DNA of 62,597 nt from a bacterium (GTDB lineage Bacteria > Patescibacteriota > Patescibacteriia > JBAXGH01), in contig JBAXGH010000005.1 in the NCBI GenBank assembly GCA_037139515.1, forward strand, positions 1 through 62,597, in the 5' to 3' direction. Each line of letters opens with the position of its first letter. Within the stretch, counting starts at the first letter, position 1. The position numbers and the translations under genes are program-made. Below, piece after piece: positions 1 through 62,597 of this stretch. The notes under the pieces are model-generated. The model saw only the letters and a list, made by a program, of their open reading frames with translations. It searched no databases and was not told the origin of the DNA.

Positions 1-67
1 GTATCCGAAGACTATATTCTTCGGAGGTGGTGCACTCGGTATTGAATTCGCCTTTTGTTATCATGTC

Positions 68-96
68 TTGACATCTTCGCTAAGATATGCGATTAT
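68..96 (+). promoter_or_regulatory. candidate sigma70-like promoter upstream of the DGR target gene
   Basis: TTGACA (68-73), 17-nt spacer, GATTAT (91-96). Confidence 0.35.
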
Positions 97-123
97 ATGT
101 CGGCTACCCAAAGGGCTACCTGA

Positions 124-966
124 GTGTTGGCACAATCCCGTGCTACCGCTCCGGATACCTTGGCTGGCTTGGAGAGTCACATGAAAACCCAGAAGATGAC
201 CACGGGGCAAATCGCGAAGTTGATCGAAATCGACAATAAGCGCGGCATTCGTGCCCAACTGCAGAAGCTCATTGCAGAGCTTTCGAATGGTGGTGTTTCG
301 CTCGCGAACCCGCAGGAGTTTTTCCAGGAGCTGTACGCCGAACTGTTCTCTGAAAAGGGAATCGTGGTGCCGCCTCTGCCGGAGGTGAGCGTGGAAACCA
401 CAGCGGCGCTCGCGAAGTATTCCCAGCTCATGTGGTGGTATTTCCCCGCTGTCACGGAGGCGGATTACTCGGCAAGCTTCGTGAAACCCAAGTGGGGCCA
501 GTACATCGACGAATCCAAGATTGAGCGAAAGCCGATCGAGGGATTCTGGGGCATCGTGGATACGACGCCCAAGCCCAACTGGGACGACAAGTCCGCTTAC
601 GGTGACCCGATCACCAAGCTTCTCGGTCTTGAGACGCGGTTCGGTGAGAGCTGGAATGTCTGTGTCGAAAAGCACTACCCTGTGCTCGACCGCGAGTTGC
701 ATCTGAAGGCAGGTGCGACGCGACACATGACGGCGGAACAGTACAATCTGTTCGCGAACGTCATGAACGAGTTGCGCACGAGCCGTGGAATGGATCTGCC
801 TGACTTGGGAGCGACCAACTCCTGGGAGTGGTGTGACAACCGTTGTGCGAGCGATGACCGCTTGTGCGTCGGTTACTCCGGGCGCGGTGGTCTCGCGCGT
901 GTTGCGAGCGGTCCTCCCGCGCACTCGGGCGACGATGTCGGGTTCCGTGCCCTGGCAGTTCCATAA
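124..966 (+). CDS. DGR variable (target) protein with a C-terminal C-type-lectin/FGE-like fold carrying the VR
   Basis: C-terminus is ...NSWEWCDNRC...GGLARV...GFRALAVP, and its last 128 nt form the VR. The likelier start is ATG 181, preceded by GGAGAG; 124 is a GTG. Confidence 0.85.
   Translation: MLAQSRATAPDTLAGLESHMKTQKMTTGQIAKLIEIDNKRGIRAQLQKLIAELSNGGVSLANPQEFFQELYAELFSEKGIVVPPLPEVSVETTAALAKYSQLMWWYFPAVTEADYSASFVKPKWGQYIDESKIERKPIEGFWGIVDTTPKPNWDDKSAYGDPITKLLGLETRFGESWNVCVEKHYPVLDRELHLKAGATRHMTAEQYNLFANVMNELRTSRGMDLPDLGATNSWEWCDNRCASDDRLCVGYSGRGGLARVASGPPAHSGDDVGFRALAVP
839..966 (+). other. DGR variable region (VR)
   Basis: Gap-free alignment to 1246-1373. There are 20 mismatches, 17 of them opposite TR adenines. 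Confidence 0.9.
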
Positions 967-987
967 GCCCTTTGTCCCTCTGTTCTG

Positions 988-1027
988 CCCCAAAAGCGTG
1001 GTCACGCTTTTGGGGTTTTTGTTTTTT
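988..1027 (+). terminator. rho-independent terminator or DGR target-site hairpin
   Basis: CCCCAAAAGCG-tggtca-CGCTTTTGGGG followed by TTTTTGTTTTTT, 22 nt after the VR stop. Confidence 0.7.
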
Positions 1028-1245
1028 CCTGATAAACTTACTGCAGAAACTGGCTCATGAACATGTGTGCCACGGCAACATGTCGCCTTTTTCTTCTCGA
1101 CAAGCGTTGAGAAAATTGGAACTGCTTGCTTTGGTCTAGGGAATAGAGATTCCAAACAGAGGATCGCTTGTGCGGTCTACAAAAATTGGCTTCCTTCGGG
1201 AATCTGATTTTGGTGAACATGATGGACTGAAGCAATAGGGCACGG

Positions 1246-1373
1246 ACCGTTATGCGAGCGATTACCGCTTGAACGTCGGTAACTCCGAGAACGGTGGTCT
1301 CGCGAATGTTGCGAACGATCATCCCGCGAACTCGAACGACAATATCGGGTTCCGTGCCCTGGCTGTTCTATAA
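1246..1373 (+). other. DGR template region (TR)
   Basis: Non-coding copy of the VR, rich in AAC/AAT triplets in the VR frame. Its 3' end overlaps the avd stop on the opposite strand. Confidence 0.9.
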
Positions 1374-1706
1374 ACTTTTACGCCACGCACCAAAATCAAC
1401 CCCGATTTCATTTAACTCCTTTTGGCGTTCAAGACACTTTTTTCGATCAAGTATCTTTAAATCGTAACCAAGTCGTAGATAGATTCGGAGCATGTCGATT
1501 CCCTCGATTGCTTTTCCTAGCAGAGCATCTTTCTTGGTCGTTGCGGCGAATGAGGCTTTTGTTGCTAGCGTGAGCAGCTCTAGCGCCTGCTCGTCGCAAC
1601 GCTCACCCCAAGTAAACCGGTCTTGCTTGCTGACTTGTCTTAAGTTTTGATAAAGAATTCGATAGAAGTCATAACACTTTTGAAAGACCGGTGCTGATGG
1701 ATCCAT
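1368..1706 (-). CDS. avd: Avd-like accessory variability determinant (four-helix-bundle protein)
   Basis: 112 aa, helical and basic, beginning PVFQKCYDFYRILYQNL and ending ...GAWRKSL. Lies between TR and RT. Confidence 0.7.
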   Translation of the reverse strand: MDPSAPVFQKCYDFYRILYQNLRQVSKQDRFTWGERCDEQALELLTLATKASFAATTKKDALLGKAIEGIDMLRIYLRLGYDLKILDRKKCLERQKELNEIGVDFGAWRKSL

Positions 1707-1712
1707 ATATTT

Positions 1713-2661
1713 ATGTTTCTGAAGATTATCTCTTTAGAAAATTTGTTTGAAGCCTGGAATGAGTTCAGTCGCGAAAAGCGAAAGAAACTAGATGTTCAAG
1801 AATTCGGACGACACTTGGAAGAAAATATATTTGCTTTACGCGACGATTTATTGTCTGGCAAATATCAGCACGAGAGCTATTTTAGATTTCACATTTTTGA
1901 TCCGAAGCATCGCATTATTCACAAAGCTACGGTTCGCGACCGTTTAGTGCATCGCGCAGCTTATCGCGTTCTGTATCCGCATTTCGACCACTCATTCATC
2001 TTCGATTCGTACTCATGCCGTATTGGAAAGGGAACGCATGCTGCCGTTCGGCGCTTGGAAGATTTCACGCGCCGAGTGAGTAAGAATTTTCGTCACCCAT
2101 GTTGGGTTTTGAAATTTGATATTCGCAAATTTTTTGATTCGGTGGACCACGAGATTTTGCTACAAATTTTGCGTGGCAAAATTTTATGTGGGCGAACGTT
2201 TTCGTTACTCGAAAATATCGTGAAGAGTCACGGGGATTTGCGGGGGGGGGTTACCAATTGGTAATTTAACATCTCAGTTGTTTGCAAACATATATTTGAA
2301 TGCATTTGATCATTTCGTGAAAGAAGTACTACGAGAGAAATTTTACATCAGATATACAGACGACGCTGTAATCGTGAGTAACGATAAAGAACATTTAAGT
2401 TTATGTTTGGCACGGATCGCGGATTGGTTGAGGTGCGAGCGAAAACTCGATTTGCATCCGGTGAAAGTTAGTATTCGAAAACTGTCGCAAGGGATTGATT
2501 TCTTGGGATATGTGATTCTGCCGCATCACACGGTTTTGCGGACGAAAACGAAGTGGCGAATGTTTGCGCGGGTCAATTTGGAAAATGCCGCCTCGTACCG
2601 CGGATTGTTAGAACACTGTTCTGGGATGAAATTAGCTATAAAAATCAACAAGATGATTTGA
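1713..2661 (+). CDS. DGR reverse transcriptase, reading frame broken in a G9 run (2242-2250)
   Basis: ORFs 1713-2264 and 2278-2661. The downstream frame extended upstream reads GLPIGNLTSQLFANIYLN, and YTDD follows. Removing one G fuses the two halves. Confidence 0.85.
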
Positions 2662-2733
2662 TTGGCCAAAAATTCCAAATTATGGCACTCTGTGGGGGTG
2701 ATTTTTTTATGTCAGGCGAGACCACTTCTACAA

Positions 2734-2823
2734 GATCCCTCGGCTTCGGGATGACAATAAAAGCTCGGGATGACGACAATTGAAGCCAAGATGACAACAA
2801 TTACTACGGATGACGACAATAAC
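2734..2823 (-). repeat. R1 hairpin repeat (reverse copy) plus 3 degenerate GGATGAC(A/G)ACAAT half-sites
   Basis: GATCCCTCGGCTTCGGGATGAC at 2734-2755. GATGAC restarts at 2750, 2769, 2790 and 2809. Confidence 0.85.
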
Positions 2824-2827
2824 AATT

Positions 2828-4213
2828 ATGCTCCCAATTTATTTATACAACACGCTTTCGCGCAGCAAGGAAGAATTCAAACCCATCACGCCCGGCCAGG
2901 TCGGCATGTATACCTGTGGCCCGACGGTCTATCACGATGTTCACATCGGAAACTTGCGCACTTTTTTGTTTGAAGATTTTTTGAAGCGCATGTTTGAGCT
3001 GAACGGTTACACGGTGAATCATGTGATGAATATCACGGACGTCGGACATTTGGTCGGCGACGGCGATATCGGCGATGATAAAGTTGCGAAAACGGCGCGT
3101 GAAAATGGCAAGACTGCCTGGGACGTCGCTGAACTTTATACCAAGCTTTTCTTGAACGACGTTAAGCGCTTGAATATCGAGCCTCCGACGACGCTTTCAA
3201 AAGCGACGGATCACATCAAAGAACAAATCGCGCTCGTGAAGCGGCTTGAAGAAAAGGGTTTGACTTATATCACAAAAGACGGCGTCTATTATGACGCCAA
3301 GAAATTCGCGAATTACGGTGCGCTTGGCGGTCAGAAGGCGGACGAAAAGCTCGGCGGTGCACGCATTTCGCTCGGTGAAAAGCATTCGGCGATCGATTTT
3401 GCTTTATGGAAATTTTCTCCGAAGGGCGTGAAGCGCGACATGGAATGGGATTCGCCGTGGGGAAAGGGCTTCCCGGGATGGCACATCGAATGTTCCGCCA
3501 TGGCCATGAAATATCTTGGCGAAACTTTTGATATTCACTGCGGCGCTATGGATTTAGCGCCCGTGCATCACGAAAACGAAATCGCTCAGGCGGAAGGCGC
3601 GACCGGCAAACCGTTTGTGCACTATTGGGTGCATGGCGAATTCCTGCTCATCGACGAAAAGAAAATGTCGAAGTCGGTGAAGAACGATTACACGCTCGAA
3701 GATTTGGTGGTGAATTGCGCCGAGCCGATAGCTTTCCGATTCTTCAACATGTCAGCTCACTATCGTTCAAAGTTGAACTTCACTTATGAAGCTCTGCGCG
3801 CTTCGGCGAATGCGCTTCGCGGTTTACGGGCCGCTCTTCGTGAGTTGGAAACTCCCGGCGAAACGGGCGCCGTCGAATACGAAAAGCGCTTCATGGAACG
3901 TGTGAATGATGATTTGGATATCCCGGGCGCTTTGGCTGTGATGTGGGAAATGGTACGGGACGCAGCGACGCCTTCTTCCGCCAAGGCGAAATCAATTATC
4001 ATGATGGATCGCGTTTTTGGACTCGGTTTGAAAGAATATATCGCGGCCAAAATTGAAATTCCGGAAACGATTCAGACTCTTGTCGATGAACGCGAAAAAG
4101 CTAGACTTGCCAAGGACTGGATCCGTTCTGATGAGCTGCGCCTGGAAATCGAAATCGCCGGGTTTGAAATCGAAGATACGGCTGAGGGACCGAAATTACG
4201 AAGTGATCACTAG
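2828..4213 (+). CDS. cysS: cysteine--tRNA ligase
   Basis: CGPTVYHDVHIGNLRTF (HIGH motif) and KMSKS. ATG 2828 is preferred over the ORF-track start, which lies inside repeats. Confidence 0.95.
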   Translation: MLPIYLYNTLSRSKEEFKPITPGQVGMYTCGPTVYHDVHIGNLRTFLFEDFLKRMFELNGYTVNHVMNITDVGHLVGDGDIGDDKVAKTARENGKTAWDVAELYTKLFLNDVKRLNIEPPTTLSKATDHIKEQIALVKRLEEKGLTYITKDGVYYDAKKFANYGALGGQKADEKLGGARISLGEKHSAIDFALWKFSPKGVKRDMEWDSPWGKGFPGWHIECSAMAMKYLGETFDIHCGAMDLAPVHHENEIAQAEGATGKPFVHYWVHGEFLLIDEKKMSKSVKNDYTLEDLVVNCAEPIAFRFFNMSAHYRSKLNFTYEALRASANALRGLRAALRELETPGETGAVEYEKRFMERVNDDLDIPGALAVMWEMVRDAATPSSAKAKSIIMMDRVFGLGLKEYIAAKIEIPETIQTLVDEREKARLAKDWIRSDELRLEIEIAGFEIEDTAEGPKLRSDH

Positions 4214-4224
4214 GGCGGGGCAGT

Positions 4225-4308
4225 GAAAAAATCAAAAAATCAAGAAAACAAAAAATCAATGAACCGCTCCGTCCCTTTGATTTCTTGTTTTTTTGTTTTC
4301 TTGATTTG
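4225..4308. repeat. R5 A/T-rich long inverted repeat (candidate bidirectional terminator)
   Basis: AAAAAATCAAAAAATCAAGAAAACAAAAAATCAA ... TTGATTTCTTGTTTTTTTGTTTTCTTGATTT, between convergent cysS and corA-like genes. Confidence 0.7.
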
Positions 4309-4317
4309 TTACCACCT

Positions 4318-5271
4318 TTAGACCCACTTTTTCTTTACGAAATAGTAGACGAGAACACCGGTAACAAGCGCCATAAGGCCGGAAACTATCCAGACGCCGT
4401 TCGGCGAGTGAATAATCGGCATGCGCGAAGATGGCATCGCGAAAAATGCGGCAATAAAATTCAGCGGGAAAATAATCACCGAAATCATGGTGAGTACCCG
4501 CATAACATCATTCAAACGTGCCTCGATGATAGTTTGGTGTGATGAATGAATGGCGTCGATTGTGTCTTTGTAGGTATCAAGTAAATCCCAGAATTCGACG
4601 GTTTGGTCTATCAGATGTTCCATGAATAGATGTAGCTTATCGCTTGGGAACCTGTGTTCAGCCATGTGAACCATGTGCTGAATAATATTTTTGTGTCCTC
4701 CGATAGCTTTGCGATAACTCGCGATATTAGTTTTGATGCGCAGGATTTCCAGAATCGTACCTTTGCGGCGCGCGTCAAAAATATTTTTCTCAACCTCGTC
4801 GATATCGTGACCGATATGTACTAGCATTGGTGATTGCGACGCGAGAAGGGCACGTAGAACTTCGATAAGTAGGGTCATCGGAGTGCCGGAAAGGCAGAGA
4901 TGTTTGGATTCTGCCGTGGCAGCGCAGGAATCAAAAACATCGTTCACTGGCAACAAAGAAGAGTCGTGAATTGTCACCAGGGTTTCGTTTGTGATGAAAA
5001 AGTCGATTTCGTGAGGTTCGATTTGTTTAGTTTCGCGGTTATAAACAGGGAAAAGTAAAACCAGGAATAGATAATTGTTTCGGTCCACGACTTTTGGACG
5101 CTGTAACGGCGGAAGCGCTTCAAGTAAATCCAAAGTTTCAAACAAAGGAAAACGCCGACCGAGTCTTTGTACTTCGGCCTTATCAGGACTGGTTATGTTT
5201 ATCCAGTTGCACTTTTCACTCTCCAGTTCGCGCCAGACACTTGAAGTTTTTTTCCTCTTTAGCATATCCAC
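4318..5271 (-). CDS. CorA-family divalent cation transporter, signature GMN replaced by AMP
   Basis: C-terminus VLTMISVIIFPLNFIAAFFAMPS...YYFVKKKWV aligns with CorA TM1-GMN-TM2. Confidence 0.8.
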   Translation of the reverse strand: MDMLKRKKTSSVWRELESEKCNWINITSPDKAEVQRLGRRFPLFETLDLLEALPPLQRPKVVDRNNYLFLVLLFPVYNRETKQIEPHEIDFFITNETLVTIHDSSLLPVNDVFDSCAATAESKHLCLSGTPMTLLIEVLRALLASQSPMLVHIGHDIDEVEKNIFDARRKGTILEILRIKTNIASYRKAIGGHKNIIQHMVHMAEHRFPSDKLHLFMEHLIDQTVEFWDLLDTYKDTIDAIHSSHQTIIEARLNDVMRVLTMISVIIFPLNFIAAFFAMPSSRMPIIHSPNGVWIVSGLMALVTGVLVYYFVKKKWV

Positions 5272-5347
5272 ATTATACCAGATTGGACTTAGCCGAGTTT
5301 TCTGCGCGCTGACTCTTCTCTGCTATAATACCTACATATCTCCGAAT

Positions 5348-5866
5348 ATGAATCAAAACTCAACGACTATTGAAGTTCCAAAGGTTGAAGTGCCGGCGGC
5401 TGAGCCTGCTGAAATTGCGGTGAACGCTCCGGTTGAAACAATCGCGACTCCGGAAACAAGAGAGGCAGAAAGCGAAAGAAGAGCAGCGCTCGATGCTCAG
5501 GCTGCTGCGGATTTGCGTTCTTCGCTTACGGCGACTGCGGTTCCGGTTGCGGGAATGGCCAAGATCGAAAAACCAGAGCTTGAAAGAAAGATTGATAAAA
5601 TTCTTGAGGCTGATTTGAAAGATTTATATAAGGAGTTGCCGGATAATGTTAAGCCGGAGTTTAAGCATAGAGCAGAGCATGCTTCTTCAGTTATTAAAGA
5701 TTTGATTGAGTCCGCTAAAGCCACGGCAATCAAAATCGTCGATGTTTTACGTGAATGGCTTCGTATAATTCCGGTATCGAGTGCAATTTTCGTCGAACAG
5801 ATAATTAAAATTAAGACTGATCAGTTAATGGCGCTCGTGAGTGCGATTAAGACGGTGGCGTCGTAG
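5348..5866 (+). CDS. hypothetical protein
   Basis: In-frame ATG 5348 avoids overlap with the corA-like gene. The ORF continues to 5866. Confidence 0.5.
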   Translation: MNQNSTTIEVPKVEVPAAEPAEIAVNAPVETIATPETREAESERRAALDAQAAADLRSSLTATAVPVAGMAKIEKPELERKIDKILEADLKDLYKELPDNVKPEFKHRAEHASSVIKDLIESAKATAIKIVDVLREWLRIIPVSSAIFVEQIIKIKTDQLMALVSAIKTVAS

Positions 5867-5893
5867 CTTTTTCCCAAGTTTAAGTAACTTTTT

Positions 5894-8452
5894 ATGGCTC
5901 AAGCAGGACTCGTGACGCCACAGGACGTTTTAAAAACGGTTAGCATCGATCCCACATCGCTGGTTGATTTTGTTCCATATATCATTGCAGGCGTCTGGGT
6001 TCTTGTTGTTTTTTGGGTTCTGATAATTTGGTATGTGCGTAAGGTTCGGGCAAAGGCTCGTCTTATGCACAGAACTGTGACTTTTTTGGTTCGATTACCA
6101 AAGGAAACAGGCAAAGAAGGGGAGAAAGCAACTTCGATTGAGCAGTTGCGCGAAGATATTTCGGTGACAGAGACTTTCTTTTCTGCAATTGGAGGACTGC
6201 ATCCTGAGGGAGGTTTAGGGGCTTTTCTTTCCGGATATAAAGAAGTTTTTGCTTTTGAATTTGTGGCGCACGGTGGACTTATTTCTTTTTATATCACCGT
6301 ACCGGAAGAAAAAACGGAATTCATCGAACAGCAAATTCACGCGCAGTTTCCGGACGCCGCCATCAATATCGCGCCGGACTACAACATGTTTACTCCGAAA
6401 TCTACGATTATCGGTACCGCGATGACTTTTCGTCGCGAGTCAGCTTTTCCAATAAAAACATACCGTAAGCTTGAAGGTGATCCGCTCTCGGGGCTTACGC
6501 ATCCGCTCACCAAGATGCGCGAACATGAAGGTGTTGCGATTCAGTTTTTGGTGAAGAGCGCCAAGCCTAATTGGCGTAATTACGGACTTCAGATTGTCAG
6601 AAAGTTGCAGAAAGGAAAAACTCTTCATCAAATCGAAAACGAGAGAAGTATTTTTCATATTCTCGGAACTTTTTGGGATGCCGGGATGAAATCCGAAGAG
6701 CAAAAAGAAAAGGATAAACAGGAATTGAAAGAAAATAAACTTTCTCCAATGGAGGAGGAGATGGTAAAAGGTTTAGATGAGAAGGCTTCTAAGGCCGGTT
6801 TGGATGTAAATGTTCGTGTAGTGGTTTCATCGGAAGATAAAGACCGGGTCGCCGAACTGCTTACAAATATAGTTTCGTCTTTCTCGCAGTTCAGTATTTA
6901 TGAATTCGGAAATGCTTTTCAGAAATCAATCCCGTCTAACAAAAAGAAGTTTCTTCATGATTTTATTTATCGAACTTTTGATGATGGCAAAAAAATCACA
7001 CTGAATACCGAGGAGCTTGCGAGTGTTTGGCATTTGCCGCTTCCTTCAACCGAAACCCCGAACATCAACTGGCTCATCGCCCGTGGTTCGGCGCCGCCAG
7101 CCAATATTCCGACTTCTGGCCTACGCCTTGGCGAAGTCGAATATCGCGGAGTTCACACTGATATATACATGAAGGAAGATGACCGTCGCCGTCATTTGTA
7201 CATGATTGGTAAATCCGGTTCCGGTAAAACCAATACTATCGAAGCGCTTGCAATTCAAGATATTCGTGCCGGACGTGGAGTTGGTATTATTGATCCGAAC
7301 GGCGATTTGATTGAGTGGATTCTTGGAAATATTCCACCGGAGCGCATTGATGACGTAATTCTGTTTAAACCGTCGGACCTGGAGCGTCCGATGGGCTTGA
7401 ACATGCTTGAAGCCAAAACCGAAGAGCAAAAAGACTTTGCGGCTGCTGAAATGGTGCAGATTTTCTATAAGCTGTATGGCCCGGAAATGATCGGTCCGAT
7501 GTTCGAACATGATATGCGCAACGTTATGCTAACGCTCATGTCGGATGTGAACGATGTTGGTACACTTACCGAAATCCCGCGCATGTTTTCCGATGCCGAG
7601 TATCAAAAAGTTTGGCGCGCAAAAATCAAAGATCCGGTTGTGAAGTCGTATTGGGATAATGAAGTCGATAAAACTAGCGATTTCCATAAATCCGAAAAGC
7701 TGGGTTACTTGATTTCGAAAGTCGGTCGTTTCGTGGAAAATGAAATGATGCGCAATATTATCGGTCAAAAGAAAAGCTCATTTGATTTCCGTGATGTCAT
7801 GGATAAGAGTAAAATCCTGCTTGTTAACCTTTCTAAGGGAACGACCGGTGAAATCAATGCCAAGCTGCTCGGCATGATTATGGTGACCAAGCTTCAGATG
7901 GCAGCTTTCTCGCGTGCTGAATTGCAAGAGTCTGAGCGTAAGGATTTCTATTTATATATCGATGAGTTCCAGAACTTCGTTACCGATTCTATCGCTACAA
8001 TTCTTTCCGAAGCTCGTAAATATCGTTTGTGCTTGATCGTGGCTCATCAATATTTGAATCAGCTGGCTGAAGGCGGAAAGCGCGAAGTGCTTGATGCTGT
8101 GCTTGGAAACGTCGGTACGACGCTCGTTTCCCGTATCGGTCCGGAAGATGTGGAAACTTTGGTGAAGCTGTATGAGCCGACTTTTGGACCGTTCGACTTG
8201 ATGAACTCTCCGAAGCAAACCTGGTACACAAAAATGATTATTGATGATAACTCAACCAGGCCTTTCGCGATGCACGGATATTGGGCCGGCAAAACCGATC
8301 CGGAACTGGCTAAGAAAATCTACGAGCTTTCGCGTTTGAAATACGGTCGTCCGCGCGATTTGGTGGCGGCGGAAATTCTTGAGCGATCACAGCTTGGTCA
8401 AAAGAAAGATGTTGATGCTCTGCCGGATCCGTTTGCGGAATTGCTGAAATAG
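5894..8452 (+). CDS. membrane-anchored TraD/VirD4-like (T4SS coupling-protein-like) P-loop ATPase
   Basis: N-terminal TM segment, Walker A GKSGSGKT, Walker B LYIDEFQNF. Confidence 0.6.
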   Translation: MAQAGLVTPQDVLKTVSIDPTSLVDFVPYIIAGVWVLVVFWVLIIWYVRKVRAKARLMHRTVTFLVRLPKETGKEGEKATSIEQLREDISVTETFFSAIGGLHPEGGLGAFLSGYKEVFAFEFVAHGGLISFYITVPEEKTEFIEQQIHAQFPDAAINIAPDYNMFTPKSTIIGTAMTFRRESAFPIKTYRKLEGDPLSGLTHPLTKMREHEGVAIQFLVKSAKPNWRNYGLQIVRKLQKGKTLHQIENERSIFHILGTFWDAGMKSEEQKEKDKQELKENKLSPMEEEMVKGLDEKASKAGLDVNVRVVVSSEDKDRVAELLTNIVSSFSQFSIYEFGNAFQKSIPSNKKKFLHDFIYRTFDDGKKITLNTEELASVWHLPLPSTETPNINWLIARGSAPPANIPTSGLRLGEVEYRGVHTDIYMKEDDRRRHLYMIGKSGSGKTNTIEALAIQDIRAGRGVGIIDPNGDLIEWILGNIPPERIDDVILFKPSDLERPMGLNMLEAKTEEQKDFAAAEMVQIFYKLYGPEMIGPMFEHDMRNVMLTLMSDVNDVGTLTEIPRMFSDAEYQKVWRAKIKDPVVKSYWDNEVDKTSDFHKSEKLGYLISKVGRFVENEMMRNIIGQKKSSFDFRDVMDKSKILLVNLSKGTTGEINAKLLGMIMVTKLQMAAFSRAELQESERKDFYLYIDEFQNFVTDSIATILSEARKYRLCLIVAHQYLNQLAEGGKREVLDAVLGNVGTTLVSRIGPEDVETLVKLYEPTFGPFDLMNSPKQTWYTKMIIDDNSTRPFAMHGYWAGKTDPELAKKIYELSRLKYGRPRDLVAAEILERSQLGQKKDVDALPDPFAELLK

Positions 8453-8512
8453 AGTTATCCACCGAGTTTGGTTAATAAATTTTCCTGGGTCTCATGATAT
8501 AATGTCAGCATT

Positions 8513-9634
8513 ATGTTTTACGATGCAGAAACAGTTGCCGAAGCCGTGCAGCAATTAAAAAAACACTTCGTAAGAGCGCCCGAGGAAAAAGTCCAGCAGG
8601 TTGGGCAAACTTCCGATTTGTTTTCGGTTCACGAAGATGAAGAATTGATGAATCTTATCGGCGAGGCTGTTCAACATGCGGAAGAGTATCACGCAGAAGC
8701 TGTGCGAGTTTGTAAAGAAGAAGGTGATTGCGATGAATTGGAACAGCTTCTTGAAGAACTATTAGCTAGTAGCGAAAACGAAGAAAAGCCGCAGGAGTTA
8801 GCTGATGTTTCAATCGCAAGCGATGAAGATGTTGATAAAATCTTCGAAGATTTATTTGCTGATTTTTCCGATTTCGATAATTCAGCACAGGTTCAGACGG
8901 AGTCGGCAACTGATCCGTTTGCAGTGCTGCTAGAAGAGATATATAAACAAAACGAGGGTGCGGACGAATCCTTGTCCAGCGAACAAATTCATGAATTAGC
9001 GGAAAACTTAGCGGAAGAAGTTGTCGCGGAAGCCATCTCGAAAGAATTGCAAACCGGCTCCGATGCATTTTCCGAAGTTTCGGCCGCGCCACAACTTTCT
9101 TCTGTCGGCATGAATTCGAGGCTTGAATTGGCTCGTAGAGCGCTAATTCAGGCTCGCGACACTCTCACGAGTGCGATCGACATGCTTTCCGGCGACATCG
9201 AAAATGGCTCTGGATACGAAGCGGCTCCTCGCGAGATCTTGAATGGTGTTATGGACTCGGTCGGTTCTCGCGTAATGGAAGGTGTTTTCGACGGCGAGAG
9301 AATGATTTCTGACGACGGCCGAATGTTTCCGGTGCCGCCAAACTATGCTTCAAAATCTAAGCTTGTTGAAGGTGATCTGTTGAAGCTTACGATGATGCCG
9401 AGTGGTAAACCTATTTTTAAGCAGATTGGTCCGACGGCGCGAGAGAGAGTGAAAGGCGTACTTTCTTGCGATGACCGTGGCGGATATTGCGTCCACTCTG
9501 ACGGTACGCGCTATAAAGTGATTCCTGCTTCGGTTAGTTTCTTCCGCGGACGCCCGGGCGACCACGTGGTTGCGCTCGTTCCGAAGGGTAGCCCGAGCAA
9601 ATTCGCGGCCGTAGATTTCATTGTTCATCGGTAG
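8513..9634 (+). CDS. hypothetical acidic protein
   Basis: 373-aa ORF with a D/E-rich N-terminal half. Confidence 0.5.
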   Translation: MFYDAETVAEAVQQLKKHFVRAPEEKVQQVGQTSDLFSVHEDEELMNLIGEAVQHAEEYHAEAVRVCKEEGDCDELEQLLEELLASSENEEKPQELADVSIASDEDVDKIFEDLFADFSDFDNSAQVQTESATDPFAVLLEEIYKQNEGADESLSSEQIHELAENLAEEVVAEAISKELQTGSDAFSEVSAAPQLSSVGMNSRLELARRALIQARDTLTSAIDMLSGDIENGSGYEAAPREILNGVMDSVGSRVMEGVFDGERMISDDGRMFPVPPNYASKSKLVEGDLLKLTMMPSGKPIFKQIGPTARERVKGVLSCDDRGGYCVHSDGTRYKVIPASVSFFRGRPGDHVVALVPKGSPSKFAAVDFIVHR

Positions 9635-9635
9635 A

Positions 9636-9727
9636 AAATAAAAAATCAATAAAACAAAAAATCAAGAAATCAAGGGGTCGGCGAAGTCCGTTCCTCTTGT
9701 TTTTTTGATTTCTTGATTTTTTGATTT
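9636..9727. repeat. R5 A/T-rich long inverted repeat
   Basis: AAAATCAAGAAATCAA ... TTGATTTCTTGATTTT arms. The loop is related to the copy at 4225-4308. Confidence 0.7.
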
Positions 9728-9750
9728 CCTGCGGGTAAAATATTCGCCAT

Positions 9751-11364
9751 ATGTCAGAAACCCTCTATCGTAAGTACCGACCACAGAGCTATGCTGATAT
9801 TCACGAGCAGGAACACATAAAAACCGTGCTTCAGAACGAAGTTCGTTCCGGTCATATCGCGCATGGCTATGTTTTTTCAGGTCCACGCGGAGTAGGTAAA
9901 ACCACGACAGCACGAATTTTTGCGAAGTCTTTGAATTGCACCGATCGTAAGGATATCGAGCCGTGCAATCTTTGCAAGAATTGTCGTGAGATTACCGATG
10001 GTCGCTCGATGGATGTTTCTGAAATCGATGCTGCTTCACATTCCGGCGTCGACAATGTTCGCGAGCAGATTATCGAAGCGGTGCGTTTTCCGCCCGTTGG
10101 CGGCAAGTTCCGGGTTTTTATTATCGACGAAGCTCACATGCTTTCGACAGCCGCCTGGAATGCGCTTTTGAAGACTCTCGAAGAACCGCCATCGCATGCC
10201 GTTTTTATTCTGGCTTCAACTGAACTTCATAAGTTTCCGGAAACAATTCTTTCGCGTTGCCAGCGTTTTGAATTTAAAAAGCTTAAGCCGACCGAGTTGC
10301 TTGCTAAACTCAAAAAGATTTCCGAGAGCGAGAAGGTTAAAGTTGATGAAGATGTTTTGCGAGCGATTGTGCGTAAATCCGAAGGCGGCATGCGTGATGC
10401 CGAATCCTTGCTCGGTCAAATCATGGCGCTTGGCGGTGATACGATTACGATTGAATCAGCGAGCGTGTTCTTGCCGACAACTTCCAGCCGCACGGTGGTT
10501 GAGTTTTTGTCGCTCATTGCCGGACGAAAAACTGCCGATGCTCTTCGTTTTGTCGCAAAGCTCGTTGATGGGGGATCGGATTTGCCGGCTTTTTTGGCAG
10601 AAATTGTAGCTGCGCTCAGATTGATATTGATTTCTCGTTCGACGGGTGATTGGATTCATGTTGAAGATGCTTTCGATAAAGTTTCGGCCGAAGAATTAAA
10701 AAAAGAATTCGGTTCGATTTCGGAGGCTAAAATTATTTGGATTCTGGAGGCTCTGATCAAGGCTGCCCGCGAGGTCAAGCATGCCGATATTATTCAGTTA
10801 CCGCTTGAAATGGCGATTGTTATTTTAGGGAGTGAAGGTGGTGGCGATACGGTTAAAAGTGCGGGAAGCGTTTTAGCGCCACCTGCGCCTACTTTTGCTG
10901 CCCCGAGACCGGAAAATCGTACCCAGAAGCGTGAACCGGGGGCACCTTCGGGCCCACAACCGAATCCGCCTCCTGTAACCGCTTCGTCGCTCACAAAAAC
11001 GCTCTCCGAATATCAAACAAAATGGGATGATGTCATCACAAAAGTGAACGATACCAGCAAATCTTTACCGTTTATCCTGAAATTGGCTAGCCCGACAGAG
11101 ATAGTTGGTGGCGAAGTCCGTTTGGCTTTTCAATATCCGTTTCATGCCGATACTTTCAATAAAGACGCAAATCGGCGTATAGTAGAGGCCGCGATGCTTG
11201 CTGTTATTGGCGAGGCTTGTCGCGTCACCGGTATTGCGGTGGCACGTCCGATGGCGCCTGACGCTTTGGGAGAAGTAGCGCCGGTTTCAACGGTTCCGAT
11301 GAAGCAGGTAGACGAAAAAATGAAATCCGTTCTGGATGAGTTCGGGGGAAAAATCGTCGCTTAG
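9751..11364 (+). CDS. dnaX: DNA polymerase III subunit gamma/tau
   Basis: LYRKYRPQSY...FSGPRGVGKTTTARIFAKSLNC and IIDEAHML. Confidence 0.95.
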   Translation: MSETLYRKYRPQSYADIHEQEHIKTVLQNEVRSGHIAHGYVFSGPRGVGKTTTARIFAKSLNCTDRKDIEPCNLCKNCREITDGRSMDVSEIDAASHSGVDNVREQIIEAVRFPPVGGKFRVFIIDEAHMLSTAAWNALLKTLEEPPSHAVFILASTELHKFPETILSRCQRFEFKKLKPTELLAKLKKISESEKVKVDEDVLRAIVRKSEGGMRDAESLLGQIMALGGDTITIESASVFLPTTSSRTVVEFLSLIAGRKTADALRFVAKLVDGGSDLPAFLAEIVAALRLILISRSTGDWIHVEDAFDKVSAEELKKEFGSISEAKIIWILEALIKAAREVKHADIIQLPLEMAIVILGSEGGGDTVKSAGSVLAPPAPTFAAPRPENRTQKREPGAPSGPQPNPPPVTASSLTKTLSEYQTKWDDVITKVNDTSKSLPFILKLASPTEIVGGEVRLAFQYPFHADTFNKDANRRIVEAAMLAVIGEACRVTGIAVARPMAPDALGEVAPVSTVPMKQVDEKMKSVLDEFGGKIVA

Positions 11365-11392
11365 AATATACCCGAACCCGAAAGCGCATACA

Positions 11393-11484
11393 GAAAGTGC
11401 GAAAACAAAAAGTGCGGACGTATTCGCTCGTGAGGCAAGGGGCGAGCAATTGCCTCACGACGAATACGCTCCGTACACTTTTTC
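11393..11484. repeat. R3 long nested hairpin element
   Basis: Ends are GAAAGTGCG..AGTGCGGACGTATTCG and CGAATACGCTCCGTACACTTT. The inner stem is TCGTGAGGCAA/TTGCCTCACGA. Confidence 0.65.
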
Positions 11485-11518
11485 GCTCGCTACGGTTGTA
11501 ATTCCGGGCTCTCCCACT

Positions 11519-11547
11519 GTCATCCTCGACGGCCGAGGGATCTTGAA
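11519..11547 (+). repeat. R1 hairpin repeat, variant 2
   Basis: GTCATCCTCGACGGCCGAGGGATCTTGAA. Confidence 0.85.
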
Positions 11548-11598
11548 CGGGTTTCACGGGGTTTTTCTGAGGAAAAAAAGAACCACAATAATAGGAAT

Positions 11599-12342
11599 AT
11601 GAAAACAGATTGGCATAAAGAGACAAAATCATACGACGAGCATCTTCGTACTGAAGGCGCCATGCATAAACAGGTTGTCATACCTGGAGTTTTTAAATTG
11701 TTTGATCCGAAGAAGGGCGAAGCGATTTTGGATATCGCCTGCGGTCAGGGCCAGCTAGCTGCCGAATATGTGCGCCGCGGCGCTCGGGTTTCCGGCATCG
11801 ATGCGGCTAAGGGGTTGATCGAGCTTGCGAAAACCCGAGTGCGCGACGCTCGGTTTTTTGTGGGAGACGCCAAATCGCTTGCCGCTTTCAAACCGGAAGA
11901 ATTCGACGGTGCGAGTTGCATTTTGGCTTTGCAGAATATCGACGATATCAATCCGCTCATGAAAGAGGTACAGCGTGTTTTAAAGCATGGCGGTCGCGCG
12001 ATTTTTGTCATCAACCATCCGATGTTCCGCATTCCGCGCCAATCTTCCTGGGGTTTTGATGAAACGCAAAAGACTCAATATCGTCGCGTTGACGGTTATA
12101 TGTCGGAAATGCGCGTGCCGATTATCATGCACCCTGGTCAAAAAGATTCCACAACGACAATGTCTTTTCATCGCCCACTTTCGAGCTATACCAAGGCGAT
12201 GAGCAGTGCCGGGCTTGTGATTGATGCGATTGAGGAATGGGTTTCGCCTAAAACTTCCATTTACGGACCAAAAGCCACGGCGGAAAATCGTTCGCGCGCC
12301 GAAATTCCGTTGTTTATGGCGATTCGTGTAAAAAAGATTTAA
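11599..12342 (+). CDS. class I SAM-dependent methyltransferase
   Basis: ILDIACGQGQL motif I. Confidence 0.8.
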   Translation: MKTDWHKETKSYDEHLRTEGAMHKQVVIPGVFKLFDPKKGEAILDIACGQGQLAAEYVRRGARVSGIDAAKGLIELAKTRVRDARFFVGDAKSLAAFKPEEFDGASCILALQNIDDINPLMKEVQRVLKHGGRAIFVINHPMFRIPRQSSWGFDETQKTQYRRVDGYMSEMRVPIIMHPGQKDSTTTMSFHRPLSSYTKAMSSAGLVIDAIEEWVSPKTSIYGPKATAENRSRAEIPLFMAIRVKKI

Positions 12343-12895
12343 TCTTCTCGCTCGGGATAGCGCCTTCTCGCAAAACTTTAAGCTCGCCATTCGCTTCAAT
12401 CTTGATAAGCGTGGATGGCGGGCTTTTTGGAATCACGCCGCCGCCTAAAACAGGCAACGAATCACCGAACACGCGAAAAATATCTTCCGGCGAGAATAGT
12501 TCCGGCTCACCAGACTCGTTGGCGCTCGTCGCGATAATCGGATAGTCAAAGGCTGCAGCAAGCTCGCTCGCGATTTTTGAAGATGTGACACGGATAGCGA
12601 CTTCGCCGCCGTTGATTCTTGGAAGAATCAGGGTGAGCGGTCCCGGCCAAAAAACTTCGGCAAGTCGGCGCGCGCTGTTTTCAAGCTTCGCAATTCGCTC
12701 AACCATCGAAATCGAAGAGGCGATGAGTAGGAGCGGCTTTACTGCATCACGCTTTTTAATCTTATAAACAGCCGCAACCGCTTCGTGGCTCCGCGGATCG
12801 CCGGCGATTCCATAGCTGGTTTCCGTAGGAAAAGCCAGTATTTTGCCCTGTTTTAGGCATTCGACTGCGGTTTCGAGTGAAATCAGGTTCCTCAT
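12314..12895 (-). CDS. tsaC: L-threonylcarbamoyladenylate synthase (TsaC/YrdC family)
   Basis: KILAFPTETSYGIAGDP. Confidence 0.85.
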   Translation of the reverse strand: MRNLISLETAVECLKQGKILAFPTETSYGIAGDPRSHEAVAAVYKIKKRDAVKPLLLIASSISMVERIAKLENSARRLAEVFWPGPLTLILPRINGGEVAIRVTSSKIASELAAAFDYPIIATSANESGEPELFSPEDIFRVFGDSLPVLGGGVIPKSPPSTLIKIEANGELKVLREGAIPSEKIKSFLHESP

Positions 12896-12984
12896 ATATA
12901 TACCAAATCAAAGCAGACTTTGACGCGCTCGGCAATTTTGGTTATTATTCGGGGCGCAATCAAGCATGAAAGTTTGGCCCCAAG

Positions 12985-13006
12985 CCTGCGAGATCGTCTA
13001 ATGGTA
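12985..13006 (+). pseudogene. 5' fragment of a tRNA-Gln copy
   Basis: CCTGCGAGATCGTCTAATGGTA, identical to 13041-13062 of the intact gene. Confidence 0.75.
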
Positions 13007-13042
13007 TCGCGGCGCCACAATCGTAAACATTGTTTTCATTCC

Positions 13043-13113
13043 TGCGAGATCGTCTAATGGTAGGACAACAGACTCTGAATCTGTTTATCTAGGTTCGAAT
13101 CCTAGTCTCGCAG
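13043..13113 (+). tRNA. tRNA-Gln (anticodon CTG)
   Basis: Hand-folded cloverleaf. Acceptor stem TGCGAGA/TCTCGCA, D stem GTCT/GGAC, anticodon arm ACAGA-CTCTGAA-TCTGT, T arm CTAGG-TTCGAAT-CCTAG. It has U1-A72 and G73, and no encoded CCA. Confidence 0.9.
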
Positions 13114-13216
13114 GAATGTAAGCAACACGATTGTAGCGCACCGGGCGCGATACGGCGCAAAGTATCGCCGCCGGCGATGATATTTTAAAGTTCAGCACTT
13201 ACGTGCTCGCGGCGCA

Positions 13217-13268
13217 GTAGGACAACAGACTCTGAATCTGTTTATCGGAGGCTTCGAATCCTAGTCTC
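13217..13268 (+). pseudogene. decayed 3' fragment of a tRNA-Gln copy
   Basis: GTAGGACAACAGACTCTGAATCTGTTTATCGGAGGCTTCGAATCCTAGTCTC. The T stem and acceptor 3' strand no longer pair. Confidence 0.7.
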
Positions 13269-13341
13269 AGAGACTTGCAACTAAGTCTAATATGTTGATA
13301 TAAACCTCTCTGGAGCCACATCTGGCCCAGGGAGGTTTATC

Positions 13342-14001
13342 ATGTTGCTCTTTGATTACAACGCGATTGAAAAGGCCGAACAGCATCGTCTTTCGCATCG
13401 TGATTTCATGAATGCGATTACGGTGCAGCTCCTGCCGGTGATTTTGCTCGCCGAAGGCGCAGCGAGGCTGAACTCTCAAAATGCAGTTGTGAGGCACATG
13501 ACGCTCAGCCATTATTCGAAGACTGACCGTCAAAAAATCCTAATCGCGATGGCGTCTGACGCTGTGAGAAATGCACTTCGGACTCAGTACGGGTGTTTCT
13601 TCTCGCTTTTGCCGGGGGATCGTTTCGTCGCCTACGATGATGGTGAGGAGCCGAGAATCTTCGCAGGACTTCTGGATAAGCTCCAGGTGCATGACCTGGT
13701 TCGCGAGAAATATACGACGGCTTTCAAGATTCTGGAGTTTCACGCGCGGGCTTTTAGGCAGAGCAATCCGCGGCCGAATCCACAGGTCGTTGTGATGCGG
13801 AGTATGAGCTCTGCGGTCACGACCGACCTCATGACCATCATGGGCACGACGCCGTACCGTATCGCGCTCGAGTACATTTTTCTCACGCGCATCCGATATC
13901 GCGATCCGAACACTTTTGGTTTCGCGACGGTTGGTGCTGATACGGTGCCGCTCATCAGGTTTGCTACGATGAGGGAACAGGTTCTGGCTCTATCGCTCTA
14001 A
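13342..14001 (+). CDS. hypothetical protein (GC-richer, strong SD)
   Basis: GGGAGG 6 nt upstream of the ATG. Confidence 0.6.
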   Translation: MLLFDYNAIEKAEQHRLSHRDFMNAITVQLLPVILLAEGAARLNSQNAVVRHMTLSHYSKTDRQKILIAMASDAVRNALRTQYGCFFSLLPGDRFVAYDDGEEPRIFAGLLDKLQVHDLVREKYTTAFKILEFHARAFRQSNPRPNPQVVVMRSMSSAVTTDLMTIMGTTPYRIALEYIFLTRIRYRDPNTFGFATVGADTVPLIRFATMREQVLALSL

Positions 14002-14070
14002 ATGGGCGATTTTTTTAATATCGAGCCCATTGCTGTGAATTTTGCCCGCGATTTGCTAACATAGCCTTCT

Positions 14071-15300
14071 ATGTTTGATGTGATCGTAATTGGCGGCGGA
14101 GCTTCCGGCATGATGGCGGCCGGACGCGCAGCGGAACTTGGGAAACGAGTTTTGTTACTCGAAAAAAACGCTCGTCTGGGCGAAAAGCTTCGGATTACCG
14201 GAAATGGGCGCTGTAATATCTTGAATGCTGAAGAAAACGAGCATTCGCTTCTTTCTCACTATGGAAAGGCTGGCGGCTGGCTTCATTCTTCGTTTGCACA
14301 GTTTGGCATGTGCGAATCCTATGATTTTTTTGAGTCGCGCGGGTTGCCTTTAATAGTTGAAGAGGGGAATCGCGCTTTTCCGAAGTCAGAGAAGGCGAGC
14401 GATGTTTATCATGTGCTTGAAAAGTACATGCGTGACCACGGCGTTGAAGTGAAAAGCGAAGTCGCCGTCACGGCACTCATTGGTGCAAACGGGGTAATCG
14501 AAAAAGTTTTAGCCGGCACAAAAGAATTCACGGCGAAATCCTATATTCTCGCGACCGGCGGCATGTCGCATCCGGAAACCGGCTCGACGGGTGAGGGATT
14601 TCTTTGGCTCAAAGCGACCGGGCATAATGTGAAAGATCCGACGCCAAACGTGGTACCGCTCGCGGTTGCGGAAAAGTGGGTCAGGAATCTTTCGGGCGTG
14701 ACGCTCCAGAGCGCGAAAATCACTTTTTATTGCGACGGTCAGAAAAAGTTTTCGCGAAAGGGGCGCATACTTTTCACGCATTTCGGGCTTTCCGGGCCGC
14801 TCATCATGAATTCGTCTCAAGCGGTTTCCGAACATCTGGGCGAAGGTGAAGTTACGGCGCGAATTGATCTGTTTCCGGAACTCGACCACGGAGCGCTCGA
14901 CACGCATATCATGAAAATTTTCGACGAGAATAAAAATAAGACTCTCAAGAATATTTTCCCTGGTATTGCGCCGGACGGAACGGCGGACGCGATTCTCGCG
15001 CTCACGAATATCGATTTGGAGAAAAAGGTTCATAGCGTGAGTCGGGAAGAGCGCAAAAATTTGGTTCAACTCCTGAAAAGTCTGACGCTCACGATTTCCG
15101 GACTTATGGGCTTCGACCGGGCGGTAGTTGCGGACGGCGGACTCGCGCTTTCGGATGTTGAGCCGCGCACGATGAAATCAAGACGATACAAAAATCTATT
15201 TATCACCGGGGATTTATTCGATATCACGCGCCCGTCGGGCGGTTATTCACTGCAGCTTTGTTGGACGACGGGGTTTGTCGCGGGGAGTAACATTTTATAG
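14071..15300 (+). CDS. FAD-dependent oxidoreductase, HI0933/BaiN-like
   Basis: MFDVIVIGGGASGMMAAGRAAELG...GNGRCN. Confidence 0.85.
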   Translation: MFDVIVIGGGASGMMAAGRAAELGKRVLLLEKNARLGEKLRITGNGRCNILNAEENEHSLLSHYGKAGGWLHSSFAQFGMCESYDFFESRGLPLIVEEGNRAFPKSEKASDVYHVLEKYMRDHGVEVKSEVAVTALIGANGVIEKVLAGTKEFTAKSYILATGGMSHPETGSTGEGFLWLKATGHNVKDPTPNVVPLAVAEKWVRNLSGVTLQSAKITFYCDGQKKFSRKGRILFTHFGLSGPLIMNSSQAVSEHLGEGEVTARIDLFPELDHGALDTHIMKIFDENKNKTLKNIFPGIAPDGTADAILALTNIDLEKKVHSVSREERKNLVQLLKSLTLTISGLMGFDRAVVADGGLALSDVEPRTMKSRRYKNLFITGDLFDITRPSGGYSLQLCWTTGFVAGSNIL

Positions 15301-15322
15301 TTATAAATATAATTTATGCGTC

Positions 15323-15363
15323 CCGGTGACAGTCACTTTTGCGGCACTAGTGACAGTCACCGG
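15323..15363. repeat. R2 paired palindromes
   Basis: CCG-GTGACAGTCAC-N13-GTGACAGTCAC-CGG, 19 nt upstream of the helicase ATG. Confidence 0.8.
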
Positions 15364-15381
15364 TGATGTGCTTACAAATAC

Positions 15382-16962
15382 ATGACACAATCCCAAGCTC
15401 TCGCAATTTTGAAGTCCGGCGCCAATGTCTTTTTGACCGGCGAACCCGGTGCTGGAAAGTCTTACACGGTTAATGCCTACGTGTCTTATTTGCGTTCGCA
15501 TGATATCGACGTCGCCATCACCGCCTCTACCGGCATCGCGGCGACTCATGTGGGTGGGGTCACGATCCATTCATGGAGCGGCATCGGCATTCGTCCAATG
15601 CTCACCAAGTCTGATTTGAATAAGATTTGCGGGACTGATTACGTTTCCAAACGTATTTTGAAATCGAAAGTTTTGATTATCGACGAAATTTCGATGTTGA
15701 ATCCAGATACGCTTGATATGGTTGATTCGGTTTGTCGCGCAGTGAGGCAGGATGATCGGCCATTTGGTGGTTTGCAGGTGATTTTGTCGGGGGACTTTTT
15801 TCAGCTCCCGCCGATTGTGCGTCGCGATGATACTTTTAACAGTCAGCAATCGTTAATTGCGGAAAAACCGAAGGGTTTATTCGCATACGAATCCAATGCC
15901 TGGATTCGCGCTGAACCGATTGTCTGCTATCTGACCGAACAGCATCGTCAGGATGACGGTAATTTTTTATCGTTGCTTTCCGCTATGCGCGCCAATAGTT
16001 TTGGCGTTTCTGAGCTGCGCCATTTGGAGGCGCGAAAAATCACCGAACATATGGCTCCGGCGAGTGCACCGAAGTTGTATTCGCATAATATCGACGTTGA
16101 TCGCGTGAATGAAGCGATGCTTGCCAAGGTGCCTGGGAAGCGCCACGAGTTCAACATGGTTTCCGACGGTCAGGAATTTGTTTTGATGGCACTCAAAAAA
16201 GGCTGTCTGTCGCCGGAAGTCTTGGCGCTCAAAGTTGGCGCCTCGGTGATGTTCACAAAAAATAATCCCAAAGAATATTACGCGAACGGCACGCTCGGTA
16301 TCGTGAAAGATTTTGACTCCGAGTCCGGTTTGCCGATTGTGGTGACGCGGTCCGGCGCTACGGTTGCGGTAACATCTTTGACTTGGGCGATCGAAGAAAA
16401 CGGCAAAGTGCGCGCTTCGATTTCGCAGCTGCCTTTGCGATTAGCTTGGGCGATCACTGTGCACAAAAGCCAAGGCATGAGTTTGGACGAAGCTGTCGTC
16501 GATCTTCGCGATGTTTTTGAGTATGGCCAAGGATACGTGGCTTTATCGCGCGTTAGGCGTTTATCGGGCTTGCATGTTTTGGGTTGGAATGATCGCGCAC
16601 TTCGAGTACATCCGGAAATCTTGGCGAAAGACGGTGATTTTCACGAAGCATCGGTCGCAGCGGAAAAAATGGCGACAGAAAAGACTCCGGAAGAATTGCA
16701 GAAAATGCATGACGAGTTTGTGATGCGGAGCGGCGGTCGGGTCGGCGGGGGAGCGAAATTAAAGAAAAAGGGAACCGGTTTTGATGAACTCCGGAAAACC
16801 CATGCCAAAGCCTATGCGCCGTGGACCAAGGATGACGACCGTGAATTAATCGAAATGGCCAAACAAGGCATTCCAGTCAAGCGCCTGGCCGAAGTTTTCG
16901 CGCGCAAATCTGGGGCGATACGATCAAGGCTCAAGAAATTAGAATTTATGGGGAGGGAATAG
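15382..16962 (+). CDS. PIF1/RecD-family (SF1B) DNA helicase
   Basis: LTGEPGAGKSY, IIDEISML, TVHKSQGMSLD. Confidence 0.85.
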   Translation: MTQSQALAILKSGANVFLTGEPGAGKSYTVNAYVSYLRSHDIDVAITASTGIAATHVGGVTIHSWSGIGIRPMLTKSDLNKICGTDYVSKRILKSKVLIIDEISMLNPDTLDMVDSVCRAVRQDDRPFGGLQVILSGDFFQLPPIVRRDDTFNSQQSLIAEKPKGLFAYESNAWIRAEPIVCYLTEQHRQDDGNFLSLLSAMRANSFGVSELRHLEARKITEHMAPASAPKLYSHNIDVDRVNEAMLAKVPGKRHEFNMVSDGQEFVLMALKKGCLSPEVLALKVGASVMFTKNNPKEYYANGTLGIVKDFDSESGLPIVVTRSGATVAVTSLTWAIEENGKVRASISQLPLRLAWAITVHKSQGMSLDEAVVDLRDVFEYGQGYVALSRVRRLSGLHVLGWNDRALRVHPEILAKDGDFHEASVAAEKMATEKTPEELQKMHDEFVMRSGGRVGGGAKLKKKGTGFDELRKTHAKAYAPWTKDDDRELIEMAKQGIPVKRLAEVFARKSGAIRSRLKKLEFMGRE

Positions 16963-16963
16963 C

Positions 16964-16991
16964 TTGACAAAGGCCCTTGTTTTAGTAATAT
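16964..16991 (+). promoter_or_regulatory. candidate sigma70-like promoter
   Basis: TTGACA, 16-nt spacer, TAATAT. GGAGG and ATG 17018 follow. Confidence 0.45.
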
Positions 16992-17017
16992 TCGCGGAGC
17001 TCTAAACGGAGGTCTTC

Positions 17018-17317
17018 ATGGAGATGTTTCCCGTTGTGCTTGCTGCCTTTCTGGGTCTTTTCGGAGGGTATTTCTTGAGCATTGCGAGCATTATTTTGCT
17101 CGCGGTTGCCATGGGCGCCGGTTGGGTCAAGTTCATGTACTTTGCCGACAAAGGCGGCAATGATACCCGACTCGCTTGGGCTATGGCGCTCGCGATCAGT
17201 GTGCTCGTCTTCTTGGTTGTGTCGCTCGTAACTGCTCTTGTGGTGCGCCTTTTGGGGCTTGGCGGCATGAGCATGTCGGAAGTCTGGGGAGGTATCGTTG
17301 GATTCTTTCTGCGATAG
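17018..17317 (+). CDS. small membrane protein
   Basis: Three hydrophobic segments, SD GGAGG. Confidence 0.6.
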   Translation: MEMFPVVLAAFLGLFGGYFLSIASIILLAVAMGAGWVKFMYFADKGGNDTRLAWAMALAISVLVFLVVSLVTALVVRLLGLGGMSMSEVWGGIVGFFLR

Positions 17318-17326
17318 GAGAACGCC

Positions 17327-17635
17327 ATGACGGATACGACCAAGAAGGTGCTTTTCATCGGCTTCGGCTTGCTGCTCGGCGCATATGCCGGGTATCTGCT
17401 CAACTTCATGCCGATTGTGATTCTGGTGTTCTTTCTTTCGAAATACCTGAGCTCTTTCAAGTCAAACGACGATGCGTATTCGCAAGCACAGTTGCGAATG
17501 CGTACCACGGTCGCTTGGTTTGGGATCATGCTCATTGTGGTCGGCGTCGCAGTGCGTCTGCCGCCATACACGGCTTTCGTGGATTGGTCGTTGGGGCTTT
17601 GGCAGAGCATGACGGATGTGTTGATTCGTAAGTGA
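17327..17635 (+). CDS. small membrane protein
   Basis: Hydrophobic, SD AGGAG. Tandem with 17018-17317. Confidence 0.6.
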   Translation: MTDTTKKVLFIGFGLLLGAYAGYLLNFMPIVILVFFLSKYLSSFKSNDDAYSQAQLRMRTTVAWFGIMLIVVGVAVRLPPYTAFVDWSLGLWQSMTDVLIRK

Positions 17636-17636
17636 A

Positions 17637-17662
17637 ACCGAGCCGAACGCTCGGTCTTTTTT
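17637..17662 (+). terminator. rho-independent terminator
   Basis: ACCGAGC-cgaac-GCTCGGT followed by CTTTTTT. Confidence 0.7.
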
Positions 17663-17788
17663 ATCAAAATATCATTTCCTATCATTGTCTTGTTCTCTTT
17701 TCCCCAAAGAAAATGGCGATAGATAACAGAGATAGTATGCGGCAAAGCATGTAAATGAGATGAAAAGAGGTGAAAAGTTGGCTCGAAA

Positions 17789-17865
17789 CGAGCGATTTTG
17801 GCCGTGTGTACGCCGGGCAGTGCGCCCCCAATCTGCCCGCCGAACACACGGCCAAACCGCGCTCG
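17789..17865 (-). repeat. R4 77-nt hairpin element (reverse copy)
   Basis: CGAGCGATTTTGGCCGTGTGTACGCCGGGCA...TGCCCGCCGAACACACGGCCAAACCGCGCTCG. Confidence 0.75.
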
Positions 17866-18085
17866 TGTAGTCGTATTTTGATGTTTTAGAAAGGTTTTGC
17901 GCTTATCCGCACCCAAGTACTGGACAAAATCGCCTTTTTCTGCTATACTGCTCCTTGTTGTAAGTTTTCCTACGGTTTCGTCTTCTGCACGTCAACGTCC
18001 CGTCAAGGCCGTTAGAGTCAAAGAAGCGTTCGCGGTGGAGCGCCAGCCGACTTGCAATCTATAATTTTTGGCTGGCACAAGTGTT

Positions 18086-18355
18086 ATGGGAAAGAAATTG
18101 TTTGTTGGTGGTGTTTCATGGGGTACGACCGATCAGGCTTTGCGCGATGCTTTCTCGCAGGCCGGTACCGTCGCCTCCGCTCAGATCATCATCGATAAGA
18201 TGACGGGTCGCTCGAAGGGTTTCGGTTTCGTCGAAATGGAGTCTGATTCTGAAGCTATGGCCGCCATCGAAATGTGGAACGGCAAAGAGCTCGACGGTCG
18301 CCAGATCACGGTTAACGAAGCTCGTCCGCTCGCCCCACGCCCACCGCGTGGTTAA
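18086..18355 (+). CDS. RRM-type RNA-binding protein
   Basis: KLFVGG (RNP2) and KGFGFVEM (RNP1). Confidence 0.85.
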   Translation: MGKKLFVGGVSWGTTDQALRDAFSQAGTVASAQIIIDKMTGRSKGFGFVEMESDSEAMAAIEMWNGKELDGRQITVNEARPLAPRPPRG

Positions 18356-18370
18356 TCCGCAAGGATACGG

Positions 18371-18399
18371 AAAAACAGCTCTCACGAGCTGTTTTTCTT
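18371..18399 (+). terminator. rho-independent terminator
   Basis: AAAAACAGCTC-tcac-GAGCTGTTTTT. Confidence 0.75.
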
Positions 18400-18425
18400 A
18401 TTCCTGAAACTTTTTCGGCGATACG

Positions 18426-18502
18426 CGAGCGCGGTTTGGCGTACTCTGCGGCGGGCAACGGGGAGCGCATTGCCCGGCGCAGAGTACGACCAAAATCGCT
18501 CG
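18426..18502 (+). repeat. R4 77-nt hairpin element
   Basis: CGAGCGCGGTTTGGCGTACTCTGCGGCGGGCAA...TTGCCCGGCGCAGAGTACGACCAAAATCGCTCG. Confidence 0.8.
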
Positions 18503-18610
18503 CTTACCTTCTCGAACATCTTTTCAAAGTAAGTTTAACGGCTCGCGAAAGCCTCGGGTTTTTAAAAAGAGAAAATACATGTTTTTCTTTTGATCGAGTG
18601 GTGGTAAAGT

Positions 18611-18668
18611 GTATAAAATGTTTCCCTAAGCTCTAATCTCTAAGCTCTAGCCCCCTAACCCCACCCCC
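18611..18668 (+). promoter_or_regulatory. R6 heptad pyrimidine-rich leader abutting the mutM ATG
   Basis: GTATAAAATGTTTCC then CTAAG CTCTAAT CTCTAAG CTCTAGC CCCCTAA CCCCACC CCC-ATG. No SD. Confidence 0.6.
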
Positions 18669-19487
18669 ATGCCCGAACTACCGGAAGTAGAAACAATCCG
18701 TCGGCAGATGGAAAATAACCTTGTTGGGCGAAAAATCACCGATGTGATTGTTCGATTTGGTAAAAGATTAGAGCCGGCTCAGAAAAAATTCATCGAAGCA
18801 GTGAGGGGTGAGAAATTCGTCGGTTTTTCGCGTCGCGCAAAGCTTCTCATGCTTCATTTGAGCAATAAACTCACGATTGCCGCGCATTTAAAAATGACTG
18901 GGAAATTTGTTTTGAAGCCGCACGGCACAGAACCAGAAAAGCACGTTCATGTGATCTTTGTGCTCGATAACGGTCAAGATTTGTGGTTTCATGACGTTCG
19001 CAAGTTTGGATATTTGAAAATAATTTCGCTTGAAAAAGTCGAAGAGCTTTTTAAGGGCGATGAGTTTGGCCCGGAGCCTCTCGACAAAAAATTCTCGCTT
19101 GATATTTTTGAGAGTTGCATCAAGTCGCGCAAGAACAAAAAAATCAAGCCGCTTCTTATGGAGCCGAAGTGCATCGCGGGCATTGGGAATATCTATGCCG
19201 ACGAAGCGCTCTGGCACGCGCTTGTTAGGCCGACTCGTCGAGCTGGCTCGCTTAAAAAGCCGGAACTCGCAAAATTATACGACGGTATTATTGTGTCGCT
19301 CACCGAGTCACTGAAGCATCGCGGTGCCAGCTCTGAAAACTATCGCGATCTATTCGATACCGAAGGGGAGAGCACTAATTTCTTGCACGCTTATAACCAG
19401 GAAAAATGTGCGCGGTGCAAAGGCGCGATAAAACGAATCGTGATTGGTACGAGAAGCGCTCATTATTGCCCGAAATGCCAAAAATAA
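18669..19487 (+). CDS. mutM: formamidopyrimidine-DNA glycosylase
   Basis: MPELPEVE N-terminus and a C-terminal CxxC...CxxC zinc finger. Confidence 0.95.
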   Translation: MPELPEVETIRRQMENNLVGRKITDVIVRFGKRLEPAQKKFIEAVRGEKFVGFSRRAKLLMLHLSNKLTIAAHLKMTGKFVLKPHGTEPEKHVHVIFVLDNGQDLWFHDVRKFGYLKIISLEKVEELFKGDEFGPEPLDKKFSLDIFESCIKSRKNKKIKPLLMEPKCIAGIGNIYADEALWHALVRPTRRAGSLKKPELAKLYDGIIVSLTESLKHRGASSENYRDLFDTEGESTNFLHAYNQEKCARCKGAIKRIVIGTRSAHYCPKCQK

Positions 19488-19490
19488 TCT

Positions 19491-19865
19491 ATGTGGGTTA
19501 ACCGGCGCGAAATGGCTCGTGAAATTGCGGGACGGTTGAAGAATCACCTCGGAAACGATATTGAAGTTAGAGGAGTCGGGCGTTTTGGTGCCGCGATGGA
19601 AAAAGAAGCACGCGAAATCATGAAGGCTTCCACGGCTTCGAAACAAAATGTTTTATTGTTAATTGATAGCATTGAGCAGATTTCGGATGTCGAGCCGGCA
19701 ATCGTGGACTCGCGCAAACAGGGTTTTAAGCGCATAATACTTGGCGTTGGCGTGATGCCATCGACGCTTGTTGAGCCGGTTAAAAAAATCTCGAATGAGC
19801 TTTTTGTGCTTTTGGTGCCAAGATTTTTTCGTGCGACTGGTCAATATTTTGCCGGCGTGGATTAA
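19491..19865 (+). CDS. hypothetical protein
   Basis: 124-aa ORF, no motif recognised. Confidence 0.4.
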   Translation: MWVNRREMAREIAGRLKNHLGNDIEVRGVGRFGAAMEKEAREIMKASTASKQNVLLLIDSIEQISDVEPAIVDSRKQGFKRIILGVGVMPSTLVEPVKKISNELFVLLVPRFFRATGQYFAGVD

Positions 19866-19866
19866 T

Positions 19867-19920
19867 GTCGTAAATGTTTCCCTAATCTCTAAGCTCTAAC
19901 CCCTAATCTCTCGTCCCGCT
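19867..19920 (+). promoter_or_regulatory. R6 heptad pyrimidine-rich leader abutting the PAP2 ATG
   Basis: GTCGTAAATGTTTC then CCTAAT CTCTAAG CTCTAAC CCCTAAT CTCTCGT CCCGCT-ATG. Confidence 0.6.
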
Positions 19921-20385
19921 ATGTCTTCCTTCATGTACTTTTGGAGCTGGCTTTTTTCAAGCTTCGTCGGCGCCTGTTTGTTTTCGCTTTTTGGTTTGTA
20001 TTTGATTTTAAAGAAAAGATATCGTGACGCGATTTTTGTTGTAGCTTCCGGTGCGGCTTCGGCGGTGTTTGTAAAAATAATTAAGGCTCTTGTGCATCGT
20101 GATCGTCCGCGCATCGATCCTTCTGTTTGGGCTGATGGATACAGCTTTCCGTCAGGTCATTCGACAGCTGCTGCCTGTATCGGGATTTTGATTTTATGGT
20201 TTTTAGTGCCAGAAAAGAAAAGAAAATACTTTGTCTTTCCGGTTACGGTGCTTGTGGCCTGCGTCGGTGCGAGTCGAATCTATTTCGGGGTGCATTATAT
20301 TTCCGATGTGTTCGCCGGTTATGTACTCGGCGCACTCATTGCGGTTGCTACGATTCTACTCGACCGAAAGACCAAAATGCGCTAA
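19921..20385 (+). CDS. PAP2-family phosphatase
   Basis: PSGHS and SRIYFGVHYISDV motifs. Confidence 0.85.
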   Translation: MSSFMYFWSWLFSSFVGACLFSLFGLYLILKKRYRDAIFVVASGAASAVFVKIIKALVHRDRPRIDPSVWADGYSFPSGHSTAAACIGILILWFLVPEKKRKYFVFPVTVLVACVGASRIYFGVHYISDVFAGYVLGALIAVATILLDRKTKMR

Positions 20386-20405
20386 GATAGAGTCATATTT
20401 AATTT

Positions 20406-22193
20406 ATGGCGTTTTTACATTTTTTGCGACGTCCGTTGGTTATTATTTCACTCGTCATTCTTTTGATTGGTGGGTATTTTACGTATAAACATTTTTCACC
20501 GGTTCCGCCAACTTTTACGACTGTCTCGGTTGTCAAAAAACCGATTGCGGAGTACGTGACCGCGACCGGTTCGGTAGCTCCACTTGCAAAATATACTCTC
20601 TCATTTGAAAGACAAGGAAAGATAAAGGAGATTCCGGTTAAAGTCGGTGACTTAGTTAGAGCTGGAGACGCACTCGCGATTCTTGATGATGCCGAAGCAA
20701 AAAATGCGCTTATGCGCGCCAAGGCGAACGAAGCCGGAGCTTACGCTAAGTTGAAACAGGTGACCGGAGGTACTCGCGCGGAAGAGATATATCTGGCTGA
20801 AACGGCACTTAAGGCACGTGAACTGGAACTCGCACAGATAAAGGCGCTTTCGGAAGCTAATCTTGGAACCGCATCATCAGATCAATCGGCAGCTGGTCAG
20901 CGAGTTTCTTCCGCGCAGACTGATTTGGAAAAAACTAAAGCTAAAGCTGTTTCCGATTTAGATTCGGATTACGCAAACGGCATCGCGACTCTGCGATCAA
21001 ATTTTGGTAAATTAAGTCAGGCTTTGGTGGTGGTTGATCGTACCCGTCGGCTTTATTTTGAATCACGTGACACTATTGTGCATGGTGCCAGAATTCTTGA
21101 AATTCAAAGGCAGGCCGAAGGTTATGTCGAAGATTTAAACAAGAAGATCCAGGTTGCAAACGACCAGTCGGGAATAGATTCGGCTTTTGTTGTGGCGGCG
21201 AACGCCGTCGAAAAGACGCTCGAAACAGTGCAGTACCTTCGAAATACCGCAATCGAAGATCCGAATATTCGCGATACTTTTCCGACCAATGAGCGAACTA
21301 ATATAGAAGCTGAGCGCGCGAGTGTGGAAGCAACCGATACGGCCGTTACAAACGCACGCCAAAATATCGAGAATCAAAAGTCAGCCAATAGCATCGCGAT
21401 TTCTAGCGCCGAATCTACTCTTCGTGATGCCGAGTCAGCGCTCGCAACTCAAAATCAAAGACAGACCGGAACGCTTATTAGCGGTTCATCTGATGTAACG
21501 CGTGCGCAATCGGCGGTTGCGGAAGCTCAAGCTCAGCTCAAGTTGAAGAGAGCTTCGGCGCGAAGCTCTGATGTAGATGCAGCGCTTGCTGAATTAGATG
21601 CGGTTAAATCTTCGGTTGCTGATGCTGAAGTCGGTGTTACGAAAACTGTTTTACGCGCGCCGGTCGATGGCGTGATCACCGATATCAGCATCGATATTGG
21701 TGAAGTCGTCGGTGTGAGCACAAACGTGAATCCGGTCGTGACGATGATCGCTGCTCCTCCTTATGTGATAGAAGCCAATATCGCCGAAATCGATATTCCT
21801 AAGATTAAGCTTGAAAATGGAGTCGATATCAATTTTGATGCGTATCAGGGCAATGATTTTAAGGGTCACGTCTCTGAAATTTACCCAGCAGAAACTGTTG
21901 TTCAAGGTGTTATTTATTATCGGATAAAGGTGGCTTTTGATGACGTCGGAGTATTGGCTCTGCCTGGTATGACGGCGAACCTCAAGCTTATCGCGGCTTC
22001 CAAAGATCAGGCCTTGGTTGTACCTTACGCGGCCGTTATTCGTGAGGGAAAGGTTGATTATGTTCGAATTCCGAACGGTATTACTTTTGATAAGCGTGAG
22101 GTTAAAGTCGGAATTCAGTCCGATACCGAAGTTGAGATTTTAAGCGGGGTTTCCGAAGGTGACAAAGTGATTACGTATATCACCCAGAACTAG
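20406..22193 (+). CDS. HlyD/MacA-like periplasmic adaptor with a long coiled coil
   Basis: N-terminal TM segment, lipoyl-like VKVGDLVRAGDALAILD, followed by ABC genes. Confidence 0.75.
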   Translation: MAFLHFLRRPLVIISLVILLIGGYFTYKHFSPVPPTFTTVSVVKKPIAEYVTATGSVAPLAKYTLSFERQGKIKEIPVKVGDLVRAGDALAILDDAEAKNALMRAKANEAGAYAKLKQVTGGTRAEEIYLAETALKARELELAQIKALSEANLGTASSDQSAAGQRVSSAQTDLEKTKAKAVSDLDSDYANGIATLRSNFGKLSQALVVVDRTRRLYFESRDTIVHGARILEIQRQAEGYVEDLNKKIQVANDQSGIDSAFVVAANAVEKTLETVQYLRNTAIEDPNIRDTFPTNERTNIEAERASVEATDTAVTNARQNIENQKSANSIAISSAESTLRDAESALATQNQRQTGTLISGSSDVTRAQSAVAEAQAQLKLKRASARSSDVDAALAELDAVKSSVADAEVGVTKTVLRAPVDGVITDISIDIGEVVGVSTNVNPVVTMIAAPPYVIEANIAEIDIPKIKLENGVDINFDAYQGNDFKGHVSEIYPAETVVQGVIYYRIKVAFDDVGVLALPGMTANLKLIAASKDQALVVPYAAVIREGKVDYVRIPNGITFDKREVKVGIQSDTEVEILSGVSEGDKVITYITQN

Positions 22194-22200
22194 TACCGCC

Positions 22201-22872
22201 ATGATTGAACTTAAAAACATCACAAAAACTTATACTACCGGCGAAGTTACCACCCAGGTTTTGAAGGGAGTGAACGTCGATATCAAAAAGGGTGAATTCG
22301 CGGCGATTAAGGGCGCTTCTGGTTCCGGTAAGACAACGATTATGCATATCGTCGGTCTTCTGGACCGTCCAACTGCCGGCGAATACCTTTTTGAGGGCGA
22401 AGATGTTTCAAAGAAGCGTGATGAAGAACTCGCGGCGCTGCGCAATAAAAAAATAGGCTTCGTTTTTCAAGCCTTTTATTTGTTGCCAAGAACTTCGGTT
22501 TTAGAAAATGTACTTCTGCCGACTCTCTATTCAAAAGAAAAGCGTGATGAAAAAAAAGACCGTGAACGTGCTTTGGAGCTTTTAACGCGCGTTAAGCTCT
22601 CGCACCGCATTAATAATTTTCAAAATCAAATTTCCGGCGGTGAGATGCAGCGCACGGCAATCGCTCGCGCGCTCATGAATGATCCCGACGTAATCTTAGC
22701 TGATGAGCCGACCGGTAATTTGGATGTGACGAACACGGTTGAGGTGATGAAAATTTTTCATGAGCTTCACGAAGCCGGAAAAACGATTGTTATCGTTACT
22801 CACGAAGAAGAAGTAGCAGCGCAAGCAACCAGGATCATTCACGTTCGAGACGGATTGATAGTGCCGGGATAG
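22201..22872 (+). CDS. ABC transporter ATP-binding protein (MacB/LolD-like)
   Basis: GASGSGKTT, ISGGEMQR, ILADEPTGNLD. Confidence 0.9.
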   Translation: MIELKNITKTYTTGEVTTQVLKGVNVDIKKGEFAAIKGASGSGKTTIMHIVGLLDRPTAGEYLFEGEDVSKKRDEELAALRNKKIGFVFQAFYLLPRTSVLENVLLPTLYSKEKRDEKKDRERALELLTRVKLSHRINNFQNQISGGEMQRTAIARALMNDPDVILADEPTGNLDVTNTVEVMKIFHELHEAGKTIVIVTHEEEVAAQATRIIHVRDGLIVPG

Positions 22873-22897
22873 TTTTTCGCGCCGTAATATATTTCGT

Positions 22898-24133
22898 GTG
22901 TTTCAAATCATCGTCTATATTAAGTCAGCGGTTCATGCCATGCGCGCAAACTTGCTGCGCAGTCTTTTGACGATGCTTGGAATTGTGATTGGAGTTTCAA
23001 GTGTCATGTTGGTTGCGTCGATTGGAAAAGGAACTCAGCAGCTGATTGTTTCTCAAGTCGCAACCGTCGGAACTAACTTGATCGGAATTCTGCCAGGGAA
23101 AAGCGAATCAAATGGGCCACCGGCCGCCGTGCTTGGAATTATGATTAGAACGCTCACGACTGAAGATATTGATGCGGTTGCGAAGATTCCAGGCGTTGTT
23201 GGAGCAACCGGGTATGTAACAGCTCGGGCGCAGATGTCGAGTAGTGCGAAGAACTTCGATTCTGATTTGGTTGGGGTGAATTCTTCATTTTTAGATATCG
23301 AAAATCAGGCTTTATCTGCCGGCAGATTTTTTACGACCGACGAAGTAACTCGTCAGGCACGTGTGATTGTACTTGGTCCGGATGTTAAGACGCAGCTTTT
23401 TGGCGAAAGTGATGCGGTTGGTGAAATGGTGCGTTTTAAAAGTATGCAATTTGTTGTAATCGGAGTTGCAGCCAAACGCGGCGCGACGCTTTTTGGTGAT
23501 TTTGACAAGCGTTCTTATGCGCCAATCTCTGTTGTGCAAAAAGAAATTGCCGGCATTAACTATGTGAATATCGCGAGAGCCAAGTCGGAGGACGCGAATC
23601 AAACAGATAAAATAGTTGAAGAGATTACGGCGCTACTTAGACGCCGTCACCATATTCCGTCTCCCGACAAAGATGATTTTATGGTTCAGAGCACCGCCCA
23701 GGGACTCGCGATATTGAGTGGTATCACCGGTGCGATTTCGGCTTTCTTGCTTGCGATAACCGCGATTTCACTGCTCGTGGGCGGCATTGGTATCATGAAC
23801 ATCATGCTCGTTGCAATTTCAGAGCGGTATCGCGAAATAGGTTTGCGAAAAGCGCTCGGAGCTTCAAATAAGACTGTCATGATTCAATTTTTGGTTGAAA
23901 GTATTATTGTTTCATTCATTGCCGGGATCATCGGTATCGTGATTGGAAGCCTAGCTGCTTGGTTTCTGGCTTTTGGAGTTCGTTATGCTGGTTATGATTG
24001 GCAGTTAATTTTGGATCCAAGAGATATTGTTATAGCAGCTCTAGTTTCGGCGCTGGTCGGAATTATTGCGGGGCTTTATCCGGCGATTGGTGCGGCGCGT
24101 CTTGAACCAACGGAGGCCTTAAAATCGCAATAG
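22898..24133 (+). CDS. ABC transporter permease (FtsX/MacB-type)
   Basis: MacB_PCD-like extracytoplasmic domain plus FtsX TM segments (GGIGIMNIML). The start could instead be the internal ATG near 22940. Confidence 0.85.
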   Translation: MFQIIVYIKSAVHAMRANLLRSLLTMLGIVIGVSSVMLVASIGKGTQQLIVSQVATVGTNLIGILPGKSESNGPPAAVLGIMIRTLTTEDIDAVAKIPGVVGATGYVTARAQMSSSAKNFDSDLVGVNSSFLDIENQALSAGRFFTTDEVTRQARVIVLGPDVKTQLFGESDAVGEMVRFKSMQFVVIGVAAKRGATLFGDFDKRSYAPISVVQKEIAGINYVNIARAKSEDANQTDKIVEEITALLRRRHHIPSPDKDDFMVQSTAQGLAILSGITGAISAFLLAITAISLLVGGIGIMNIMLVAISERYREIGLRKALGASNKTVMIQFLVESIIVSFIAGIIGIVIGSLAAWFLAFGVRYAGYDWQLILDPRDIVIAALVSALVGIIAGLYPAIGAARLEPTEALKSQ

Positions 24134-24134
24134 T

Positions 24135-25379
24135 ATGCAAGTTGGATATGCGGTTAAAACTAGCTTAAAGAATCTAAGGCGCTATCCTTTGCGTTCAGCT
24201 CTTTCAATTCTCGGCATCGTGATCGGGATTTTCGCGGTTTCGCTAACAGTCTCGCTTGGCGGCGGAGTTCAAGAATTCGTAATTTCGTCACTTTCTTCGT
24301 ATGGAACCGGAATTGTGAGCGTTCAAACGAGAGTGCCGGGATTGTCTTCGTTCGGTACCTCGTCAGCGAGAGTTCAAGGAATCGAAGTGACGACACTGAA
24401 GCCATCGGACTTTAAAGCGCTCGAAGCTTTACCATTTGTTGAATCGACTTCGAGCTACAATATGGCTCAGGGCATTGCCGTTGTCGGCAATAAAGAAAAG
24501 CAGCTACTCATGATTGCGGCGACGGAAAATTATCAAGCGGTAGACCCGCAGGTAGTTATTGATAAAGGAAGATTTTTTAATGCAAATGAAAATAACGGCG
24601 CTGAAAATGTAATCGTACTTGGCTCGGAGGCCAAACAGACATTTTTTGGAGATTCAGACCCGCTTGGTCAGATGATTCGCATTCGCTCGGCGTCTTTTCG
24701 CGTTATTGGCACCGTCGTGCCGCGTGGTCAATCTTTCGGCTTTAATTTAGATACTGTCGGCTATATTCCTCTTAAAACTGCTCAGCATGAAATACTTGGT
24801 ATTGATTATGTGCAAGAAGGCGTCGTGAAGCTCGCGCCCGGCTATTCAGAGGCGGAAGCTGCGGCGGCAATAGCTGATTTTATGCGTCGCAGACACCATA
24901 TTATCGATCCCGCGAAGGATGATTTTTCCGTAACCACCATGGATCAGGTGATTGGTATTGCAACCACGGTTACTGACGTTATGCGTTTTTTGCTGGTTAC
25001 ACTCGCGGCGATTTCTTTATTGGTTGGCGGCATTGGAATTATGAATATTATGTTGGTTTCGGTGACCGAGCGTTTGCATGAAATCGGTATTCGTAAATCA
25101 TACGGAGCGACTCTGGATGATGTCTTTAACCAATTCGTCGTTGAATCAATCACCCTAACTTCGCTCGGTGGAATTATCGGAACTATACTTGCGGTTTTAA
25201 GCATTCTTCTTGTGGGAGTTGTTTTACGGGCTAATGGCTATGCTTGGAAGTTAGGCGTGCCAATAGAATCTATAGTGATCGCGATTACAGTCGCCGCGGT
25301 TATCGGCTACGTATTTGGCCTATATCCGGCCAGAAAAGCCGGACGTATGTCGACGATTGAAGCGCTTAAAATCGATTAG
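24135..25379 (+). CDS. ABC transporter permease (FtsX/MacB-type), paralogue
   Basis: Same architecture as 22898-24133, with GGIGIMNIML. Confidence 0.85.
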   Translation: MQVGYAVKTSLKNLRRYPLRSALSILGIVIGIFAVSLTVSLGGGVQEFVISSLSSYGTGIVSVQTRVPGLSSFGTSSARVQGIEVTTLKPSDFKALEALPFVESTSSYNMAQGIAVVGNKEKQLLMIAATENYQAVDPQVVIDKGRFFNANENNGAENVIVLGSEAKQTFFGDSDPLGQMIRIRSASFRVIGTVVPRGQSFGFNLDTVGYIPLKTAQHEILGIDYVQEGVVKLAPGYSEAEAAAAIADFMRRRHHIIDPAKDDFSVTTMDQVIGIATTVTDVMRFLLVTLAAISLLVGGIGIMNIMLVSVTERLHEIGIRKSYGATLDDVFNQFVVESITLTSLGGIIGTILAVLSILLVGVVLRANGYAWKLGVPIESIVIAITVAAVIGYVFGLYPARKAGRMSTIEALKID

Positions 25380-25388
25380 CAAGACCGT

Positions 25389-27917
25389 ATGGAGGAAAAA
25401 ATATCGCTGGAATTGGCGGCAAAAAGCGTCGGAGAAACGGTCTATAAAATTTTGCATACAAGCGAAACCGGTTTAAGTGACGCGGAAGCAAAAGCTAGGC
25501 TCAAGCGTGATGGCGCCAATGTTTTTACGCCGGAATCGGTGAGCGCATTTGAGCTTCTCGGGCGACAGCTTCTCGCGCCGCTCACACTCATGCTTCTCGC
25601 GGCGGCGGTTTTGTCTTTTGTGGTTGGCGGAAAAATCGACTCAATTGTTATTTCTGTGGTTGTGATCCTGAATATCGTGCTTTCATTCGTTCAGGAATAT
25701 CACGCCGAAGTCGCGACCAAAAAACTTTTGCACAAACTGATTCCGCAAATTGAAGTCATGCGCGACGGTGAGTTTAAGGAGATTTCAGCGCGCGAAATTG
25801 TGGCTGGAGATATTATTCGGTTGGAAGCCGGCGATGTGGTTCCGGCGGATGCGCGAATTGTTTCAGCGAATGGAGTTTTGGTTGATGAAATGATGCTTTC
25901 CGGAGAGTCGGCGCCGGTTCAAAAAAACGAAAAAACTATTCGTAGATCGGTTGAAACGAGCAATGATGCCGAAAATATTATTTTTGCGGGAACTAATTTG
26001 CTTTCAGGAATTGTTACGGCGGTGGTTTTTCGTACCGGCAAGCACTCCGAAGCCGGTGAACTGCTTGCACTTGCGACTGAAAATCCGGAACCGAGTGCTT
26101 TTGAAATCATCGTAAAAAAATTGAATTCTTTCATTTTTAAAGTAATTAGCATTTCGCTCGTGATTGTTTTTATCGCCCAGATGTTTTTGCATTCGAACAT
26201 GAGCATTCCGGAGCGCCTGCTGTTTTTTGTGGCGCTTGCGATTCTGATGGTGCCGGAAGTGCTGCCGGCGGTTGTCATGATAACTTTTGCGCGCGGTGCC
26301 ATGAAACTCGCGAAACAGCATGTTTTGGTGCGCCGACTTTCGGCGGTCGAGGAGCTGGGTCATGTGAATGTTTTGTGTGTTGATAAGACCGGAACCCTCA
26401 CCGAGGGTGTGATGAAAGTTTCGGAGGTTCGTGGCGACGAGGATATGCTCATGAAATTCGTTACTGCGACCGTCGGAAAGCATGTTCCGCATACTATTTC
26501 TGGTCTTGCATATGATGCGGCACTAGCCGAACATTTCGGCAAACATCAGCATCATGGTGAAATTCTGGCCGTCGAGCCTTTCGACCCGATCCGTAGACGC
26601 TCTTCGAAATTACTGAAAATCAACGGGAAGACTTATATCTTTGTTTCCGGAGCGCCGGAAGCGGTTCTCGCGACTTCAACTTCGGCTCATGATGGCGTCT
26701 TAGACGAGAAGGACTGGCTTCAAGAATATCGAACGATGGGCGAGGCGGGGGAGAGAACTCTGGCTTTTGGATATCGTGAATTCGATGGCAAAGAAATAAC
26801 AGCTAGAGACGAAAAGGATTTAATCTTTTTGGGCATCATCGGATTTTCTGACCCGATTCGTCATACAGCGGAAGCAGCTATTCGAGCAGCCGAAGCTTTG
26901 CATATCGAGGTTAAGATTTTGACTGGCGACAGTATTGAAGTCGCTGAAGCGGTGGCGCGCAAAGCCGGACTGCTCGCGAAGCATGAACGTGCTGTGACTG
27001 GTGAAGAATTTGCCCGCGCGAACCGCTCGGAACAGCTGACTTATGTTCGTGATTGCAAGGTTTTTGCGCGCGTCTCGCCGAATGAAAAACATCAAATCGT
27101 AAAACTTCTGGAATCTGACGGGCGCCGCGTGGCTTTCATGGGAGACGGCATGAATGATGCTCCGGCTTTGCGGGCGGCTCATGTCGGCATGGCGGTTTCT
27201 TCGGCTGCTGATATCGCGAAGAGCGCTGCCGATATTGTGCTCATGAAAAATGGACTGCACGTAATTATCGACGCCATCGGTTATGGCCGCGATATGTTCG
27301 CGAATGTGCGTAAGTTTTTGTATGCGGCGCTCGCGAGCAACTTTGGAAACTTCGTTACCGCAACGGTTCTTTCGGTTGCTCTGCCGTTCTTACCGCTTCT
27401 CCCGGTGCAAATTCTTCTTCTGAATTTTATCGGTGATTTCCCTCTGATTTCGGTGGCTTCTGATAGGGTTGATGTCGAAGACCGTGCTTCGCCACGCACC
27501 TGGAATGAAAAAGAGTTTTATTACATCGTGATAGTTCTTGGGCTTGTGAGTACGTTTTTTGACTTTCTCTCGTTCGGAATTTTTCATGCGATTTCGCCGG
27601 ATCGTTTTCGTACGCTTTGGTTCATGGAATCGACTTTTACGCAGATATTGTTGATTTTTTCGGTGCGCTCCTGGCGCCCGATTTGGCGCGCTACGGCACC
27701 AAGTTTAACTCTTACGATGCTTACGGTGCTTGGTATTGCGATGGCTGCCATCACTCCGTTCACTGCTTTTGGTGAGAAATATTTCAGGTTTAGTCGGCCG
27801 ATTTGGAGCGAAGTTGTGATTTTGTTGATTCTAGCCGCCGGCTATTTGTTTGTTACTGAAATGGTTAAAAAAATTCTAAAACATAAAATCTATGAAACCA
27901 AAGCCATCAAAGTTTAA
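25389..27917 (+). CDS. cation-transporting P-type ATPase
   Basis: CVDKTGTLT and MGDGMNDAPAL. Confidence 0.9.
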   Translation: MEEKISLELAAKSVGETVYKILHTSETGLSDAEAKARLKRDGANVFTPESVSAFELLGRQLLAPLTLMLLAAAVLSFVVGGKIDSIVISVVVILNIVLSFVQEYHAEVATKKLLHKLIPQIEVMRDGEFKEISAREIVAGDIIRLEAGDVVPADARIVSANGVLVDEMMLSGESAPVQKNEKTIRRSVETSNDAENIIFAGTNLLSGIVTAVVFRTGKHSEAGELLALATENPEPSAFEIIVKKLNSFIFKVISISLVIVFIAQMFLHSNMSIPERLLFFVALAILMVPEVLPAVVMITFARGAMKLAKQHVLVRRLSAVEELGHVNVLCVDKTGTLTEGVMKVSEVRGDEDMLMKFVTATVGKHVPHTISGLAYDAALAEHFGKHQHHGEILAVEPFDPIRRRSSKLLKINGKTYIFVSGAPEAVLATSTSAHDGVLDEKDWLQEYRTMGEAGERTLAFGYREFDGKEITARDEKDLIFLGIIGFSDPIRHTAEAAIRAAEALHIEVKILTGDSIEVAEAVARKAGLLAKHERAVTGEEFARANRSEQLTYVRDCKVFARVSPNEKHQIVKLLESDGRRVAFMGDGMNDAPALRAAHVGMAVSSAADIAKSAADIVLMKNGLHVIIDAIGYGRDMFANVRKFLYAALASNFGNFVTATVLSVALPFLPLLPVQILLLNFIGDFPLISVASDRVDVEDRASPRTWNEKEFYYIVIVLGLVSTFFDFLSFGIFHAISPDRFRTLWFMESTFTQILLIFSVRSWRPIWRATAPSLTLTMLTVLGIAMAAITPFTAFGEKYFRFSRPIWSEVVILLILAAGYLFVTEMVKKILKHKIYETKAIKV

Positions 27918-28040
27918 GCCCGGGGTTTGTGTAACCTGTTCGGTACCGCCGGAAATTCTATCTATTTTGAAGAAAAATTCGGTTAATAAAAATATTTTGA
28001 AAAAAGTGGCCAAAGTATCAAAAGTGCGGTAAAGTACTAA

Positions 28041-28202
28041 TAAGCCTGTTGCCATTTAAGCTCCAGTCCAAAATGATAGCTTTCGGCAAACTCTAGGCAA
28101 AAATATTTTACCTTAGCTCGGGCTAAGCAAAAATATTTATAGCCGTCGATTTTGCTCGAAATCTATCATTTTGGGCAAGAAGCTTAAATGGTAACAGGCT
28201 TA
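28041..28202. other. ~160-nt imperfect long hairpin (candidate structured RNA or MITE)
   Basis: The 22-nt arms TAAGCCTGTTGCCATTTAAGCT / AGCTTAAATGGTAACAGGCTTA have 1 mismatch. Further pairs are CCAAAATGATAG/CTATCATTTTGG, with a central CTTAGC-tcgg-GCTAAG. Confidence 0.6.
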
Positions 28203-28209
28203 ATTAACT

Positions 28210-29778
28210 ATGCTATCTCCACAAGCTGATCTTCTTCTTCACGCAATCCGTCAGGATGAAGACGTTAAGAGCTCCGGCGAGGCCCCATTCATTCATGTTT
28301 CCGATGCTATTTCGACTGCGACTTCGATTTACGAGAAAGCTCGTAATTTTATTGATTTTAAGGCCGAACACCTGTTGCGTAAGTCGGCTATCGACCGAAT
28401 TTTGACTCGTCGTATTAAGTTTTTGGGTCAGCGCGAGAATCTCGGTAATGACATAACCCGTGAGCTGATTCGTTTGCGCTATCTGCCAAATGATGGCGTT
28501 CCCGAAGTGATGCTGGCTCGCGTCAACACGGTGGTTTTGAAATATCTCGCGGTTATCGATTTGCTTGGTGGTGATTTTAATGACCGGACTGAATGGCTTT
28601 TGAAGATGTGCGCCGTAGAATTGGAAGAACTTTTTGAACCGAACTTTGTTGAGCATGCGCTAGTTCAGACGCTTTACGAAAAAGTTCGTCCACATATTGA
28701 TACTCCCGGAATTCCGGAAGTTACGCGTGATTTTCAAATTTATATTGCCTCATACAAGTCGCTCACGAAGTCCGACGCCGCCATGACCGAGTATCATCTT
28801 TTGCGTATTTACGTGCCGGAATGGATTGCGGGTGAAGTCGTGGTTGATAAGTCCATGGCGGAGACTTTGCTTCGGGCGCGCGATGCGATTATCGAGCAGC
28901 TCACTTATCCTTTGCAGAAGCGATTACTTAATCAAGTTAAAAAAGTCGTGGCGCCGTTTTTGCTTTTGCATGATTTGATTAAGGAGCAGGGAACGTCGCT
29001 CGAGCATCTCGTTCATAATCGGAGAGATTTTGATGAGGCGATCTCTAGTCTTATATCGCGTAAATACAAACAGAATGCTGACCGTTTGTGGCGACGCGGT
29101 GTGCGTGCTTTGATTTATGTTTTCCTCACGAAGATGGTTGTTGGTTTGATGCTTGAGCTTCCGTACGATTTTTTCATCATGAAACAAATCTCGTATTTGC
29201 CGCTCGCTGCGAATTTGCTATTCCCGCCGTTCCTGCTTTTCATAATTCTGGTTTCGTTGCAGATGCCTGGAAAATCGAACACGAAAGTTCTTTCGATGGC
29301 TATGCGCGAAATCGTTTATGAAGATGAACCGAAGGCCGTTTTCAGTGGAGTAAAAAAACTTTCGATACGAAAAAAACAGGGTTTCGCTTTTTGGTTGTAT
29401 ACGACGTTCTACGTGGTTCTCTGGATATTCTCATTTGGCGCTTTGGCCGGATTCCTAACCAAGACTCTGCATTTTAACGGTGTTAGTACGACTCTCTTTC
29501 TGCTTTTCACCTCAATCATCAGTTTCTTCGGAGTTTCGCTTCGTCAGAATGCGAAAGAACTGATTATTGTTTCCGGAAAGGAAGGCTTGATTACCACGGT
29601 TTTCAACGCGCTGACTTTGCCGATCCTGACTTTGGGTCGTTGGATTTCTGAAAACATCAATCGCGTTAACGTGTTTCTGTTTATATTAGATATTCTGATC
29701 GAAGCGCCGTTCCAGTTTATTATGGAGGCGCTTGAATCTTGGTTCGACTTCCTGCGAGAGAAAAAAGAAGAGATGTAA
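28210..29778 (+). CDS. hypothetical polytopic membrane protein
   Basis: 522 aa with several C-terminal TM segments. Confidence 0.6.
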   Translation: MLSPQADLLLHAIRQDEDVKSSGEAPFIHVSDAISTATSIYEKARNFIDFKAEHLLRKSAIDRILTRRIKFLGQRENLGNDITRELIRLRYLPNDGVPEVMLARVNTVVLKYLAVIDLLGGDFNDRTEWLLKMCAVELEELFEPNFVEHALVQTLYEKVRPHIDTPGIPEVTRDFQIYIASYKSLTKSDAAMTEYHLLRIYVPEWIAGEVVVDKSMAETLLRARDAIIEQLTYPLQKRLLNQVKKVVAPFLLLHDLIKEQGTSLEHLVHNRRDFDEAISSLISRKYKQNADRLWRRGVRALIYVFLTKMVVGLMLELPYDFFIMKQISYLPLAANLLFPPFLLFIILVSLQMPGKSNTKVLSMAMREIVYEDEPKAVFSGVKKLSIRKKQGFAFWLYTTFYVVLWIFSFGALAGFLTKTLHFNGVSTTLFLLFTSIISFFGVSLRQNAKELIIVSGKEGLITTVFNALTLPILTLGRWISENINRVNVFLFILDILIEAPFQFIMEALESWFDFLREKKEEM

Positions 29779-29782
29779 AATT

Positions 29783-30511
29783 ATGAGCGAAGTTATTCGT
29801 TATGAAGATTATCTTCGGGAATTAAAGTCGGCCTGCAAAAAATCTAATTATTCGTTTTCTGTTATCGATTCCGTTGGCGGGTCAAGAAAGATCCCTTTTG
29901 TCATGGTCAGGAGCAAGAAATGGTCGGTGAGTAAAAAGACGGTCTGCTTCTCGGCTGGCATTCACGGGAATGAAATCGCGGCTTCGTACGCGGTTTTGCG
30001 GGCGATTGAAAAGGATGTTTTTGGTAAGTTCAAGGATATTCAGGTTTTGATTTTTCCGGTCGCGAATCCAACCGGTTTTGGGATTGGGCGTGAAAATTTC
30101 GAGAATTATAATCTGAATCGACATTTCGGATCGAAGCGCGGACGTTTGGAAAATCTTTTGATTGAAGCGACGATTCTAAAGGCGAGACCTTTTTTCATAC
30201 ATACCATGCACGAGGATGCGGATGAGAAGAAATTTTATCTTTATGGATTCGATAAGAATCGCGATAAGATCTATCGAAAAATACTAAATATTTTTGCCCG
30301 AAAATATCCGATTTTAAAAGCCCGAAAGATCTACGACGAAAAAGCCGATCGCGGGATTATTTACGATGCTCATGACGGTTCGCTCGAAAGCTGGGCGCAT
30401 AAAAATGGAGCCGGTTTATCGATGTGTTCGGAAGTCCCAGGGAGACTTTCTTGGGACGAGAGGGTTTTGTTTCACGTGAGGGTTATGGAAGAAGTTCTGA
30501 AATCTTGCTAA
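29783..30511 (+). CDS. M14-like zinc carboxypeptidase / succinylglutamate desuccinylase-family protein
   Basis: SAGIHGNEIA zinc motif. ATG 29783 avoids overlap with the upstream gene. Confidence 0.6.
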   Translation: MSEVIRYEDYLRELKSACKKSNYSFSVIDSVGGSRKIPFVMVRSKKWSVSKKTVCFSAGIHGNEIAASYAVLRAIEKDVFGKFKDIQVLIFPVANPTGFGIGRENFENYNLNRHFGSKRGRLENLLIEATILKARPFFIHTMHEDADEKKFYLYGFDKNRDKIYRKILNIFARKYPILKARKIYDEKADRGIIYDAHDGSLESWAHKNGAGLSMCSEVPGRLSWDERVLFHVRVMEEVLKSC

Positions 30512-30523
30512 GGTTCTGTTCCT

Positions 30524-32596
30524 ATGGATTTCAAGCTAGTTGCGCCATATAAACCGGCGGGCGATCAGCCGAAAGCTATCGAAAAGCTGACCGAAGGAAT
30601 CGAACGAGGCCTGCATGAGCAGACTTTGCTTGGCGTTACGGGTTCGGGAAAAACTTACACCATCGCGAACGTTATCAAGAATATCGGAAAACCGACGCTT
30701 GTGATTGCGCATAATAAAACTTTGGCGGCGCAGTTGTGTAACGAGTTTCGCGAATTTTTCCCGGAAAATGCCGTCGAATATTTCGTTTCTTACTACGATT
30801 ATTATCAGCCGGAAGCTTATATCGCGCGTTCCGATACGTTTATCGAAAAAGAGGCGATGATTAACGAAGAAATCGATCGCCTGCGTCATGCGGCAACAGC
30901 AGCGGCTTTAACGCGCAAAGATTGTATTATCGTAGCTTCGGTTTCGTGTATTTACGGTTTAGGCGCACCGGAAGAATATCGTGCTTCGCTTATGCACTTG
31001 GCTCGCGGGCAGGTGATTGTCCGTGGTGATTTGATGCGAAAACTGCTCGCCATGCAATTTAAGCGTCGAACCGGTACAGATTTGGTGCGTGGTTCTTTCC
31101 GCGTGCGCGGCGATGTTTTGGAGCTCGTTCCGATGGATGAAGAAACCGTTTATCGAATTACACTCGAAGAACAAACAATCAAAGAAATTTTGCAGATTGA
31201 TCCAGTCACGCGAAAGACGATCAAAGATCGCTCAGATGTTTATTTTTATCCAGCTAAGCACTTCATCACCGCGCCTGCTGATCGCGAGCGCGCCATCAAA
31301 GCAATTCTCGCGGAAAAGGCTGAGCGCGTGAAACACTTTGAGAAAAAGGGCATGACTTTGGAAGCCGAGCGCTTGGAACGTCGCACGAATGAAGACGTAG
31401 CCATGATTCGCGAAACCGGTTTTTGCGGTGGCATCGAAAACTATTCTCGACACTTGTCTGGTCGCGGTCCCGGGGAGGCGCCGGATACTTTGATTTCGTA
31501 TTTCCCGAAGGGTGAGTTTTTGACGGTGATTGATGAATCGCACGTCACGATTCCGCAAATCGGGGGCATGTTCAATGGTGACCAATCACGCAAAAAGACC
31601 TTGATTGATTATGGATTCCGATTGCCATCGGCCGCCGATAATCGACCGCTCAAATACGACGAATTCATGAAACGCGTCGGGCAGTTGATTTACGTTTCGG
31701 CGACTCCCGGGGACCCTGAACTTCAAAATTCAGCTCAAGTTGTGGAGCAAATCGTGCGTCCGACTGGTCTAGTTGATCCGGAGATTTTGATTTTGCCTAT
31801 CACGGGCGATGAAAAGAAAGGTATTAAAACCCAGGTTGAAGACCTGATGGCGCGTGCTCGTGAGCGGGTCGCGATGGGCGATCGTGTTTTGGTCACCACT
31901 CTCACGAAGAAAATGGCCGAGGATTTGAGCGAATATCTGGCTGAGCAAAAAATCAGGGTAAAATATTTGCATTCTGATATCGACACGCTTGAGCGCATTG
32001 AAATCATCAGCGCCCTGCGTCGCGGTGAATATGACGTTTTGGTTGGTGTGAACTTGCTTCGTGAAGGTTTAGATTTGCCGGAAGTTTCACTCGTCGCAAT
32101 TCTTGACGCTGATAAAGAAGGTTTTCTGCGTTCCGAAACATCGCTCATTCAAACAATCGGTCGCGCCGCCCGCAATGTACGCGGTCAGGTGGTTTTGTAT
32201 GCCGATAATATGACCGGTTCGATGAAGCGTGCTTTGAGCGAAACCGATCGTCGTCGCAAAGTTCAGCTTGAATATAATCGGGTCAATAATATTACGCCGC
32301 GCTCAATCGAGAAAAAGATTCACGATATTTCGAGCATGCTCCGCAGCGAAAAAGATGCCAAGGCTAACTTGAAGTTAGAAATGAAAGCCGAGACTCACGA
32401 TTTAGAAAAGGTTATCGCGCACAAAGAAAAAGAAATGAAATCAGCTGCCAAAGCTCTGGAATTCGAACTCGCCGGGTTATTGCGCGATGAAATCGCCATG
32501 CTCGCGGCGGAGATGCGCAAACGGGAACATGCGCCTGTGCCGCGACCGAAAAAGCCATTCGAGTCAAAAAACCCTTTTTTGAAGAAAAGACGATAA
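30524..32596 (+). CDS. uvrB: excinuclease ABC subunit B
   Basis: GVTGSGKT, VIDESHVT, and a C-terminal UVR motif (ELAGLLRDEI). Confidence 0.95.
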   Translation: MDFKLVAPYKPAGDQPKAIEKLTEGIERGLHEQTLLGVTGSGKTYTIANVIKNIGKPTLVIAHNKTLAAQLCNEFREFFPENAVEYFVSYYDYYQPEAYIARSDTFIEKEAMINEEIDRLRHAATAAALTRKDCIIVASVSCIYGLGAPEEYRASLMHLARGQVIVRGDLMRKLLAMQFKRRTGTDLVRGSFRVRGDVLELVPMDEETVYRITLEEQTIKEILQIDPVTRKTIKDRSDVYFYPAKHFITAPADRERAIKAILAEKAERVKHFEKKGMTLEAERLERRTNEDVAMIRETGFCGGIENYSRHLSGRGPGEAPDTLISYFPKGEFLTVIDESHVTIPQIGGMFNGDQSRKKTLIDYGFRLPSAADNRPLKYDEFMKRVGQLIYVSATPGDPELQNSAQVVEQIVRPTGLVDPEILILPITGDEKKGIKTQVEDLMARARERVAMGDRVLVTTLTKKMAEDLSEYLAEQKIRVKYLHSDIDTLERIEIISALRRGEYDVLVGVNLLREGLDLPEVSLVAILDADKEGFLRSETSLIQTIGRAARNVRGQVVLYADNMTGSMKRALSETDRRRKVQLEYNRVNNITPRSIEKKIHDISSMLRSEKDAKANLKLEMKAETHDLEKVIAHKEKEMKSAAKALEFELAGLLRDEIAMLAAEMRKREHAPVPRPKKPFESKNPFLKKRR

Positions 32597-32598
32597 CA

Positions 32599-32676
32599 CG
32601 AGCGCGGTATGCCGAGCTTCGCCGGCGGGCAAGAGGGGAGCGCATTGCCCGGCGGCGAACTCGGCATAATCGCTCG
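32599..32676 (+). repeat. R4 77-nt hairpin element
   Basis: CGAGCGCGGTATGCCGAGCTTCGCCGGCGGGCAA...TTGCCCGGCGGCGAACTCGGCATAATCGCTCG, starting 3 nt after the uvrB stop. Confidence 0.8.
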
Positions 32677-32689
32677 TTTCGAGCCGTTC

Positions 32690-32757
32690 GTCATTCCCGC
32701 GAAGGCGGGAATCCATTTTCTCCTCATGTTGTCATCCCGAAGCCGAGGGATCTTGAA
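32690..32757 (+). repeat. R1-related unit plus a full R1 unit
   Basis: GTCATTCCCGCGAAGGCGGGAATCC (32690-32714) and GTCATCCCGAAGCCGAGGGATCTTGAA (32731-32757), ending 3 nt before the rarA ATG. Confidence 0.85.
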
Positions 32758-32759
32758 TT

Positions 32760-33971
32760 ATGCAGTCTCTGTTTTCAAATAATGTGAATTTCATGCCGCT
32801 TGCTGACCGCATGCGGCCTTTAAACTTGGCCGAATATGTCGGACAGGAGCATCTTTTAGGAGAAGGAAAGATTCTGAAGCTCGCAATTGAGCAGAAACAA
32901 ATTCCCTCGATGATTCTTTGGGGGCCGCCGGGGAGCGGGAAAACCACGCTCGCGCGAATTCTTGCGGAGGCGAGTGGCGCCGAGTTTTTGCAGATGAGCG
33001 CTGTGACCGGCGGCATCAAAGAAATCCGTGACACGGTGAAGCTTGCCGAGGCGTCGCGTGATTTGGGTAAGCGCACGATTTTGTTTATCGATGAAATTCA
33101 TCGATTCAATAAATCTCAACAGGATGCTTTTTTGCCGTACGTAGAAAACGGCACTTTCATTTTAATCGGCGCGACCACGGAAAATCCATCCTTCGAGGTG
33201 AATAGCGCTTTACTTTCGCGTGCCAAGGTTTTTGTTTTGAACGCGCTTTCTGTTGAAACTATCGAAACCGTGATTCGGCGCGCACTGCTTGATAAAGAAC
33301 GCGGGCTTGGCGCACGAAAGCTCAAGATCAACGACGAAGCGATATCGTTTCTCGCGAACATGTCGAACGGTGATGCCCGGGTCGCTTTGAATGCGCTCGA
33401 ACTCGCGGCGACGACGGGCGTGAGCATCAAAGACGCGCTTCAAAAAACTCATCTTTTGTACGATAAAGGCGGGGAGGAGCATTACAATATAATTTCGGCG
33501 TTACATAAGTCGATGCGCGGGAACGATGCTGACGCGGCCTTGTATTGGTTGGGAAGAATGCTTGAAGGCGGCGAAGATCCGCTTTATATCGCGCGGCGTC
33601 TGATTCGATTTGCTTCCGAAGATATCGGCCTGGCAGATCCGCAGGCGTTGGTTCAAGCCGTCGCCGCTTATCAAGCTTCACATATGCTTGGGATGCCGGA
33701 GTGTAATGTGAATTTGGCACAGTGCGTTGCGTACATGGCGCGCGCTCCGAAAAGCAATGCGCTTTACATGGCTTATGGTGCGGTGAAAGCTGACATTGAC
33801 GAGATGCCGAATGAAGGCGTGCCGCTTCACTTGCGCAATGCACCTACGAAGCTCATGAAAAACCTGGATTACGGAAAAGGTTATAAGTACACTCCGGAAT
33901 TCAAGAACGCCGAGGAAGCGAAGCAGGATTATTTGCCAAAATCACTGAAAGGCAAGAAATATCTCAAATAG
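32760..33971 (+). CDS. rarA: replication-associated recombination protein A
   Basis: LWGPPGSGKTTLARILA and FIDEIHRFNK. Confidence 0.95.
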   Translation: MQSLFSNNVNFMPLADRMRPLNLAEYVGQEHLLGEGKILKLAIEQKQIPSMILWGPPGSGKTTLARILAEASGAEFLQMSAVTGGIKEIRDTVKLAEASRDLGKRTILFIDEIHRFNKSQQDAFLPYVENGTFILIGATTENPSFEVNSALLSRAKVFVLNALSVETIETVIRRALLDKERGLGARKLKINDEAISFLANMSNGDARVALNALELAATTGVSIKDALQKTHLLYDKGGEEHYNIISALHKSMRGNDADAALYWLGRMLEGGEDPLYIARRLIRFASEDIGLADPQALVQAVAAYQASHMLGMPECNVNLAQCVAYMARAPKSNALYMAYGAVKADIDEMPNEGVPLHLRNAPTKLMKNLDYGKGYKYTPEFKNAEEAKQDYLPKSLKGKKYLK

Positions 33972-34054
33972 AGTCGGGCATTGCCAAGTGCCTGATTTTT
34001 TGATAAGAAATAGATGCGCTATGTATCACAACCCCGGCGCTTTCGAGGTAGGCC

Positions 34055-35104
34055 TTGCTGATTGCAATCATTAGCCAGTTCGAAAATGCTTTGCAGTTGC
34101 TTGAAAGACTGTTTCATCACCAGTACGCGAGAGGAGGCGACTACAAGTTCGAATGGATGTCGCAGAGCCTGCGCGGACTACTCATGAACGGAGCGGAGCC
34201 TGATTGGATTCGCGCACAGTACATGCTTCACAGGGACGAGCTTTTTCATGAAGGCAGGAGAGTCTATGGCGCGACCAGGTTTCTGCCATATGAACTCGCA
34301 CGGTTCGTTCGCGAGAAGCGCGCTTATCGGCTGACTCAGGATGAGCTCGCGGGACTTTCGGGAATTACGGTACCGTTTCAAAACGTTCGTTTTCCGCACA
34401 GCTGTTTTGCGATCGAGCTTGCCGAGCCGCTCATGGACAAGGTTGGAAACCCGTTCAGCACCGTGATTGTCACGGTTGAAGGATCGGGGGAGAACCAGAG
34501 TGTCACACTGACAGTCTTTTCTGATTGGCTCTTCCAGATCGGTACAAGACCAATTGAACAGCTGAACCCGAACGAGTTGGTTCGCTCGATTGAAGTCAGT
34601 GCTGGCGTCATGAAGTCCGAACCGGAGGAACTAAACGAGCAGCTCGAGTTTATGTTCTCGAAGTGGCCAACGCTTCGTGAGCATGCCGCGGATTTCTGGT
34701 TCGCCTGGATCTCGATCGTTTCGCACCTTTCGAATCGGCTCGCCGAAGCGGCGCCCGGACCGGTTTTCAGGAATTCGCTTCCCGTTGGGCCGGTTTTGCC
34801 ACCGCTGCCGCCGTACGCGGTGACGCAACCGCAAACGCCATTCGATGTGAAAGAGATGAATCTTCAGGCGCCACCAGTCCAGAATCAGCCACCACAGCCA
34901 GTTCCAGGTGCGACGGCGGTAGTGACGCGTCGCCAGGGGCGTGAGCAAAATCCAACGGCGCGCAGCGGTTATGATCGTACTTACCCGGGCCAGAAAGGGG
35001 TTCCGAACGCGCCGAAGTTTCATGTGAACGGCTACACCACACGCCACGACCTTCAGGCGCTCGGTGTCCCGGTCATGGGCAAGCGCACCAAAGTCGGGAA
35101 ATAG
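34055..35104 (+). CDS. hypothetical protein with a Pro/Gln-rich C-terminal half (GC-richer)
   Basis: 349-aa ORF with a TTG start; an alternative ATG lies at 34157. Confidence 0.5.
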   Translation: MLIAIISQFENALQLLERLFHHQYARGGDYKFEWMSQSLRGLLMNGAEPDWIRAQYMLHRDELFHEGRRVYGATRFLPYELARFVREKRAYRLTQDELAGLSGITVPFQNVRFPHSCFAIELAEPLMDKVGNPFSTVIVTVEGSGENQSVTLTVFSDWLFQIGTRPIEQLNPNELVRSIEVSAGVMKSEPEELNEQLEFMFSKWPTLREHAADFWFAWISIVSHLSNRLAEAAPGPVFRNSLPVGPVLPPLPPYAVTQPQTPFDVKEMNLQAPPVQNQPPQPVPGATAVVTRRQGREQNPTARSGYDRTYPGQKGVPNAPKFHVNGYTTRHDLQALGVPVMGKRTKVGK

Positions 35105-35111
35105 TCGGGCC

Positions 35112-35137
35112 GCGTCTCTCGCAAGAGAGCGCTTTTT
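35112..35137 (+). terminator. rho-independent terminator
   Basis: GCGtCTCTC-gcaa-GAGAGCGC followed by TTTTT. Confidence 0.65.
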
Positions 35138-35143
35138 AATTTC

Positions 35144-35178
35144 AAAAAAATCCCGACTCGCTTTCGGCGGTGTCGGGG
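35144..35178 (-). terminator. rho-independent terminator of hpt
   Basis: Minus strand reads CCCGACaccgccgaaagcgaGTCGGG followed by ATTTTTTT. Confidence 0.65.
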
Positions 35179-35196
35179 AGCGGTCGGGAAGCGATA

Positions 35197-35733
35197 CTAC
35201 TGAATGATGCGAACGACGTTCGGGTTGTTGCGTTCAGCGCCCTTGTCATCAAGTCCGAAGCCCACGAGGAAATAATCCTTGGGAACTTCCCGGCCGACGA
35301 AGTCGAGAGGAACGTCCTTGTGCTGGTCCTTCTCGGGTTTCGAGAGAAAAGCGCAGATCGCAAGGCTCTTCGGGTTCGAGATGCCGATGTGGCGGTACGC
35401 GGCGTGAAGCGTGTTCTTCGTGTCTGAGACGTCTTCGGTGATGATGACATCGCGCCCAGTCATCGGTTGCGAGGTGTCGAAGACCAGACGCAGTTTGCCG
35501 GCTTCCTGGCCATCGCCATAGGATTCGTAGCACATGAAGTCTATGCGGCAGGTCTTCACGCGTCCATCGCGCCAAATGGCTTGCGACAGGAAGACGATGA
35601 AATACGCTGCGCCTTTCAGAATTCCGACGAGTGTAATGTCTTTCCCGGCGTATTTGTCGCCGATTTCGTGGGCGAGTCTTTGGATGATTCCGGGAATCTC
35701 ACTTTCGTGAATCACGATGGCATAATTTGGCAT
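35197..35733 (-). CDS. hpt: hypoxanthine phosphoribosyltransferase
   Basis: VIITEDVSDTKNTL PRPP loop. The start is at MPNYAIV, preceded by AAGGAG. Confidence 0.8.
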   Translation of the reverse strand: MPNYAIVIHESEIPGIIQRLAHEIGDKYAGKDITLVGILKGAAYFIVFLSQAIWRDGRVKTCRIDFMCYESYGDGQEAGKLRLVFDTSQPMTGRDVIITEDVSDTKNTLHAAYRHIGISNPKSLAICAFLSKPEKDQHKDVPLDFVGREVPKDYFLVGFGLDDKGAERNNPNVVRIIQ

Positions 35734-35827
35734 ACTGAACTCCTTTCGCGGTGCCCTGGTAGTGAAAGGTGCGGGGCTAGAGAATATCATCTCGGACGCC
35801 TTTTGCAAGGCAAAAGGTTTTACTGAG

Positions 35828-35870
35828 TTATCCACAGTTGGTGACTGTCACTAAAGGGACAGTCACTATC
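35828..35870 (+). repeat. left copy of the inverted repeat bracketing uvrA (DnaA-box-like 9-mer plus R2 palindromes)
   Basis: TTATCCACAG-ttg-GTGACTGTCACTAAAGGGACAGTCACTAT. Confidence 0.85.
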
Positions 35871-35935
35871 AAGATAGGTGATTTGTTTTTTGTCATCAAA
35901 ATTGCTATACTCCCGCGATTACCAAATCCGCAAAT

Positions 35936-38464
35936 ATGACCGAATTCATCACAATAAAAGGCGCAAGAGAGCACAATTTGAAGAATGTCAGCTTGAAGCT
36001 CCCGCGCAATAAAATGATCTGTTTTTCGGGGCTTTCCGGCTCCGGCAAGTCTTCGCTCGCTTTTGATACGATTTTTGCTGAAGGTCAGCGCCGTTATGTC
36101 GAATCGCTCTCGGCTTATGCTCGCCAATTCTTGGGTCAGATGCAAAAGCCGGATGTTGATGAAATCGAAGGTCTTTCGCCGGCGATTTCCATCGACCAAA
36201 AAGCTCACAGCGCCAATCCGCGTTCGACGGTCGCGACTATTACCGAAATTTACGACTATCTTCGCGTGCTTTTTGCGCGTGTCGGCGAGCCGCATTGTCC
36301 GCTTTGCGATACCGTGATTCGCAAAATGACGATTGATGAAATGGTGGATCGAGTCGTTCGCGAGAGTGAAAAACAAATCGAAGCCGAAACCAAGAAAAAA
36401 TCGAAGCGAGTTTTGATTTTAGCACCGGTCGTGCGCGGTCGAAAGGGTGAGTATTATCAAATGCTCTATGATTTTTATAATGATGGTTTTGCCAAAGCCC
36501 GTATCGACGGCACGGTAAAATCACTTTCAGAACGTGTCGAGCTTTCAAAATACAAAGCTCACACGATTGAAATCTTGATGGATGAGCTGACTCGCGAAGA
36601 ACTCGGCAAAATCAATAAAGACACACGTCAGCGACTGTCTGAAGCGATGCAGTCGGCGGCCGAACGCGCCGGCGGACTCGTAACGGTGGTTTTTCCGGAC
36701 GGTTCCGAAAAGATGTTTTCAACCAAGTGGTCCTGTCCGAATGATGGTTTTAGTTTTCCAGAAATCGAACCGCGCTTATTTTCTTTCAACTCGCCATACG
36801 GTGCCTGCGAAACCTGTCACGGTTTGGGTACGGAGTCGTTATTTTCGGAAGCTCTGTGTCCAAAGTGTAAGGGCGACCGTTTGAAGCCGGAATCTTTGAG
36901 CGTATATATCGGAGGAAAATCGATTGTTGACATCGTGAGAATGTCGATTGACCACGCCGTTGATTTTTTCCTGACACTCGAACTTGATGAAACGGAAAAA
37001 CAAATCAGCGAAGCGGTCATGAAAGAAATTATCTCGCGTCTGCAATTTATGCTCGACGTTGGTTTGAATTATCTTACGTTAAACCGCGGCGCTGGTACGC
37101 TTTCGGGCGGCGAGGCTCAACGTATCAGACTGGCTTCTCAAATCGGTTCGCGCTTGGTTGGCGCGCTTTACGTGCTTGATGAGCCAACGATTGGCTTACA
37201 TCAGCGTGATAACGATAAACTTATCGCGACGCTTAAAGATCTGCGTGATATCGGAAACACGATTATTGTGGTTGAGCATGACGAAGATACGATTCGCGCC
37301 TGTGATTATTTAGTGGATTTCGGTCCGGCTGCCGGAAAATACGGCGGTGAAATTGTAGCAGCGGGTCCGATGCCGGAAATCTTGAAAGATAAAAAATCGC
37401 TCACGGCGGCGTATTTGCGCGGCGATAAAATTATTGAAATTCCGAAAAATCGCCGGGCACCGCGTGCTGATAAGCTCAAAATCATTGGCGCGACCGAAAA
37501 CAACCTTAAAAATATCAACGTCGAAATCCCGCTCGGCCGCTTCACTTGCATTACCGGCGTTTCCGGTTCCGGCAAGTCGACTTTGATGCACGATATTATT
37601 TATCAGCATCTTGCGCGCCGTTTGAACGGGGAAATGGGCCGTCCGGGAAAGGTCAGACAAGTTTTGGGCGTCGAATATTTGGATCGCGTGATTATGATTG
37701 ACCAGGGTGCAATCGGTCGCACCCCGCGTTCAAATCCGGCGACTTATACCGGCATGTGGTCGCATATTCGAGATTTGTTTGCGACGACCGAAGAGGCTCG
37801 TTATCGCGGGTTTAGCGCCTCACGATTTTCCTTTAACCGCCCCGGCGGACGCTGTGAAAACTGCGAAGGCAACGGTCAGATCGCGATTGAGATGCATTTC
37901 TTGCCTACGGTTTTTGTGACCTGCGATGTTTGTCGCGGACGTCGTTTTGATCGCGAAACTTTGGAAGTTTTGTTCCGCGGAAAAAATATCTTCGAAATTC
38001 TTGAGCTTCCAATCGACGAAGCTCACATATTCTTCAAAGATATTCCGGCGGTTGAAGATCGCTTGAAAGTTTTGAAAGAAGTCGGGCTTGGATATTTGAC
38101 GCTCGGCCAATCGGCGACGACGCTTTCGGGCGGTGAGGCGCAGCGCATCAAGCTCGCAAATGAGTTAGCTAAGCGTCAGTACGGCAAGACCATGTATCTA
38201 TTTGATGAGCCGACAACTGGTTTGCATTTTGAAGATATCCGAAAGTTGCTTGAAGTGATGCAAGAACTCGTGGCGCGCGGCAATACCGTGGTTACAATTG
38301 AACATAATTTGGACGTGATTAAAGTCGCGGATTGGGTGGTTGATTTGGGTCCAGAAGGTGGCGATAAAGGCGGCACGGTAATGGGCGTCGGTACGCCGGA
38401 AGATATCGCGAACGATAAAAAATCGTATACCGGTCAATATTTGAAACGCGCGTTAAAAAAATAG
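35936..38464 (+). CDS. uvrA: excinuclease ABC subunit A (842 aa, shorter than typical)
   Basis: Two ABC modules (GLSGSGKSS, GVSGSGKST, LSGGEAQR twice) and zinc modules. Confidence 0.95.
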   Translation: MTEFITIKGAREHNLKNVSLKLPRNKMICFSGLSGSGKSSLAFDTIFAEGQRRYVESLSAYARQFLGQMQKPDVDEIEGLSPAISIDQKAHSANPRSTVATITEIYDYLRVLFARVGEPHCPLCDTVIRKMTIDEMVDRVVRESEKQIEAETKKKSKRVLILAPVVRGRKGEYYQMLYDFYNDGFAKARIDGTVKSLSERVELSKYKAHTIEILMDELTREELGKINKDTRQRLSEAMQSAAERAGGLVTVVFPDGSEKMFSTKWSCPNDGFSFPEIEPRLFSFNSPYGACETCHGLGTESLFSEALCPKCKGDRLKPESLSVYIGGKSIVDIVRMSIDHAVDFFLTLELDETEKQISEAVMKEIISRLQFMLDVGLNYLTLNRGAGTLSGGEAQRIRLASQIGSRLVGALYVLDEPTIGLHQRDNDKLIATLKDLRDIGNTIIVVEHDEDTIRACDYLVDFGPAAGKYGGEIVAAGPMPEILKDKKSLTAAYLRGDKIIEIPKNRRAPRADKLKIIGATENNLKNINVEIPLGRFTCITGVSGSGKSTLMHDIIYQHLARRLNGEMGRPGKVRQVLGVEYLDRVIMIDQGAIGRTPRSNPATYTGMWSHIRDLFATTEEARYRGFSASRFSFNRPGGRCENCEGNGQIAIEMHFLPTVFVTCDVCRGRRFDRETLEVLFRGKNIFEILELPIDEAHIFFKDIPAVEDRLKVLKEVGLGYLTLGQSATTLSGGEAQRIKLANELAKRQYGKTMYLFDEPTTGLHFEDIRKLLEVMQELVARGNTVVTIEHNLDVIKVADWVVDLGPEGGDKGGTVMGVGTPEDIANDKKSYTGQYLKRALKK

Positions 38465-38501
38465 TGACTGTCCCTTTAGTGACAGTCACTACTGTGGATA
38501 A
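38461..38501 (-). repeat. right copy of the inverted repeat bracketing uvrA
   Basis: Reverse complement reads TTATCCACAG-ta-GTGACTGTCACTAAAGGGACAGTCACTAT. It overlaps the uvrA stop codon. Confidence 0.85.
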
Positions 38502-38531
38502 GTCTGGGTGAATAAAAAAACCCGTGACACG

Positions 38532-40094
38532 TCAGACGGACGTGTTCACGAGTTGGAGCTCTCTGATTCTTTCGTGCAGGGTGACGGCTTCCTTCGAAAG
38601 CGGGTGGCCGTTCTTTGCGATGAAGGAAATCATTCCCTTCGATTCGGCGAGCATCCTCTGGCGCGTGAGCCAGCGCACCGCTTCACCGTATTGCCGTCGG
38701 CTGAACTGACTCCCGAAGTTCTGCTCGATTTGCAGAACCAGCTTTTCGTTCGCGATAGGCGCCTTCATGCCCGAAATGTACGACAGGATGATTTGAGCGT
38801 GAAGCGCGACACCTCTTTCGCGAATCACGTCTTTCACCTGCAACGCGCCGTATTCGAAGGCGGGCTTGAATTCTTCCGGCTTCGATTGGATTTCAACCGA
38901 GGGTTCTTTCGAATTAGGCGCCTCGATTTCCGTGAAGTCCGCCGCGTGCCGGGTTTCTTTGTACATCGCGAGACGCTCGGCTCGGGTCATGGGTTTGGAG
39001 GACGGCGGAGTGCTGCTCGACAGCGGCTTCTTTTCTGCAGCATTCCGTTCCGCATCTGCAGTTTCCTGCAGTTTCCCGCGGCGCTCGTCTTCGGGAAGCT
39101 TCGCGAGCAAATCGACGAGCTTTTTGAAGCTTGCACGTCCGCGGCTGTGCTTTGCCGCGTCGAGCGCAAGTCCGGAGCCAATCTTCAGAACCGCAGTAAC
39201 CACTTCGTGGGCGGGGATGAGGGAAGAGAACTGGTTGCAGATTCGCGATGTGTTCAGGATTTCACCGCGCGCTCCCAGCGTCTTGATTTCCTCGACGCCG
39301 CAAATCGTCAGGCAGTCACGGATGAAGACTCCGCATTCGTGGACTTCCTCGGTCGTCTTTGCGAGCGCCTCGAGTGTCTCCGAATTGAGCTGACTCAGTC
39401 GCTTGGTGCTGTCATGCACCTTCAAGCCGGAGCACATGCTGACCTTGGCCATGTTGTTATAGATGGTCATGAGCGAGTCGCGTTTGCCGAAAACCGCTTC
39501 CCTTGGAACCTTCAGGTCCTCCGGAGTTTTGGTCGGCACGAACTTCCAAAGTTGTGCACTTGCGACGAAGAGGTCGATCATTTCCTGCCAGTCGGCTTCA
39601 TTCAATTCCGCGAGTCTCGGCAGATCTTGGGCGTCTTGAGGATAGTTCACGCTTCTCCCAAAAACCTCACGAGCCTCATCACAGGTCGGGACTGAGTCGA
39701 GCGCCATCATGATTTCGTGGAAGCGCGCCGCTCCGAGATTGTGGATGACGTCGTGGTTTGGGAGTATCACCGCATTCCTATCCGTGCGAGCGCGCGGCAA
39801 AGTTTGATCGACATGAATATCAACGCTCTGCAGCCAGTATTGGTAACTGGCACATTTTTCGGTGTGCTTTTGTTCAATGCACACGAGCGGGATGGGCTGC
39901 TTCGGAAGGCTGAAACTCCCGAAATATGATTCAGCCAACTCCTTCCAGTCAGCATCGGTCCATCCATTCACGGCTTTCGGGAGACGCTTCGTGAGGCAAG
40001 ATCGAAATGCATCCGCGAAGTGCGTGAAGAGCTGAGTTCTTGTCAGGTCGCGCAGGGAAATCGTAACATCGCCTTTTTCGTTGACCATTTTCAT
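38532..40094 (-). CDS. uncharacterised 520-aa protein, paralogue 1, with a C-terminal winged-helix-like module
   Basis: SD GGGAG. Shares blocks with 40221-41771: TISLRD, ARFHE, FIRDCLTIC, LVDLLAKLPE, LQVKDVI, LHAQ, FSRR..GEAVRWL. Confidence 0.75.
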   Translation of the reverse strand: MKMVNEKGDVTISLRDLTRTQLFTHFADAFRSCLTKRLPKAVNGWTDADWKELAESYFGSFSLPKQPIPLVCIEQKHTEKCASYQYWLQSVDIHVDQTLPRARTDRNAVILPNHDVIHNLGAARFHEIMMALDSVPTCDEAREVFGRSVNYPQDAQDLPRLAELNEADWQEMIDLFVASAQLWKFVPTKTPEDLKVPREAVFGKRDSLMTIYNNMAKVSMCSGLKVHDSTKRLSQLNSETLEALAKTTEEVHECGVFIRDCLTICGVEEIKTLGARGEILNTSRICNQFSSLIPAHEVVTAVLKIGSGLALDAAKHSRGRASFKKLVDLLAKLPEDERRGKLQETADAERNAAEKKPLSSSTPPSSKPMTRAERLAMYKETRHAADFTEIEAPNSKEPSVEIQSKPEEFKPAFEYGALQVKDVIRERGVALHAQIILSYISGMKAPIANEKLVLQIEQNFGSQFSRRQYGEAVRWLTRQRMLAESKGMISFIAKNGHPLSKEAVTLHERIRELQLVNTSV

Positions 40095-40135
40095 TTTGAA
40101 TCTCCCTTGGTGAGCGCATATTTCAGCGCTTTTTG

Positions 40136-40183
40136 GAAAGGTCCTACTTGTGCTATTTGGCCATGTTTACACGATATTGTCAA
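40136..40183 (-). promoter_or_regulatory. conserved upstream block of paralogue 1 (contains TTGACA)
   Basis: Minus strand reads TTGACAATATCGTGTAAACATGGCCAAATAGCACAAGTAGGACCTTTCC, which matches the block at 41811-41857. Confidence 0.5.
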
Positions 40184-40220
40184 GCTCTCGAATTTGACGA
40201 TTAAAAAAGCCCGCGAACTG

Positions 40221-41771
40221 CTAGTTAAGCTGGTTTGCGAGCAGGGAATTGATACGGTCATAAAGGAGCGAGGCTTCCTTCGAGAGCTTGCGCTCGGAGC
40301 GCTTCAGGAACACGAACCGGTTTTTGCTTCCATCGATGAGTCCGTTCTTGCTGAGCCATCGAATCGCTTCGCCGAACAGTCGTCGGCTGAACCTGGAAGC
40401 GAGTTCGGCTTCGACTTTTGCGAGCAGCGCTTCGGCCGCGATGGCGTCATCTTGGCCAACGAGATTTGCGAGGATGCTTTGAGCGTGTAGACCCACGGCC
40501 TTTTCCACAATCACATCTTTCACTTGAAGCTCAGAATACTTGAAAGGTGCGATTTTGATTTCGGCGGCGGGCATGATTTCGGGCACCAGCTCGACTGGCT
40601 GTTCCGGGTCGGTTTCGACTTCGGCGAGCTCTAGAGCTTCTTCGTAGGCACGCTTGCGCTCTTCGCGTGTGAGCGGCTTCGGCGAGCTGATCGACGGCTG
40701 CGAAGGTGGCGAACTTGGTGTCTGGTTCGCACTCATTTCCTTGAGCTTTGCAAAACGCTCGGCTTCGGGGAGTTTCGCGAGCAAATCGACGAGGCGTTCG
40801 AAAGCTTTCTTTCGGCCGAGAACGCTTCTCGCGGCTTCGAGCGTCAGCAAGGCGCCGAGCTTCAGAGCGGCTTTGACGATGATGTTTGGCGAGAGGGTTG
40901 CTCTGAACTCGCGCCAGATGACAACTACATTCGTAAGCTCATTGCGTCCGGAAACCGTCTTCACGTCTTCCGGGTTGCAAATCGTGAGACATTCACGCAC
41001 GAAGAGGTTATTCGGAAAAGCTTGGCAGGCAACTTCGAGGAGCTGGACGATGCTTGTTTCATCGAGACTATTCAGCACCACGGAGCAGCTCGTCGTTTCA
41101 AGGTCGGCGTAATCCATGATTTGAAAGATGCTGACAACAAGATCGCCGAGACACTTCTGCCAAAGAAGACTCACTTTGGTTGGCAATCTTTTCGCCGCGA
41201 AGAAGGGAGAAACCTTCGCGGTCAGCATCCTGGCACCGGCGAGGATGGCAACTTTGAGCGTTTGCCATTCGTACTCGCTGTGTTCACGGAGAGGCTTGCG
41301 CCCGTCGATTGTCTCGAACCGATCCATGCACTCAAGAAACGCCACCTGGCAGTCTTCATGGAGCGGCAGCGTGATGAACTCGCGCATGACTTCATGAAAC
41401 CGCGCGGAACCCATTTTTTCGGCACAGAGATTGCTTGGTAGCATGACTGTGCCCTGACCGGGCGGGAAGCGCAGAAAAGTTCGGCTGATGTGTTCGCCGA
41501 CGATCTGTTTCCACACCGGAACTGCGTAGCAATCCGTGTTCTTGTGGTTTTCTACGATGCACTTGTATGGCAAATGAGTTTCGAGCCGGAAGTTCCGGAA
41601 GTAGTACTCAGCTGCATCGAGCCAGGTAGCTTCGGTCCAGTCGCCGATTGACTCCGGGACCATTTCGACCAGGTTTTCACGGAACGTTGTCTTGAAGCAC
41701 CGGAATAGTTCGGCGCGTGAGATATCACGCATCGAAATCGTTGCTTCGCCTTCGTCGTTGATTAGATCCAC
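40221..41771 (-). CDS. uncharacterised 516-aa protein, paralogue 2
   Basis: GTG start preceded by AAGGAG. Homologous to 38532-40094 along its full length. Confidence 0.75.
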   Translation of the reverse strand: MDLINDEGEATISMRDISRAELFRCFKTTFRENLVEMVPESIGDWTEATWLDAAEYYFRNFRLETHLPYKCIVENHKNTDCYAVPVWKQIVGEHISRTFLRFPPGQGTVMLPSNLCAEKMGSARFHEVMREFITLPLHEDCQVAFLECMDRFETIDGRKPLREHSEYEWQTLKVAILAGARMLTAKVSPFFAAKRLPTKVSLLWQKCLGDLVVSIFQIMDYADLETTSCSVVLNSLDETSIVQLLEVACQAFPNNLFVRECLTICNPEDVKTVSGRNELTNVVVIWREFRATLSPNIIVKAALKLGALLTLEAARSVLGRKKAFERLVDLLAKLPEAERFAKLKEMSANQTPSSPPSQPSISSPKPLTREERKRAYEEALELAEVETDPEQPVELVPEIMPAAEIKIAPFKYSELQVKDVIVEKAVGLHAQSILANLVGQDDAIAAEALLAKVEAELASRFSRRLFGEAIRWLSKNGLIDGSKNRFVFLKRSERKLSKEASLLYDRINSLLANQLN

Positions 41772-41810
41772 GTCTGACTCCTTCTTTGAGCGCCTCTTGG
41801 CGCTTCGGGG

Positions 41811-41857
41811 AAAGGTACTGCGTGCGTAATTTGGCCATGTTTAGACACTTTTGTCAA
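41811..41857 (-). promoter_or_regulatory. conserved upstream block of paralogue 2 (contains TTGACA)
   Basis: Minus strand reads TTGACAAAAGTGTCTAAACATGGCCAAATTACGCACGCAGTACCTTTCC. Confidence 0.5.
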
Positions 41858-41876
41858 CTTGCGATATATTCGGGTT

Positions 41877-43238
41877 ATGCCATTCCCGAAGAATATCATC
41901 ATTAAGAGCGGAAAGCTGCCGGAAAACCCGGGGGTTTACTTTTATTATGATCCCAAGGGAAAGCTTCTATATGTAGGTAAGGCGACTTCTTTAAAGCGCC
42001 GAGTTTCTTCGTATTTCAACAAAACTCACGATGATTTCAAGACCGGCGAATTGGTTTCGCGGATTTATCGGATTGAATATGAAACCACTGAAACGGTGAT
42101 TGAAGCCCTTGTCTTGGAGGCGAACATGATTCGAAAGTTCCTGCCGCCGTTTAATATCAAAGGCAAGGATGATAAATCGTTTTTGTATTTGTGTATCACG
42201 CGTGAGAAGTTTCCGCGACCTTTGATGTATCGCGGTGGGGAATTGGAAGACATGGGTTATGTTTTGAATAAGCTTGGCGCACCGGAAAGTCGTCGCGATA
42301 AAAAATTCCTGGCGATTTTCGGGCCGTATACGAGCGGGCCATCTTTGTGCGCATCGCTCAAACTGATTCGCAAGTCGATTCCGTTTTGCACGCAGGGACG
42401 CATCGTGCGACGGGGACTGTCCCCAAAGCCGCAGGGGACTGTCCCCTCGCACGATGATGCGTTATCAGATAGGCAAAAAACGCGGGCTTGTTTTTATTAT
42501 CATATCAAGCAGTGCCCGGGAGTTTGCGTCGGCGCGATTGAACCGAAAGAATATCGAAAATATATTCGCGATTTGATTCGCATTTTTTCGGGCAAGAAAA
42601 AAGATATTATCCGTGATTTGAAACGGGGGATGAACGAAGCTTCGGCCGCTCAGGAATACGAACGTGCGGCACTGCTTCGAAACCGCTTGTATGCGCTGAC
42701 TCACATTCACGACGTGGCAGTGATTACTTCGGAACGCGTGGCTGAGGCTGATCAGGGAGCTAAGCTTGGACGCATCGAAGCCTACGATATTTCAAATATC
42801 TCGGGGACAAATTCCGTTGGCTCGATGACGGTTGCGATAAATGGCGAGCCCGCGCCAAGCGAATATCGCAAGTTCAAGATTCGCACGGTAAAAGGCGCGG
42901 ATGATTTTGCTTCGATGGCCGAGGTTTTATCGCGACGATTTTCGGACAAGAATCGGGCGGCGTGGGGAGTACCGGATTTGATTGTGATCGATGGCGGCTC
43001 GGGCCAGGTTCATGCGGCGCGAAAAGTCTTATTGTCATACGGACTAGATATTCCGTTAGTTGGTTTAGCGAAGGGCTTTGATCGCAAGCAGGACGTTCTG
43101 GTTTTTGATCGGAATAATCCTGAGTTAAAAAAATCAGCTGAGAGGTTTAAGTTGATTTTGCAAAAGGTTCGCGATGAAGCGCACCGGTTTGCCGTAGCAT
43201 ATCATCGCAATCTGCGTGGTCGAATGATGTTTAAATAG
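41877..43238 (+). CDS. uvrC: excinuclease ABC subunit C (short, apparently no C-terminal HhH)
   Basis: GIY-YIG motif (GVYFYYDPKGKLLYVGKA), UVR motif (EYERAALLRNRL), RNase H-like endonuclease domain. Confidence 0.9.
   Translation: MPFPKNIIIKSGKLPENPGVYFYYDPKGKLLYVGKATSLKRRVSSYFNKTHDDFKTGELVSRIYRIEYETTETVIEALVLEANMIRKFLPPFNIKGKDDKSFLYLCITREKFPRPLMYRGGELEDMGYVLNKLGAPESRRDKKFLAIFGPYTSGPSLCASLKLIRKSIPFCTQGRIVRRGLSPKPQGTVPSHDDALSDRQKTRACFYYHIKQCPGVCVGAIEPKEYRKYIRDLIRIFSGKKKDIIRDLKRGMNEASAAQEYERAALLRNRLYALTHIHDVAVITSERVAEADQGAKLGRIEAYDISNISGTNSVGSMTVAINGEPAPSEYRKFKIRTVKGADDFASMAEVLSRRFSDKNRAAWGVPDLIVIDGGSGQVHAARKVLLSYGLDIPLVGLAKGFDRKQDVLVFDRNNPELKKSAERFKLILQKVRDEAHRFAVAYHRNLRGRMMFK
42401..42456. 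repeat. R2 paired-palindrome element inside the uvrC coding sequence
   Basis: CATCGTGCGA-c-GGGGACTGTCCCC-aaagccgca-GGGGACTGTCCCC-TCGCACGATG. It is read through as RIVRRGLSPKPQGTVPSHDD. Confidence 0.85.
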
Positions 43239-43253
43239 AATAACACTTGAAAG

Positions 43254-43290
43254 GGGACTGTCCCCTTAAGCCACAAAGGGGACTGTCCCC
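43254..43290. repeat. R2 paired palindromes
   Basis: GGGGACTGTCCCC-N11-GGGGACTGTCCCC, 16 nt after the uvrC stop. Confidence 0.85.
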
Positions 43291-43492
43291 TTAGGAGCTA
43301 AAAGGGGCAGACCTCTTTTTTTGATTGTCTTTGTTGTTCGGAATTGCTTGTGGATAATTCGCTAGGTTTAGGCAATATGGCTCAATCGAGTGTCAAAGAC
43401 CATTGACACATTCCTCAAAAAATGCTATCCTACGTTTCGTCCTGCAGTTGGAGGAATCCGGCAGGAATACCCTAACAATCTAAATAAACATT

Positions 43493-44071
43493 ATGTTGAA
43501 ACGCTTAATTGCTGTTCTCGCCATAGTGCTTACCTCGGGTCTTCTTGCCACTCCGCTCGTCGCCTCAGCTGCTACGTGCCCGTGTGTGTGCGAAACGACT
43601 CCGGTAGTGCACATCGGTGACCTTATTAAGGTCGCTGACCGTTCTACGGTGTTCTACATCGCTGAAAACGGTAAACGCTATAACTTCCCGAATGCGGGAG
43701 TTTACAAGTCTTGGTTCGGTAACGACTTCTCGAAAGTGAAGACCGTTTCCAAAGCGGAGCTTCAGCTTCGCCCGCTCGGTGGATACGTTTCGTATCGCCC
43801 GGGTACCAAGCTCATCCAGTTCAACGGTTCGAGCGCTGTTTATGCCATCGGCAAGAACGGTGAACTCCGACACCTTGAAACCCCAAAGGTTGCCGCCGAA
43901 ATTTTCGGTGCTAACTGGAAGAAAATGATCGTGAAATTGCCGGCTTCTTTCTACGGTGCCTATTCGAACTCTTTCGTCATTAAAACGGCGTCTGATTACA
44001 CGAAGGTTACCCAGTCTGAACCTGTCGAAATCTCGTTCACCGTGCCGCTTCACATGACTGTGATGCGCTAA
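43493..44071 (+). CDS. secreted hypothetical protein
   Basis: Signal-peptide-like MLKRLIAVLAIVLTSGLLATPLVASA. Confidence 0.6.
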   Translation: MLKRLIAVLAIVLTSGLLATPLVASAATCPCVCETTPVVHIGDLIKVADRSTVFYIAENGKRYNFPNAGVYKSWFGNDFSKVKTVSKAELQLRPLGGYVSYRPGTKLIQFNGSSAVYAIGKNGELRHLETPKVAAEIFGANWKKMIVKLPASFYGAYSNSFVIKTASDYTKVTQSEPVEISFTVPLHMTVMR

Positions 44072-44085
44072 AGGTAAAAACGAAG

Positions 44086-44114
44086 ACTCCCCTTAATCGG
44101 GGAGTTTTTGTTTG
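44086..44114 (+). terminator. rho-independent terminator
   Basis: ACTCCCC-ttaatc-GGGGAGT followed by TTTTGTTTG. Confidence 0.7.
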
Positions 44115-44127
44115 TATTCTCCTGGTT

Positions 44128-44150
44128 GTCATCCCGAAGCCGAGGGATCT
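44128..44150 (+). repeat. R1 hairpin repeat
   Basis: GTCATCCCGAAGCCGAGGGATCT. Confidence 0.85.
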
Positions 44151-44231
44151 AGTCATGGTTTTTCGCTTTACTCAAGATGACGAACGGGGGTAGAGTATCT
44201 TTGGAAACCGTTCCAAACCAGAGGAAAGGAG

Positions 44232-44606
44232 ATGGAGATGGAGCTCGGACTGCTTGGGTTCTTGCTCATGATGCTCGTTCCGATCATGCAATCGCACATG
44301 CTGGAGCCGTATTTAGGGAGACTCCGCCTGAAGCGGGCGATTTACGAGCTTGCTTGCGAATTCGATGTCTGGAGGTTGCCAATGTTGCCGGTCGCCGCAC
44401 ACACGCAGTCGATGTTCGCTCAGCTTCAGATGCCGCGTTTTGGCGCCGTGATTGGTGCCGCCGCCTGGCTTGCCGTTCTTTGTTTGGCTTTTGGGCCGCT
44501 CTTTTTCTATGATCAGAGCCCCGGGAAGCAGCTTTTCCACGAGAAACCGGAGTTCAGGTTCGTGAGTCCGGACATGCCAAATACGGCCATCTGTCCAAGC
44601 CGCTGA
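44232..44606 (+). CDS. hypothetical membrane protein
   Basis: SD AAGGAG, two hydrophobic segments. Confidence 0.55.
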   Translation: MEMELGLLGFLLMMLVPIMQSHMLEPYLGRLRLKRAIYELACEFDVWRLPMLPVAAHTQSMFAQLQMPRFGAVIGAAAWLAVLCLAFGPLFFYDQSPGKQLFHEKPEFRFVSPDMPNTAICPSR

Positions 44607-44622
44607 AAAGCGGTCTTTTTTA
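44600..44622 (+). terminator. rho-independent terminator
   Basis: CCGCT-gaaa-AGCGG followed by TCTTTTTT. Confidence 0.7.
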
Positions 44623-44658
44623 TCGCTAGAATTAGCCTATTTATCATGTCAGAAAGAC

Positions 44659-44687
44659 TTGACATAAACTATTAAATATGATATGAT
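44659..44687 (+). promoter_or_regulatory. candidate sigma70-like promoter
   Basis: TTGACA, 17-nt spacer, TATGAT. Confidence 0.5.
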
Positions 44688-44755
44688 TTACTAGCAAACA
44701 AGTACTTTATTCGCTCACTACCGCGTCGGCCTTGGCTGACGCAGAAGGGTTTTCT

Positions 44756-45106
44756 GTGAAGACGCTCTTGTTGGTCCTCTCGCTGATGGTGATTTCCACC
44801 CCCGTCCTGGCTCAATCCGAGCCTTCCGCCCCGATGGCCCCGTTCCCGCCGCCGGCCCCAGCCGCTCCGGTCGCACCCGGCACTCGTCCCGCCAAGCCGA
44901 AGACCACCACGGTGGTCTTGGTCGACTGGGTGAAAGTCAACGCGGTCCTCGGCTTCATCGTCAACAGCAGTGCCCGCGGTTTCGCGAAGGGCTGGCACAC
45001 GCCGCTCCCGAAGAACTCTCCGCAGACGAGCGGGAGCAGGACGACGGTGCACCGTTACGGCGTCCCCGGCGCCATGGTCACGGAGACCTGCCGGGATTGC
45101 CGATAG
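44756..45106 (+). CDS. secreted Pro/Ala-rich hypothetical protein
   Basis: GTG start after GAAGGG. Signal-like KTLLLVLSLMVISTPVLAQ. Confidence 0.5.
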   Translation: MKTLLLVLSLMVISTPVLAQSEPSAPMAPFPPPAPAAPVAPGTRPAKPKTTTVVLVDWVKVNAVLGFIVNSSARGFAKGWHTPLPKNSPQTSGSRTTVHRYGVPGAMVTETCRDCR

Positions 45107-45144
45107 TCGATTCACCCTCGGCAGTTATCCGGAATTTTCCAGTT

Positions 45145-45193
45145 GTCATCCTTCGGCCCTCCCGTTGTCATCCCGAAGCCGAGGGATCTTGAA
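45145..45193 (+). repeat. partial plus full R1 hairpin repeat
   Basis: GTCATCCTTCGGCCCTCCC followed by GTCATCCCGAAGCCGAGGGATCTTGAA. Confidence 0.85.
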
Positions 45194-45238
45194 GAGGTTG
45201 TGTGGCGGATCGAAAGGTTCGCCGGAAAGGAAAGCAGC

Positions 45239-45406
45239 ATGTTGAGCCTCACCCTCGCCGCGTTCCTGTCTCTCCCGACCCCGATGATGCCCGCGAGTAC
45301 CGTGCCCGCTGGCATCATCCCCACCCTCATCGCCCTCCGCGTCCCGGTCGGGCTGGAGGCGGAGAAGCGCAAGAAGCATCACAACAAGAAGCGGCGCAGC
45401 AAGTAG
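45239..45406 (+). CDS. small hypothetical protein with a basic tail
   Basis: 55 aa, ends KRKKHHNKKRRSK. Weak call. Confidence 0.35.
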   Translation: MLSLTLAAFLSLPTPMMPASTVPAGIIPTLIALRVPVGLEAEKRKKHHNKKRRSK

Positions 45407-45491
45407 TAGCACCGCTTCAGCCCGCCCACCACCGTCCGGTCGTACAGATTCATTTGTGCGGCCGGACTTTTCAAACTCAGTAAAGGTTCCC

Positions 45492-45552
45492 GGCGAGCGC
45501 CTTAACAAAGCTCGCCCCTAAACTTTGAGCCATCACATTCCCGTGTTGGCTC
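45492..45552 (+). repeat. island spacer, type B hairpin plus pre-SD hairpin
   Basis: GGCGAGC-gccttaacaaa-GCTCGCC, then GAGCCA-tcacattcccgtgt-TGGCTC, then GGAG and ATG 45571. Confidence 0.75.
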
Positions 45553-45570
45553 GAACGAACGGAGAAAGTC

Positions 45571-45828
45571 ATGATTGAAGGAGACGCAATTCTCGGTGAT
45601 ATCGTGGAGGTCATGCACTATGACCGCAATCGACAACAGAACACGTTTTGGCGTGACGTTTACCATCGCATCACGGCGCACGCCGGTCATCGCGAGGGGA
45701 ACTGCATGTCTCACAATATGCAGATTCTGTGCGGTCGGCGAACGGAAGAGGTGATCGCGGTTGCGCGCGACCTCGGCGTCGATCCGCGGACCGAAGACCT
45801 CGCGACGCTGCTCGGACTCGTTCAGTAG
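45571..45828 (+). CDS. hypothetical protein
   Basis: SD GGAGAAAG, 85 aa. Confidence 0.55.
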   Translation: MIEGDAILGDIVEVMHYDRNRQQNTFWRDVYHRITAHAGHREGNCMSHNMQILCGRRTEEVIAVARDLGVDPRTEDLATLLGLVQ

Positions 45829-45840
45829 TAGGAGGGCCAG

Positions 45841-46146
45841 ATGACGGTTGAAGAGAGGTTGATAAGAGCACGAAAGTCGGCGGATTCGGCACGAGCCAAG
45901 GCGGAGAGTTTGGCCCTGGAAATGCCAATCGAAGAGACCCGGCTGGCAGCCGAAATGAACCGCGAAGTCGTTATGCGGATTGGTGAGACCATCGCTGCTC
46001 TCAAGGGCGATGATCACGACAGGTTCATGGCGGCGTGGCATCAGGCTGATGCAGCCGCGGCAAAGCTCATCGGCTTGAACAATCTGATGATCGCGGCGAT
46101 CAGAAAGATTGTCGAACGTTCGGGGGCTTCGGGCGAGTGCGTTTGA
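45841..46146 (+). CDS. hypothetical helical protein
   Basis: SD AGGAGGG, 101 aa. Confidence 0.55.
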   Translation: MTVEERLIRARKSADSARAKAESLALEMPIEETRLAAEMNREVVMRIGETIAALKGDDHDRFMAAWHQADAAAAKLIGLNNLMIAAIRKIVERSGASGECV

Positions 46147-46162
46147 AGCGGTGCTCTTTAAA

Positions 46163-46265
46163 GGTCCGGAAGTATCCTGCTGCTCGAAGTCTTAACTGAC
46201 TCGCGCGAAAATTCCGTCCCTGTCATGTTCCAACATTCAACCGGCGACGAATCAACTTTGTCGTC
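46163..46265 (+). repeat. island spacer, type A hairpin plus pre-SD hairpin
   Basis: GGTCCGGAAGTATCCTGCTGCTCGAAGTCTTAACTGACTCGCGCGAAAATTCC, then GACGA-atcaactttg-TCGTC, then AGAAGGG and ATG 46279. Confidence 0.75.
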
Positions 46266-46278
46266 AGAAGGGAAATTC

Positions 46279-46782
46279 ATGTTTGCGCAAATGATTCCGA
46301 TGTTCGTGTTGGTGGCAGGTTCGACGTCAGGCGACTGGAGCAGTTCGACCAGCTCGACGAACGGTCATTGTTCGTCTTCCTCGTATGCGACGTTCATGAG
46401 TGAGGAATATCGGGCGCCGGTAGATGTCACCGAACAAGATGTCGCAATGCCGTCGCCGGTCGCCGTCGAAGCGTCGAATCGCTGGATGGTATTCTCGCCC
46501 AGTGTTTCCGCGAGCGGTTGCTCGAGCGAGTGCGTGTGGACGCAGAGTTCGAGTTCGAGTTACTTCGCGCCCGAGTACTTTCTTCCGCTCACCCGCATCG
46601 AGCAATTCGAGCCGCACCTTGTTGAGCGGGGCAACGTGAGTGGCGAAAAGCTCAGCCAGCCCGTCGGCGAAGAGCGCGCACAAGCGGGTTTCGGAGCGAT
46701 GATGTGGATCGAGCCCGCTCAGCTCAACTCCCGAGACGGCCGCAGCAAGAAGCAGCGCAGCCGCACTCGAAGAAAGAAGTGA
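46279..46782 (+). CDS. Ser-rich hypothetical protein with a basic tail
   Basis: ATG 46279 follows the spacer. The last ~20 codons lie inside a sequence duplicated at 48462-48529. Confidence 0.5.
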   Translation: MFAQMIPMFVLVAGSTSGDWSSSTSSTNGHCSSSSYATFMSEEYRAPVDVTEQDVAMPSPVAVEASNRWMVFSPSVSASGCSSECVWTQSSSSSYFAPEYFLPLTRIEQFEPHLVERGNVSGEKLSQPVGEERAQAGFGAMMWIEPAQLNSRDGRSKKQRSRTRRKK

Positions 46783-46793
46783 GCTGTTTAAAA

Positions 46794-46884
46794 GGTCCGG
46801 AAGTATCCTGCGCTTGAAGTCTTAACCGGTTCGCGCGAAACTTCCATCCCCAATTCAGCGCATCACAACCCGTGGTGAACTGAA
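46794..46884 (+). repeat. island spacer, type A hairpin plus pre-SD hairpin
   Basis: GGTCCGGAAGTATCCTGCGCTTGAAGTCTTAACCGGTTCGCGCGAAACTTCCATCCCC, then TTCAG-cgCAtCACaacccGTGgTGaa-CTGAA, then AGGAG. Confidence 0.8.
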
Positions 46885-46894
46885 AGGAGTAAGA

Positions 46895-47140
46895 ATGGAA
46901 AAAGCTCAGCTGATTCTCACAATCGACTGCAAGCGGGCAATCCCTGTTATGTCCGGCGCCTTCATCCGGTTTCATGGCGAAACCGTCGGTGATGACGAGG
47001 ATGATGAGCTGGTCGCCAAGATTATTGCCGCTGAAGCCTACGGCGACTCGCAAGCGGAGGCGCACAAGGCGCTTCTCAGAAAGCTCGAAGACCCCAGGCT
47101 GAGTCCACTGAAAATGTGGATTCGGAGTCTCGAGTTCTAG
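46895..47140 (+). CDS. hypothetical acidic protein
   Basis: SD AAGGAG, 81 aa. Confidence 0.55.
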   Translation: MEKAQLILTIDCKRAIPVMSGAFIRFHGETVGDDEDDELVAKIIAAEAYGDSQAEAHKALLRKLEDPRLSPLKMWIRSLEF

Positions 47141-47194
47141 TCCTTTCTCTGGTTATTAACAGGGGACAGTCCCCAGTGAATAGCTCACGGTTCC

Positions 47195-47269
47195 GGCGAG
47201 CGCCGTATCAAAAAGCTCGCCATCCCAATTCAGCCACTGTGAATCACGCGCCTCGCGTGGTCGGCTGAA
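47195..47269 (+). repeat. island spacer, type B hairpin plus pre-SD hairpin
   Basis: GGCGAGC-gccgtatcaaaaa-GCTCGCC, then TTCAGCcAC..CACGCG-cct-CGCGTG..GGCTGAA. A single GGGGACAGTCCCC lies upstream at 47162-47174. Confidence 0.8.
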
Positions 47270-47281
47270 CAGGAGATACTC

Positions 47282-47518
47282 ATGAAAGATGTCGAGGTTG
47301 AAGATTTTGAGCGCAAGCATTTCGAGCGTGTGCAGAAGATGCTTCCACTCATGTGCGTGTTGGGCATCTCTACGGTGCTCGCTTGCTGGATCGGTGGTGC
47401 GTTCTTCCCGGAGGAATTCGTGATTCCGGTGAAGGCTATGACCGCATTGCCCTTGATTGGAGTGTATGTCTTCCTCATGCACGTCACGAAGAAGCTCGCG
47501 CCGGTCAGGACGAAATAG
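47282..47518 (+). CDS. small membrane protein
   Basis: SD AGGAG, two TM segments. Confidence 0.55.
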   Translation: MKDVEVEDFERKHFERVQKMLPLMCVLGISTVLACWIGGAFFPEEFVIPVKAMTALPLIGVYVFLMHVTKKLAPVRTK

Positions 47519-47552
47519 CCAAGAAGCGCGCAGCAATCGGTAAACGGTCATT

Positions 47553-47618
47553 GGCGAGCGCCGTATCAAAAAAAGCTCGCCTCTGTAATCCGAGCCACCA
47601 CACACCCGTTGTGGCTCG
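47553..47618 (+). repeat. island spacer, type B hairpin plus pre-SD hairpin
   Basis: GGCGAGC-gccgtatcaaaaaaa-GCTCGCC, then CGAGCCAC-cacacacccgtt-GTGGCTCG, then GGAGGAG. Confidence 0.8.
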
Positions 47619-47634
47619 AACCTACGGAGGAGTC

Positions 47635-48021
47635 ATGAATGCACATTTGAAGGAAATCTTTGGTGAATTCTTCTTGGAGAACAACGACCCGTCGCTCGAC
47701 GTGACCATCTACGAGGTGGTGCGCCGCTTCGGCCACGATGTCGAGGACCTGCTACGTCGGTACTATCCGGTCAAGGATCGGCAGCTCGGAGCGGCGCTCG
47801 TGTATGCCGACATCCTGCAGTTCGTTCACGAGCACGAACGGGATTTCGGGCACGAGCTCTTCTGGGAGCTACACGGACTTGTGGAGACCGGTGCGTTCAG
47901 CTGGAGCATCAAGGGCCTGGAGCGCACCGTGTATCTGGAGAGGCTGAGCATGTTGCAGCTTCGGAATGCGAAAGAGCTGGATTTCCTCCACACCGTTACC
48001 GGCGTCGACATGTATATGTAA
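47635..48021 (+). CDS. hypothetical protein
   Basis: SD GGAGGAG, 128 aa from the internal ATG of ORF 47353-48021. Confidence 0.55.
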   Translation: MNAHLKEIFGEFFLENNDPSLDVTIYEVVRRFGHDVEDLLRRYYPVKDRQLGAALVYADILQFVHEHERDFGHELFWELHGLVETGAFSWSIKGLERTVYLERLSMLQLRNAKELDFLHTVTGVDMYM

Positions 48022-48023
48022 AA

Positions 48024-48124
48024 GGTCCGGAAGTATCCTGCGCTAGAAGTCTTGATTGACTCGCGCGAAACTTCCATCCCCAATTCAGCTACTGTGAATC
48101 ACGCACCCCGCGTGGTCGGCTGAA
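48024..48124 (+). repeat. island spacer, type A hairpin plus pre-SD hairpin
   Basis: GGTCCGGAAGTATCCTGCGCTAGAAGTCTTGATTGACTCGCGCGAAACTTCCATCCCC, then TTCAGCtAC..CACGC-acccc-GCGTG..GGCTGAA. Confidence 0.8.
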
Positions 48125-48134
48125 CAGGAGATGC

Positions 48135-48488
48135 ATGGAGACATTGAAGGGTATGGTCGCGGTTTTGATGCTTTGTAGCGTCGGCTATGGTTTTCTGTAC
48201 AAATTCTTCGGGGTTACCACAATCACGGCGAATGTCGACGGCGTAGCGGTCACGGGTGCCGAAGTCTTCGTCGATGGGATCAAGGTCGGAGTGACACCCT
48301 GGAGTGCACGGCTTGGACCGGGAATTTTTGACATCCTAATCCTACCACCGCCCTCAGTTCATTTCGGGAAGCAGGAGAAGCTGCTCAGGTTCGAGTCAGA
48401 TGTGCTCGGTGTTGATTACAGCGCCTCATTCAAGAGCGATGACGTGGTTCGAGCCCACACAACTCAACTCCCGATATGGGTGCAGTAA
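48135..48488 (+). CDS. PEGA-domain-like membrane-anchored protein
   Basis: N-terminal TM segment and VFVDGIKVGVTPW. Confidence 0.5.
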   Translation: METLKGMVAVLMLCSVGYGFLYKFFGVTTITANVDGVAVTGAEVFVDGIKVGVTPWSARLGPGIFDILILPPPSVHFGKQEKLLRFESDVLGVDYSASFKSDDVVRAHTTQLPIWVQ

Positions 48489-48529
48489 GAGGCGCAGTCG
48501 CGCTCGAAGAAAGAAGTGAGTTGTAAAAA

Positions 48530-48630
48530 GGTCCGGAAGTATCCTGCGCTTGAAGTCTTAACTGACTCGCGCGAAACTTCCATCCCCAATTCAGCTACTG
48601 TGAATCACGTACCTCGCGTGGTCGGCTGAA
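48530..48630 (+). repeat. island spacer, type A hairpin plus pre-SD hairpin
   Basis: GGTCCGGAAGTATCCTGCGCTTGAAGTCTTAACTGACTCGCGCGAAACTTCCATCCCC, then TTCAGCtAC..CACG-tacct-CGCGTG..GGCTGAA. Confidence 0.8.
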
Positions 48631-48643
48631 CAGGAGATTAAAA

Positions 48644-48847
48644 ATGATGACATTCGTGAGAGCTGGTCCCGGCGCGGTCATCGTTCGCGATGCGGAACCG
48701 GACGAAACCGAAGAGTCGGTTCAGCTCGCGCATGGGCCGACGGCTCATGTCATTGACCTCGAAGTCGTACAGAGCAATCCGAGGCTCGAAAAACTTCGGC
48801 AAAATGTTCTCAACCTGCAGAGCGCGATGACTGAGCTTCGTTTCTAA
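48644..48847 (+). CDS. hypothetical small protein
   Basis: SD AGGAG, 67 aa. Confidence 0.5.
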   Translation: MMTFVRAGPGAVIVRDAEPDETEESVQLAHGPTAHVIDLEVVQSNPRLEKLRQNVLNLQSAMTELRF

Positions 48848-48871
48848 CGCGGTCTGGATACGGGAGAAAGA

Positions 48872-49330
48872 ATGCTTCTTGGAACGGTTTTCATTCTTCG
48901 TGGAATTCCCGGGTCCGGGAAAACCTACTTTCGCACGAAACAGTTCCCCCGAGCCCTTGTGGCTTCGGCGGACGATTACTTCGCCCAAGGAGGTGAATTC
49001 AAATACGATAGTAGCAAGATTGCGCTTGCGCACCGGTTCTGCTGGAGGAAGTTCCACGCCGGGATGCTCGCCGAGTCGGCGAGCATCGTGATTGACAACA
49101 CGAATGTGCGGGTCGCGGATGTCGCGGCCTACGTGCTGCCGGCCGAAGCGCTCAACTACACCGCACGGGTCGTCACGTTCGTTTGCGACCCGGCGATTGC
49201 GGCGAGGCGCTGTGTTCACGGCGCACCCGAGGAGTACATCGTGCGCAAGGCGGAGGAGCTCGAAAACGAGACGGAGCTCTTTCCGCATTCGTGGACTCAC
49301 GAAATCGTGAAGTCTGGGGAGGCGCGATGA
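48872..49330 (+). CDS. P-loop NTPase/kinase (AAA_33 / polynucleotide-kinase-like)
   Basis: FILRGIPGSGKTY Walker A close to the N-terminus, plus VIDNTN. Confidence 0.6.
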   Translation: MLLGTVFILRGIPGSGKTYFRTKQFPRALVASADDYFAQGGEFKYDSSKIALAHRFCWRKFHAGMLAESASIVIDNTNVRVADVAAYVLPAEALNYTARVVTFVCDPAIAARRCVHGAPEEYIVRKAEELENETELFPHSWTHEIVKSGEAR

Positions 49331-49500
49331 ACCTTGGAATCTGCCTGGGCTGTGTTGTCGCGCTCGTCATGAGCGGCATGCACCTTCATCGCGGACAACA
49401 GTTCGGCTACGCGCTCGCCGGCATCGCGATTTGGGTTCTGCTCGGGGAGGGGTTCGAAATTATTCAGAAGAACCTTGAAGACGAGCGTGGCGATGAGTGA
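49327..49500 (+). CDS. small membrane protein
   Basis: ATGA overlap with the upstream gene, two hydrophobic segments. Confidence 0.45.
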   Translation: MNLGICLGCVVALVMSGMHLHRGQQFGYALAGIAIWVLLGEGFEIIQKNLEDERGDE

Positions 49501-49627
49501 GTTCCTCAGGGTATTCTTCGACCGGGTGGCGCTCGTGATACTCTCGGTGCACGGATGGATTTCCGGGTACTGGGACTACGCAGTCGAGTTCGCGCATGCG
49601 GATCTTTCAAAGGCCGAGCAGGTTTGA
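49493..49627 (+). CDS. small hypothetical protein (44 aa)
   Basis: Translated by hand as MSEFLRVFFDRVALVILSVHGWISGYWDYAVEFAHADLSKAEQV. Overlaps the upstream stop. Confidence 0.35.
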   Translation: MSEFLRVFFDRVALVILSVHGWISGYWDYAVEFAHADLSKAEQV

Positions 49628-49648
49628 ACTGCAAGGCCTTTTTTGTTT
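49610..49648 (+). terminator. rho-independent terminator
   Basis: AAGGCC...GGCCTT followed by TTTTGTTTG. Confidence 0.6.
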
Positions 49649-49823
49649 GTGATTTTGCGTGATTTTCGATAAGCTGAGTTTGGCGCAAGGAGGTTGTCAT
49701 GATGGTCATCACGATCTTGCTGCTGTTGTTCCTTCTCGCGGTTCTTGTGAACGTATTCATGAACCAGTCAACCGCATCCGAGAAATTCTTCGGCTGATGA
49801 AAGGGGAGATGGTGAGGAAGAAC

Positions 49824-49931
49824 ATGAGTTTGTATACGAGGAAGCTTCACAGGGCTTTGATTCTGAACGCCCTCGCGGCATTCGGATTGCTCTTCGGAGT
49901 AATCGCGCTTGTTTGGTGGTATGGCTCGTGA
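49824..49931 (+). CDS. small TM protein (35 aa), start uncertain
   Basis: GAGGAAG before the ATG. Sequence is MSLYTRKLHRALILNALAAFGLLFGVIALVWWYGS. Confidence 0.3.
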   Translation: MSLYTRKLHRALILNALAAFGLLFGVIALVWWYGS

Positions 49932-49933
49932 AA

Positions 49934-49962
49934 CCCGCCCGGTTTTGGGCGGGATTTTTTTT
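49934..49962 (+). terminator. rho-independent terminator
   Basis: CCCGCCC-ggtttt-GGGCGGG followed by ATTTTTTTT. Confidence 0.75.
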
Positions 49963-49993
49963 GTTTTGCTTTTGTTGTTATGAGGTTTTTGTT

Positions 49994-50134
49994 GTCATCC
50001 TCGACGGCCGAGGGATCTTGAAAAGACGAATTCGAAGGGAATGTTAGATCCCTCGGCTTCGGGATGACAACGGGGAGTGGCTTCGGGATGACAATATAAG
50101 TACCTGGGATGACAACTTAAAACGGGATGGCAAC
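49994..50134. repeat. inverted pair of R1 units plus 3 further GGGATGACAA half-sites
   Basis: GTCATCCTCGACGGCCGAGGGATCTTGAA (49994-50022) and GATCCCTCGGCTTCGGGATGAC (50047-50068). GATG(A/G)C restarts at 50063, 50087, 50108 and 50126. Confidence 0.85.
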
Positions 50135-50373
50135 TAAGGAAAAGCAACAGCTTGTGGAGCTATGATCAATCTTTTCTGTGGATAAGTGTCGCGAAATGTA
50201 GCGGAGTGGGACAAAGTGGTATAAAATGGGGAATGGAGGACCAGAATCTCGGGAGCTGTGGATATCTGCGTGACACGGAACGCGCAGAAGTCCGCAGAAA
50301 CTCGGGGTTCTGGCACTTCAACGGAGGCTTTCGGGATGCGGAGAAAAGAGTTGTTAGCGATTGCGCTTAGGGA

Positions 50374-50422
50374 TATCTCTAAGCTCTAATCTCTAAGCTC
50401 TAATCACTCCCGCCCCCACATC
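50374..50422 (+). promoter_or_regulatory. R6 heptad pyrimidine-rich leader abutting the mraZ ATG
   Basis: TCTCTAAG CTCTAAT CTCTAAG CTCTAAT CACTCCC GCCCCCA CATC-ATG. Confidence 0.6.
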
Positions 50423-50854
50423 ATGTTCATCGGTGAATATCACCACTCGATTGATGAAAAAAGCCGCCTGGCCATTCCGGTCAAGTTTCGCGGTGATCTT
50501 TCGTTGGGCGCAACTGTCACCCGCGGTTTAGATAATTGCTTGTTCCTTTACACCAAAGCAGAGTGGGAAAAGCTCGCCGAAAAGTTTGCGAACCTTCCGC
50601 TTGCTCAAGCCAATTCCCGCGCTTTTGCGCGTTTGATGTTGGCCGGCGCGATGGAAGTTGAAGTCGACAAACAGGGGCGCGTGTTGCTCCCGGAGTATCT
50701 CAAGTCTTATGCCGGACTGAAAAAAGATGTTACGATCGCCGGCCTCTACAATCGCCTGGAAATTTGGGACGAGGCGACTTGGACTGAGTATAAGAAAAAG
50801 ACTGAAGAAACTGCCGGCGATATCGCCGAGAAATTAACCGAACTGGGAGTATGA
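50423..50854 (+). CDS. mraZ: transcriptional regulator MraZ
   Basis: MFIGEYHHSIDEKSRLAIPVKFR and a second SpoVT/AbrB-like repeat. Confidence 0.95.
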   Translation: MFIGEYHHSIDEKSRLAIPVKFRGDLSLGATVTRGLDNCLFLYTKAEWEKLAEKFANLPLAQANSRAFARLMLAGAMEVEVDKQGRVLLPEYLKSYAGLKKDVTIAGLYNRLEIWDEATWTEYKKKTEETAGDIAEKLTELGV

Positions 50855-51789
50855 GGAAGCAAAATGAAGAGCTACGCCCTGCGGCCTACGGCCTACGGCC
50901 TGAGTTCCACCACATCTCCGTTTTTCCGCACGAAGCCATCGAAGCGCTTAAGCCCGCACCTGGGCTGAAGTTCATCGACTGCACGCTTGGGGGAGCCGGA
51001 CACACCAAGTCACTCCTCGAAGCTTCGTCGCCGACCGGCATGGTTCTCGCTTTCGATTTAGACCCGGAAGCCATCGCGCATAGCAAAAAGATGCTGGCGG
51101 ATTTTGGCAAACGCGCGGTTCTGGTTCAAGCGAGCTACGAAACCGTCGAGGAAGCGGCAAAAGAACATGGCTTTACTGAAGCCGATGGCGCGCTCATGGA
51201 TTTGGGCGTTTCGAGCCAAGAATTCGACGAAGCCGAACGAGGATTTAGTTTCCGCAAAGAGGGTCCTTTGGATATGCGTTTTTCACCCGATCAGGAACTC
51301 ACAGCCGCGGTGATTGTGAATTCGTGGTCGGAAGAAAAGCTCGCCGAAATCTTCCGAGAATTAGGTGAAGAAAAGTTTGCCGCGCAAATTGCGAAGCGAA
51401 TCGTTGAAGCGCGTGAAATTCAGGCGATTGAAACTACGGCTCAGCTCGAAGATATTGTTTTTCATGCGACGCCAAGCGGCGCGCGACATGGAAAAATTCA
51501 TCCGGCGACACGAGTTTTTCAGGCGCTCAGAATTGCGACCAATGACGAATTGGGCGCACTCGAACGCACGTTGCCAAAGCTCGCAAAGGTTTTGAAACCA
51601 GGTGCCAGGTTAGCTGTGATCTCGTTCCACTCCCTCGAGGATCGGATTGTGAAGCGATTCATGAAATCCGGCGAGGAAGCGGGGCGATTCAAGTTGATCA
51701 CGAAAAAGCCCATTGTTCCGGGTCTTGAGGAGGTGCGGAACAATCCGCGCGCTCGGTCCGCGAAATTGCGGATAGCCGAAATCGTCTGA
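50851..51789 (+). CDS. rsmH: 16S rRNA (cytosine1402-N4)-methyltransferase
   Basis: IDCTLGGAGHT, MDLGVSS, SFHSLEDR. The N-terminal 20 codons contain a CCTACGG heptad repeat. Confidence 0.9.
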   Translation: MRKQNEELRPAAYGLRPEFHHISVFPHEAIEALKPAPGLKFIDCTLGGAGHTKSLLEASSPTGMVLAFDLDPEAIAHSKKMLADFGKRAVLVQASYETVEEAAKEHGFTEADGALMDLGVSSQEFDEAERGFSFRKEGPLDMRFSPDQELTAAVIVNSWSEEKLAEIFRELGEEKFAAQIAKRIVEAREIQAIETTAQLEDIVFHATPSGARHGKIHPATRVFQALRIATNDELGALERTLPKLAKVLKPGARLAVISFHSLEDRIVKRFMKSGEEAGRFKLITKKPIVPGLEEVRNNPRARSAKLRIAEIV

Positions 51790-51848
51790 GGATGACGCTT
51801 CCATGCTTTGCGTCATCCTCGGGCATGTCGGTTTAATGCAGTGTTTTT

Positions 51849-52190
51849 ATGCTTGGAGGAGCATTACAATCTACGTCAACATTCCGACGTCCGGAAGAAA
51901 GAACTTCTTTTGGTACGATTTTGGTTTTAGTCGTATCCGGCCTTACGATTGCGATTTGCGGTACCGGATATATCATGCAGATGAATTTTGCAACTTCGAA
52001 AGGCTACGAGATCAAAAAGCTTGAACAAGCGGTTGTGAAGATGCGCGCCGAAAATGCAAAGCTCAGTATCGGAGTCGCGACGGAACAGTCGATGGATACG
52101 CAAAGTGCGAAAATTAACATGATGGGTATGGTTGATGTTGGCACGGTGGAATATGTGATGCCGCCTGGACCGGTTGCGGTTGCTCGATAA
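51849..52190 (+). CDS. FtsL-like small bitopic membrane protein
   Basis: Position after rsmH, single TM segment followed by a coiled coil. Confidence 0.5.
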   Translation: MLGGALQSTSTFRRPEERTSFGTILVLVVSGLTIAICGTGYIMQMNFATSKGYEIKKLEQAVVKMRAENAKLSIGVATEQSMDTQSAKINMMGMVDVGTVEYVMPPGPVAVAR

Positions 52191-52195
52191 TGCGT

Positions 52196-52223
52196 TCAAG
52201 ATCCCTCGGCCGTCGAGGATGAC
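52196..52223 (-). repeat. R1 hairpin repeat, variant 2, reverse copy
   Basis: TCAAGATCCCTCGGCCGTCGAGGATGAC. Confidence 0.85.
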
Positions 52224-52268
52224 AACAATAAAACTTGGAACGATAAAAAAAGACCACCAGGACGGTGG

Positions 52269-52853
52269 TTATTTTGTTTGGAACATCGCCTTCGTGTGCA
52301 TCGTGAGGCTCGCGAGTGCATACGGTATGGCGCCACAGAAGGAAAGGAGCGGAACGTACTCCGGGCGGCAGACCTGGAGCAGGTAGCTGACGGTTGCGAT
52401 ACATTCGAGCAGGGTCTTGCGCTTGCCGAAGTTTGTGGAAGGTACTGTGAACTTTTTCATGCCGCGCAGCCAAAGCGCTATGAACTGAGCGATGCGCACG
52501 AGAACAAGTGAGCCTTCAGCCACGGCGATCGTCCAGAAGACGTAGCGCGGAACCCAGGTCATGAAGTAGAGCGCGCTCACGATCAGAAGTTTGTCCCGCA
52601 TCGGATCAAAGAACTCTCCGAGCGGGGTGATGCCGGAGCCTTCAAGATGATCTTCGCGAGCTCGCGCGACCATGCCGTCGAGCACGTCCGAGAACATGAT
52701 CGCAAGCATTAGGATGACAGCCGGCTCGTAAAGGCCGATGTAGAGCAGGTAATCGAGAATCGGGATGCAGGAAATCGCGGTGAAGGTGATTGCGTTCGCT
52801 GAAATGTCGTGCCTGAGGCAAAACCGCACGAACGCATTTTCCTTATCTCTCAC
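52269..52853 (-). CDS. CDP-alcohol phosphatidyltransferase family protein
   Basis: DVLDGMVAR...G...DPMRDKL (DGxxAR...D...D motif). Confidence 0.8.
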   Translation of the reverse strand: MRDKENAFVRFCLRHDISANAITFTAISCIPILDYLLYIGLYEPAVILMLAIMFSDVLDGMVARAREDHLEGSGITPLGEFFDPMRDKLLIVSALYFMTWVPRYVFWTIAVAEGSLVLVRIAQFIALWLRGMKKFTVPSTNFGKRKTLLECIATVSYLLQVCRPEYVPLLSFCGAIPYALASLTMHTKAMFQTK

Positions 52854-52909
52854 GGTGCCTCCGGTCGAAAAGGTGCAAATCTTCAGATTTCTGGTACTCT
52901 ACGCCAAGT

Positions 52910-54144
<1,235 letters not shown>

Positions 54145-54232
54145 GTGGTAAGTGCGCAGGTAGATAAGTACTACTTTTGCTGCCACTTATTTACTTACCA
54201 CTTACTGCTTGCCCCTGCTATAATGCTCCTGT

Positions 54233-54610
54233 ATGGCACAAACCAAGGGAGCCGCAATCAGCAGTTTTATTTTCAAAGATTTAATCGGCAGCGTTTTGGC
54301 TTTTCCGCTTTGGTGGTTTTGGAGCGGCGTTCCTTATTTCGTCAAAGTGTATCGTCGTGCTTGGCGTAATTTTTCAAATGAATTCGGCGTCGGAGTTTGG
54401 ATGAAAAACTTATTTGTGCCGATGTATGGCGCGCGCGATATTTCCGGGCGCCTGATTAGTTTTATAATCCGCCTGTTTCAGGTGATTGTACGCAGTTTTG
54501 CCATGGTGATCGTCACCATGATTACGCTTCCGCTGCTTTTGATTTGGCTTTTCCTGCCGATTATCGCAATCGTTGCGCTCATCACACAGTTTATCGGACT
54601 TTTCTCATAA
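54233..54610 (+). CDS. hypothetical membrane protein
   Basis: 125 aa, 3-4 TM segments. Confidence 0.55.
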   Translation: MAQTKGAAISSFIFKDLIGSVLAFPLWWFWSGVPYFVKVYRRAWRNFSNEFGVGVWMKNLFVPMYGARDISGRLISFIIRLFQVIVRSFAMVIVTMITLPLLLIWLFLPIIAIVALITQFIGLFS

Positions 54611-54612
54611 AT

Positions 54613-57312
54613 ATGGCGAACGAAAATTTTGTAAAAATCTGCGGCCAGTGCGACGGAACCGGACTGCGTGCCGGGTCGCCTTGCAGCGCCTGCGATGGTT
54701 TGGGTGCGATTACGCAGATCGGTGAAACACAGTTTACGCTTTCAAGAAGACTTGATGGTGTGGGTTTCGTCTTGCGTGCTTTCGAAAGCAAAATCGGATT
54801 ATTGATAAACCTGGGAGCCATGGTTTTTGGATTACTGGCAGCCGTTCTTTTCGTGCTGCAGATTATTAAGCGTCCTTTTACTGATTTGATTACGTTGGAA
54901 TTCTGGCGCACATCTTCGGTCGGGGTCACGGCTTTTTGGCTCGCGCTTCTGCTCGCGTGTTTTGTGGTCTATCGCGGCATCAGACTTTCGGAGAGAATTC
55001 GCCATCTCTCGGAAAAGACCGAAAACGTTGATGCTCATCCAATCGAGTTTACATCAGCAAAAAAACCGATTGATATCGCTGAATCTTTTGCGCCGGAAGT
55101 TGAAAAGATGCTGGATACGGCGCTTGCAATTGCGCGAGGTGCAAAATCGGCCAAAATCATGCCAGCGCATTTGTTTTTGGCCGGATTCGCGACTCAGTCC
55201 GGGGCGAATTTGATGTGGAGACTGGGCCTTGCGGTCGAAGCGATAAAACCTGAATTGTGGGCTTTGTTTGGGCCGAATCTTCCGGAGAATGAGAGCGAAC
55301 CTGTTTATGGCGCCGAAGCTCGCACGGTTTTATTTGAATCATTCCGGCTCGCGCTTCAGGAAAAACGGCCTTTTGTTTCCGGGGTTGAAATTGTGCTCGC
55401 TGCGGTTCATGAAAGTAAAGAGTTACAGGAAGTATTGTTCCGAGCCGGTGTTGCATTGGAGCAGTTTGAAAATGCCGCCGCCTGGATTCGTTCCATTCGC
55501 GATTTGCAAAACTGGAAACAGAAATTTAGCCGTGCCGCGGCCGAGCGTCCGGGTGGTCCGATGAATCGCGCCATGACTTCGATTGCGACGCCACTTTTGG
55601 ATGCTTTCTCCGATGATTTGACGACGATGGCGCAATTTGGGCAACTCGCACCGCTTGTCGGTCGCGAACGCGAGATGCAGGGGGTTTTGAATATCATGGA
55701 ATCCGGTCATCAAAGCGTGGTACTTGTTGGTGCGAACGGTGTTGGGCGCGATGCGATTGTGAACGGTCTTGCGATGCGCATGGTGCTTGAAGACGTGCCG
55801 AAGATTTTGGCCGATAAACGCTTGCTCGCGCTTTCGATTCCGAAGCTCGTGGCCGGCGCGCAGGGATCGGACGCGAGCGAGATGCTGATTCGCGCACTGA
55901 ACGAAGCCGGAGTTTCTGGAAATGTAATTTTGGTGATTCCGAACATGGATTTGCTTTCCGGCACCGGCGCAAGCGGGGCGCTTGATTTGCTTGCGACTTT
56001 TGCTTCGGAATTGCAGAAGGGCTATCTCGTTACGATCGGCACAACAACTTCGGAATCATATTCAAAATCGATTGAACGCTCGGTACTCGGAACTTTGATG
56101 CAAAAAGTTCCGGTCGTTGAAATGTCGATTGACGACGCTATCAAGACTCTGGCTTTGAAGGTTGGCGCTTTTGAGTATCAATTTGGCACGCCGTTTAGCT
56201 ATGGCGCGCTTGAATCGGCGGTTCGCTTAACCGACCGTTATGATCATGATCGGTTACTGCCTGGAAAAGCGATTGAAGTTGCACGGGAAGCAGCGCTCGC
56301 GGTTTCAAAATCACGCGGCGTGAATGCCATGGTTCTTGCGGAAGATGTGGCAAAAATCGTTTCGGTCAAAGCGAATGTGCCGGTCACGGCGGTTTCGGCG
56401 GACGAATCTGCTAAATTATTAAATCTTGAAGCCGAAATCGGGAAGCGGGTGATTGGTCAGAAGCAGGCGGTCGAGGCTGTGTCCGCAGCACTGCGTCGGG
56501 CACGCACGGAACTTCGAAGCGGCAAACGCCCGATTGGTTCCTTCATGTTCTTGGGACCGACCGGTGTCGGAAAAACCGAGCTTTCAAAAGCTGTTGCAGA
56601 AGTCTACTTCGGTTCTGAAAAGAACATGATTCGGCTCGACATGTCGGAATATCAAGACCCTGGTTCGGTGAATCGCATGCTTGGCGTTCCCGGTTCTGGC
56701 GCAGGCGGAGTTTTGACCGAAGCAATGCGTAAGAATCCGTATACGCTGCTCTTGTGCGATGAACTTGAAAAAGCGCACAAAGATATTTTGAATTTATTCT
56801 TGCAGGTGATGGATGACGGGCGGCTTACGGACGCGACCGGTCGCACGGTTGATTTTACGAGTGCGATTGTAATCATGACTTCGAATGCCGGCACGCAGTT
56901 CATTCAAGATGCGCTTGCGGTCAAGAAACCGGTCGATGAAATCAAGAAACAGTTGATGGAAACCGAACTCAAAGCCACATATCGGCCGGAATTCCTGAAC
57001 CGTTTTGATGAAGTCGTGGTTTTCACGCCACTCTCGCTCGCCGAATCTACAAAGATTGCGGAAATCATGGTGCTTGAAGTCGCGAATAAACTTGAAGATA
57101 AGGGAATTTACTTTGAAAGTTCGGAGGAGGCGATTGCGGATCTGGCACGCAAAGGATATGACCCGCTTTTCGGCGCGCGTCCGATGCGTCGCATGATCCA
57201 AGACACGCTCGAAAACGCGATTGCAAACTTGATGCTCAAGGGGGAACTGGCACGCGGGGACAAGGCGATACTCGAAGTCGGCGGAACCGTGACAGTAGAA
57301 AAGAAAAAATAA
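54613..57312 (+). CDS. ClpA/B/C-family AAA+ ATPase with an N-terminal zinc ribbon and TM segments; D1 motifs are degenerate
   Basis: CGQCDGTGLRAGSPCSACDGLG. D1 has GANGVGRD and VIPNMD in place of GxxGVGKT and DE. D2 is intact: GPTGVGKTE, LLLCDELEKA. Confidence 0.8.
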   Translation: MANENFVKICGQCDGTGLRAGSPCSACDGLGAITQIGETQFTLSRRLDGVGFVLRAFESKIGLLINLGAMVFGLLAAVLFVLQIIKRPFTDLITLEFWRTSSVGVTAFWLALLLACFVVYRGIRLSERIRHLSEKTENVDAHPIEFTSAKKPIDIAESFAPEVEKMLDTALAIARGAKSAKIMPAHLFLAGFATQSGANLMWRLGLAVEAIKPELWALFGPNLPENESEPVYGAEARTVLFESFRLALQEKRPFVSGVEIVLAAVHESKELQEVLFRAGVALEQFENAAAWIRSIRDLQNWKQKFSRAAAERPGGPMNRAMTSIATPLLDAFSDDLTTMAQFGQLAPLVGREREMQGVLNIMESGHQSVVLVGANGVGRDAIVNGLAMRMVLEDVPKILADKRLLALSIPKLVAGAQGSDASEMLIRALNEAGVSGNVILVIPNMDLLSGTGASGALDLLATFASELQKGYLVTIGTTTSESYSKSIERSVLGTLMQKVPVVEMSIDDAIKTLALKVGAFEYQFGTPFSYGALESAVRLTDRYDHDRLLPGKAIEVAREAALAVSKSRGVNAMVLAEDVAKIVSVKANVPVTAVSADESAKLLNLEAEIGKRVIGQKQAVEAVSAALRRARTELRSGKRPIGSFMFLGPTGVGKTELSKAVAEVYFGSEKNMIRLDMSEYQDPGSVNRMLGVPGSGAGGVLTEAMRKNPYTLLLCDELEKAHKDILNLFLQVMDDGRLTDATGRTVDFTSAIVIMTSNAGTQFIQDALAVKKPVDEIKKQLMETELKATYRPEFLNRFDEVVVFTPLSLAESTKIAEIMVLEVANKLEDKGIYFESSEEAIADLARKGYDPLFGARPMRRMIQDTLENAIANLMLKGELARGDKAILEVGGTVTVEKKK

Positions 57313-57326
57313 CTACTCGGAATACA

Positions 57327-57424
57327 GAAAGTGCGGACCTATATGTCGCGTTCAGGGGATAGTCCCCTGCGGCTTTGGGGACAGTCCCCGTCGAACGCGA
57401 CATATATAGGCTCCGTACACTTTC
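57327..57424. repeat. R3 long hairpin with a nested R2 paired-palindrome core
   Basis: GAAAGTGCGGACCTATATGTCGCGTTC-a-GGGGATAGTCCCC-tgcggcttt-GGGGACAGTCCCC-gtc-GAACGCGACATATATAGGCTCCGTACACTTTC. Confidence 0.8.
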
Positions 57425-57494
57425 TTTACTGGTTTGCTGATGTCGTTTTTGTTTTTAGCCGTCATCCGGTTCTGACTGTCAGATTGCTCTAGTT

Positions 57495-57519
57495 GTCATC
57501 CCGAAGCCGAGGGATCTTG
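57495..57519 (+). repeat. R1 hairpin repeat
   Basis: GTCATCCCGAAGCCGAGGGATCTTG. Confidence 0.85.
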
Positions 57520-57680
57520 CGCTCGAAATGTTGGCGAGTCGAGCTTCCTTGAGCGCGCTACCTAACTTGGGTAGAAGCACATGGAGCACTCGCTCGCCGA
57601 ATTCGCGTAGGGGTTGGAGGAGGAATGGGAAAGACATCGCGCTCGACGGCGCGGTGTTTTTGTTGTAAAAAGGCTTCGTT

Positions 57681-58718
57681 ATGCATTTCGAGGTTCTCGC
57701 AAACCTACTACTGCCGACTTTTGCCGCCATGGCTTTGGCTTTTTTGTTTACTGGTAAAATCAGAAAATATTGTCTCGCGAAAAATATCGTTGATGATCCG
57801 AAAAGCGCCGAGCGGAAAACTCACAAAGTACCGACGCCACTTCTCGGCGGAGTTGCAATCATCATCTCAATCGCTGTTGTGCTCGCTGGAGTCTATCGCT
57901 TTGCACCAGTCCTGATTCATCCGAATATTTTGGCGATGTTGCCCTGGATCGCGCTCGCTGGATTTATTATCCTCGTCGGTGGCGTGCTTGATGATATCTT
58001 TGCTCTCCCCGCCAAGGTTCAAATCATGTTTCCGGTAATCGCATGTTTCGTGGTCGTGTTTGGTGGCGATCTTGAAATCACTAAAATCACCAACCCTTTT
58101 GGCGGTTTCATTGAAATCGGGCTCTCAAAAATCATCGCCTTTGCCTGGCTCATGATGATGACTTATACCACCAAACTACTCGACGGCTTAGATGGACTCG
58201 CTACTGGTATCACAGCGATTGGCGCTTTCATGATCGGGTTGCTTTCGCTGACGGTTATATATTTCGAGCCGAGCGTCGCCATGCTTGCGCTCATATTTTT
58301 TGGTGCTCTTGTCGGATTCTTGGCTTGGAATTTTAATCCCGCGCAAATCTATCTTGGTGAAGCGGGAAGTGAGTTTGTCGGATTTTTTCTAGGCGTGCTT
58401 GCGATTATCGGCGGCTCAAAAATCGCAACCGCACTTCTCGTCGTTGGCATTCCGATGCTCGACGTTGTGAGCGTGATGTGGCGCAGGTTTCGCGAAGGTA
58501 AGCCGGTTTTTGGCGGCGATCGCAAACATCTACATTTTCAACTCGCTGAAAGATTTGGGGTTCGCAAAACGGTTTGGATTTTATATGCGCTTTCGGCTTC
58601 GTTCGGGCTCGTGACGCTTTCACTTCAATCACGCGTGAAATTTCTGGCACTTATCGCGGTTGCAATCACAGCTGCGATTCTCATGAATTTTTCGAATAAA
58701 AAAGACCCGCAGGCGTGA
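57681..58718 (+). CDS. MraY/WecA-family polyprenyl-phosphate sugar-1-phosphate transferase
   Basis: PTPLLGGVAIIIS, LLDGLDGLATG, multiple TM segments. Confidence 0.8.
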   Translation: MHFEVLANLLLPTFAAMALAFLFTGKIRKYCLAKNIVDDPKSAERKTHKVPTPLLGGVAIIISIAVVLAGVYRFAPVLIHPNILAMLPWIALAGFIILVGGVLDDIFALPAKVQIMFPVIACFVVVFGGDLEITKITNPFGGFIEIGLSKIIAFAWLMMMTYTTKLLDGLDGLATGITAIGAFMIGLLSLTVIYFEPSVAMLALIFFGALVGFLAWNFNPAQIYLGEAGSEFVGFFLGVLAIIGGSKIATALLVVGIPMLDVVSVMWRRFREGKPVFGGDRKHLHFQLAERFGVRKTVWILYALSASFGLVTLSLQSRVKFLALIAVAITAAILMNFSNKKDPQA

Positions 58719-58733
58719 AGCATACGAGTCGGG

Positions 58734-59072
58734 CTACTTCTTCAGAAAAGGTGCGAAGTTTCGGTTCATGGCAGTGCGGAGGCTGACCTCCAAAAACCTA
58801 CGGTCAACTTTGCAACGCATTGCCTCTGAAACGACGAACGCGATCGCAACGAGTTCGGTTTCATTCGCGAGAATCGAAATGTGCTTACGAAATCCGTTAC
58901 GGATGATGGTGCGAACGGTTTCTCGCGTCGCTCCGTAGGCGAGACATTTCTCGGACATCGCGATGATGCGCCTTGGCGGCTCGAGGCTCTTCACTGCGTT
59001 TCGCAGCAATCGGAGGAAGACTCGTGCCTCTTCCGGATACTTCTTCTTTCTGCGCTCAGTTTCGAGTTGCAT
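58734..59072 (-). CDS. small helical hypothetical protein, paralogue of 59114-59416
   Basis: SD GGGAGG before the ATG. Shared block RTIIRNGFRKHI. Confidence 0.55.
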   Translation of the reverse strand: MQLETERRKKKYPEEARVFLRLLRNAVKSLEPPRRIIAMSEKCLAYGATRETVRTIIRNGFRKHISILANETELVAIAFVVSEAMRCKVDRRFLEVSLRTAMNRNFAPFLKK

Positions 59073-59113
59073 TTCCACCTCCCTCAGTTGTTGTTCTGTT
59101 TGCCGAGCATGCG

Positions 59114-59416
59114 CTACACTGCTCGGGCAACGGCGGCTTCAAAGCTCTTCATCATGAAGTGCTCATCGACGCCACACTGAATCGCGAGCTGTATGATGAC
59201 GGCGGCACTTGTCAGGTCTGGATCGCTCGCGAAAGCTTGAATATGCCTCCTGAAACCATCGCGAATAATCCTTTTCACGAGGCGCTCGTCATAGCCCCAG
59301 GCGAGAAACGAAGCTTCGAGTAGCTTGATGGTTCGCGGATCATCGAGCTCTTTTACTGCTTTTTGCAAACTTCGTAGGTTTTCACGGTTGGGCAAACGGC
59401 TCGAAAGGCTGACCAT
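59114..59416 (-). CDS. small helical hypothetical protein, paralogue of 58734-59072
   Basis: SD GAGGAGG 6 nt before the ATG (MVSLSS...). Shared block KRIIRDGFRRHI. Confidence 0.55.
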   Translation of the reverse strand: MVSLSSRLPNRENLRSLQKAVKELDDPRTIKLLEASFLAWGYDERLVKRIIRDGFRRHIQAFASDPDLTSAAVIIQLAIQCGVDEHFMMKSFEAAVARAV

Positions 59417-59494
59417 GCGATCCTCCTCGGACTCGTTGTAAACTTGCCGAATCCTGATAAATGAGCTATCTTTCCGATTCACGGAAAACCAAAT

Positions 59495-59974
59495 ATGACA
59501 CAAAAAACAAAACTTGTCACGCTTATTGCCGTCATTATCGGAATTGTAGGAATCTGGTATTTTTTTAATCGTGGGCCGCAGCCAGAATACGATTTCACGA
59601 GTATCGCCTTCAAAAAGACCGGCGAAATTGTTCAGGTCTATGTTCCAAAGAACGAAGCTGCGAGCATCTTGGGACTTGGTGGGCGTGATGTTTTACCAGA
59701 AGATTACGGTATGTTTTGGCATTTCTCGACCCCGCGGAAGCCGGTTTTCACCATGCATGGCATGAGAATTCCGCTTGATTTCTTGTGGCTCAAAGACGGC
59801 AAGATTGCCGAAATCACGTCGTCAGTTTCAACCGGTGTGGATACTTTAAGCCCGAGCGTTGATATCACCGGGGTTTTGGAGGTAAATAGCGGATATGCCG
59901 CTAAACGTGGCCTAAAAGCAGGGGACGAGGCCTTGATTATGGGTGAATCCTGGCCTGCGGATACCGGGAATTGA
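59495..59974 (+). CDS. DUF192-family protein
   Basis: N-terminal TM segment, FTMHGMRIPLDFLWL, VLEVNSG. Confidence 0.7.
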   Translation: MTQKTKLVTLIAVIIGIVGIWYFFNRGPQPEYDFTSIAFKKTGEIVQVYVPKNEAASILGLGGRDVLPEDYGMFWHFSTPRKPVFTMHGMRIPLDFLWLKDGKIAEITSSVSTGVDTLSPSVDITGVLEVNSGYAAKRGLKAGDEALIMGESWPADTGN

Positions 59975-60018
59975 CGGATTGAAAAGATTTAGTTAAAGTG
60001 TGCGAATTGTTGAATGTT

Positions 60019-60058
60019 GCCCTATGCCCTACGGCCTACGGCCTAAACCCTAATTTAT
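60019..60058 (+). promoter_or_regulatory. heptad CCTANNN leader abutting the rplU ATG
   Basis: CCTATGC CCTACGG CCTACGG CCTAAAC CCTAATT TAT-ATG. Confidence 0.55.
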
Positions 60059-60373
60059 ATGCTCGCAGTTATTAAAACCGGTGGAAAACAGCACGTCGTT
60101 CGCGAAAAGGAAATTATCAAAGTTGAAAAGTTGGCCCTTGAAGTTGGTGCTAAGGTTTCTTTTGACGCCATGCTTGTTGCGAACGAAGACGGTGCCGGTT
60201 TCAAAGTTGGTTCTCCGATCGTGAAGGGTGCCAAGGTTGAGGCCAAAGTTTTGGAGCATGACCGTACCGCGAAAATCACGGTCGGCAAGTACAAGAATAA
60301 GACTCGCTATCGCCGCTTCAATACTCATCGTCAGCCATTCACAAAAATCGAAATCGAAAAGATCTCCGCCTAG
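60059..60373 (+). CDS. rplU: 50S ribosomal protein L21
   Basis: MLAVIKTGGKQHVV...KYKNKTRYRRF. Confidence 0.95.
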   Translation: MLAVIKTGGKQHVVREKEIIKVEKLALEVGAKVSFDAMLVANEDGAGFKVGSPIVKGAKVEAKVLEHDRTAKITVGKYKNKTRYRRFNTHRQPFTKIEIEKISA

Positions 60374-60401
60374 CGCGGGGTTCTTTTTTATTATTACCGT
60401 T

Positions 60402-60428
60402 GTCATCCCGAAGCCGAGGGATCTTGAA
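60402..60428 (+). repeat. R1 hairpin repeat
   Basis: GTCATCCCGAAGCCGAGGGATCTTGAA. Confidence 0.85.
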
Positions 60429-60434
60429 TTGTCA

Positions 60435-60511
60435 CGGGCGCGGTATGGGAAATTTTTCGGCGGGCAAAGGTACGGCTGATTGCCCGGCGAAAATTTTCCC
60501 ATAATCGCCCG
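60435..60511 (+). repeat. R4 77-nt hairpin element
   Basis: CGGGCGCGGTATGGGAAATTTTTCGGCGGGCAA...TTGCCCGGCGAAAATTTTCCCATAATCGCCCG. Confidence 0.8.
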
Positions 60512-60645
60512 TACAACTTTCGAACCGGGGCTCGCCATCATTGTTGCAAAAAGACCCCGGCTGCGGCTACGTAAATAAAAGCAGAAGCTGTCTACGGTTG
60601 ACTTCGCGAGCTAATAGTGTTAACAACCAGCCAAGGAGGAACCAC

Positions 60646-61353
60646 ATGTCGAAGAAATCAGGGTATCCGGAATTGCTTGTTTTCGTCCGCCATGGTGAGT
60701 CGGAACGCAATCGGATAAAGAGAGGAGTCTTCTACAAAGACGAGGCAGAACGGGCACCGCTTCGGGGCGTGCCCGATCATCGAATCGGTCTTTCGGAGTT
60801 CGGCGTCGAGCAGTCGGTGAAAACCGGAATCGGACTCGCGAACGACTTCGGGCGTCCGGACTTCGCCTTCTACAGCGGTTACTTGCGTGTCAGAGAAACT
60901 ATGGAGCATGCACTCGCAGCGTACTCGGAGAAGCAGCTCCGGAAGATTGAGAGAAGGGAGCATCCGTTCCTTGTCGAACGCAATCCCGGCTACGGCTATG
61001 ACATGATGAAGGCCGAAGCTGATGGGCACTTTCCTTACATCGACGAGTTCTGGAAGACCTTCGGGCACTTCTTGAGTACTCCGATCGGAGGCGAGAGCCT
61101 GCAGGCAGTTCAGATTCGGGCTTATCTCTTCCTCGACGAGATGCTCAAGTTCTATGTGGGCGAGAAGGTCTTCGTCTTCGCCCACAGCGGAACCATCCGC
61201 TGCCTCGCGTCATTGCTCGAAGGCTGGTCGATTCACGACGAGCGTTGGGATCCGAAGAACGGCTCCGGAAACTGCGGAGTGACGGCCTACGGGTTCAGCA
61301 AGCGGACCGGACGGCCGAAGCTCTTGGTCAATAACCGCATCTACTGGAAATAG
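60646..61353 (+). CDS. histidine phosphatase (phosphoglycerate-mutase-like) family protein
   Basis: VFVRHGESERN and FAHSGTIR. SD AAGGAGGA. Confidence 0.8.
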   Translation: MSKKSGYPELLVFVRHGESERNRIKRGVFYKDEAERAPLRGVPDHRIGLSEFGVEQSVKTGIGLANDFGRPDFAFYSGYLRVRETMEHALAAYSEKQLRKIERREHPFLVERNPGYGYDMMKAEADGHFPYIDEFWKTFGHFLSTPIGGESLQAVQIRAYLFLDEMLKFYVGEKVFVFAHSGTIRCLASLLEGWSIHDERWDPKNGSGNCGVTAYGFSKRTGRPKLLVNNRIYWK

Positions 61354-61456
61354 TCGAGGCGGTTTTTTTATTATGTTTGCTGGCTCAATGCTTGACATTT
61401 GGCTAAAAACATGGTAAATACGGGTCAGTGTTACTCAAACTCGAAGGAGGAGAACG

Positions 61457-62008
61457 ATGAACGTGGCAATGGTTTTGATGATGTGCGCGGTCGCAGCGCA
61501 AGAAGGAAACGTTGCACTCGAACCCTGGTCTGACGGCGATATCATCGTGCTTTCGGCGGAGTCCGGCGACCCGCAGAAGGTTCACGGGAGCGCCAATGAT
61601 TTCGCTCGGCTCGTCGGGGAGCGGCTGAAGAGTGAGTTTCCCAGGAAGGTTGTGAACCCGAATGTCGAGCTTCGAATTTGGAAGCGCGACGGCAAGTACG
61701 TGTATCTGCTCCTTTGGTCGGCGCGCCTGATTCCGGTCAGACCCGAGCAGGCCGACTGCTACTTCGATCGTCGCGGCACCATGGTGTCGGGCATCTCACT
61801 CGAGGCTGCAGACAAGGCGCTCAAGGCAATTGAGGAAAAAGAAAAGAAGCTCGAAACGGCGCGCGCCGATTTCCAGACCAAGTTTGGGAATTCGAGCAGT
61901 CCGACCTCGTTCACTCGCATCTCTTACGTTGGTTCCGGCATGGAAAAGATGGCCTGGGTGATTCAGGAGTCTTTCCTGACCGCCAAGGACGTGAAGTGCA
62001 AGAAATAG
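61457..62008 (+). CDS. hypothetical protein, possible signal peptide
   Basis: SD GAAGGAGGAG. Begins MNVAMVLMMCAVAAQ. Confidence 0.55.
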   Translation: MNVAMVLMMCAVAAQEGNVALEPWSDGDIIVLSAESGDPQKVHGSANDFARLVGERLKSEFPRKVVNPNVELRIWKRDGKYVYLLLWSARLIPVRPEQADCYFDRRGTMVSGISLEAADKALKAIEEKEKKLETARADFQTKFGNSSSPTSFTRISYVGSGMEKMAWVIQESFLTAKDVKCKK

Positions 62009-62147
62009 AAGAGGAGCGCTCGTGTTCGAAATACGCTCCGTTTGCCCCTGGGCCGACGGAGCTTTTAAATTGCGTAAACTGTAGAATATGCTCCGCTAGC
62101 AGTTGGGCTGGCGGTTCTTGTATCAGATAGGTATTATTTAAATCAAT

Positions 62148-62597
62148 ATGATAATAAACTCGCACTCGGTAATGATTCCATATCAGAAAGATTGGCCGGC
62201 TAAGTTCAGTTCAGAAAAAGAATTGCTTCAGAAATTGTTCGGAGCTGCGGCTCTTCAGATTGAACATATCGGTAGCTCTTCGATACCAGGCCTGTGCTCA
62301 AAACCAATTGTTGACATCGCGATCATGATTGAGAATCATGAAGAAGCTGATGCCTATACCGAGCCGCTTTCTAAAGTCGGATATAAGTTTCATTCTTTGA
62401 GCACCGAGCGGCATTTTTATACAAAGGGCGACCCGATTGAATATCATGTTTCGATTGCATACGCGAACCGGGGTGGCTTTTGGAAGAGACAGATCCTGTT
62501 CCGTGACTATCTGCGTACTCATTTCGAAGCGCGTGATGAGTATGCGGCGCTTAAGACGGATTTACTCAAAAAAGCTCCGACGGGAAAAGGGGAGTAT
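62148..62597 (+). CDS. GrpB-family protein, 3' end outside the window
   Basis: Open frame to the window edge. VMIPYQKDWPAKF...IEHIGSSSIPGLCSKPIVDI. The start is 62148 or 62172. Confidence 0.7.
   Translation, partial: MIINSHSVMIPYQKDWPAKFSSEKELLQKLFGAAALQIEHIGSSSIPGLCSKPIVDIAIMIENHEEADAYTEPLSKVGYKFHSLSTERHFYTKGDPIEYHVSIAYANRGGFWKRQILFRDYLRTHFEARDEYAALKTDLLKKAPTGKGEY

Follow-up and report, generated by a model that had tools for sequence, protein, structure and literature searches.

A tandem pair of orphan paralogous genes between uvrA and uvrC in a deep-branching Candidatus Uhrbacteria genome

Organization of the locus

The stretch of DNA analysed here, referred to as the window, has a length of 62,597 nucleotides. 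In it, two genes of similar size are located on the minus strand between uvrA (NF001503, 1307 bits) and uvrC (TIGR00194, 338 bits). The features of the locus are listed in Table 1. The window sequence was 100% identical in the ENA and Logan assemblies, which were inspected for strain variants (three assemblies, one population). The length of paralogue 1 depends on the source, with 518 aa given by NCBI, starting from the second ATG (P0002), and 520 aa by ENA and Logan.

Table 1. Coordinates of the genes and of the predicted regulatory features at the locus
Feature	Position	Strand	Remarks
Second hairpin (13 bp) + U7	38455..38493	(-)	between convergent uvrA and paralogue 1; z -5.8
Terminator-like hairpin + U7	38514..38554	(-)	overlaps paralogue 1 stop codon; MFE -21 kcal/mol, z -3.5
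Paralogue 1	38532..40094	(-)	520 aa; "parA" is a label only, unrelated to partition ParA
Start of paralogue 1	40094	(-)	ATG; SD AAGGGAGA 6 nt before
5' leader of paralogue 1	40095..40145	(-)	predicted: conserved CCUUUCC pairs with SD GGGAG around inner AGCGC/GCGCU hairpin
Conserved promoter/leader block, copy 1	40126..40183	(-)	TTGACA 40178-40183; invariant 15-mer TAAACATGGCCAAAT 40155-40169
Terminator-like hairpin + U6	40203..40242	(-)	overlaps paralogue 2 stop codon, parts the two transcription units; z -2.0
Paralogue 2	40221..41771	(-)	516 aa
Start of paralogue 2	41771	(-)	GTG; SD GAAGGAG 6 nt before
5' leader of paralogue 2	41772..41824	(-)	predicted: CCUUUCC-to-SD pairing, inner hairpin, outer stem over GUG start
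Conserved promoter/leader block, copy 2	41800..41857	(-)	TTGACA 41852-41857; invariant 15-mer TAAACATGGCCAAAT 41829-41843
uvrC promoter-like site	41842..41870	(+)	TAGACA-17-TATATT; 10/12 consensus matches; consensus match only

Coding signal and duplication

A first-pass annotation of the window had described two homologous ORFs of ~520 aa at this position. In BLASTP, the alignment of their products covers the full length, with 33% identity and 53% positives (E=3e-85), and the blocks that had been listed as shared were all recovered among the invariant columns (ARFHE, R(D/E)CLTIC, LVDLLAKLPE, LQVKDVI, LHAQ and FSRR..GEA.RWL). The duplicated unit, regulatory region included, measures 1674 bp. 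An HMM search among all ORFs of the window yielded no third paralogue.

Divergence between the two genes amounts to 0.49, 0.40 and 0.58 at codon positions 1, 2 and 3, respectively, and different codons are used at 77 of the 176 identical residues (44%). Judged from these values, the substitution pattern of both paralogues is of the coding type. It is extremely unlikely that the pair represents spurious ORFs or pseudogenes in decay, or that the true gene is the long antisense ORF at 38508-39695, even if homologues are found nowhere and AlphaFold confidence is low, as would be expected in that case. Two intact frames of ~520 codons have been retained at 33% protein identity, divergence follows the order 2 < 1 < 3 with synonymous turnover where residues are conserved, and both the start context and the spacing of the SD are kept in the two copies. 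An equivalent of the antisense ORF, in turn, is lacking from the second copy. The two genes go back to the tandem duplication of an orphan, taxonomically restricted gene.

Promoters, leaders and terminators

An SD of its own and, upstream, a conserved block of ~47 nt containing TTGACA had been reported for each gene. Both elements are present, with the block extending slightly further than claimed, to 58 nt. Its two copies are 78% identical, a degree of conservation equal to that of the best-kept coding blocks, and conservation sets in exactly at TTGACA. The -10 element following this hexamer is poor (CCAAAT/CAAATT), and the minus-strand promoters of both paralogues remained uncalled by a promoter scan. 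The predicted leader folds have an MFE of -12.5 kcal/mol (z only -0.9) for paralogue 1 and of -20.2 kcal/mol (z -2.4) for paralogue 2, with no compensatory changes between the two sequences compared. The leader was also inspected by eye for a conserved upstream ORF (ATG GCC AAA), which was rejected, as copy 1 reads MAK-stop and copy 2 runs out of frame into paralogue 2. The 11-mer AACATGGCCAA recurs once within paralogue 1 (39445-39455), where it encodes NMAK.

The hairpin between uvrA and paralogue 1 belongs to the repeat bracketing uvrA, of which it forms the right-hand copy (repeat at 38461-38489). On the predicted signals, each paralogue is a separate transcription unit, comprising a TTGACA -35 box, the 58-nt block and its own predicted intrinsic-terminator-like hairpin. 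The invariant 15-mer TAAACATGGCCAAAT, present in both promoters, is a candidate site of autoregulation, and the predicted SD-sequestering leader may gate the translation of each paralogue.

Host and insertion between uvrA and uvrC

The best match of uvrC (51-52% identity) and that of uvrA (66-69%) were both found in Uhrbacteria MAGs. The host of the contig is a deep-branching, uncultured member of Candidatus Uhrbacteria (Patescibacteria/CPR). In Uhrbacteria relatives, uvrB, uvrA and uvrC are contiguous, with gaps between uvrA and uvrC of down to 3-18 nt. In relatives, this gap ranges from 3 to 3723 nt and contains unrelated small lipoprotein-like genes. Homologues of the pair were detected by tblastn in 0/80 of the relatives' uvrC loci, and the pair is missing from the gap in all Uhrbacteria loci having both uvrA and uvrC.

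The segment had been noted to be GC-richer than the uvr genes, and its GC content of 0.545-0.553 indeed exceeds that of uvrA/B/C (0.48-0.485). The difference resides in GC3, which is 0.65-0.68 for the pair and 0.50-0.51 for the uvr genes. It lies at 0.41-0.57 in conserved genes, and the value of the pair is like that of the other orphan or accessory genes in the window. Since uvrA and uvrC can adjoin in relatives, the gap is variable and the pair is GC3-rich, an insertion is supported, and the comparison with insert-free relatives thus bears out the inserted look that the first-pass annotation had ascribed to the module. Acquisition of the pair as accessory DNA in a variable uvrA-uvrC slot is accordingly the supported reading, although the high GC3 could alternatively stem from gene age or expression class, not from horizontal transfer. 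Apart from the hairpin repeat, no target-site duplications or terminal repeats were found around the 3.4-kb insert.

As the proposed insertion is antisense, it would have broken the ancestral co-orientation of uvrB, uvrA and uvrC, and uvrC would then be transcribed from a new promoter overlapping the block of paralogue 2. The uvrC promoter-like site overlaps copy 2 of this block; since 6 nt separate its end from the uvrC ATG at 41877, the uvrC mRNA would be near-leaderless.

If the pair were what is left of a mobile element or CPR phage that had integrated, with products such as replication-initiator-like or segregation-type DNA-binding proteins, this would fit its basic C-terminal domain, the dispersed palindromic repeats at the junctions and a GC3-rich composition that also marks a series of small orphan ORFs downstream of uvrC. 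One of these is a phage-type ATPase/polynucleotide-kinase-like gene. The other GC3-rich orphan genes, at 34-35.8 kb and 43.5-50 kb, would in such a case have entered the genome along with the pair. However, the core genes uvrA and uvrC separate the GC3-rich blocks, which are hence not one contiguous island, and the borders are devoid of an integrase, att-like direct repeats or a tRNA. PHROGs gave no match, and neither IMG/VR nor the phage and plasmid collections contained a relative. An origin of this kind is considered unlikely.

Still less probable is a role of the pair in nucleotide excision repair, either as regulators specific to the lineage or as accessory factors. The proteins would then bind the 15-mer, which overlaps the -35 box of uvrC, the GGGGACTGTCCCC palindromes surrounding uvrA and uvrC, or both, coupling uvr expression to a signal sensed by their Cys/His-containing N-terminal domain. 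The pair does lie within the uvr cluster and is divergent from uvrC, the predicted promoters of paralogue 2 and uvrC overlap, of the eight GGGACAGTC sites in the window, six are located beside or within uvrA and uvrC, and Cys and His residues are conserved. Yet the uvrBAC genes of relatives occur without any such gene, and unrelated genes fill the slot elsewhere, so that the adjacency is probably incidental. Palindromes are also present elsewhere in the window (47163, 57378). Neither NCBIfam nor Pfam matched the pair to NER components (UvrA/B/C/D, Mfd, Cho), and conserved uvr synteny was not found.

Searches for homologues

A word-indexed search of 5.8 billion clusters, a full HMMER search of 1.84 billion representatives of 15 billion proteins and a profile search each recovered only the two proteins themselves. 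Pattern scans of GTDB genomes, JGI metagenomes and IMG/VR revealed no relative of the pair, and tblastn against 50,697 phage records and against plasmids gave no match to either paralogue. The designation of the pair as uncharacterised was upheld, with no significant match in Pfam, NCBIfam, PADLOC, PHROGs or the PDB for whole proteins or separate domains. In PHROGs v4, the best E-values were 0.35 for a whole protein and 0.058-0.18 for C-terminal fragments, the latter to families of unknown function. PDB sequence searches with single sequences and profiles returned chance-level matches only; complement factor H, GluRS, BAZ2B TAM and a 49-residue stretch of the TERT RNA-binding domain (E about 1) were rejected as such. 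Because homologues are absent from every database searched, the pair neither belongs to a characterised family nor represents a syntenic core gene. A neighbouring gene of 349 aa that was included as a control was likewise a singleton orphan, so that orphan status is ordinary in this genome, in which orphan genes are common.

An anti-phage module of a new type, in which one paralogue serves as sensor and the other as effector, was weighed on the same searches, since a possible defence role had been suggested. Accessory composition, the variable slot, the tandem arrangement and the lack of matches to housekeeping families would all suit a two-gene module of this kind. Nevertheless, among the 5027 models of PADLOC-DB v2, 0 families matched either protein at E<=1, and nuclease, NTPase, TIR, Sir2 or HEPN motifs were not recognised among the invariant residues. 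Both genes encode copies of one protein instead of parts that complement each other; their neighbours include neither a nuclease or ATPase nor a known defence gene, and integrases and methylases are likewise lacking in the vicinity. No relatives occur in any defence island. The suggestion thus drew no backing from the searches, and we consider it very improbable. In the alignment of the two copies, inspected by eye, the HEPN motif Rx4-6H was rejected because its Arg differs between them, a P-loop was absent, and no convincing PD-(D/E)xK motif was seen.

Protein architecture and predicted structure

Each protein consists of three parts, namely an N-terminal domain of ~340 residues with conserved Cys, His and Trp (C72, H77, C81, H94, H126, C261, C265), a linker of ~65-70 residues rich in Pro, Ser and Glu, and a basic C-terminal domain of ~110 residues. 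The C-terminal domain has a pI of 9.7-9.9 and a net charge of +5, with the remainder of the protein neutral or acidic. Identity between the paralogues is highest at residues 316-345 and 406-480. No hydrophobic segment was found in either paralogue, and both are soluble. The C-terminal domain shows a pattern of two helices, a recognition-like helix (FSRRxxGEAxRWLSKNGLI), a G/S-K turn and a hydrophobic strand. Two library models matched it below threshold, a GntR-type regulator model over residues 453-491 (E=0.077) and DUF2492 (E=0.047). When the domain was aligned by hhalign to the N-terminal domain of LexA, a probability of 0.25% was obtained.

AlphaFold2 models based on two-sequence alignments reached a mean pLDDT of 42.6 for the full-length protein and 51.2 for the C-terminal domain, the latter being built of five helices, with the putative wing drawn as a helix. 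In a Foldseek comparison of the full-length model with the PDB, no match reached E<=0.001, and TM-scores did not exceed 0.16. The structural checks suggested with the first annotation (models at pLDDT 43-51, too poor for a judgement; no PDB match) hence provide no evidence on the fold.

Discussion

The results describe real paralogues of orphan status that form separate transcription units and probably represent inserted accessory DNA; these parts, taken alone, are rated between probable and highly probable. The C-terminal domain is proposed, from its basic charge and sequence pattern, to be a helix-turn-helix/winged-helix-like nucleic-acid-binding module with FSRRxxGEAxRWL as its putative recognition helix. 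Nucleic-acid binding is the likeliest function of the pair, on sequence grounds a tentative assignment that falls short of an even chance. The paralogues may be DNA-associated factors with a role in regulation or DNA transactions, and they may form homo- or hetero-oligomers. The explanation as a whole, a duplicated orphan pair that entered as accessory DNA, function included, likewise falls somewhat short of an even chance. No sign was seen of an enzymatic activity, of participation in defence or of a role in excision repair.

In formal terms, the pair would constitute a protein family outside every known kind, given that searches of about 15 billion public proteins disclosed no relative and curated libraries yielded no match. 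Its novelty lies only in this family status, and no new mechanism has been demonstrated. The weight of the finding is modest, considering that CPR genomes are full of dark matter, that the lineage is poorly sampled and that the neighbouring control gene is equally orphan. The locus illustrates how accessory insertions break the conserved uvrB-uvrA-uvrC cluster, with uvrC gaining its own (predicted) promoter. A bolder proposal is that, in a CPR lineage with a broken-up uvrBAC cluster, the pair founds a new DNA-binding family exerting LexA-independent control of excision repair through TAAACATGGCCAAAT in its own promoters and the -35 region of uvrC, possibly with metal- or redox-sensing by Cys/His, or that it forms a wholly new accessory or defence module; we would give this only a slender chance. 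Repair-gene regulators or a new type of defence would be of real interest if true, and nothing here demonstrates either.

Several known systems can be set against the pair. Compared with established winged-helix domains (Mrr_N, GntR/MarR/LexA), its C-terminal domain is basic and follows the generic wHTH pattern, but no model reaches significance. The resemblance to an Mrr-type winged helix, suggested in the first annotation, found no support, as Pfam-A gave no Mrr_N match for the full proteins (E<=1) or the C-terminal domains (E<=10) and no Mrr-like chain appeared in the PDB sequence searches. The order of domains differs as well: in Mrr, a PD-(D/E)xK nuclease follows an N-terminal wHTH, whereas the candidate wHTH of the pair is C-terminal and the nuclease is absent, with no Mrr_cat or other nuclease domain detected in Pfam and NCBIfam.

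The best PDB match was the MBD-like TAM domain of BAZ2B (PDB 7win), obtained with a two-sequence profile over 28 residues (RQYPEVIKYLSRNGIMDISRDNFSF vs RLYGEAVRWLSKQRLLDESKNRIVF, E=0.027). This match covers a short stretch and does not reach significance. In MBD domains, a beta-sheet occupies the region upstream of that stretch, whereas the corresponding part of the pair's domain is helical in the low-confidence model. Homology to BAZ2B TAM was rejected, and the match was treated as chance or as a shared local motif.

The closest parallel is provided by the ORFan genes of CPR/Patescibacteria, which likewise have no outside homologue, no domain annotation, an accessory composition and a location in a variable slot. 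The pair differs from these genes in being unusually long (~520 aa), in having been kept in two copies at 33% identity and in carrying a conserved regulatory block. Its length, the two retained and diverged copies and the conserved regulatory block argue for a long-lived, selected function as opposed to a recent de novo or spurious ORF.

Identification of a diverged paralogue pair

The two ORFs between uvrA and uvrC (listed in the table) were confirmed to be homologous over their full length, as described in the first-pass annotation (BLASTP: 33% identity, 53% positives, E=3e-85, end-to-end alignment), with every shared block quoted there present in invariant alignment columns. Their likeness sits at the protein level, because the fractions of differing bases at codon positions 1, 2 and 3 were 0.49, 0.40 and 0.58 (507 aligned codons) and different codons stand behind 77 of the 176 identical residues. 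Given this coding type of divergence and two intact frames of ~520 codons, it is scarcely credible that the ORFs are spurious. An antisense ORF (38508-39695, 395 aa) lies over paralogue 1 only and is therefore not conserved. No third copy was present among the ORFs of the window. The pair thus represents real, diverged tandem paralogues.

Coordinates of the uvr genes, the paralogue pair and predicted transcription signals
Feature	Position	Strand	Remarks
uvrB	30524-32596	+	
mgsA/rarA	32760-33971	+	
349-aa orphan	34055-35104	+	
phosphoribosyltransferase	35197-35733	-	
uvrA	35936-38464	+	
paralogue pair	38532-41771	-	
paralogue 1	38532-40094	-	520 aa, ATG start (ORF listing)
paralogue 2	40221-41771	-	516 aa, GTG start (ORF listing)
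uvrC	41877-43238	+	
putative uvrC promoter	41842-41870	+	TAGACA-17-TATATT, overlaps upstream block copy 2
terminator-like hairpin + U-run	40203-40242		after paralogue 2, predicted, z -2.0
terminator-like hairpin + U-run	38514-38554		after paralogue 1, predicted, z -3.5
terminator-like hairpin + U-run	38455-38493		after paralogue 1, predicted, z -5.8

Host and genomic context

The best UvrC matches in GTDB genomes were MAGs of Candidatus Uhrbacteria/Patescibacteria (45-52% identity), and identities to these Uhrbacteria MAGs were 66-69% for UvrA and 60-64% for UvrB. These low values place the host as a Uhrbacteria-like CPR bacterium on a deep, poorly sampled branch. At 842 aa, UvrA is short, its profile alignment skipping ~100 positions near residue 300, and UvrC (453 aa) matches the 574-position TIGR00194 model only up to position 539, so that the C-terminal part found in canonical UvrC is apparently missing; the UvrA and UvrC matches of relatives are similar in length.

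In Uhrbacteria relatives, uvrB, uvrA and uvrC share the same orientation and often almost abut. The uvrA-uvrC gap measured 3, 12, 18, 18 and 84 nt in five of their loci (maximum 3723 nt), and occupied gaps mostly carried small genes for lipoprotein-like proteins, which are not related to the pair. Across the loci L001-L031 from MAGs of Uhrbacteria and related Patescibacteria, both the uvrA-uvrC and the uvrB-uvrA junctions are variable slots (gaps of 3 nt to 3.7 kb), with an opposite-strand lipoprotein-like gene of 155-186 aa common in the uvrA-uvrC gap, sometimes together with one of ~350 aa. In the window, 3.4 kb separate uvrA from uvrC, and a filled gap of 3.3 kb also separates uvrB from uvrA. 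GC3 is bimodal in the window, with values of 0.41-0.57 for conserved genes (uvrA 0.51, uvrB 0.50, uvrC 0.51) and a GC3-rich class comprising the pair (0.68 and 0.65), the 349-aa orphan (0.63), the phosphoribosyltransferase (0.69) and small orphan ORFs at 43.5-49.3 kb (0.60-0.78). The pair is thus indeed GC-richer than the uvr genes, and its inserted look, remarked upon in the first reading, is supported by the short gaps of relatives. No integrase, tRNA or target-site duplication was found at the insert borders. Synteny and composition together favour reading the pair as inserted accessory DNA, located in a variable slot of the Uhrbacteria uvr cluster. A lineage-specific role in excision repair, as regulator or accessory factor, is improbable, since the gene is missing from relatives and the same slot is filled by unrelated genes elsewhere.

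Upstream regions, leaders and predicted terminators

The duplicated unit, upstream region included, repeats at 1674-1686 nt. The conserved TTGACA-containing block noticed previously upstream of each gene extends over 58 nt with 78% identity (40126-40183 and 41800-41857) and includes an invariant 15-mer, TAAACATGGCCAAAT. In the alignment of the intergenic regions, conservation begins exactly at TTGACA, with none upstream of it. The DNA identity of the block is on par with that of the best coding blocks (72-80%), whereas the proteins overall share only 33%. TTGACA is followed by a 17-18 nt spacer and a weak -10 region (CCAAAT/CAAATT), and a consensus promoter scan did not call the promoters of the pair. 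The 11-mer AACATGGCCAA, which forms the core of the promoter box, has three exact copies in the window, namely the two promoter boxes and 39445-39455, within the paralogue 1 coding sequence, where it encodes NMAK.

Each leader has an SD of its own (AAGGGAG or GAAGGAG). It is predicted to pair with a CCUUUCC motif found in both leaders 3' of the upstream block, thereby enclosing an inner AGCGC/GCGCU hairpin; in the paralogue 2 leader, an extra outer stem is predicted to cover the GUG start. Predicted energies were -12.5 kcal/mol (z -0.9) for copy 1 and -20.2 kcal/mol (z -2.4) for copy 2, with no covariation between the two sequences available. Because terminator-like hairpins are predicted after each gene, the two are probably transcribed separately and not as an operon, each being a regulated unit of its own that has the conserved promoter/leader. 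The putative uvrC promoter ends 6 nt 5' of the uvrC ATG (41877, also the start in the ENA gene call), which suggests a near-leaderless uvrC transcript.

Protein features and domain searches

Neither paralogue gave a significant match in Pfam, NCBIfam, PADLOC or PHROGs, and PDB sequence searches returned chance-level matches only. All of the best sub-threshold matches lay in the last 110 residues, namely to a GntR-type regulator model (residues 453-491, E=0.077), to a phage protein family (residues 435-483, E=0.057), to DUF2492 (E=0.047) and, over 28 residues, to the BAZ2B TAM domain (E=0.027). In the suggested structure check, AlphaFold2 on two-sequence alignments returned mostly helical, unusable models, whose mean pLDDT was 42.6 (full length) and 51.2 (C-terminal domain), and Foldseek gave no match for the low-confidence full-length model.

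In the N-terminal part (~340 residues), which is neutral to acidic, C72, H77, C81, H94, H126, C261, C265 and several Trp residues are conserved. A Pro/Ser/Glu-rich linker of 65-70 residues leads to a basic C-terminal domain (~110 residues, pI 9.7-9.9, net +5), which is among the best-conserved parts (40-57% identity per 30-residue window) and in which the motif FSRRxxGEAxRWL(S/T) precedes a G/S-K turn and a segment that looks like a hydrophobic strand. In pattern alone, this domain is reminiscent of a winged helix-turn-helix, which a comparison with the LexA N-terminal domain by hhalign did not bear out. The earlier comparison with the winged helix of Mrr-type proteins failed in both features tested, profile match and architecture. 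No hydrophobic segment was detected in either paralogue (maximum KD19 1.3-1.4), and no P-loop, HEPN or PD-(D/E)xK motif conserved between the copies was found. The defence role that had been considered found no backing: a new two-gene defence module is very unlikely, as defence-like domains and neighbours are missing and both genes are copies of one protein.

Search for relatives

No homologues beyond the two proteins were retrieved by a word-indexed search of 5.8 billion clusters or by full HMMER against 1.84 billion representatives of ~15 billion proteins, and a two-sequence profile search (E<=10) added nothing. No relative turned up when GTDB genomes, JGI metagenomes and IMG/VR were scanned with degenerate patterns. 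Cluster members were identical sequences from re-assemblies of one population (JGI, ENA ERZ27300037, Logan SRR7053541), with DNA 100% identical to the window. As the 349-aa orphan, searched as a control, was equally a singleton, orphan status is common in this contig, in part owing to the poorly sampled lineage. This orphan, which sits in the uvrB-uvrA gap and for which 5.8 billion protein clusters yielded no homologue, has a C-terminal half rich in Pro and Gln, and its residues 80-106 weakly suggest an XRE/HipB-like helix-turn-helix (E=0.019). The pair had no tblastn match in 50,697 phage records or 72,556 plasmid records; with neither viral or plasmid relatives nor element hallmarks, it is unlikely to be what remains of a mobile element or CPR phage.

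Repeats and signs of mobile DNA in the window

A palindromic element with two copies of GGGGACTGTCCCC occurs within uvrC (42397-42463) and just 3' of it (43250-43299). The uvrC copy is in frame, flanked by inverted CATCGTGCGA/TCGCACGATG, and encodes ~20 extra residues (GRIVRRGLSPKPQGTVPSHDDAL), which are missing at that position from all eight other aligned UvrC proteins (seven Uhrbacteria-like, one Paceibacterota); one relative (locus L013) has an unrelated insertion nearby. Inverted copies of a ~45-nt repeat bracket uvrA (35820-35869 and 38461-38510), comprising a 29-nt perfect hairpin GTGACTGTCCCTTTAGTGACAGTCAC plus ACTGTGGATAA, and the right-hand copy doubles as predicted terminator of paralogue 1. 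GGGACAGTC occurs eight times in the window (0.17 expected), six times around uvrA and uvrC. A dispersed, REP/MITE-like 23-mer forming a small hairpin, GTCATCCCGAAGCCGAGGGATCT, has eight copies in 62.6 kb (2733, 32731, 44128, 45167, 50046, 53491, 57495 and 60402), seven of them exact, on both strands and mostly intergenic, with none expected by chance.

The region 43493-49800 contains a run of ~15 small plus-strand ORFs (32-192 aa, GC3 0.60-0.78). Eleven were scanned (Pfam and/or PHROGs), with a single match, a 152-aa AAA_33/phage-type ATPase or polynucleotide-kinase-like protein (48872-49330). The region has internal repeats of 117-166 nt (46694-46859 ~ 48434-48595; 48017-48132 ~ 48522-48638). 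It could represent either a mobile element in decay or a hypervariable region. Further signs of mobile DNA on the contig are a 183-aa ORF (1713-2264) that matches only positions 8-92 of the 205-position RVT_1 profile and may be a truncated RT, and an 852-aa protein resembling TraG/TrwB-type type IV coupling proteins (5894-8452).

Proposed function and relation to known families

The reading tentatively favoured, although at somewhat less than even odds, is that the proteins are regulatory or DNA-transaction factors that would bind nucleic acid via the basic C-terminal domain. They might be autoregulated through the invariant 15-mer as candidate site, while the predicted SD-sequestering leader could gate translation. 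The significance of the pair is modest and would grow only with a structure, binding or phenotype link to repair-gene control or defence. In formal terms the family stands outside every known kind. On an honest reading, it represents a lineage-restricted dark-matter gene that was duplicated and kept, a common situation in CPR genomes.

Follow-up and report, generated by a model that had tools for sequence, protein, structure and literature searches.

Organisation of the uvrC–mraZ locus

The DNA analysed here, a 62,597-nt stretch (the window) representing about 10% of the genome, comes from an uncultured Patescibacteria/Uhrbacteria-like bacterium of the candidate phyla. Between two housekeeping genes, uvrC and mraZ, it carries an island of small orphan genes (Table 1). 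All 16 small ORFs are located on the + strand and are grouped into units of two, one, one, one, one, one, and four or more genes, as described in an earlier note on this sequence. The extent given there for the island is corrected here, and three parts are distinguished: a leader, an array of genes separated by structured linkers, and a linker-free tail. The gene preceding the variable region lacks a Shine–Dalgarno (SD) sequence and has a host-like GC3 of 0.60.

Copies of the repeat R1 had been taken as the island boundaries. However, the R1 25-mer occurs eight times in the window, including once inside the island (45164) and once in frame inside tgt, and its variant form has two further copies; the R1 flanking of the island is not special, because R1 is a host repeat found all over the window. 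An independent assembly in ENA matches the whole island at 100% identity, and positions 48580–50015 are also matched by a Logan contig; misassembly does not account for the island, and a chimeric assembly, one of the concerns raised earlier, is unlikely.

Table 1. Features of the uvrC–mraZ region, in window coordinates (H1, hairpin 1; H2, hairpin 2; CM, type-B covariance model).
Feature	Position	Strand	Remarks
Conserved flank gene, 192-aa secreted protein	43493..44071	+	Final ortholog ahead of the variable region
Leader	44.1–45.5 kb	+	ORF1, strong promoter, secreted ORF2, R1, ORF3, terminator-like hairpin
Host repeat R1, left flank	44125..44149	+	33-nt inverted match to 50045–50077
ORF1, 124-aa membrane-like orphan	44232..44606	+	Followed by terminator-like hairpin 44599–44614
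Strong sigma-70-like promoter	44659..44687	+	TTGACA-17-TATGAT, 11/12, TG-extended
ORF2, leader gene, 116-aa secreted protein	44756..45106	+	C-terminus CRDCR, GC3 0.86
Host repeat R1 within island	45164..45188	+	
ORF3, 55 aa	45239..45406	+	GC3 0.93; followed by 15-bp hairpin and TTTT, ~45434–45470
Linker array	45.5–48.65 kb	+	
Linker sp1	45479..45570	+	Box AAAGGT; H1 type B 45492–45516; H2 45524–45555; SD GGAG; CM 49 bits
ORF4 (85 aa) and ORF5 (101 aa), two-orphan cassette	45571..46146	+	
Linker sp2	46147..46278	+	H1 type A 46168–46215; divergent H2 46243–46265; SD GGGA
ORF6, 167-aa Ser-rich orphan	46279..46782	+	Signal-like N-terminus
Linker sp3	46783..46894	+	H1 type A 46799–46845; linker ATCCCCAATTCAGC; H2 46854–46884
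ORF7, 81-aa orphan	46895..47140	+	
Linker sp4, chimera	47141..47281	+	Box ACGGT; H1 type B 47195–47221; H2 47229–47269; CM 58.7 bits
ORF8, 78-aa membrane orphan	47282..47518	+	
Linker sp5	47519..47634	+	Box AACGGT; H1 type B 47553–47581; H2 47591–47618; same flavour as sp1; CM 52.6 bits
ORF9, 128-aa orphan	47635..48021	+	Predicted all-helical, low confidence
Linker sp6	48022..48134	+	H1 type A 48029–48075; H2 48084–48124
ORF10, 117-aa membrane-anchored PEGA-like protein	48135..48488	+	
Cassette-replacement scar	48434..48529	+	81–82% copy of ORF6 3' end (46694–46792)
Linker sp7	48489..48643	+	H1 type A 48535–48581; H2 48590–48630; 95% identical to sp6
Linker-free tail	48.65–49.95 kb	+	
Four-gene unit ORF11–ORF14, linker-free	48644..49627	+	67, 152, 57 and 44 aa; starts and stops overlap or abut
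Two tiny membrane ORFs (32, 40 aa) and canonical intrinsic terminator	49699..49953	+	Terminator 49934–49953
R1 variant (+) and R1 (−), right flank	49993..50071	.	Variant 49993–50022, R1 50047–50071; palindrome ahead of mraZ promoter

Genes of the island

The promoter upstream of ORF2 is likely the array promoter. Neither a sigma-70-like promoter nor a U-tract terminator was found within this array or its counterpart in a related genome described below, as expected of a single operon. The genes are real but foreign-looking: of 14 genes called in the island, 12 are preceded by GGAG, GAGG or AGGA, versus 13 of 43 host genes (Fisher p = 4e-4), and the island GC1/2/3 values are 0.58/0.40/0.72, with a host GC3 of 0.54.

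Judged by homology searches, the array genes appear to be orphans, with the exception of one PEGA protein and one AAA_33 kinase. In a search of 1.84 billion representative proteins, ORF4 to ORF11 all matched themselves and seven of these eight matched nothing else, ORF4 and ORF5 forming singleton clusters; ORF10 is the only array ORF with relatives (39 at E <= 1e-3). The proposed assignment of ORF10 to PEGA proteins holds by transitive homology, with PEGA detected in seven of the eight relatives tested against Pfam, while Pfam misses ORF10 itself. The recognition of ORF12 as a P-loop kinase proved right, since it matches AAA_33 (E 2e-11) and phrog_2071.

Structure and distribution of the linkers

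The seven bipartite spacers reported previously at 45.49–48.63 kb are present and share a common design. Each linker is about 90–140 nt long and comprises, in order, a box A(A/C)GGT, hairpin 1, a C-rich joint (frequently ATCCCCA), hairpin 2, a GGAG SD and the ATG. Hairpin 1 is either long (type A, four copies) or short (type B, GGCGAGC...GCTCGCC, three copies); the type-A 18-mer GGTCCGGAAGTATCCTGC occurs exactly four times versus 0.03 expected. In the window, six of the seven spacers fold better than their shuffles (z −1.8 to −3.6), sp2 reaching only −1.3. Including the related genome, z <= −1.8 was obtained for 13 of the 15 spacers, and 12 of the 15 fold better on the + than on the − strand. 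All 10 type-B copies keep their helix fully paired, in part through G-U wobbles and in one case by a compensatory pair. The type-B covariance model yielded 31–59 bits on these copies, the same 10 from which it was made, and everything else in 823 kb of DNA, of which about 613 kb are unrelated control loci, scored below 19 bits. The SD sequences in the linkers are no more sequestered than those of control genes.

No linker copy was found outside 45.4–48.7 kb in the window; since the window is about a tenth of the genome, linkers may also occur elsewhere in it. Another reading takes the linkers, which are short, imperfectly palindromic and recur between genes, as selfish REP/BIME- or MITE-like elements that spread through the spacers of the locus, in a host rich in other such repeats, including R1. 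We consider this highly improbable: all 15 copies have the same orientation and always lie between a stop codon and an SD, which they supply; the remaining 56 kb of the window contain none, nor do 21 kb of an array-less relative (L128); neither a RAYT nor a transposase was seen; and conservation between genomes is stronger for the linkers than for the genes.

Comparison with a related genome

A second array was found in a relative, L129, whose UvrA and UvrC are 86% and 66% identical to those of the window host. Its locus reads uvrC, an ortholog of the 192-aa gene (4785–5405; 44% identity over 170 aa), promoters equivalent to the array promoter (6406–6434 and 6471–6499), a secreted leader ORF (6547–6948), linkers and ORFs, and mraZ. 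The leader ORF occupies the position of ORF2, encodes a signal peptide and the C-terminus CNDCK, and has the same GC3 of 0.86, with no significant BLAST similarity to ORF2. In the array, about 12 small ORFs of the + strand are interspersed with eight linkers, and an orphan linker follows the last ORF. Searches with blastp and tblastn revealed no similarity between the array ORFs of the two genomes (E > 0.06), and the linker cores are the sole alignable parts of the 6-kb array. Type-B cores are about 84–94% identical (sp4 and L129 8707–8746, 92.5% over 40 nt), compared with a nucleotide identity of 68–75% for uvrA, uvrC, mraZ and rsmH. The long form of hairpin 1 in L129 (7631–7671) keeps three nested helices, with the outer helix GGCGA/UCGCC instead of GGAAGU/ACUUCC.

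Related genomes thus lack the fixed gene order that the earlier note had named as a sign of a simple operon: the same linkers at the same site accompany entirely different genes, which looks like a swap-in/swap-out gene array. One relative of comparable closeness and three distant relatives have no array, and, as only two array-bearing genomes were found, turnover is inferred from a single comparison. The same site and leader layout in genomes whose housekeeping genes are only 68–75% identical point to a long-lived chromosomal locus.

This shared layout also bears on a possible phage or mobile-element remnant, i.e., a hyperplastic early region integrated next to mraZ with surviving repeated regulatory motifs. 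The orphan ORFs, elevated GC3 and SD use unlike that of the host would fit such an origin, as would an architecture resembling phage PeSL and SAS regions and the family of ORF12, an ATPase/kinase common in large phages (365 phage records, 27–33% identity). However, besides the conserved locus, no gene for phage structure, replication or lysis, no integrase gene and no duplicated att site were detected, the other ORFs had no DNA or protein match among 50,697 phage records or PHROGs, and the linkers are absent from IMG/VR. No known prophage early region was matched, contrary to one possibility considered earlier, and a phage remnant appears quite unlikely.

Mosaic linkers and candidate mechanisms of exchange

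The linker halves are reassorted. In sp4, a type-B left half is joined to a right half 90–92% identical to those of the type-A linkers sp6 and sp7; in L129, the left half of one linker (L129_e) is 93–95% identical to L129_h and its right half is 90% identical to L129_k over 50 nt. The copy of the ORF6 3' end at sp7 overlaps the end of ORF10, where it is read in a different frame, and is non-coding beyond that point; it is a frameshifted remnant of an older, replaced cassette. These observations bear out the earlier impression of a modular, shuffled arrangement. No excised or rearranged cassette was seen, the two assemblies of the population being identical without polymorphism. No further linker copies turned up when collections of viruses, genomes and metagenomes were scanned for exact words, and a shared cassette pool is thus not demonstrated.

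An integron-like site-specific system, in which a recombinase encoded elsewhere would recognise hairpin 1 and the joint ATCCCCA and the linkers would be folded single-strand sites acting as functional attC analogues, seems unlikely. CALIN arrays likewise have no adjacent integrase. Such a system would accommodate the co-oriented, promoterless, SD-led ORFs downstream of one strong promoter, the strand-specific imperfect palindromes that are near-identical within a genome like VCRs, the module breakpoints concentrated at H1/joint/H2 boundaries, the wholly different cassette content of the relatives and the orphan linker closing the L129 array. However, no integrase or transposase Pfam match was found among the called genes from 0 to 57.7 kb, in agreement with the earlier reading, and no tyrosine or serine recombinase match at the L129 locus. 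The linkers as attC sites proper are rejected, as previously suggested: RYYYAAC...GTTRRRY (R''/R') core pairs occur in 0 of 15 spacers. Unlike attC sites, with one long bulged stem, the linkers are two separate hairpins that carry the SD of the next gene, and their G-U wobbles suit RNA better than DNA.

Alternatively, the linkers might be regulatory or processing RNA elements only, kept because the operon requires them, with gene turnover proceeding by unrelated means; the sense-strand folding, the wobble pairs and the compensatory change would fit this. They could be RNase sites between cistrons, stabilisers of 3' ends, translational operators or antitermination elements of the put/nut type. 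Their fixed position between stop codon and SD agrees with this, as does the conserved box, which may form a box–loop pseudoknot (one compensatory case in sp1, AAGGT/GCCTT), although in no individual element does the pseudoknot helix reach significance (P 0.1–0.9) and the linkers match no Rfam family. One phage precedent is provided by the RNase III sites of the T7 early region. Another, the SAS/ESAS of Cluster K mycobacteriophages, repeated elements whose function is also unknown (PMC3203893), resemble the array in architecture but are tied to gene families, whereas the genes flanking the linkers are unrelated. A purely RNA-level role leaves the reassorted halves and the linker-abutting scar unexplained, and we regard it as rather doubtful.

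A proposed hypervariable gene-cassette operon

The best explanation, with a probability of about 0.5, is a chromosomal hypervariable gene-cassette operon of an Uhrbacteria-like bacterium, with cassettes exchanged via structured linkers. The near-identical VCR-type attC repeats of chromosomal integrons and superintegrons play a comparable homology-supplying role together with an integron integrase, which was not found here. The PeSLs of T4-type phages, ~100-bp composite intergenic motifs flanking ORFans and mediating modular shuffling by recombination (PMC2839356, PMC4122927), are similar as structured intergenic elements providing exchange homology between ORFans. The linkers differ from PeSLs in having no recognisable promoter or U-tract, so their role in RNA is a guess; the array belongs to neither family. 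The homology shared at the joint (~15–45 nt) is short, and marginal for RecA-type exchange.

In the proposed cassette operon, promoterless, SD-led orphan ORFs or ORF groups lie between linkers, downstream of a strong promoter and the secreted leader gene. The linkers probably act on the mRNA and also supply homology for modular exchange. Transcribed within one long mRNA and acting on its sense strand, they would punctuate the cistrons: hairpin 1 would protect or process the 3' end of the cistron before it, and hairpin 2, together with the SD, would prepare initiation at the cistron that follows. Because their sequence is conserved, the linkers would serve as crossover points of homologous recombination, which would swap, delete or insert cassettes between the arrays of related cells.

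Chromosomal setting and integrity of the island

The island, with its 16 small ORFs all on the + strand, lies between uvrC, which is followed by a conserved gene for a 192-aa secreted protein, and mraZ-rsmH. Since the relatives of its UvrC carry the names Candidatus Uhrbacteria or Patescibacteria, the host is a candidate-phyla-radiation (CPR) bacterium. The chromosomal surroundings (uvrA-uvrC ... mraZ-rsmH) are free of phage genes. The earlier note had recognised no integrase, transposase or phage structural gene, and the precomputed Pfam hits bear this out, containing none of the three for any called gene at 0–57.7 kb. A recombinase Pfam family was likewise absent from the precomputed Pfam hits of the called genes in this interval and of the locus L129, which belongs to a related genome described below. 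Across the island the window matches an independent ENA assembly with 100% identity, and the 3' part is also covered by a Logan contig; therefore, the island is not a chimera of assembly, a possibility raised in the earlier note. No within-population variation in the island was found between the two assemblies compared. Elsewhere, 17 substitutions and two single-base indels separate the second assembly from the window, and one of the indels leaves tgt, which encodes the tRNA-guanine transglycosylase, frameshifted in the window.

The 25-mer repeat R1 had been proposed to bound the island. However, the window contains eight copies of the 25-mer, one of them within the island and another in frame in tgt, as well as two copies of a variant form. 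Since R1 is a general host repeat, it was given no weight as a boundary, and the idea that R1 inverted repeats represent the termini of an element was rejected. The copy in tgt is perfect, is translated as VVIPKPRDP and forms part of a longer repeat-derived insertion; R1-type repeats thus seem to be tolerated within coding sequence. Several other intergenic repeats of the host were noted (see the table), one of them an 8-nt-periodic AAATCAAG-type tract in inverted blocks, and a CTCTAAGCTCTAATCTCTAAGCTCTA motif recurs upstream of several genes, mraZ among them.

Two further features of the window were observed. A diversity-generating-retroelement (DGR)-like module includes bAvd, a short RVT_1-like ORF and a pair of 128-nt repeats with 84% identity, which resemble a template repeat and, at the 3' end of an ORF, its variable repeat. 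Between uvrA and uvrC, two paralogous SD-led ORFs of 520 and 516 aa (GC3 0.65–0.68) have no Pfam hits and no tblastn match in five relatives' loci (L128, L129, L131, L134 and L135); they make up a second insertion next to the uvr genes that is specific to the lineage.

Positions of the features discussed, in the window and in the related locus L129
Feature	Sequence	Position	Strand
DGR-like module	window	181–2264	
ORF ending in the putative variable repeat	window	181–966	
Putative variable repeat	window	839–966	
Putative template repeat	window	1246–1373	
bAvd	window	~1368–1706	-
Short RVT_1-like ORF	window	1713–2264	
Host intergenic repeats	window	4221–4310, 9635–9730	
Host intergenic repeats	window	18601–18649, 19857–19905, 50354–50402	
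Paralogous 520-aa and 516-aa ORFs	window	38532–41771	-
Island	window	44.1–50.0 kb	+
Type-B linker segment aligned with L129	window	47195–47234	+
Replacement scar (~95 nt)	window	48434–48529	
tgt	window	52910–54145	
Differences from the second assembly	window	53.1–57.7 kb (53171; 53640–57633)	
Indel in tgt	window	53171	
R1 copy within tgt	window	53488–53512	
Long-form linker	L129	7631–7671	+
Type-B linker segments aligned with the window	L129	8707–8746, 10003–10033	+
Orphan type-B linker and following sequence	L129	11906–12550	

Structure of the linkers

The linkers form a conserved family of structured, strand-specific elements. Seven intergenic spacers of the island have a common bipartite design, and the coordinates, copy numbers and unit structure previously assigned to them are correct. 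Hairpin 1 occurs either as the long, interrupted type A (n = 4), whose 5' 18-mer is exact in all four copies versus 0.03 expected, or as the short type B, GGCGAGC-loop-GCTCGCC (n = 3 in the window). It is followed, after a short C-rich joint, by hairpin 2, which ends just upstream of a GGAG-type SD and the ATG. Six of the seven window spacers fold clearly better than their dinucleotide shuffles (z from -1.8 to -3.6), the second linker, sp2, being weaker (z -1.3); the L129 linkers, too, fold more stably than shuffled sequence (z from -1.7 to -5.9). All 70 cells of the type-B helix are paired; the helix includes one fully compensatory pair (C-G to U-A), while its G-U wobbles become C-A mismatches if read on the other strand. 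In 12 of the 15 spacers (seven of the window and eight of L129) the + strand fold is the more stable.

A nearly invariant box, A(A/C)GGT, is found 2–9 nt upstream of hairpin 1 and could pair with the first loop bases (GCCGT or ACCG), forming an H-type pseudoknot with an A-rich third loop. This pairing is consistent in 7–8 of 10 type-B elements, with one compensatory change (AAGGT with GCCTT in the first linker, sp1). The pseudoknot is kept as a lead only, because its 5-bp helix is significant against shuffles in no single element. Sequestration of the SD by the C-rich joint was considered as a distinguishing feature and rejected, the SD pairing probability being 0.64 versus 0.70 in controls.

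A scan of all linkers of the window and L129 revealed no sigma-70-like promoter and no U-tract terminator; the hairpins are stable and no T-run follows them. Both arrays have one strong promoter upstream and canonical terminators downstream.

Comparison with related genomes

The relative with the most similar UvrC (L128, 72%) has uvrC, one 147-aa ORF and mraZ, and no array. Three more distant relatives have the order uvrA-uvrC-(2–3 genes)-mraZ, also without an array, another carries other genes in the uvrC-mraZ position, and the contig of one more ends at uvrC. In L129, a comparably close relative (UvrA 86%, MraZ 78% and UvrC 66% identical), the uvrC-mraZ gap contains, in order, an ortholog of the 192-aa gene with 44% identity, an ORF for a membrane protein, a strong promoter and a secreted leader ORF, and then 5 kb of small ORFs, all on the + strand and none with a Pfam hit. 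These ORFs are set apart by eight linkers of the window's family.

The genes between the linkers are wholly non-homologous in the two genomes: no L129 ORF resembled a window ORF by blastp (all E > 0.06, with a very small search space) or by tblastn, which found nothing. Linker cores are the sole alignable parts of the 6-kb array, and their identity of 84–93.5% compares with 68–75% at the nucleotide level for uvrA, uvrC, mraZ and rsmH. Seven of the eight L129 linkers are of type B, two of them being 92.5–93.5% identical to a type-B linker of the window. The single long-form linker is homologous to window type A; its three nested helices are all preserved, and the outer one reads GGCGA/UCGCC instead of GGAAGU/ACUUCC. 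The order of linker types also differs between the two arrays. Related genomes thus do not show the fixed gene order that would indicate a simple operon, since L129 combines the same linkers with unrelated ORFs, and the comparison supports the cassette-like reading of the earlier note. The L129 array closes with an orphan type-B linker with no convincing ORF after it; beyond this linker L129 has R1-like inverted repeats of its own (GTGTCATCTCGA...GAGAGATC), with compensatory differences from the R1 of the window.

In the DNA covered, the linker family is confined to this gene array at the orthologous chromosomal site. No copy was found outside the island elsewhere in the 62.6-kb window, which is about one-tenth of the genome. 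A covariance model of type B gave 31–59 bits on the 10 copies used to build it, with no additional copy and nothing else at or above 19 bits in 823 kb, of which ~613 kb are unrelated control loci. The sequence collections were scanned with exact words only: the 120 single matches of a 15-mer scan of genome_contigs are all due to chance, the three matches of an 18-mer scan of metagenome_contigs show no likeness past the word, and four scans of viral contigs returned only one chance match in a GC-rich phage coding region. In neither array was the gathering score of any Rfam family reached, six weak matches (E up to 1) lying outside the linkers; over the whole window one tRNA alone reached it.

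Genes of the array

Coding periodicity is present in every island ORF (mean GC1/2/3 of 0.58/0.40/0.72), so these ORFs are, as judged from sequence, real genes. Among them, Pfam, PHROGs, PADLOC and NCBIfam recognised only ORF12, an AAA_33 P-loop kinase matching phrog_2071. In an exhaustive phmmer search of the concatenated ORF4–ORF11 against 1.84 billion representative proteins, every ORF found itself and only ORF10 found others, namely 39 relatives, of which those tested are PEGA-domain proteins. The 90% identity clusters of the array ORFs contain only members from this genome. Judging by their translations, many array proteins carry a signal peptide or membrane helices; the AlphaFold2 model of ORF9, made without an alignment, has a pLDDT of 57.

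Strong SDs precede 12 of 14 island genes versus 13 of 43 host genes (Fisher p = 4e-4), and the mean GC3 of the island is well above the host mean of 0.54. These contrasts mark the array genes as a compositionally and translationally distinct compartment. Of the 43 host genes in the window, those with an SD-like motif number 13, and many have a TATAAT-like box directly before the ATG, which suggests that many host mRNAs may be leaderless or have a short leader.

One could suppose that the island is a remnant of a phage or another mobile element, and the phrog_2071 match of ORF12 would fit such an origin. However, blastn of the island against phages gave no match, ORF12 was the only island ORF with a tblastn match among 50,697 phage records, and the setting is a chromosomal one free of phage genes. 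The ORFs therefore do not correspond to a known prophage early region, as the earlier note had considered, and we regard an origin of this kind as very unlikely.

Signs of recombination

The linkers are mosaic, and the array carries a replacement scar. The left halves of the linkers (box and hairpin 1) and the right halves (joint, hairpin 2 and SD) are combined independently. For example, in the fourth window linker, sp4, a type-B left half is followed by a right half with 90–92% identity to its counterparts in sp6 and sp7, which are type-A linkers, and the linker L129_e has the left half of L129_h (93–95%) and the right half of L129_k (90% over 50 nt). The scar is an 81–82% copy of the ORF6 3' end and its downstream sequence, lying in a different reading frame at the end of ORF10 and being non-coding past it. 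Such a segment is what would be expected as the remnant of a cassette replacement in which the old 3' flank and linker were kept.

Comparison with known systems

The promoter-early stem-loops (PeSLs) of T4-type phages are the closest described system. These composite motifs of ~100 bp reach from the stop codon to the SD/ATG; they border ORFans in the hyperplastic regions of the phage genomes, where they bring about modular shuffling (Arbiol et al. 2010, PMC2839356; Comeau et al. 2014, PMC4122927). The linkers share with them the stable stem-loop, the flanking of ORFans in variable regions, the conservation of the motif across genomes although the flanked genes differ, and chimeric motifs marking recombination. 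Unlike PeSLs, they are located in a bacterial chromosome without phage genes, comprise two hairpins in two interchangeable forms and have no sequence similarity to PeSLs; each PeSL carries a strong sigma-70-type early promoter, whereas none was seen in the linkers, and their hairpins are not followed by a T-run.

The other close analogue is the chromosomal integron with near-identical VCR-type attC repeats. As in sedentary chromosomal integrons and CALINs with their VCR-type attC arrays, one upstream promoter precedes co-oriented, promoterless orphan cassettes, the cassettes are separated by species-specific, highly similar, strand-specific palindromic repeats, and cassette content is totally different between relatives; as in CALINs, no integrase is adjacent. 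However, the precomputed Pfam hits show no IntI-type tyrosine recombinase beside the array, a gene that an integron requires and a CALIN lacks, the bipartite hairpin contrasts with the one bulged stem of attC, and the linker carries the SD of the next gene. An attC array was rejected, as pairs of R'' (RYYYAAC) and R' (GTTRRRY) 40–140 nt apart were found in 0 of 15 spacers on either strand, versus 0.09 in shuffles. Given the missing attC cores and IntI, an integron-like site-specific system with its recombinase acting in trans is unlikely. The array belongs neither to PeSLs nor to integrons or CALINs.

Start-associated sequences (SAS/ESAS) of Cluster K mycobacteriophages combine an inverted repeat with a start-site motif and have no known function (Pope et al. 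2011, PMC3203893). The likeness comprises a motif that is conserved at the ribosome-binding site and follows imperfect inverted repeats with a variable spacer, and many copies per genome in a single orientation. SAS differs in being a fixed 13-mer, GGGATAGGAGCCC, tied to particular gene families in a phage context, and shows neither a second hairpin module nor evidence of shuffling. This 13-bp motif is absent from the window and L129 sequences that were read, and the linker-flanked genes are unrelated.

In the T7 early operon and SP82 early RNA, intercistronic RNase III sites are similar hairpins repeated between small co-transcribed early genes; these long interrupted stems act as processing and stabilising punctuation. 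The type-A hairpin is likewise long and interrupted, but the 7-bp type-B stem is too short for RNase III, and linker conservation reaches the flanking box and joint. Canonical intrinsic terminators, with a GC-rich hairpin and a U-tract, occur only outside the linkers. REP/BIME and MITE sequences are also short imperfect palindromes in transcribed intergenic DNA, able to stabilise upstream mRNA. In contrast to these, the linkers are not dispersed in both orientations, all of them lying in arrays on the + strand (with ~10% of the genome visible), are tied to translation starts and have no RAYT or transposase, and selfish REP/MITE-like repeats are a far-fetched explanation.

Arrays of ORFan cassettes mediated by linkers are of a kind already known; new here are their location in a CPR bacterial chromosome and the absence of a recognisable integrase.

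Proposed function of the linkers

As for linker function and mechanism, we infer, with a probability of about one half, that the array would be transcribed as a single operon in which the linkers act on the mRNA, providing cistron punctuation and an initiation context for the SD-led genes, and, being conserved, would double as the crossover sites where homologous recombination trades cassettes between related cells. Cassette mobility, too, is something we infer, because it is judged from two array-bearing genomes (the window and L129), exact-word scans, a population showing no variation and about one-tenth of the genome. Alternatively, the linkers could be purely regulatory RNA elements, with gene turnover unrelated to them; their attachment to SDs and start codons agrees with this, while the mosaic linkers and the scar point the other way, and we find it rather doubtful. 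It is also improbable that the array represents a new type of gene-capture platform, native to CPR bacteria, whose orphan cassettes would be traded at the conserved and possibly pseudoknotted hairpin linkers by an unrecognised recombinase or a dedicated mechanism guided by RNA or DNA structure, as an integron analogue evolved independently of IntI/attC.

CPR bacteria, whose genomes are tiny, rely on other cells, and the acquisition and turnover of their accessory genes are poorly understood. As a structure, whether of RNA or DNA, the linker is compact, conserved and without a counterpart in Rfam, and SD-led array genes in a host mostly without SDs offer a handle on translation initiation in this group. 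If homologous exchange at the linkers is true, the principle of conserved linkers and ORFan cassettes, known from T4-type phages and integrons, would also hold in a bacterial chromosome that has no integrase. The uvrC-mraZ gap would then be a dedicated chromosomal slot in which genes for small orphan proteins, secreted or of the membrane, replace one another at the conserved structured linkers, providing a concrete, testable mechanism for the diversification of accessory genes in CPR bacteria.
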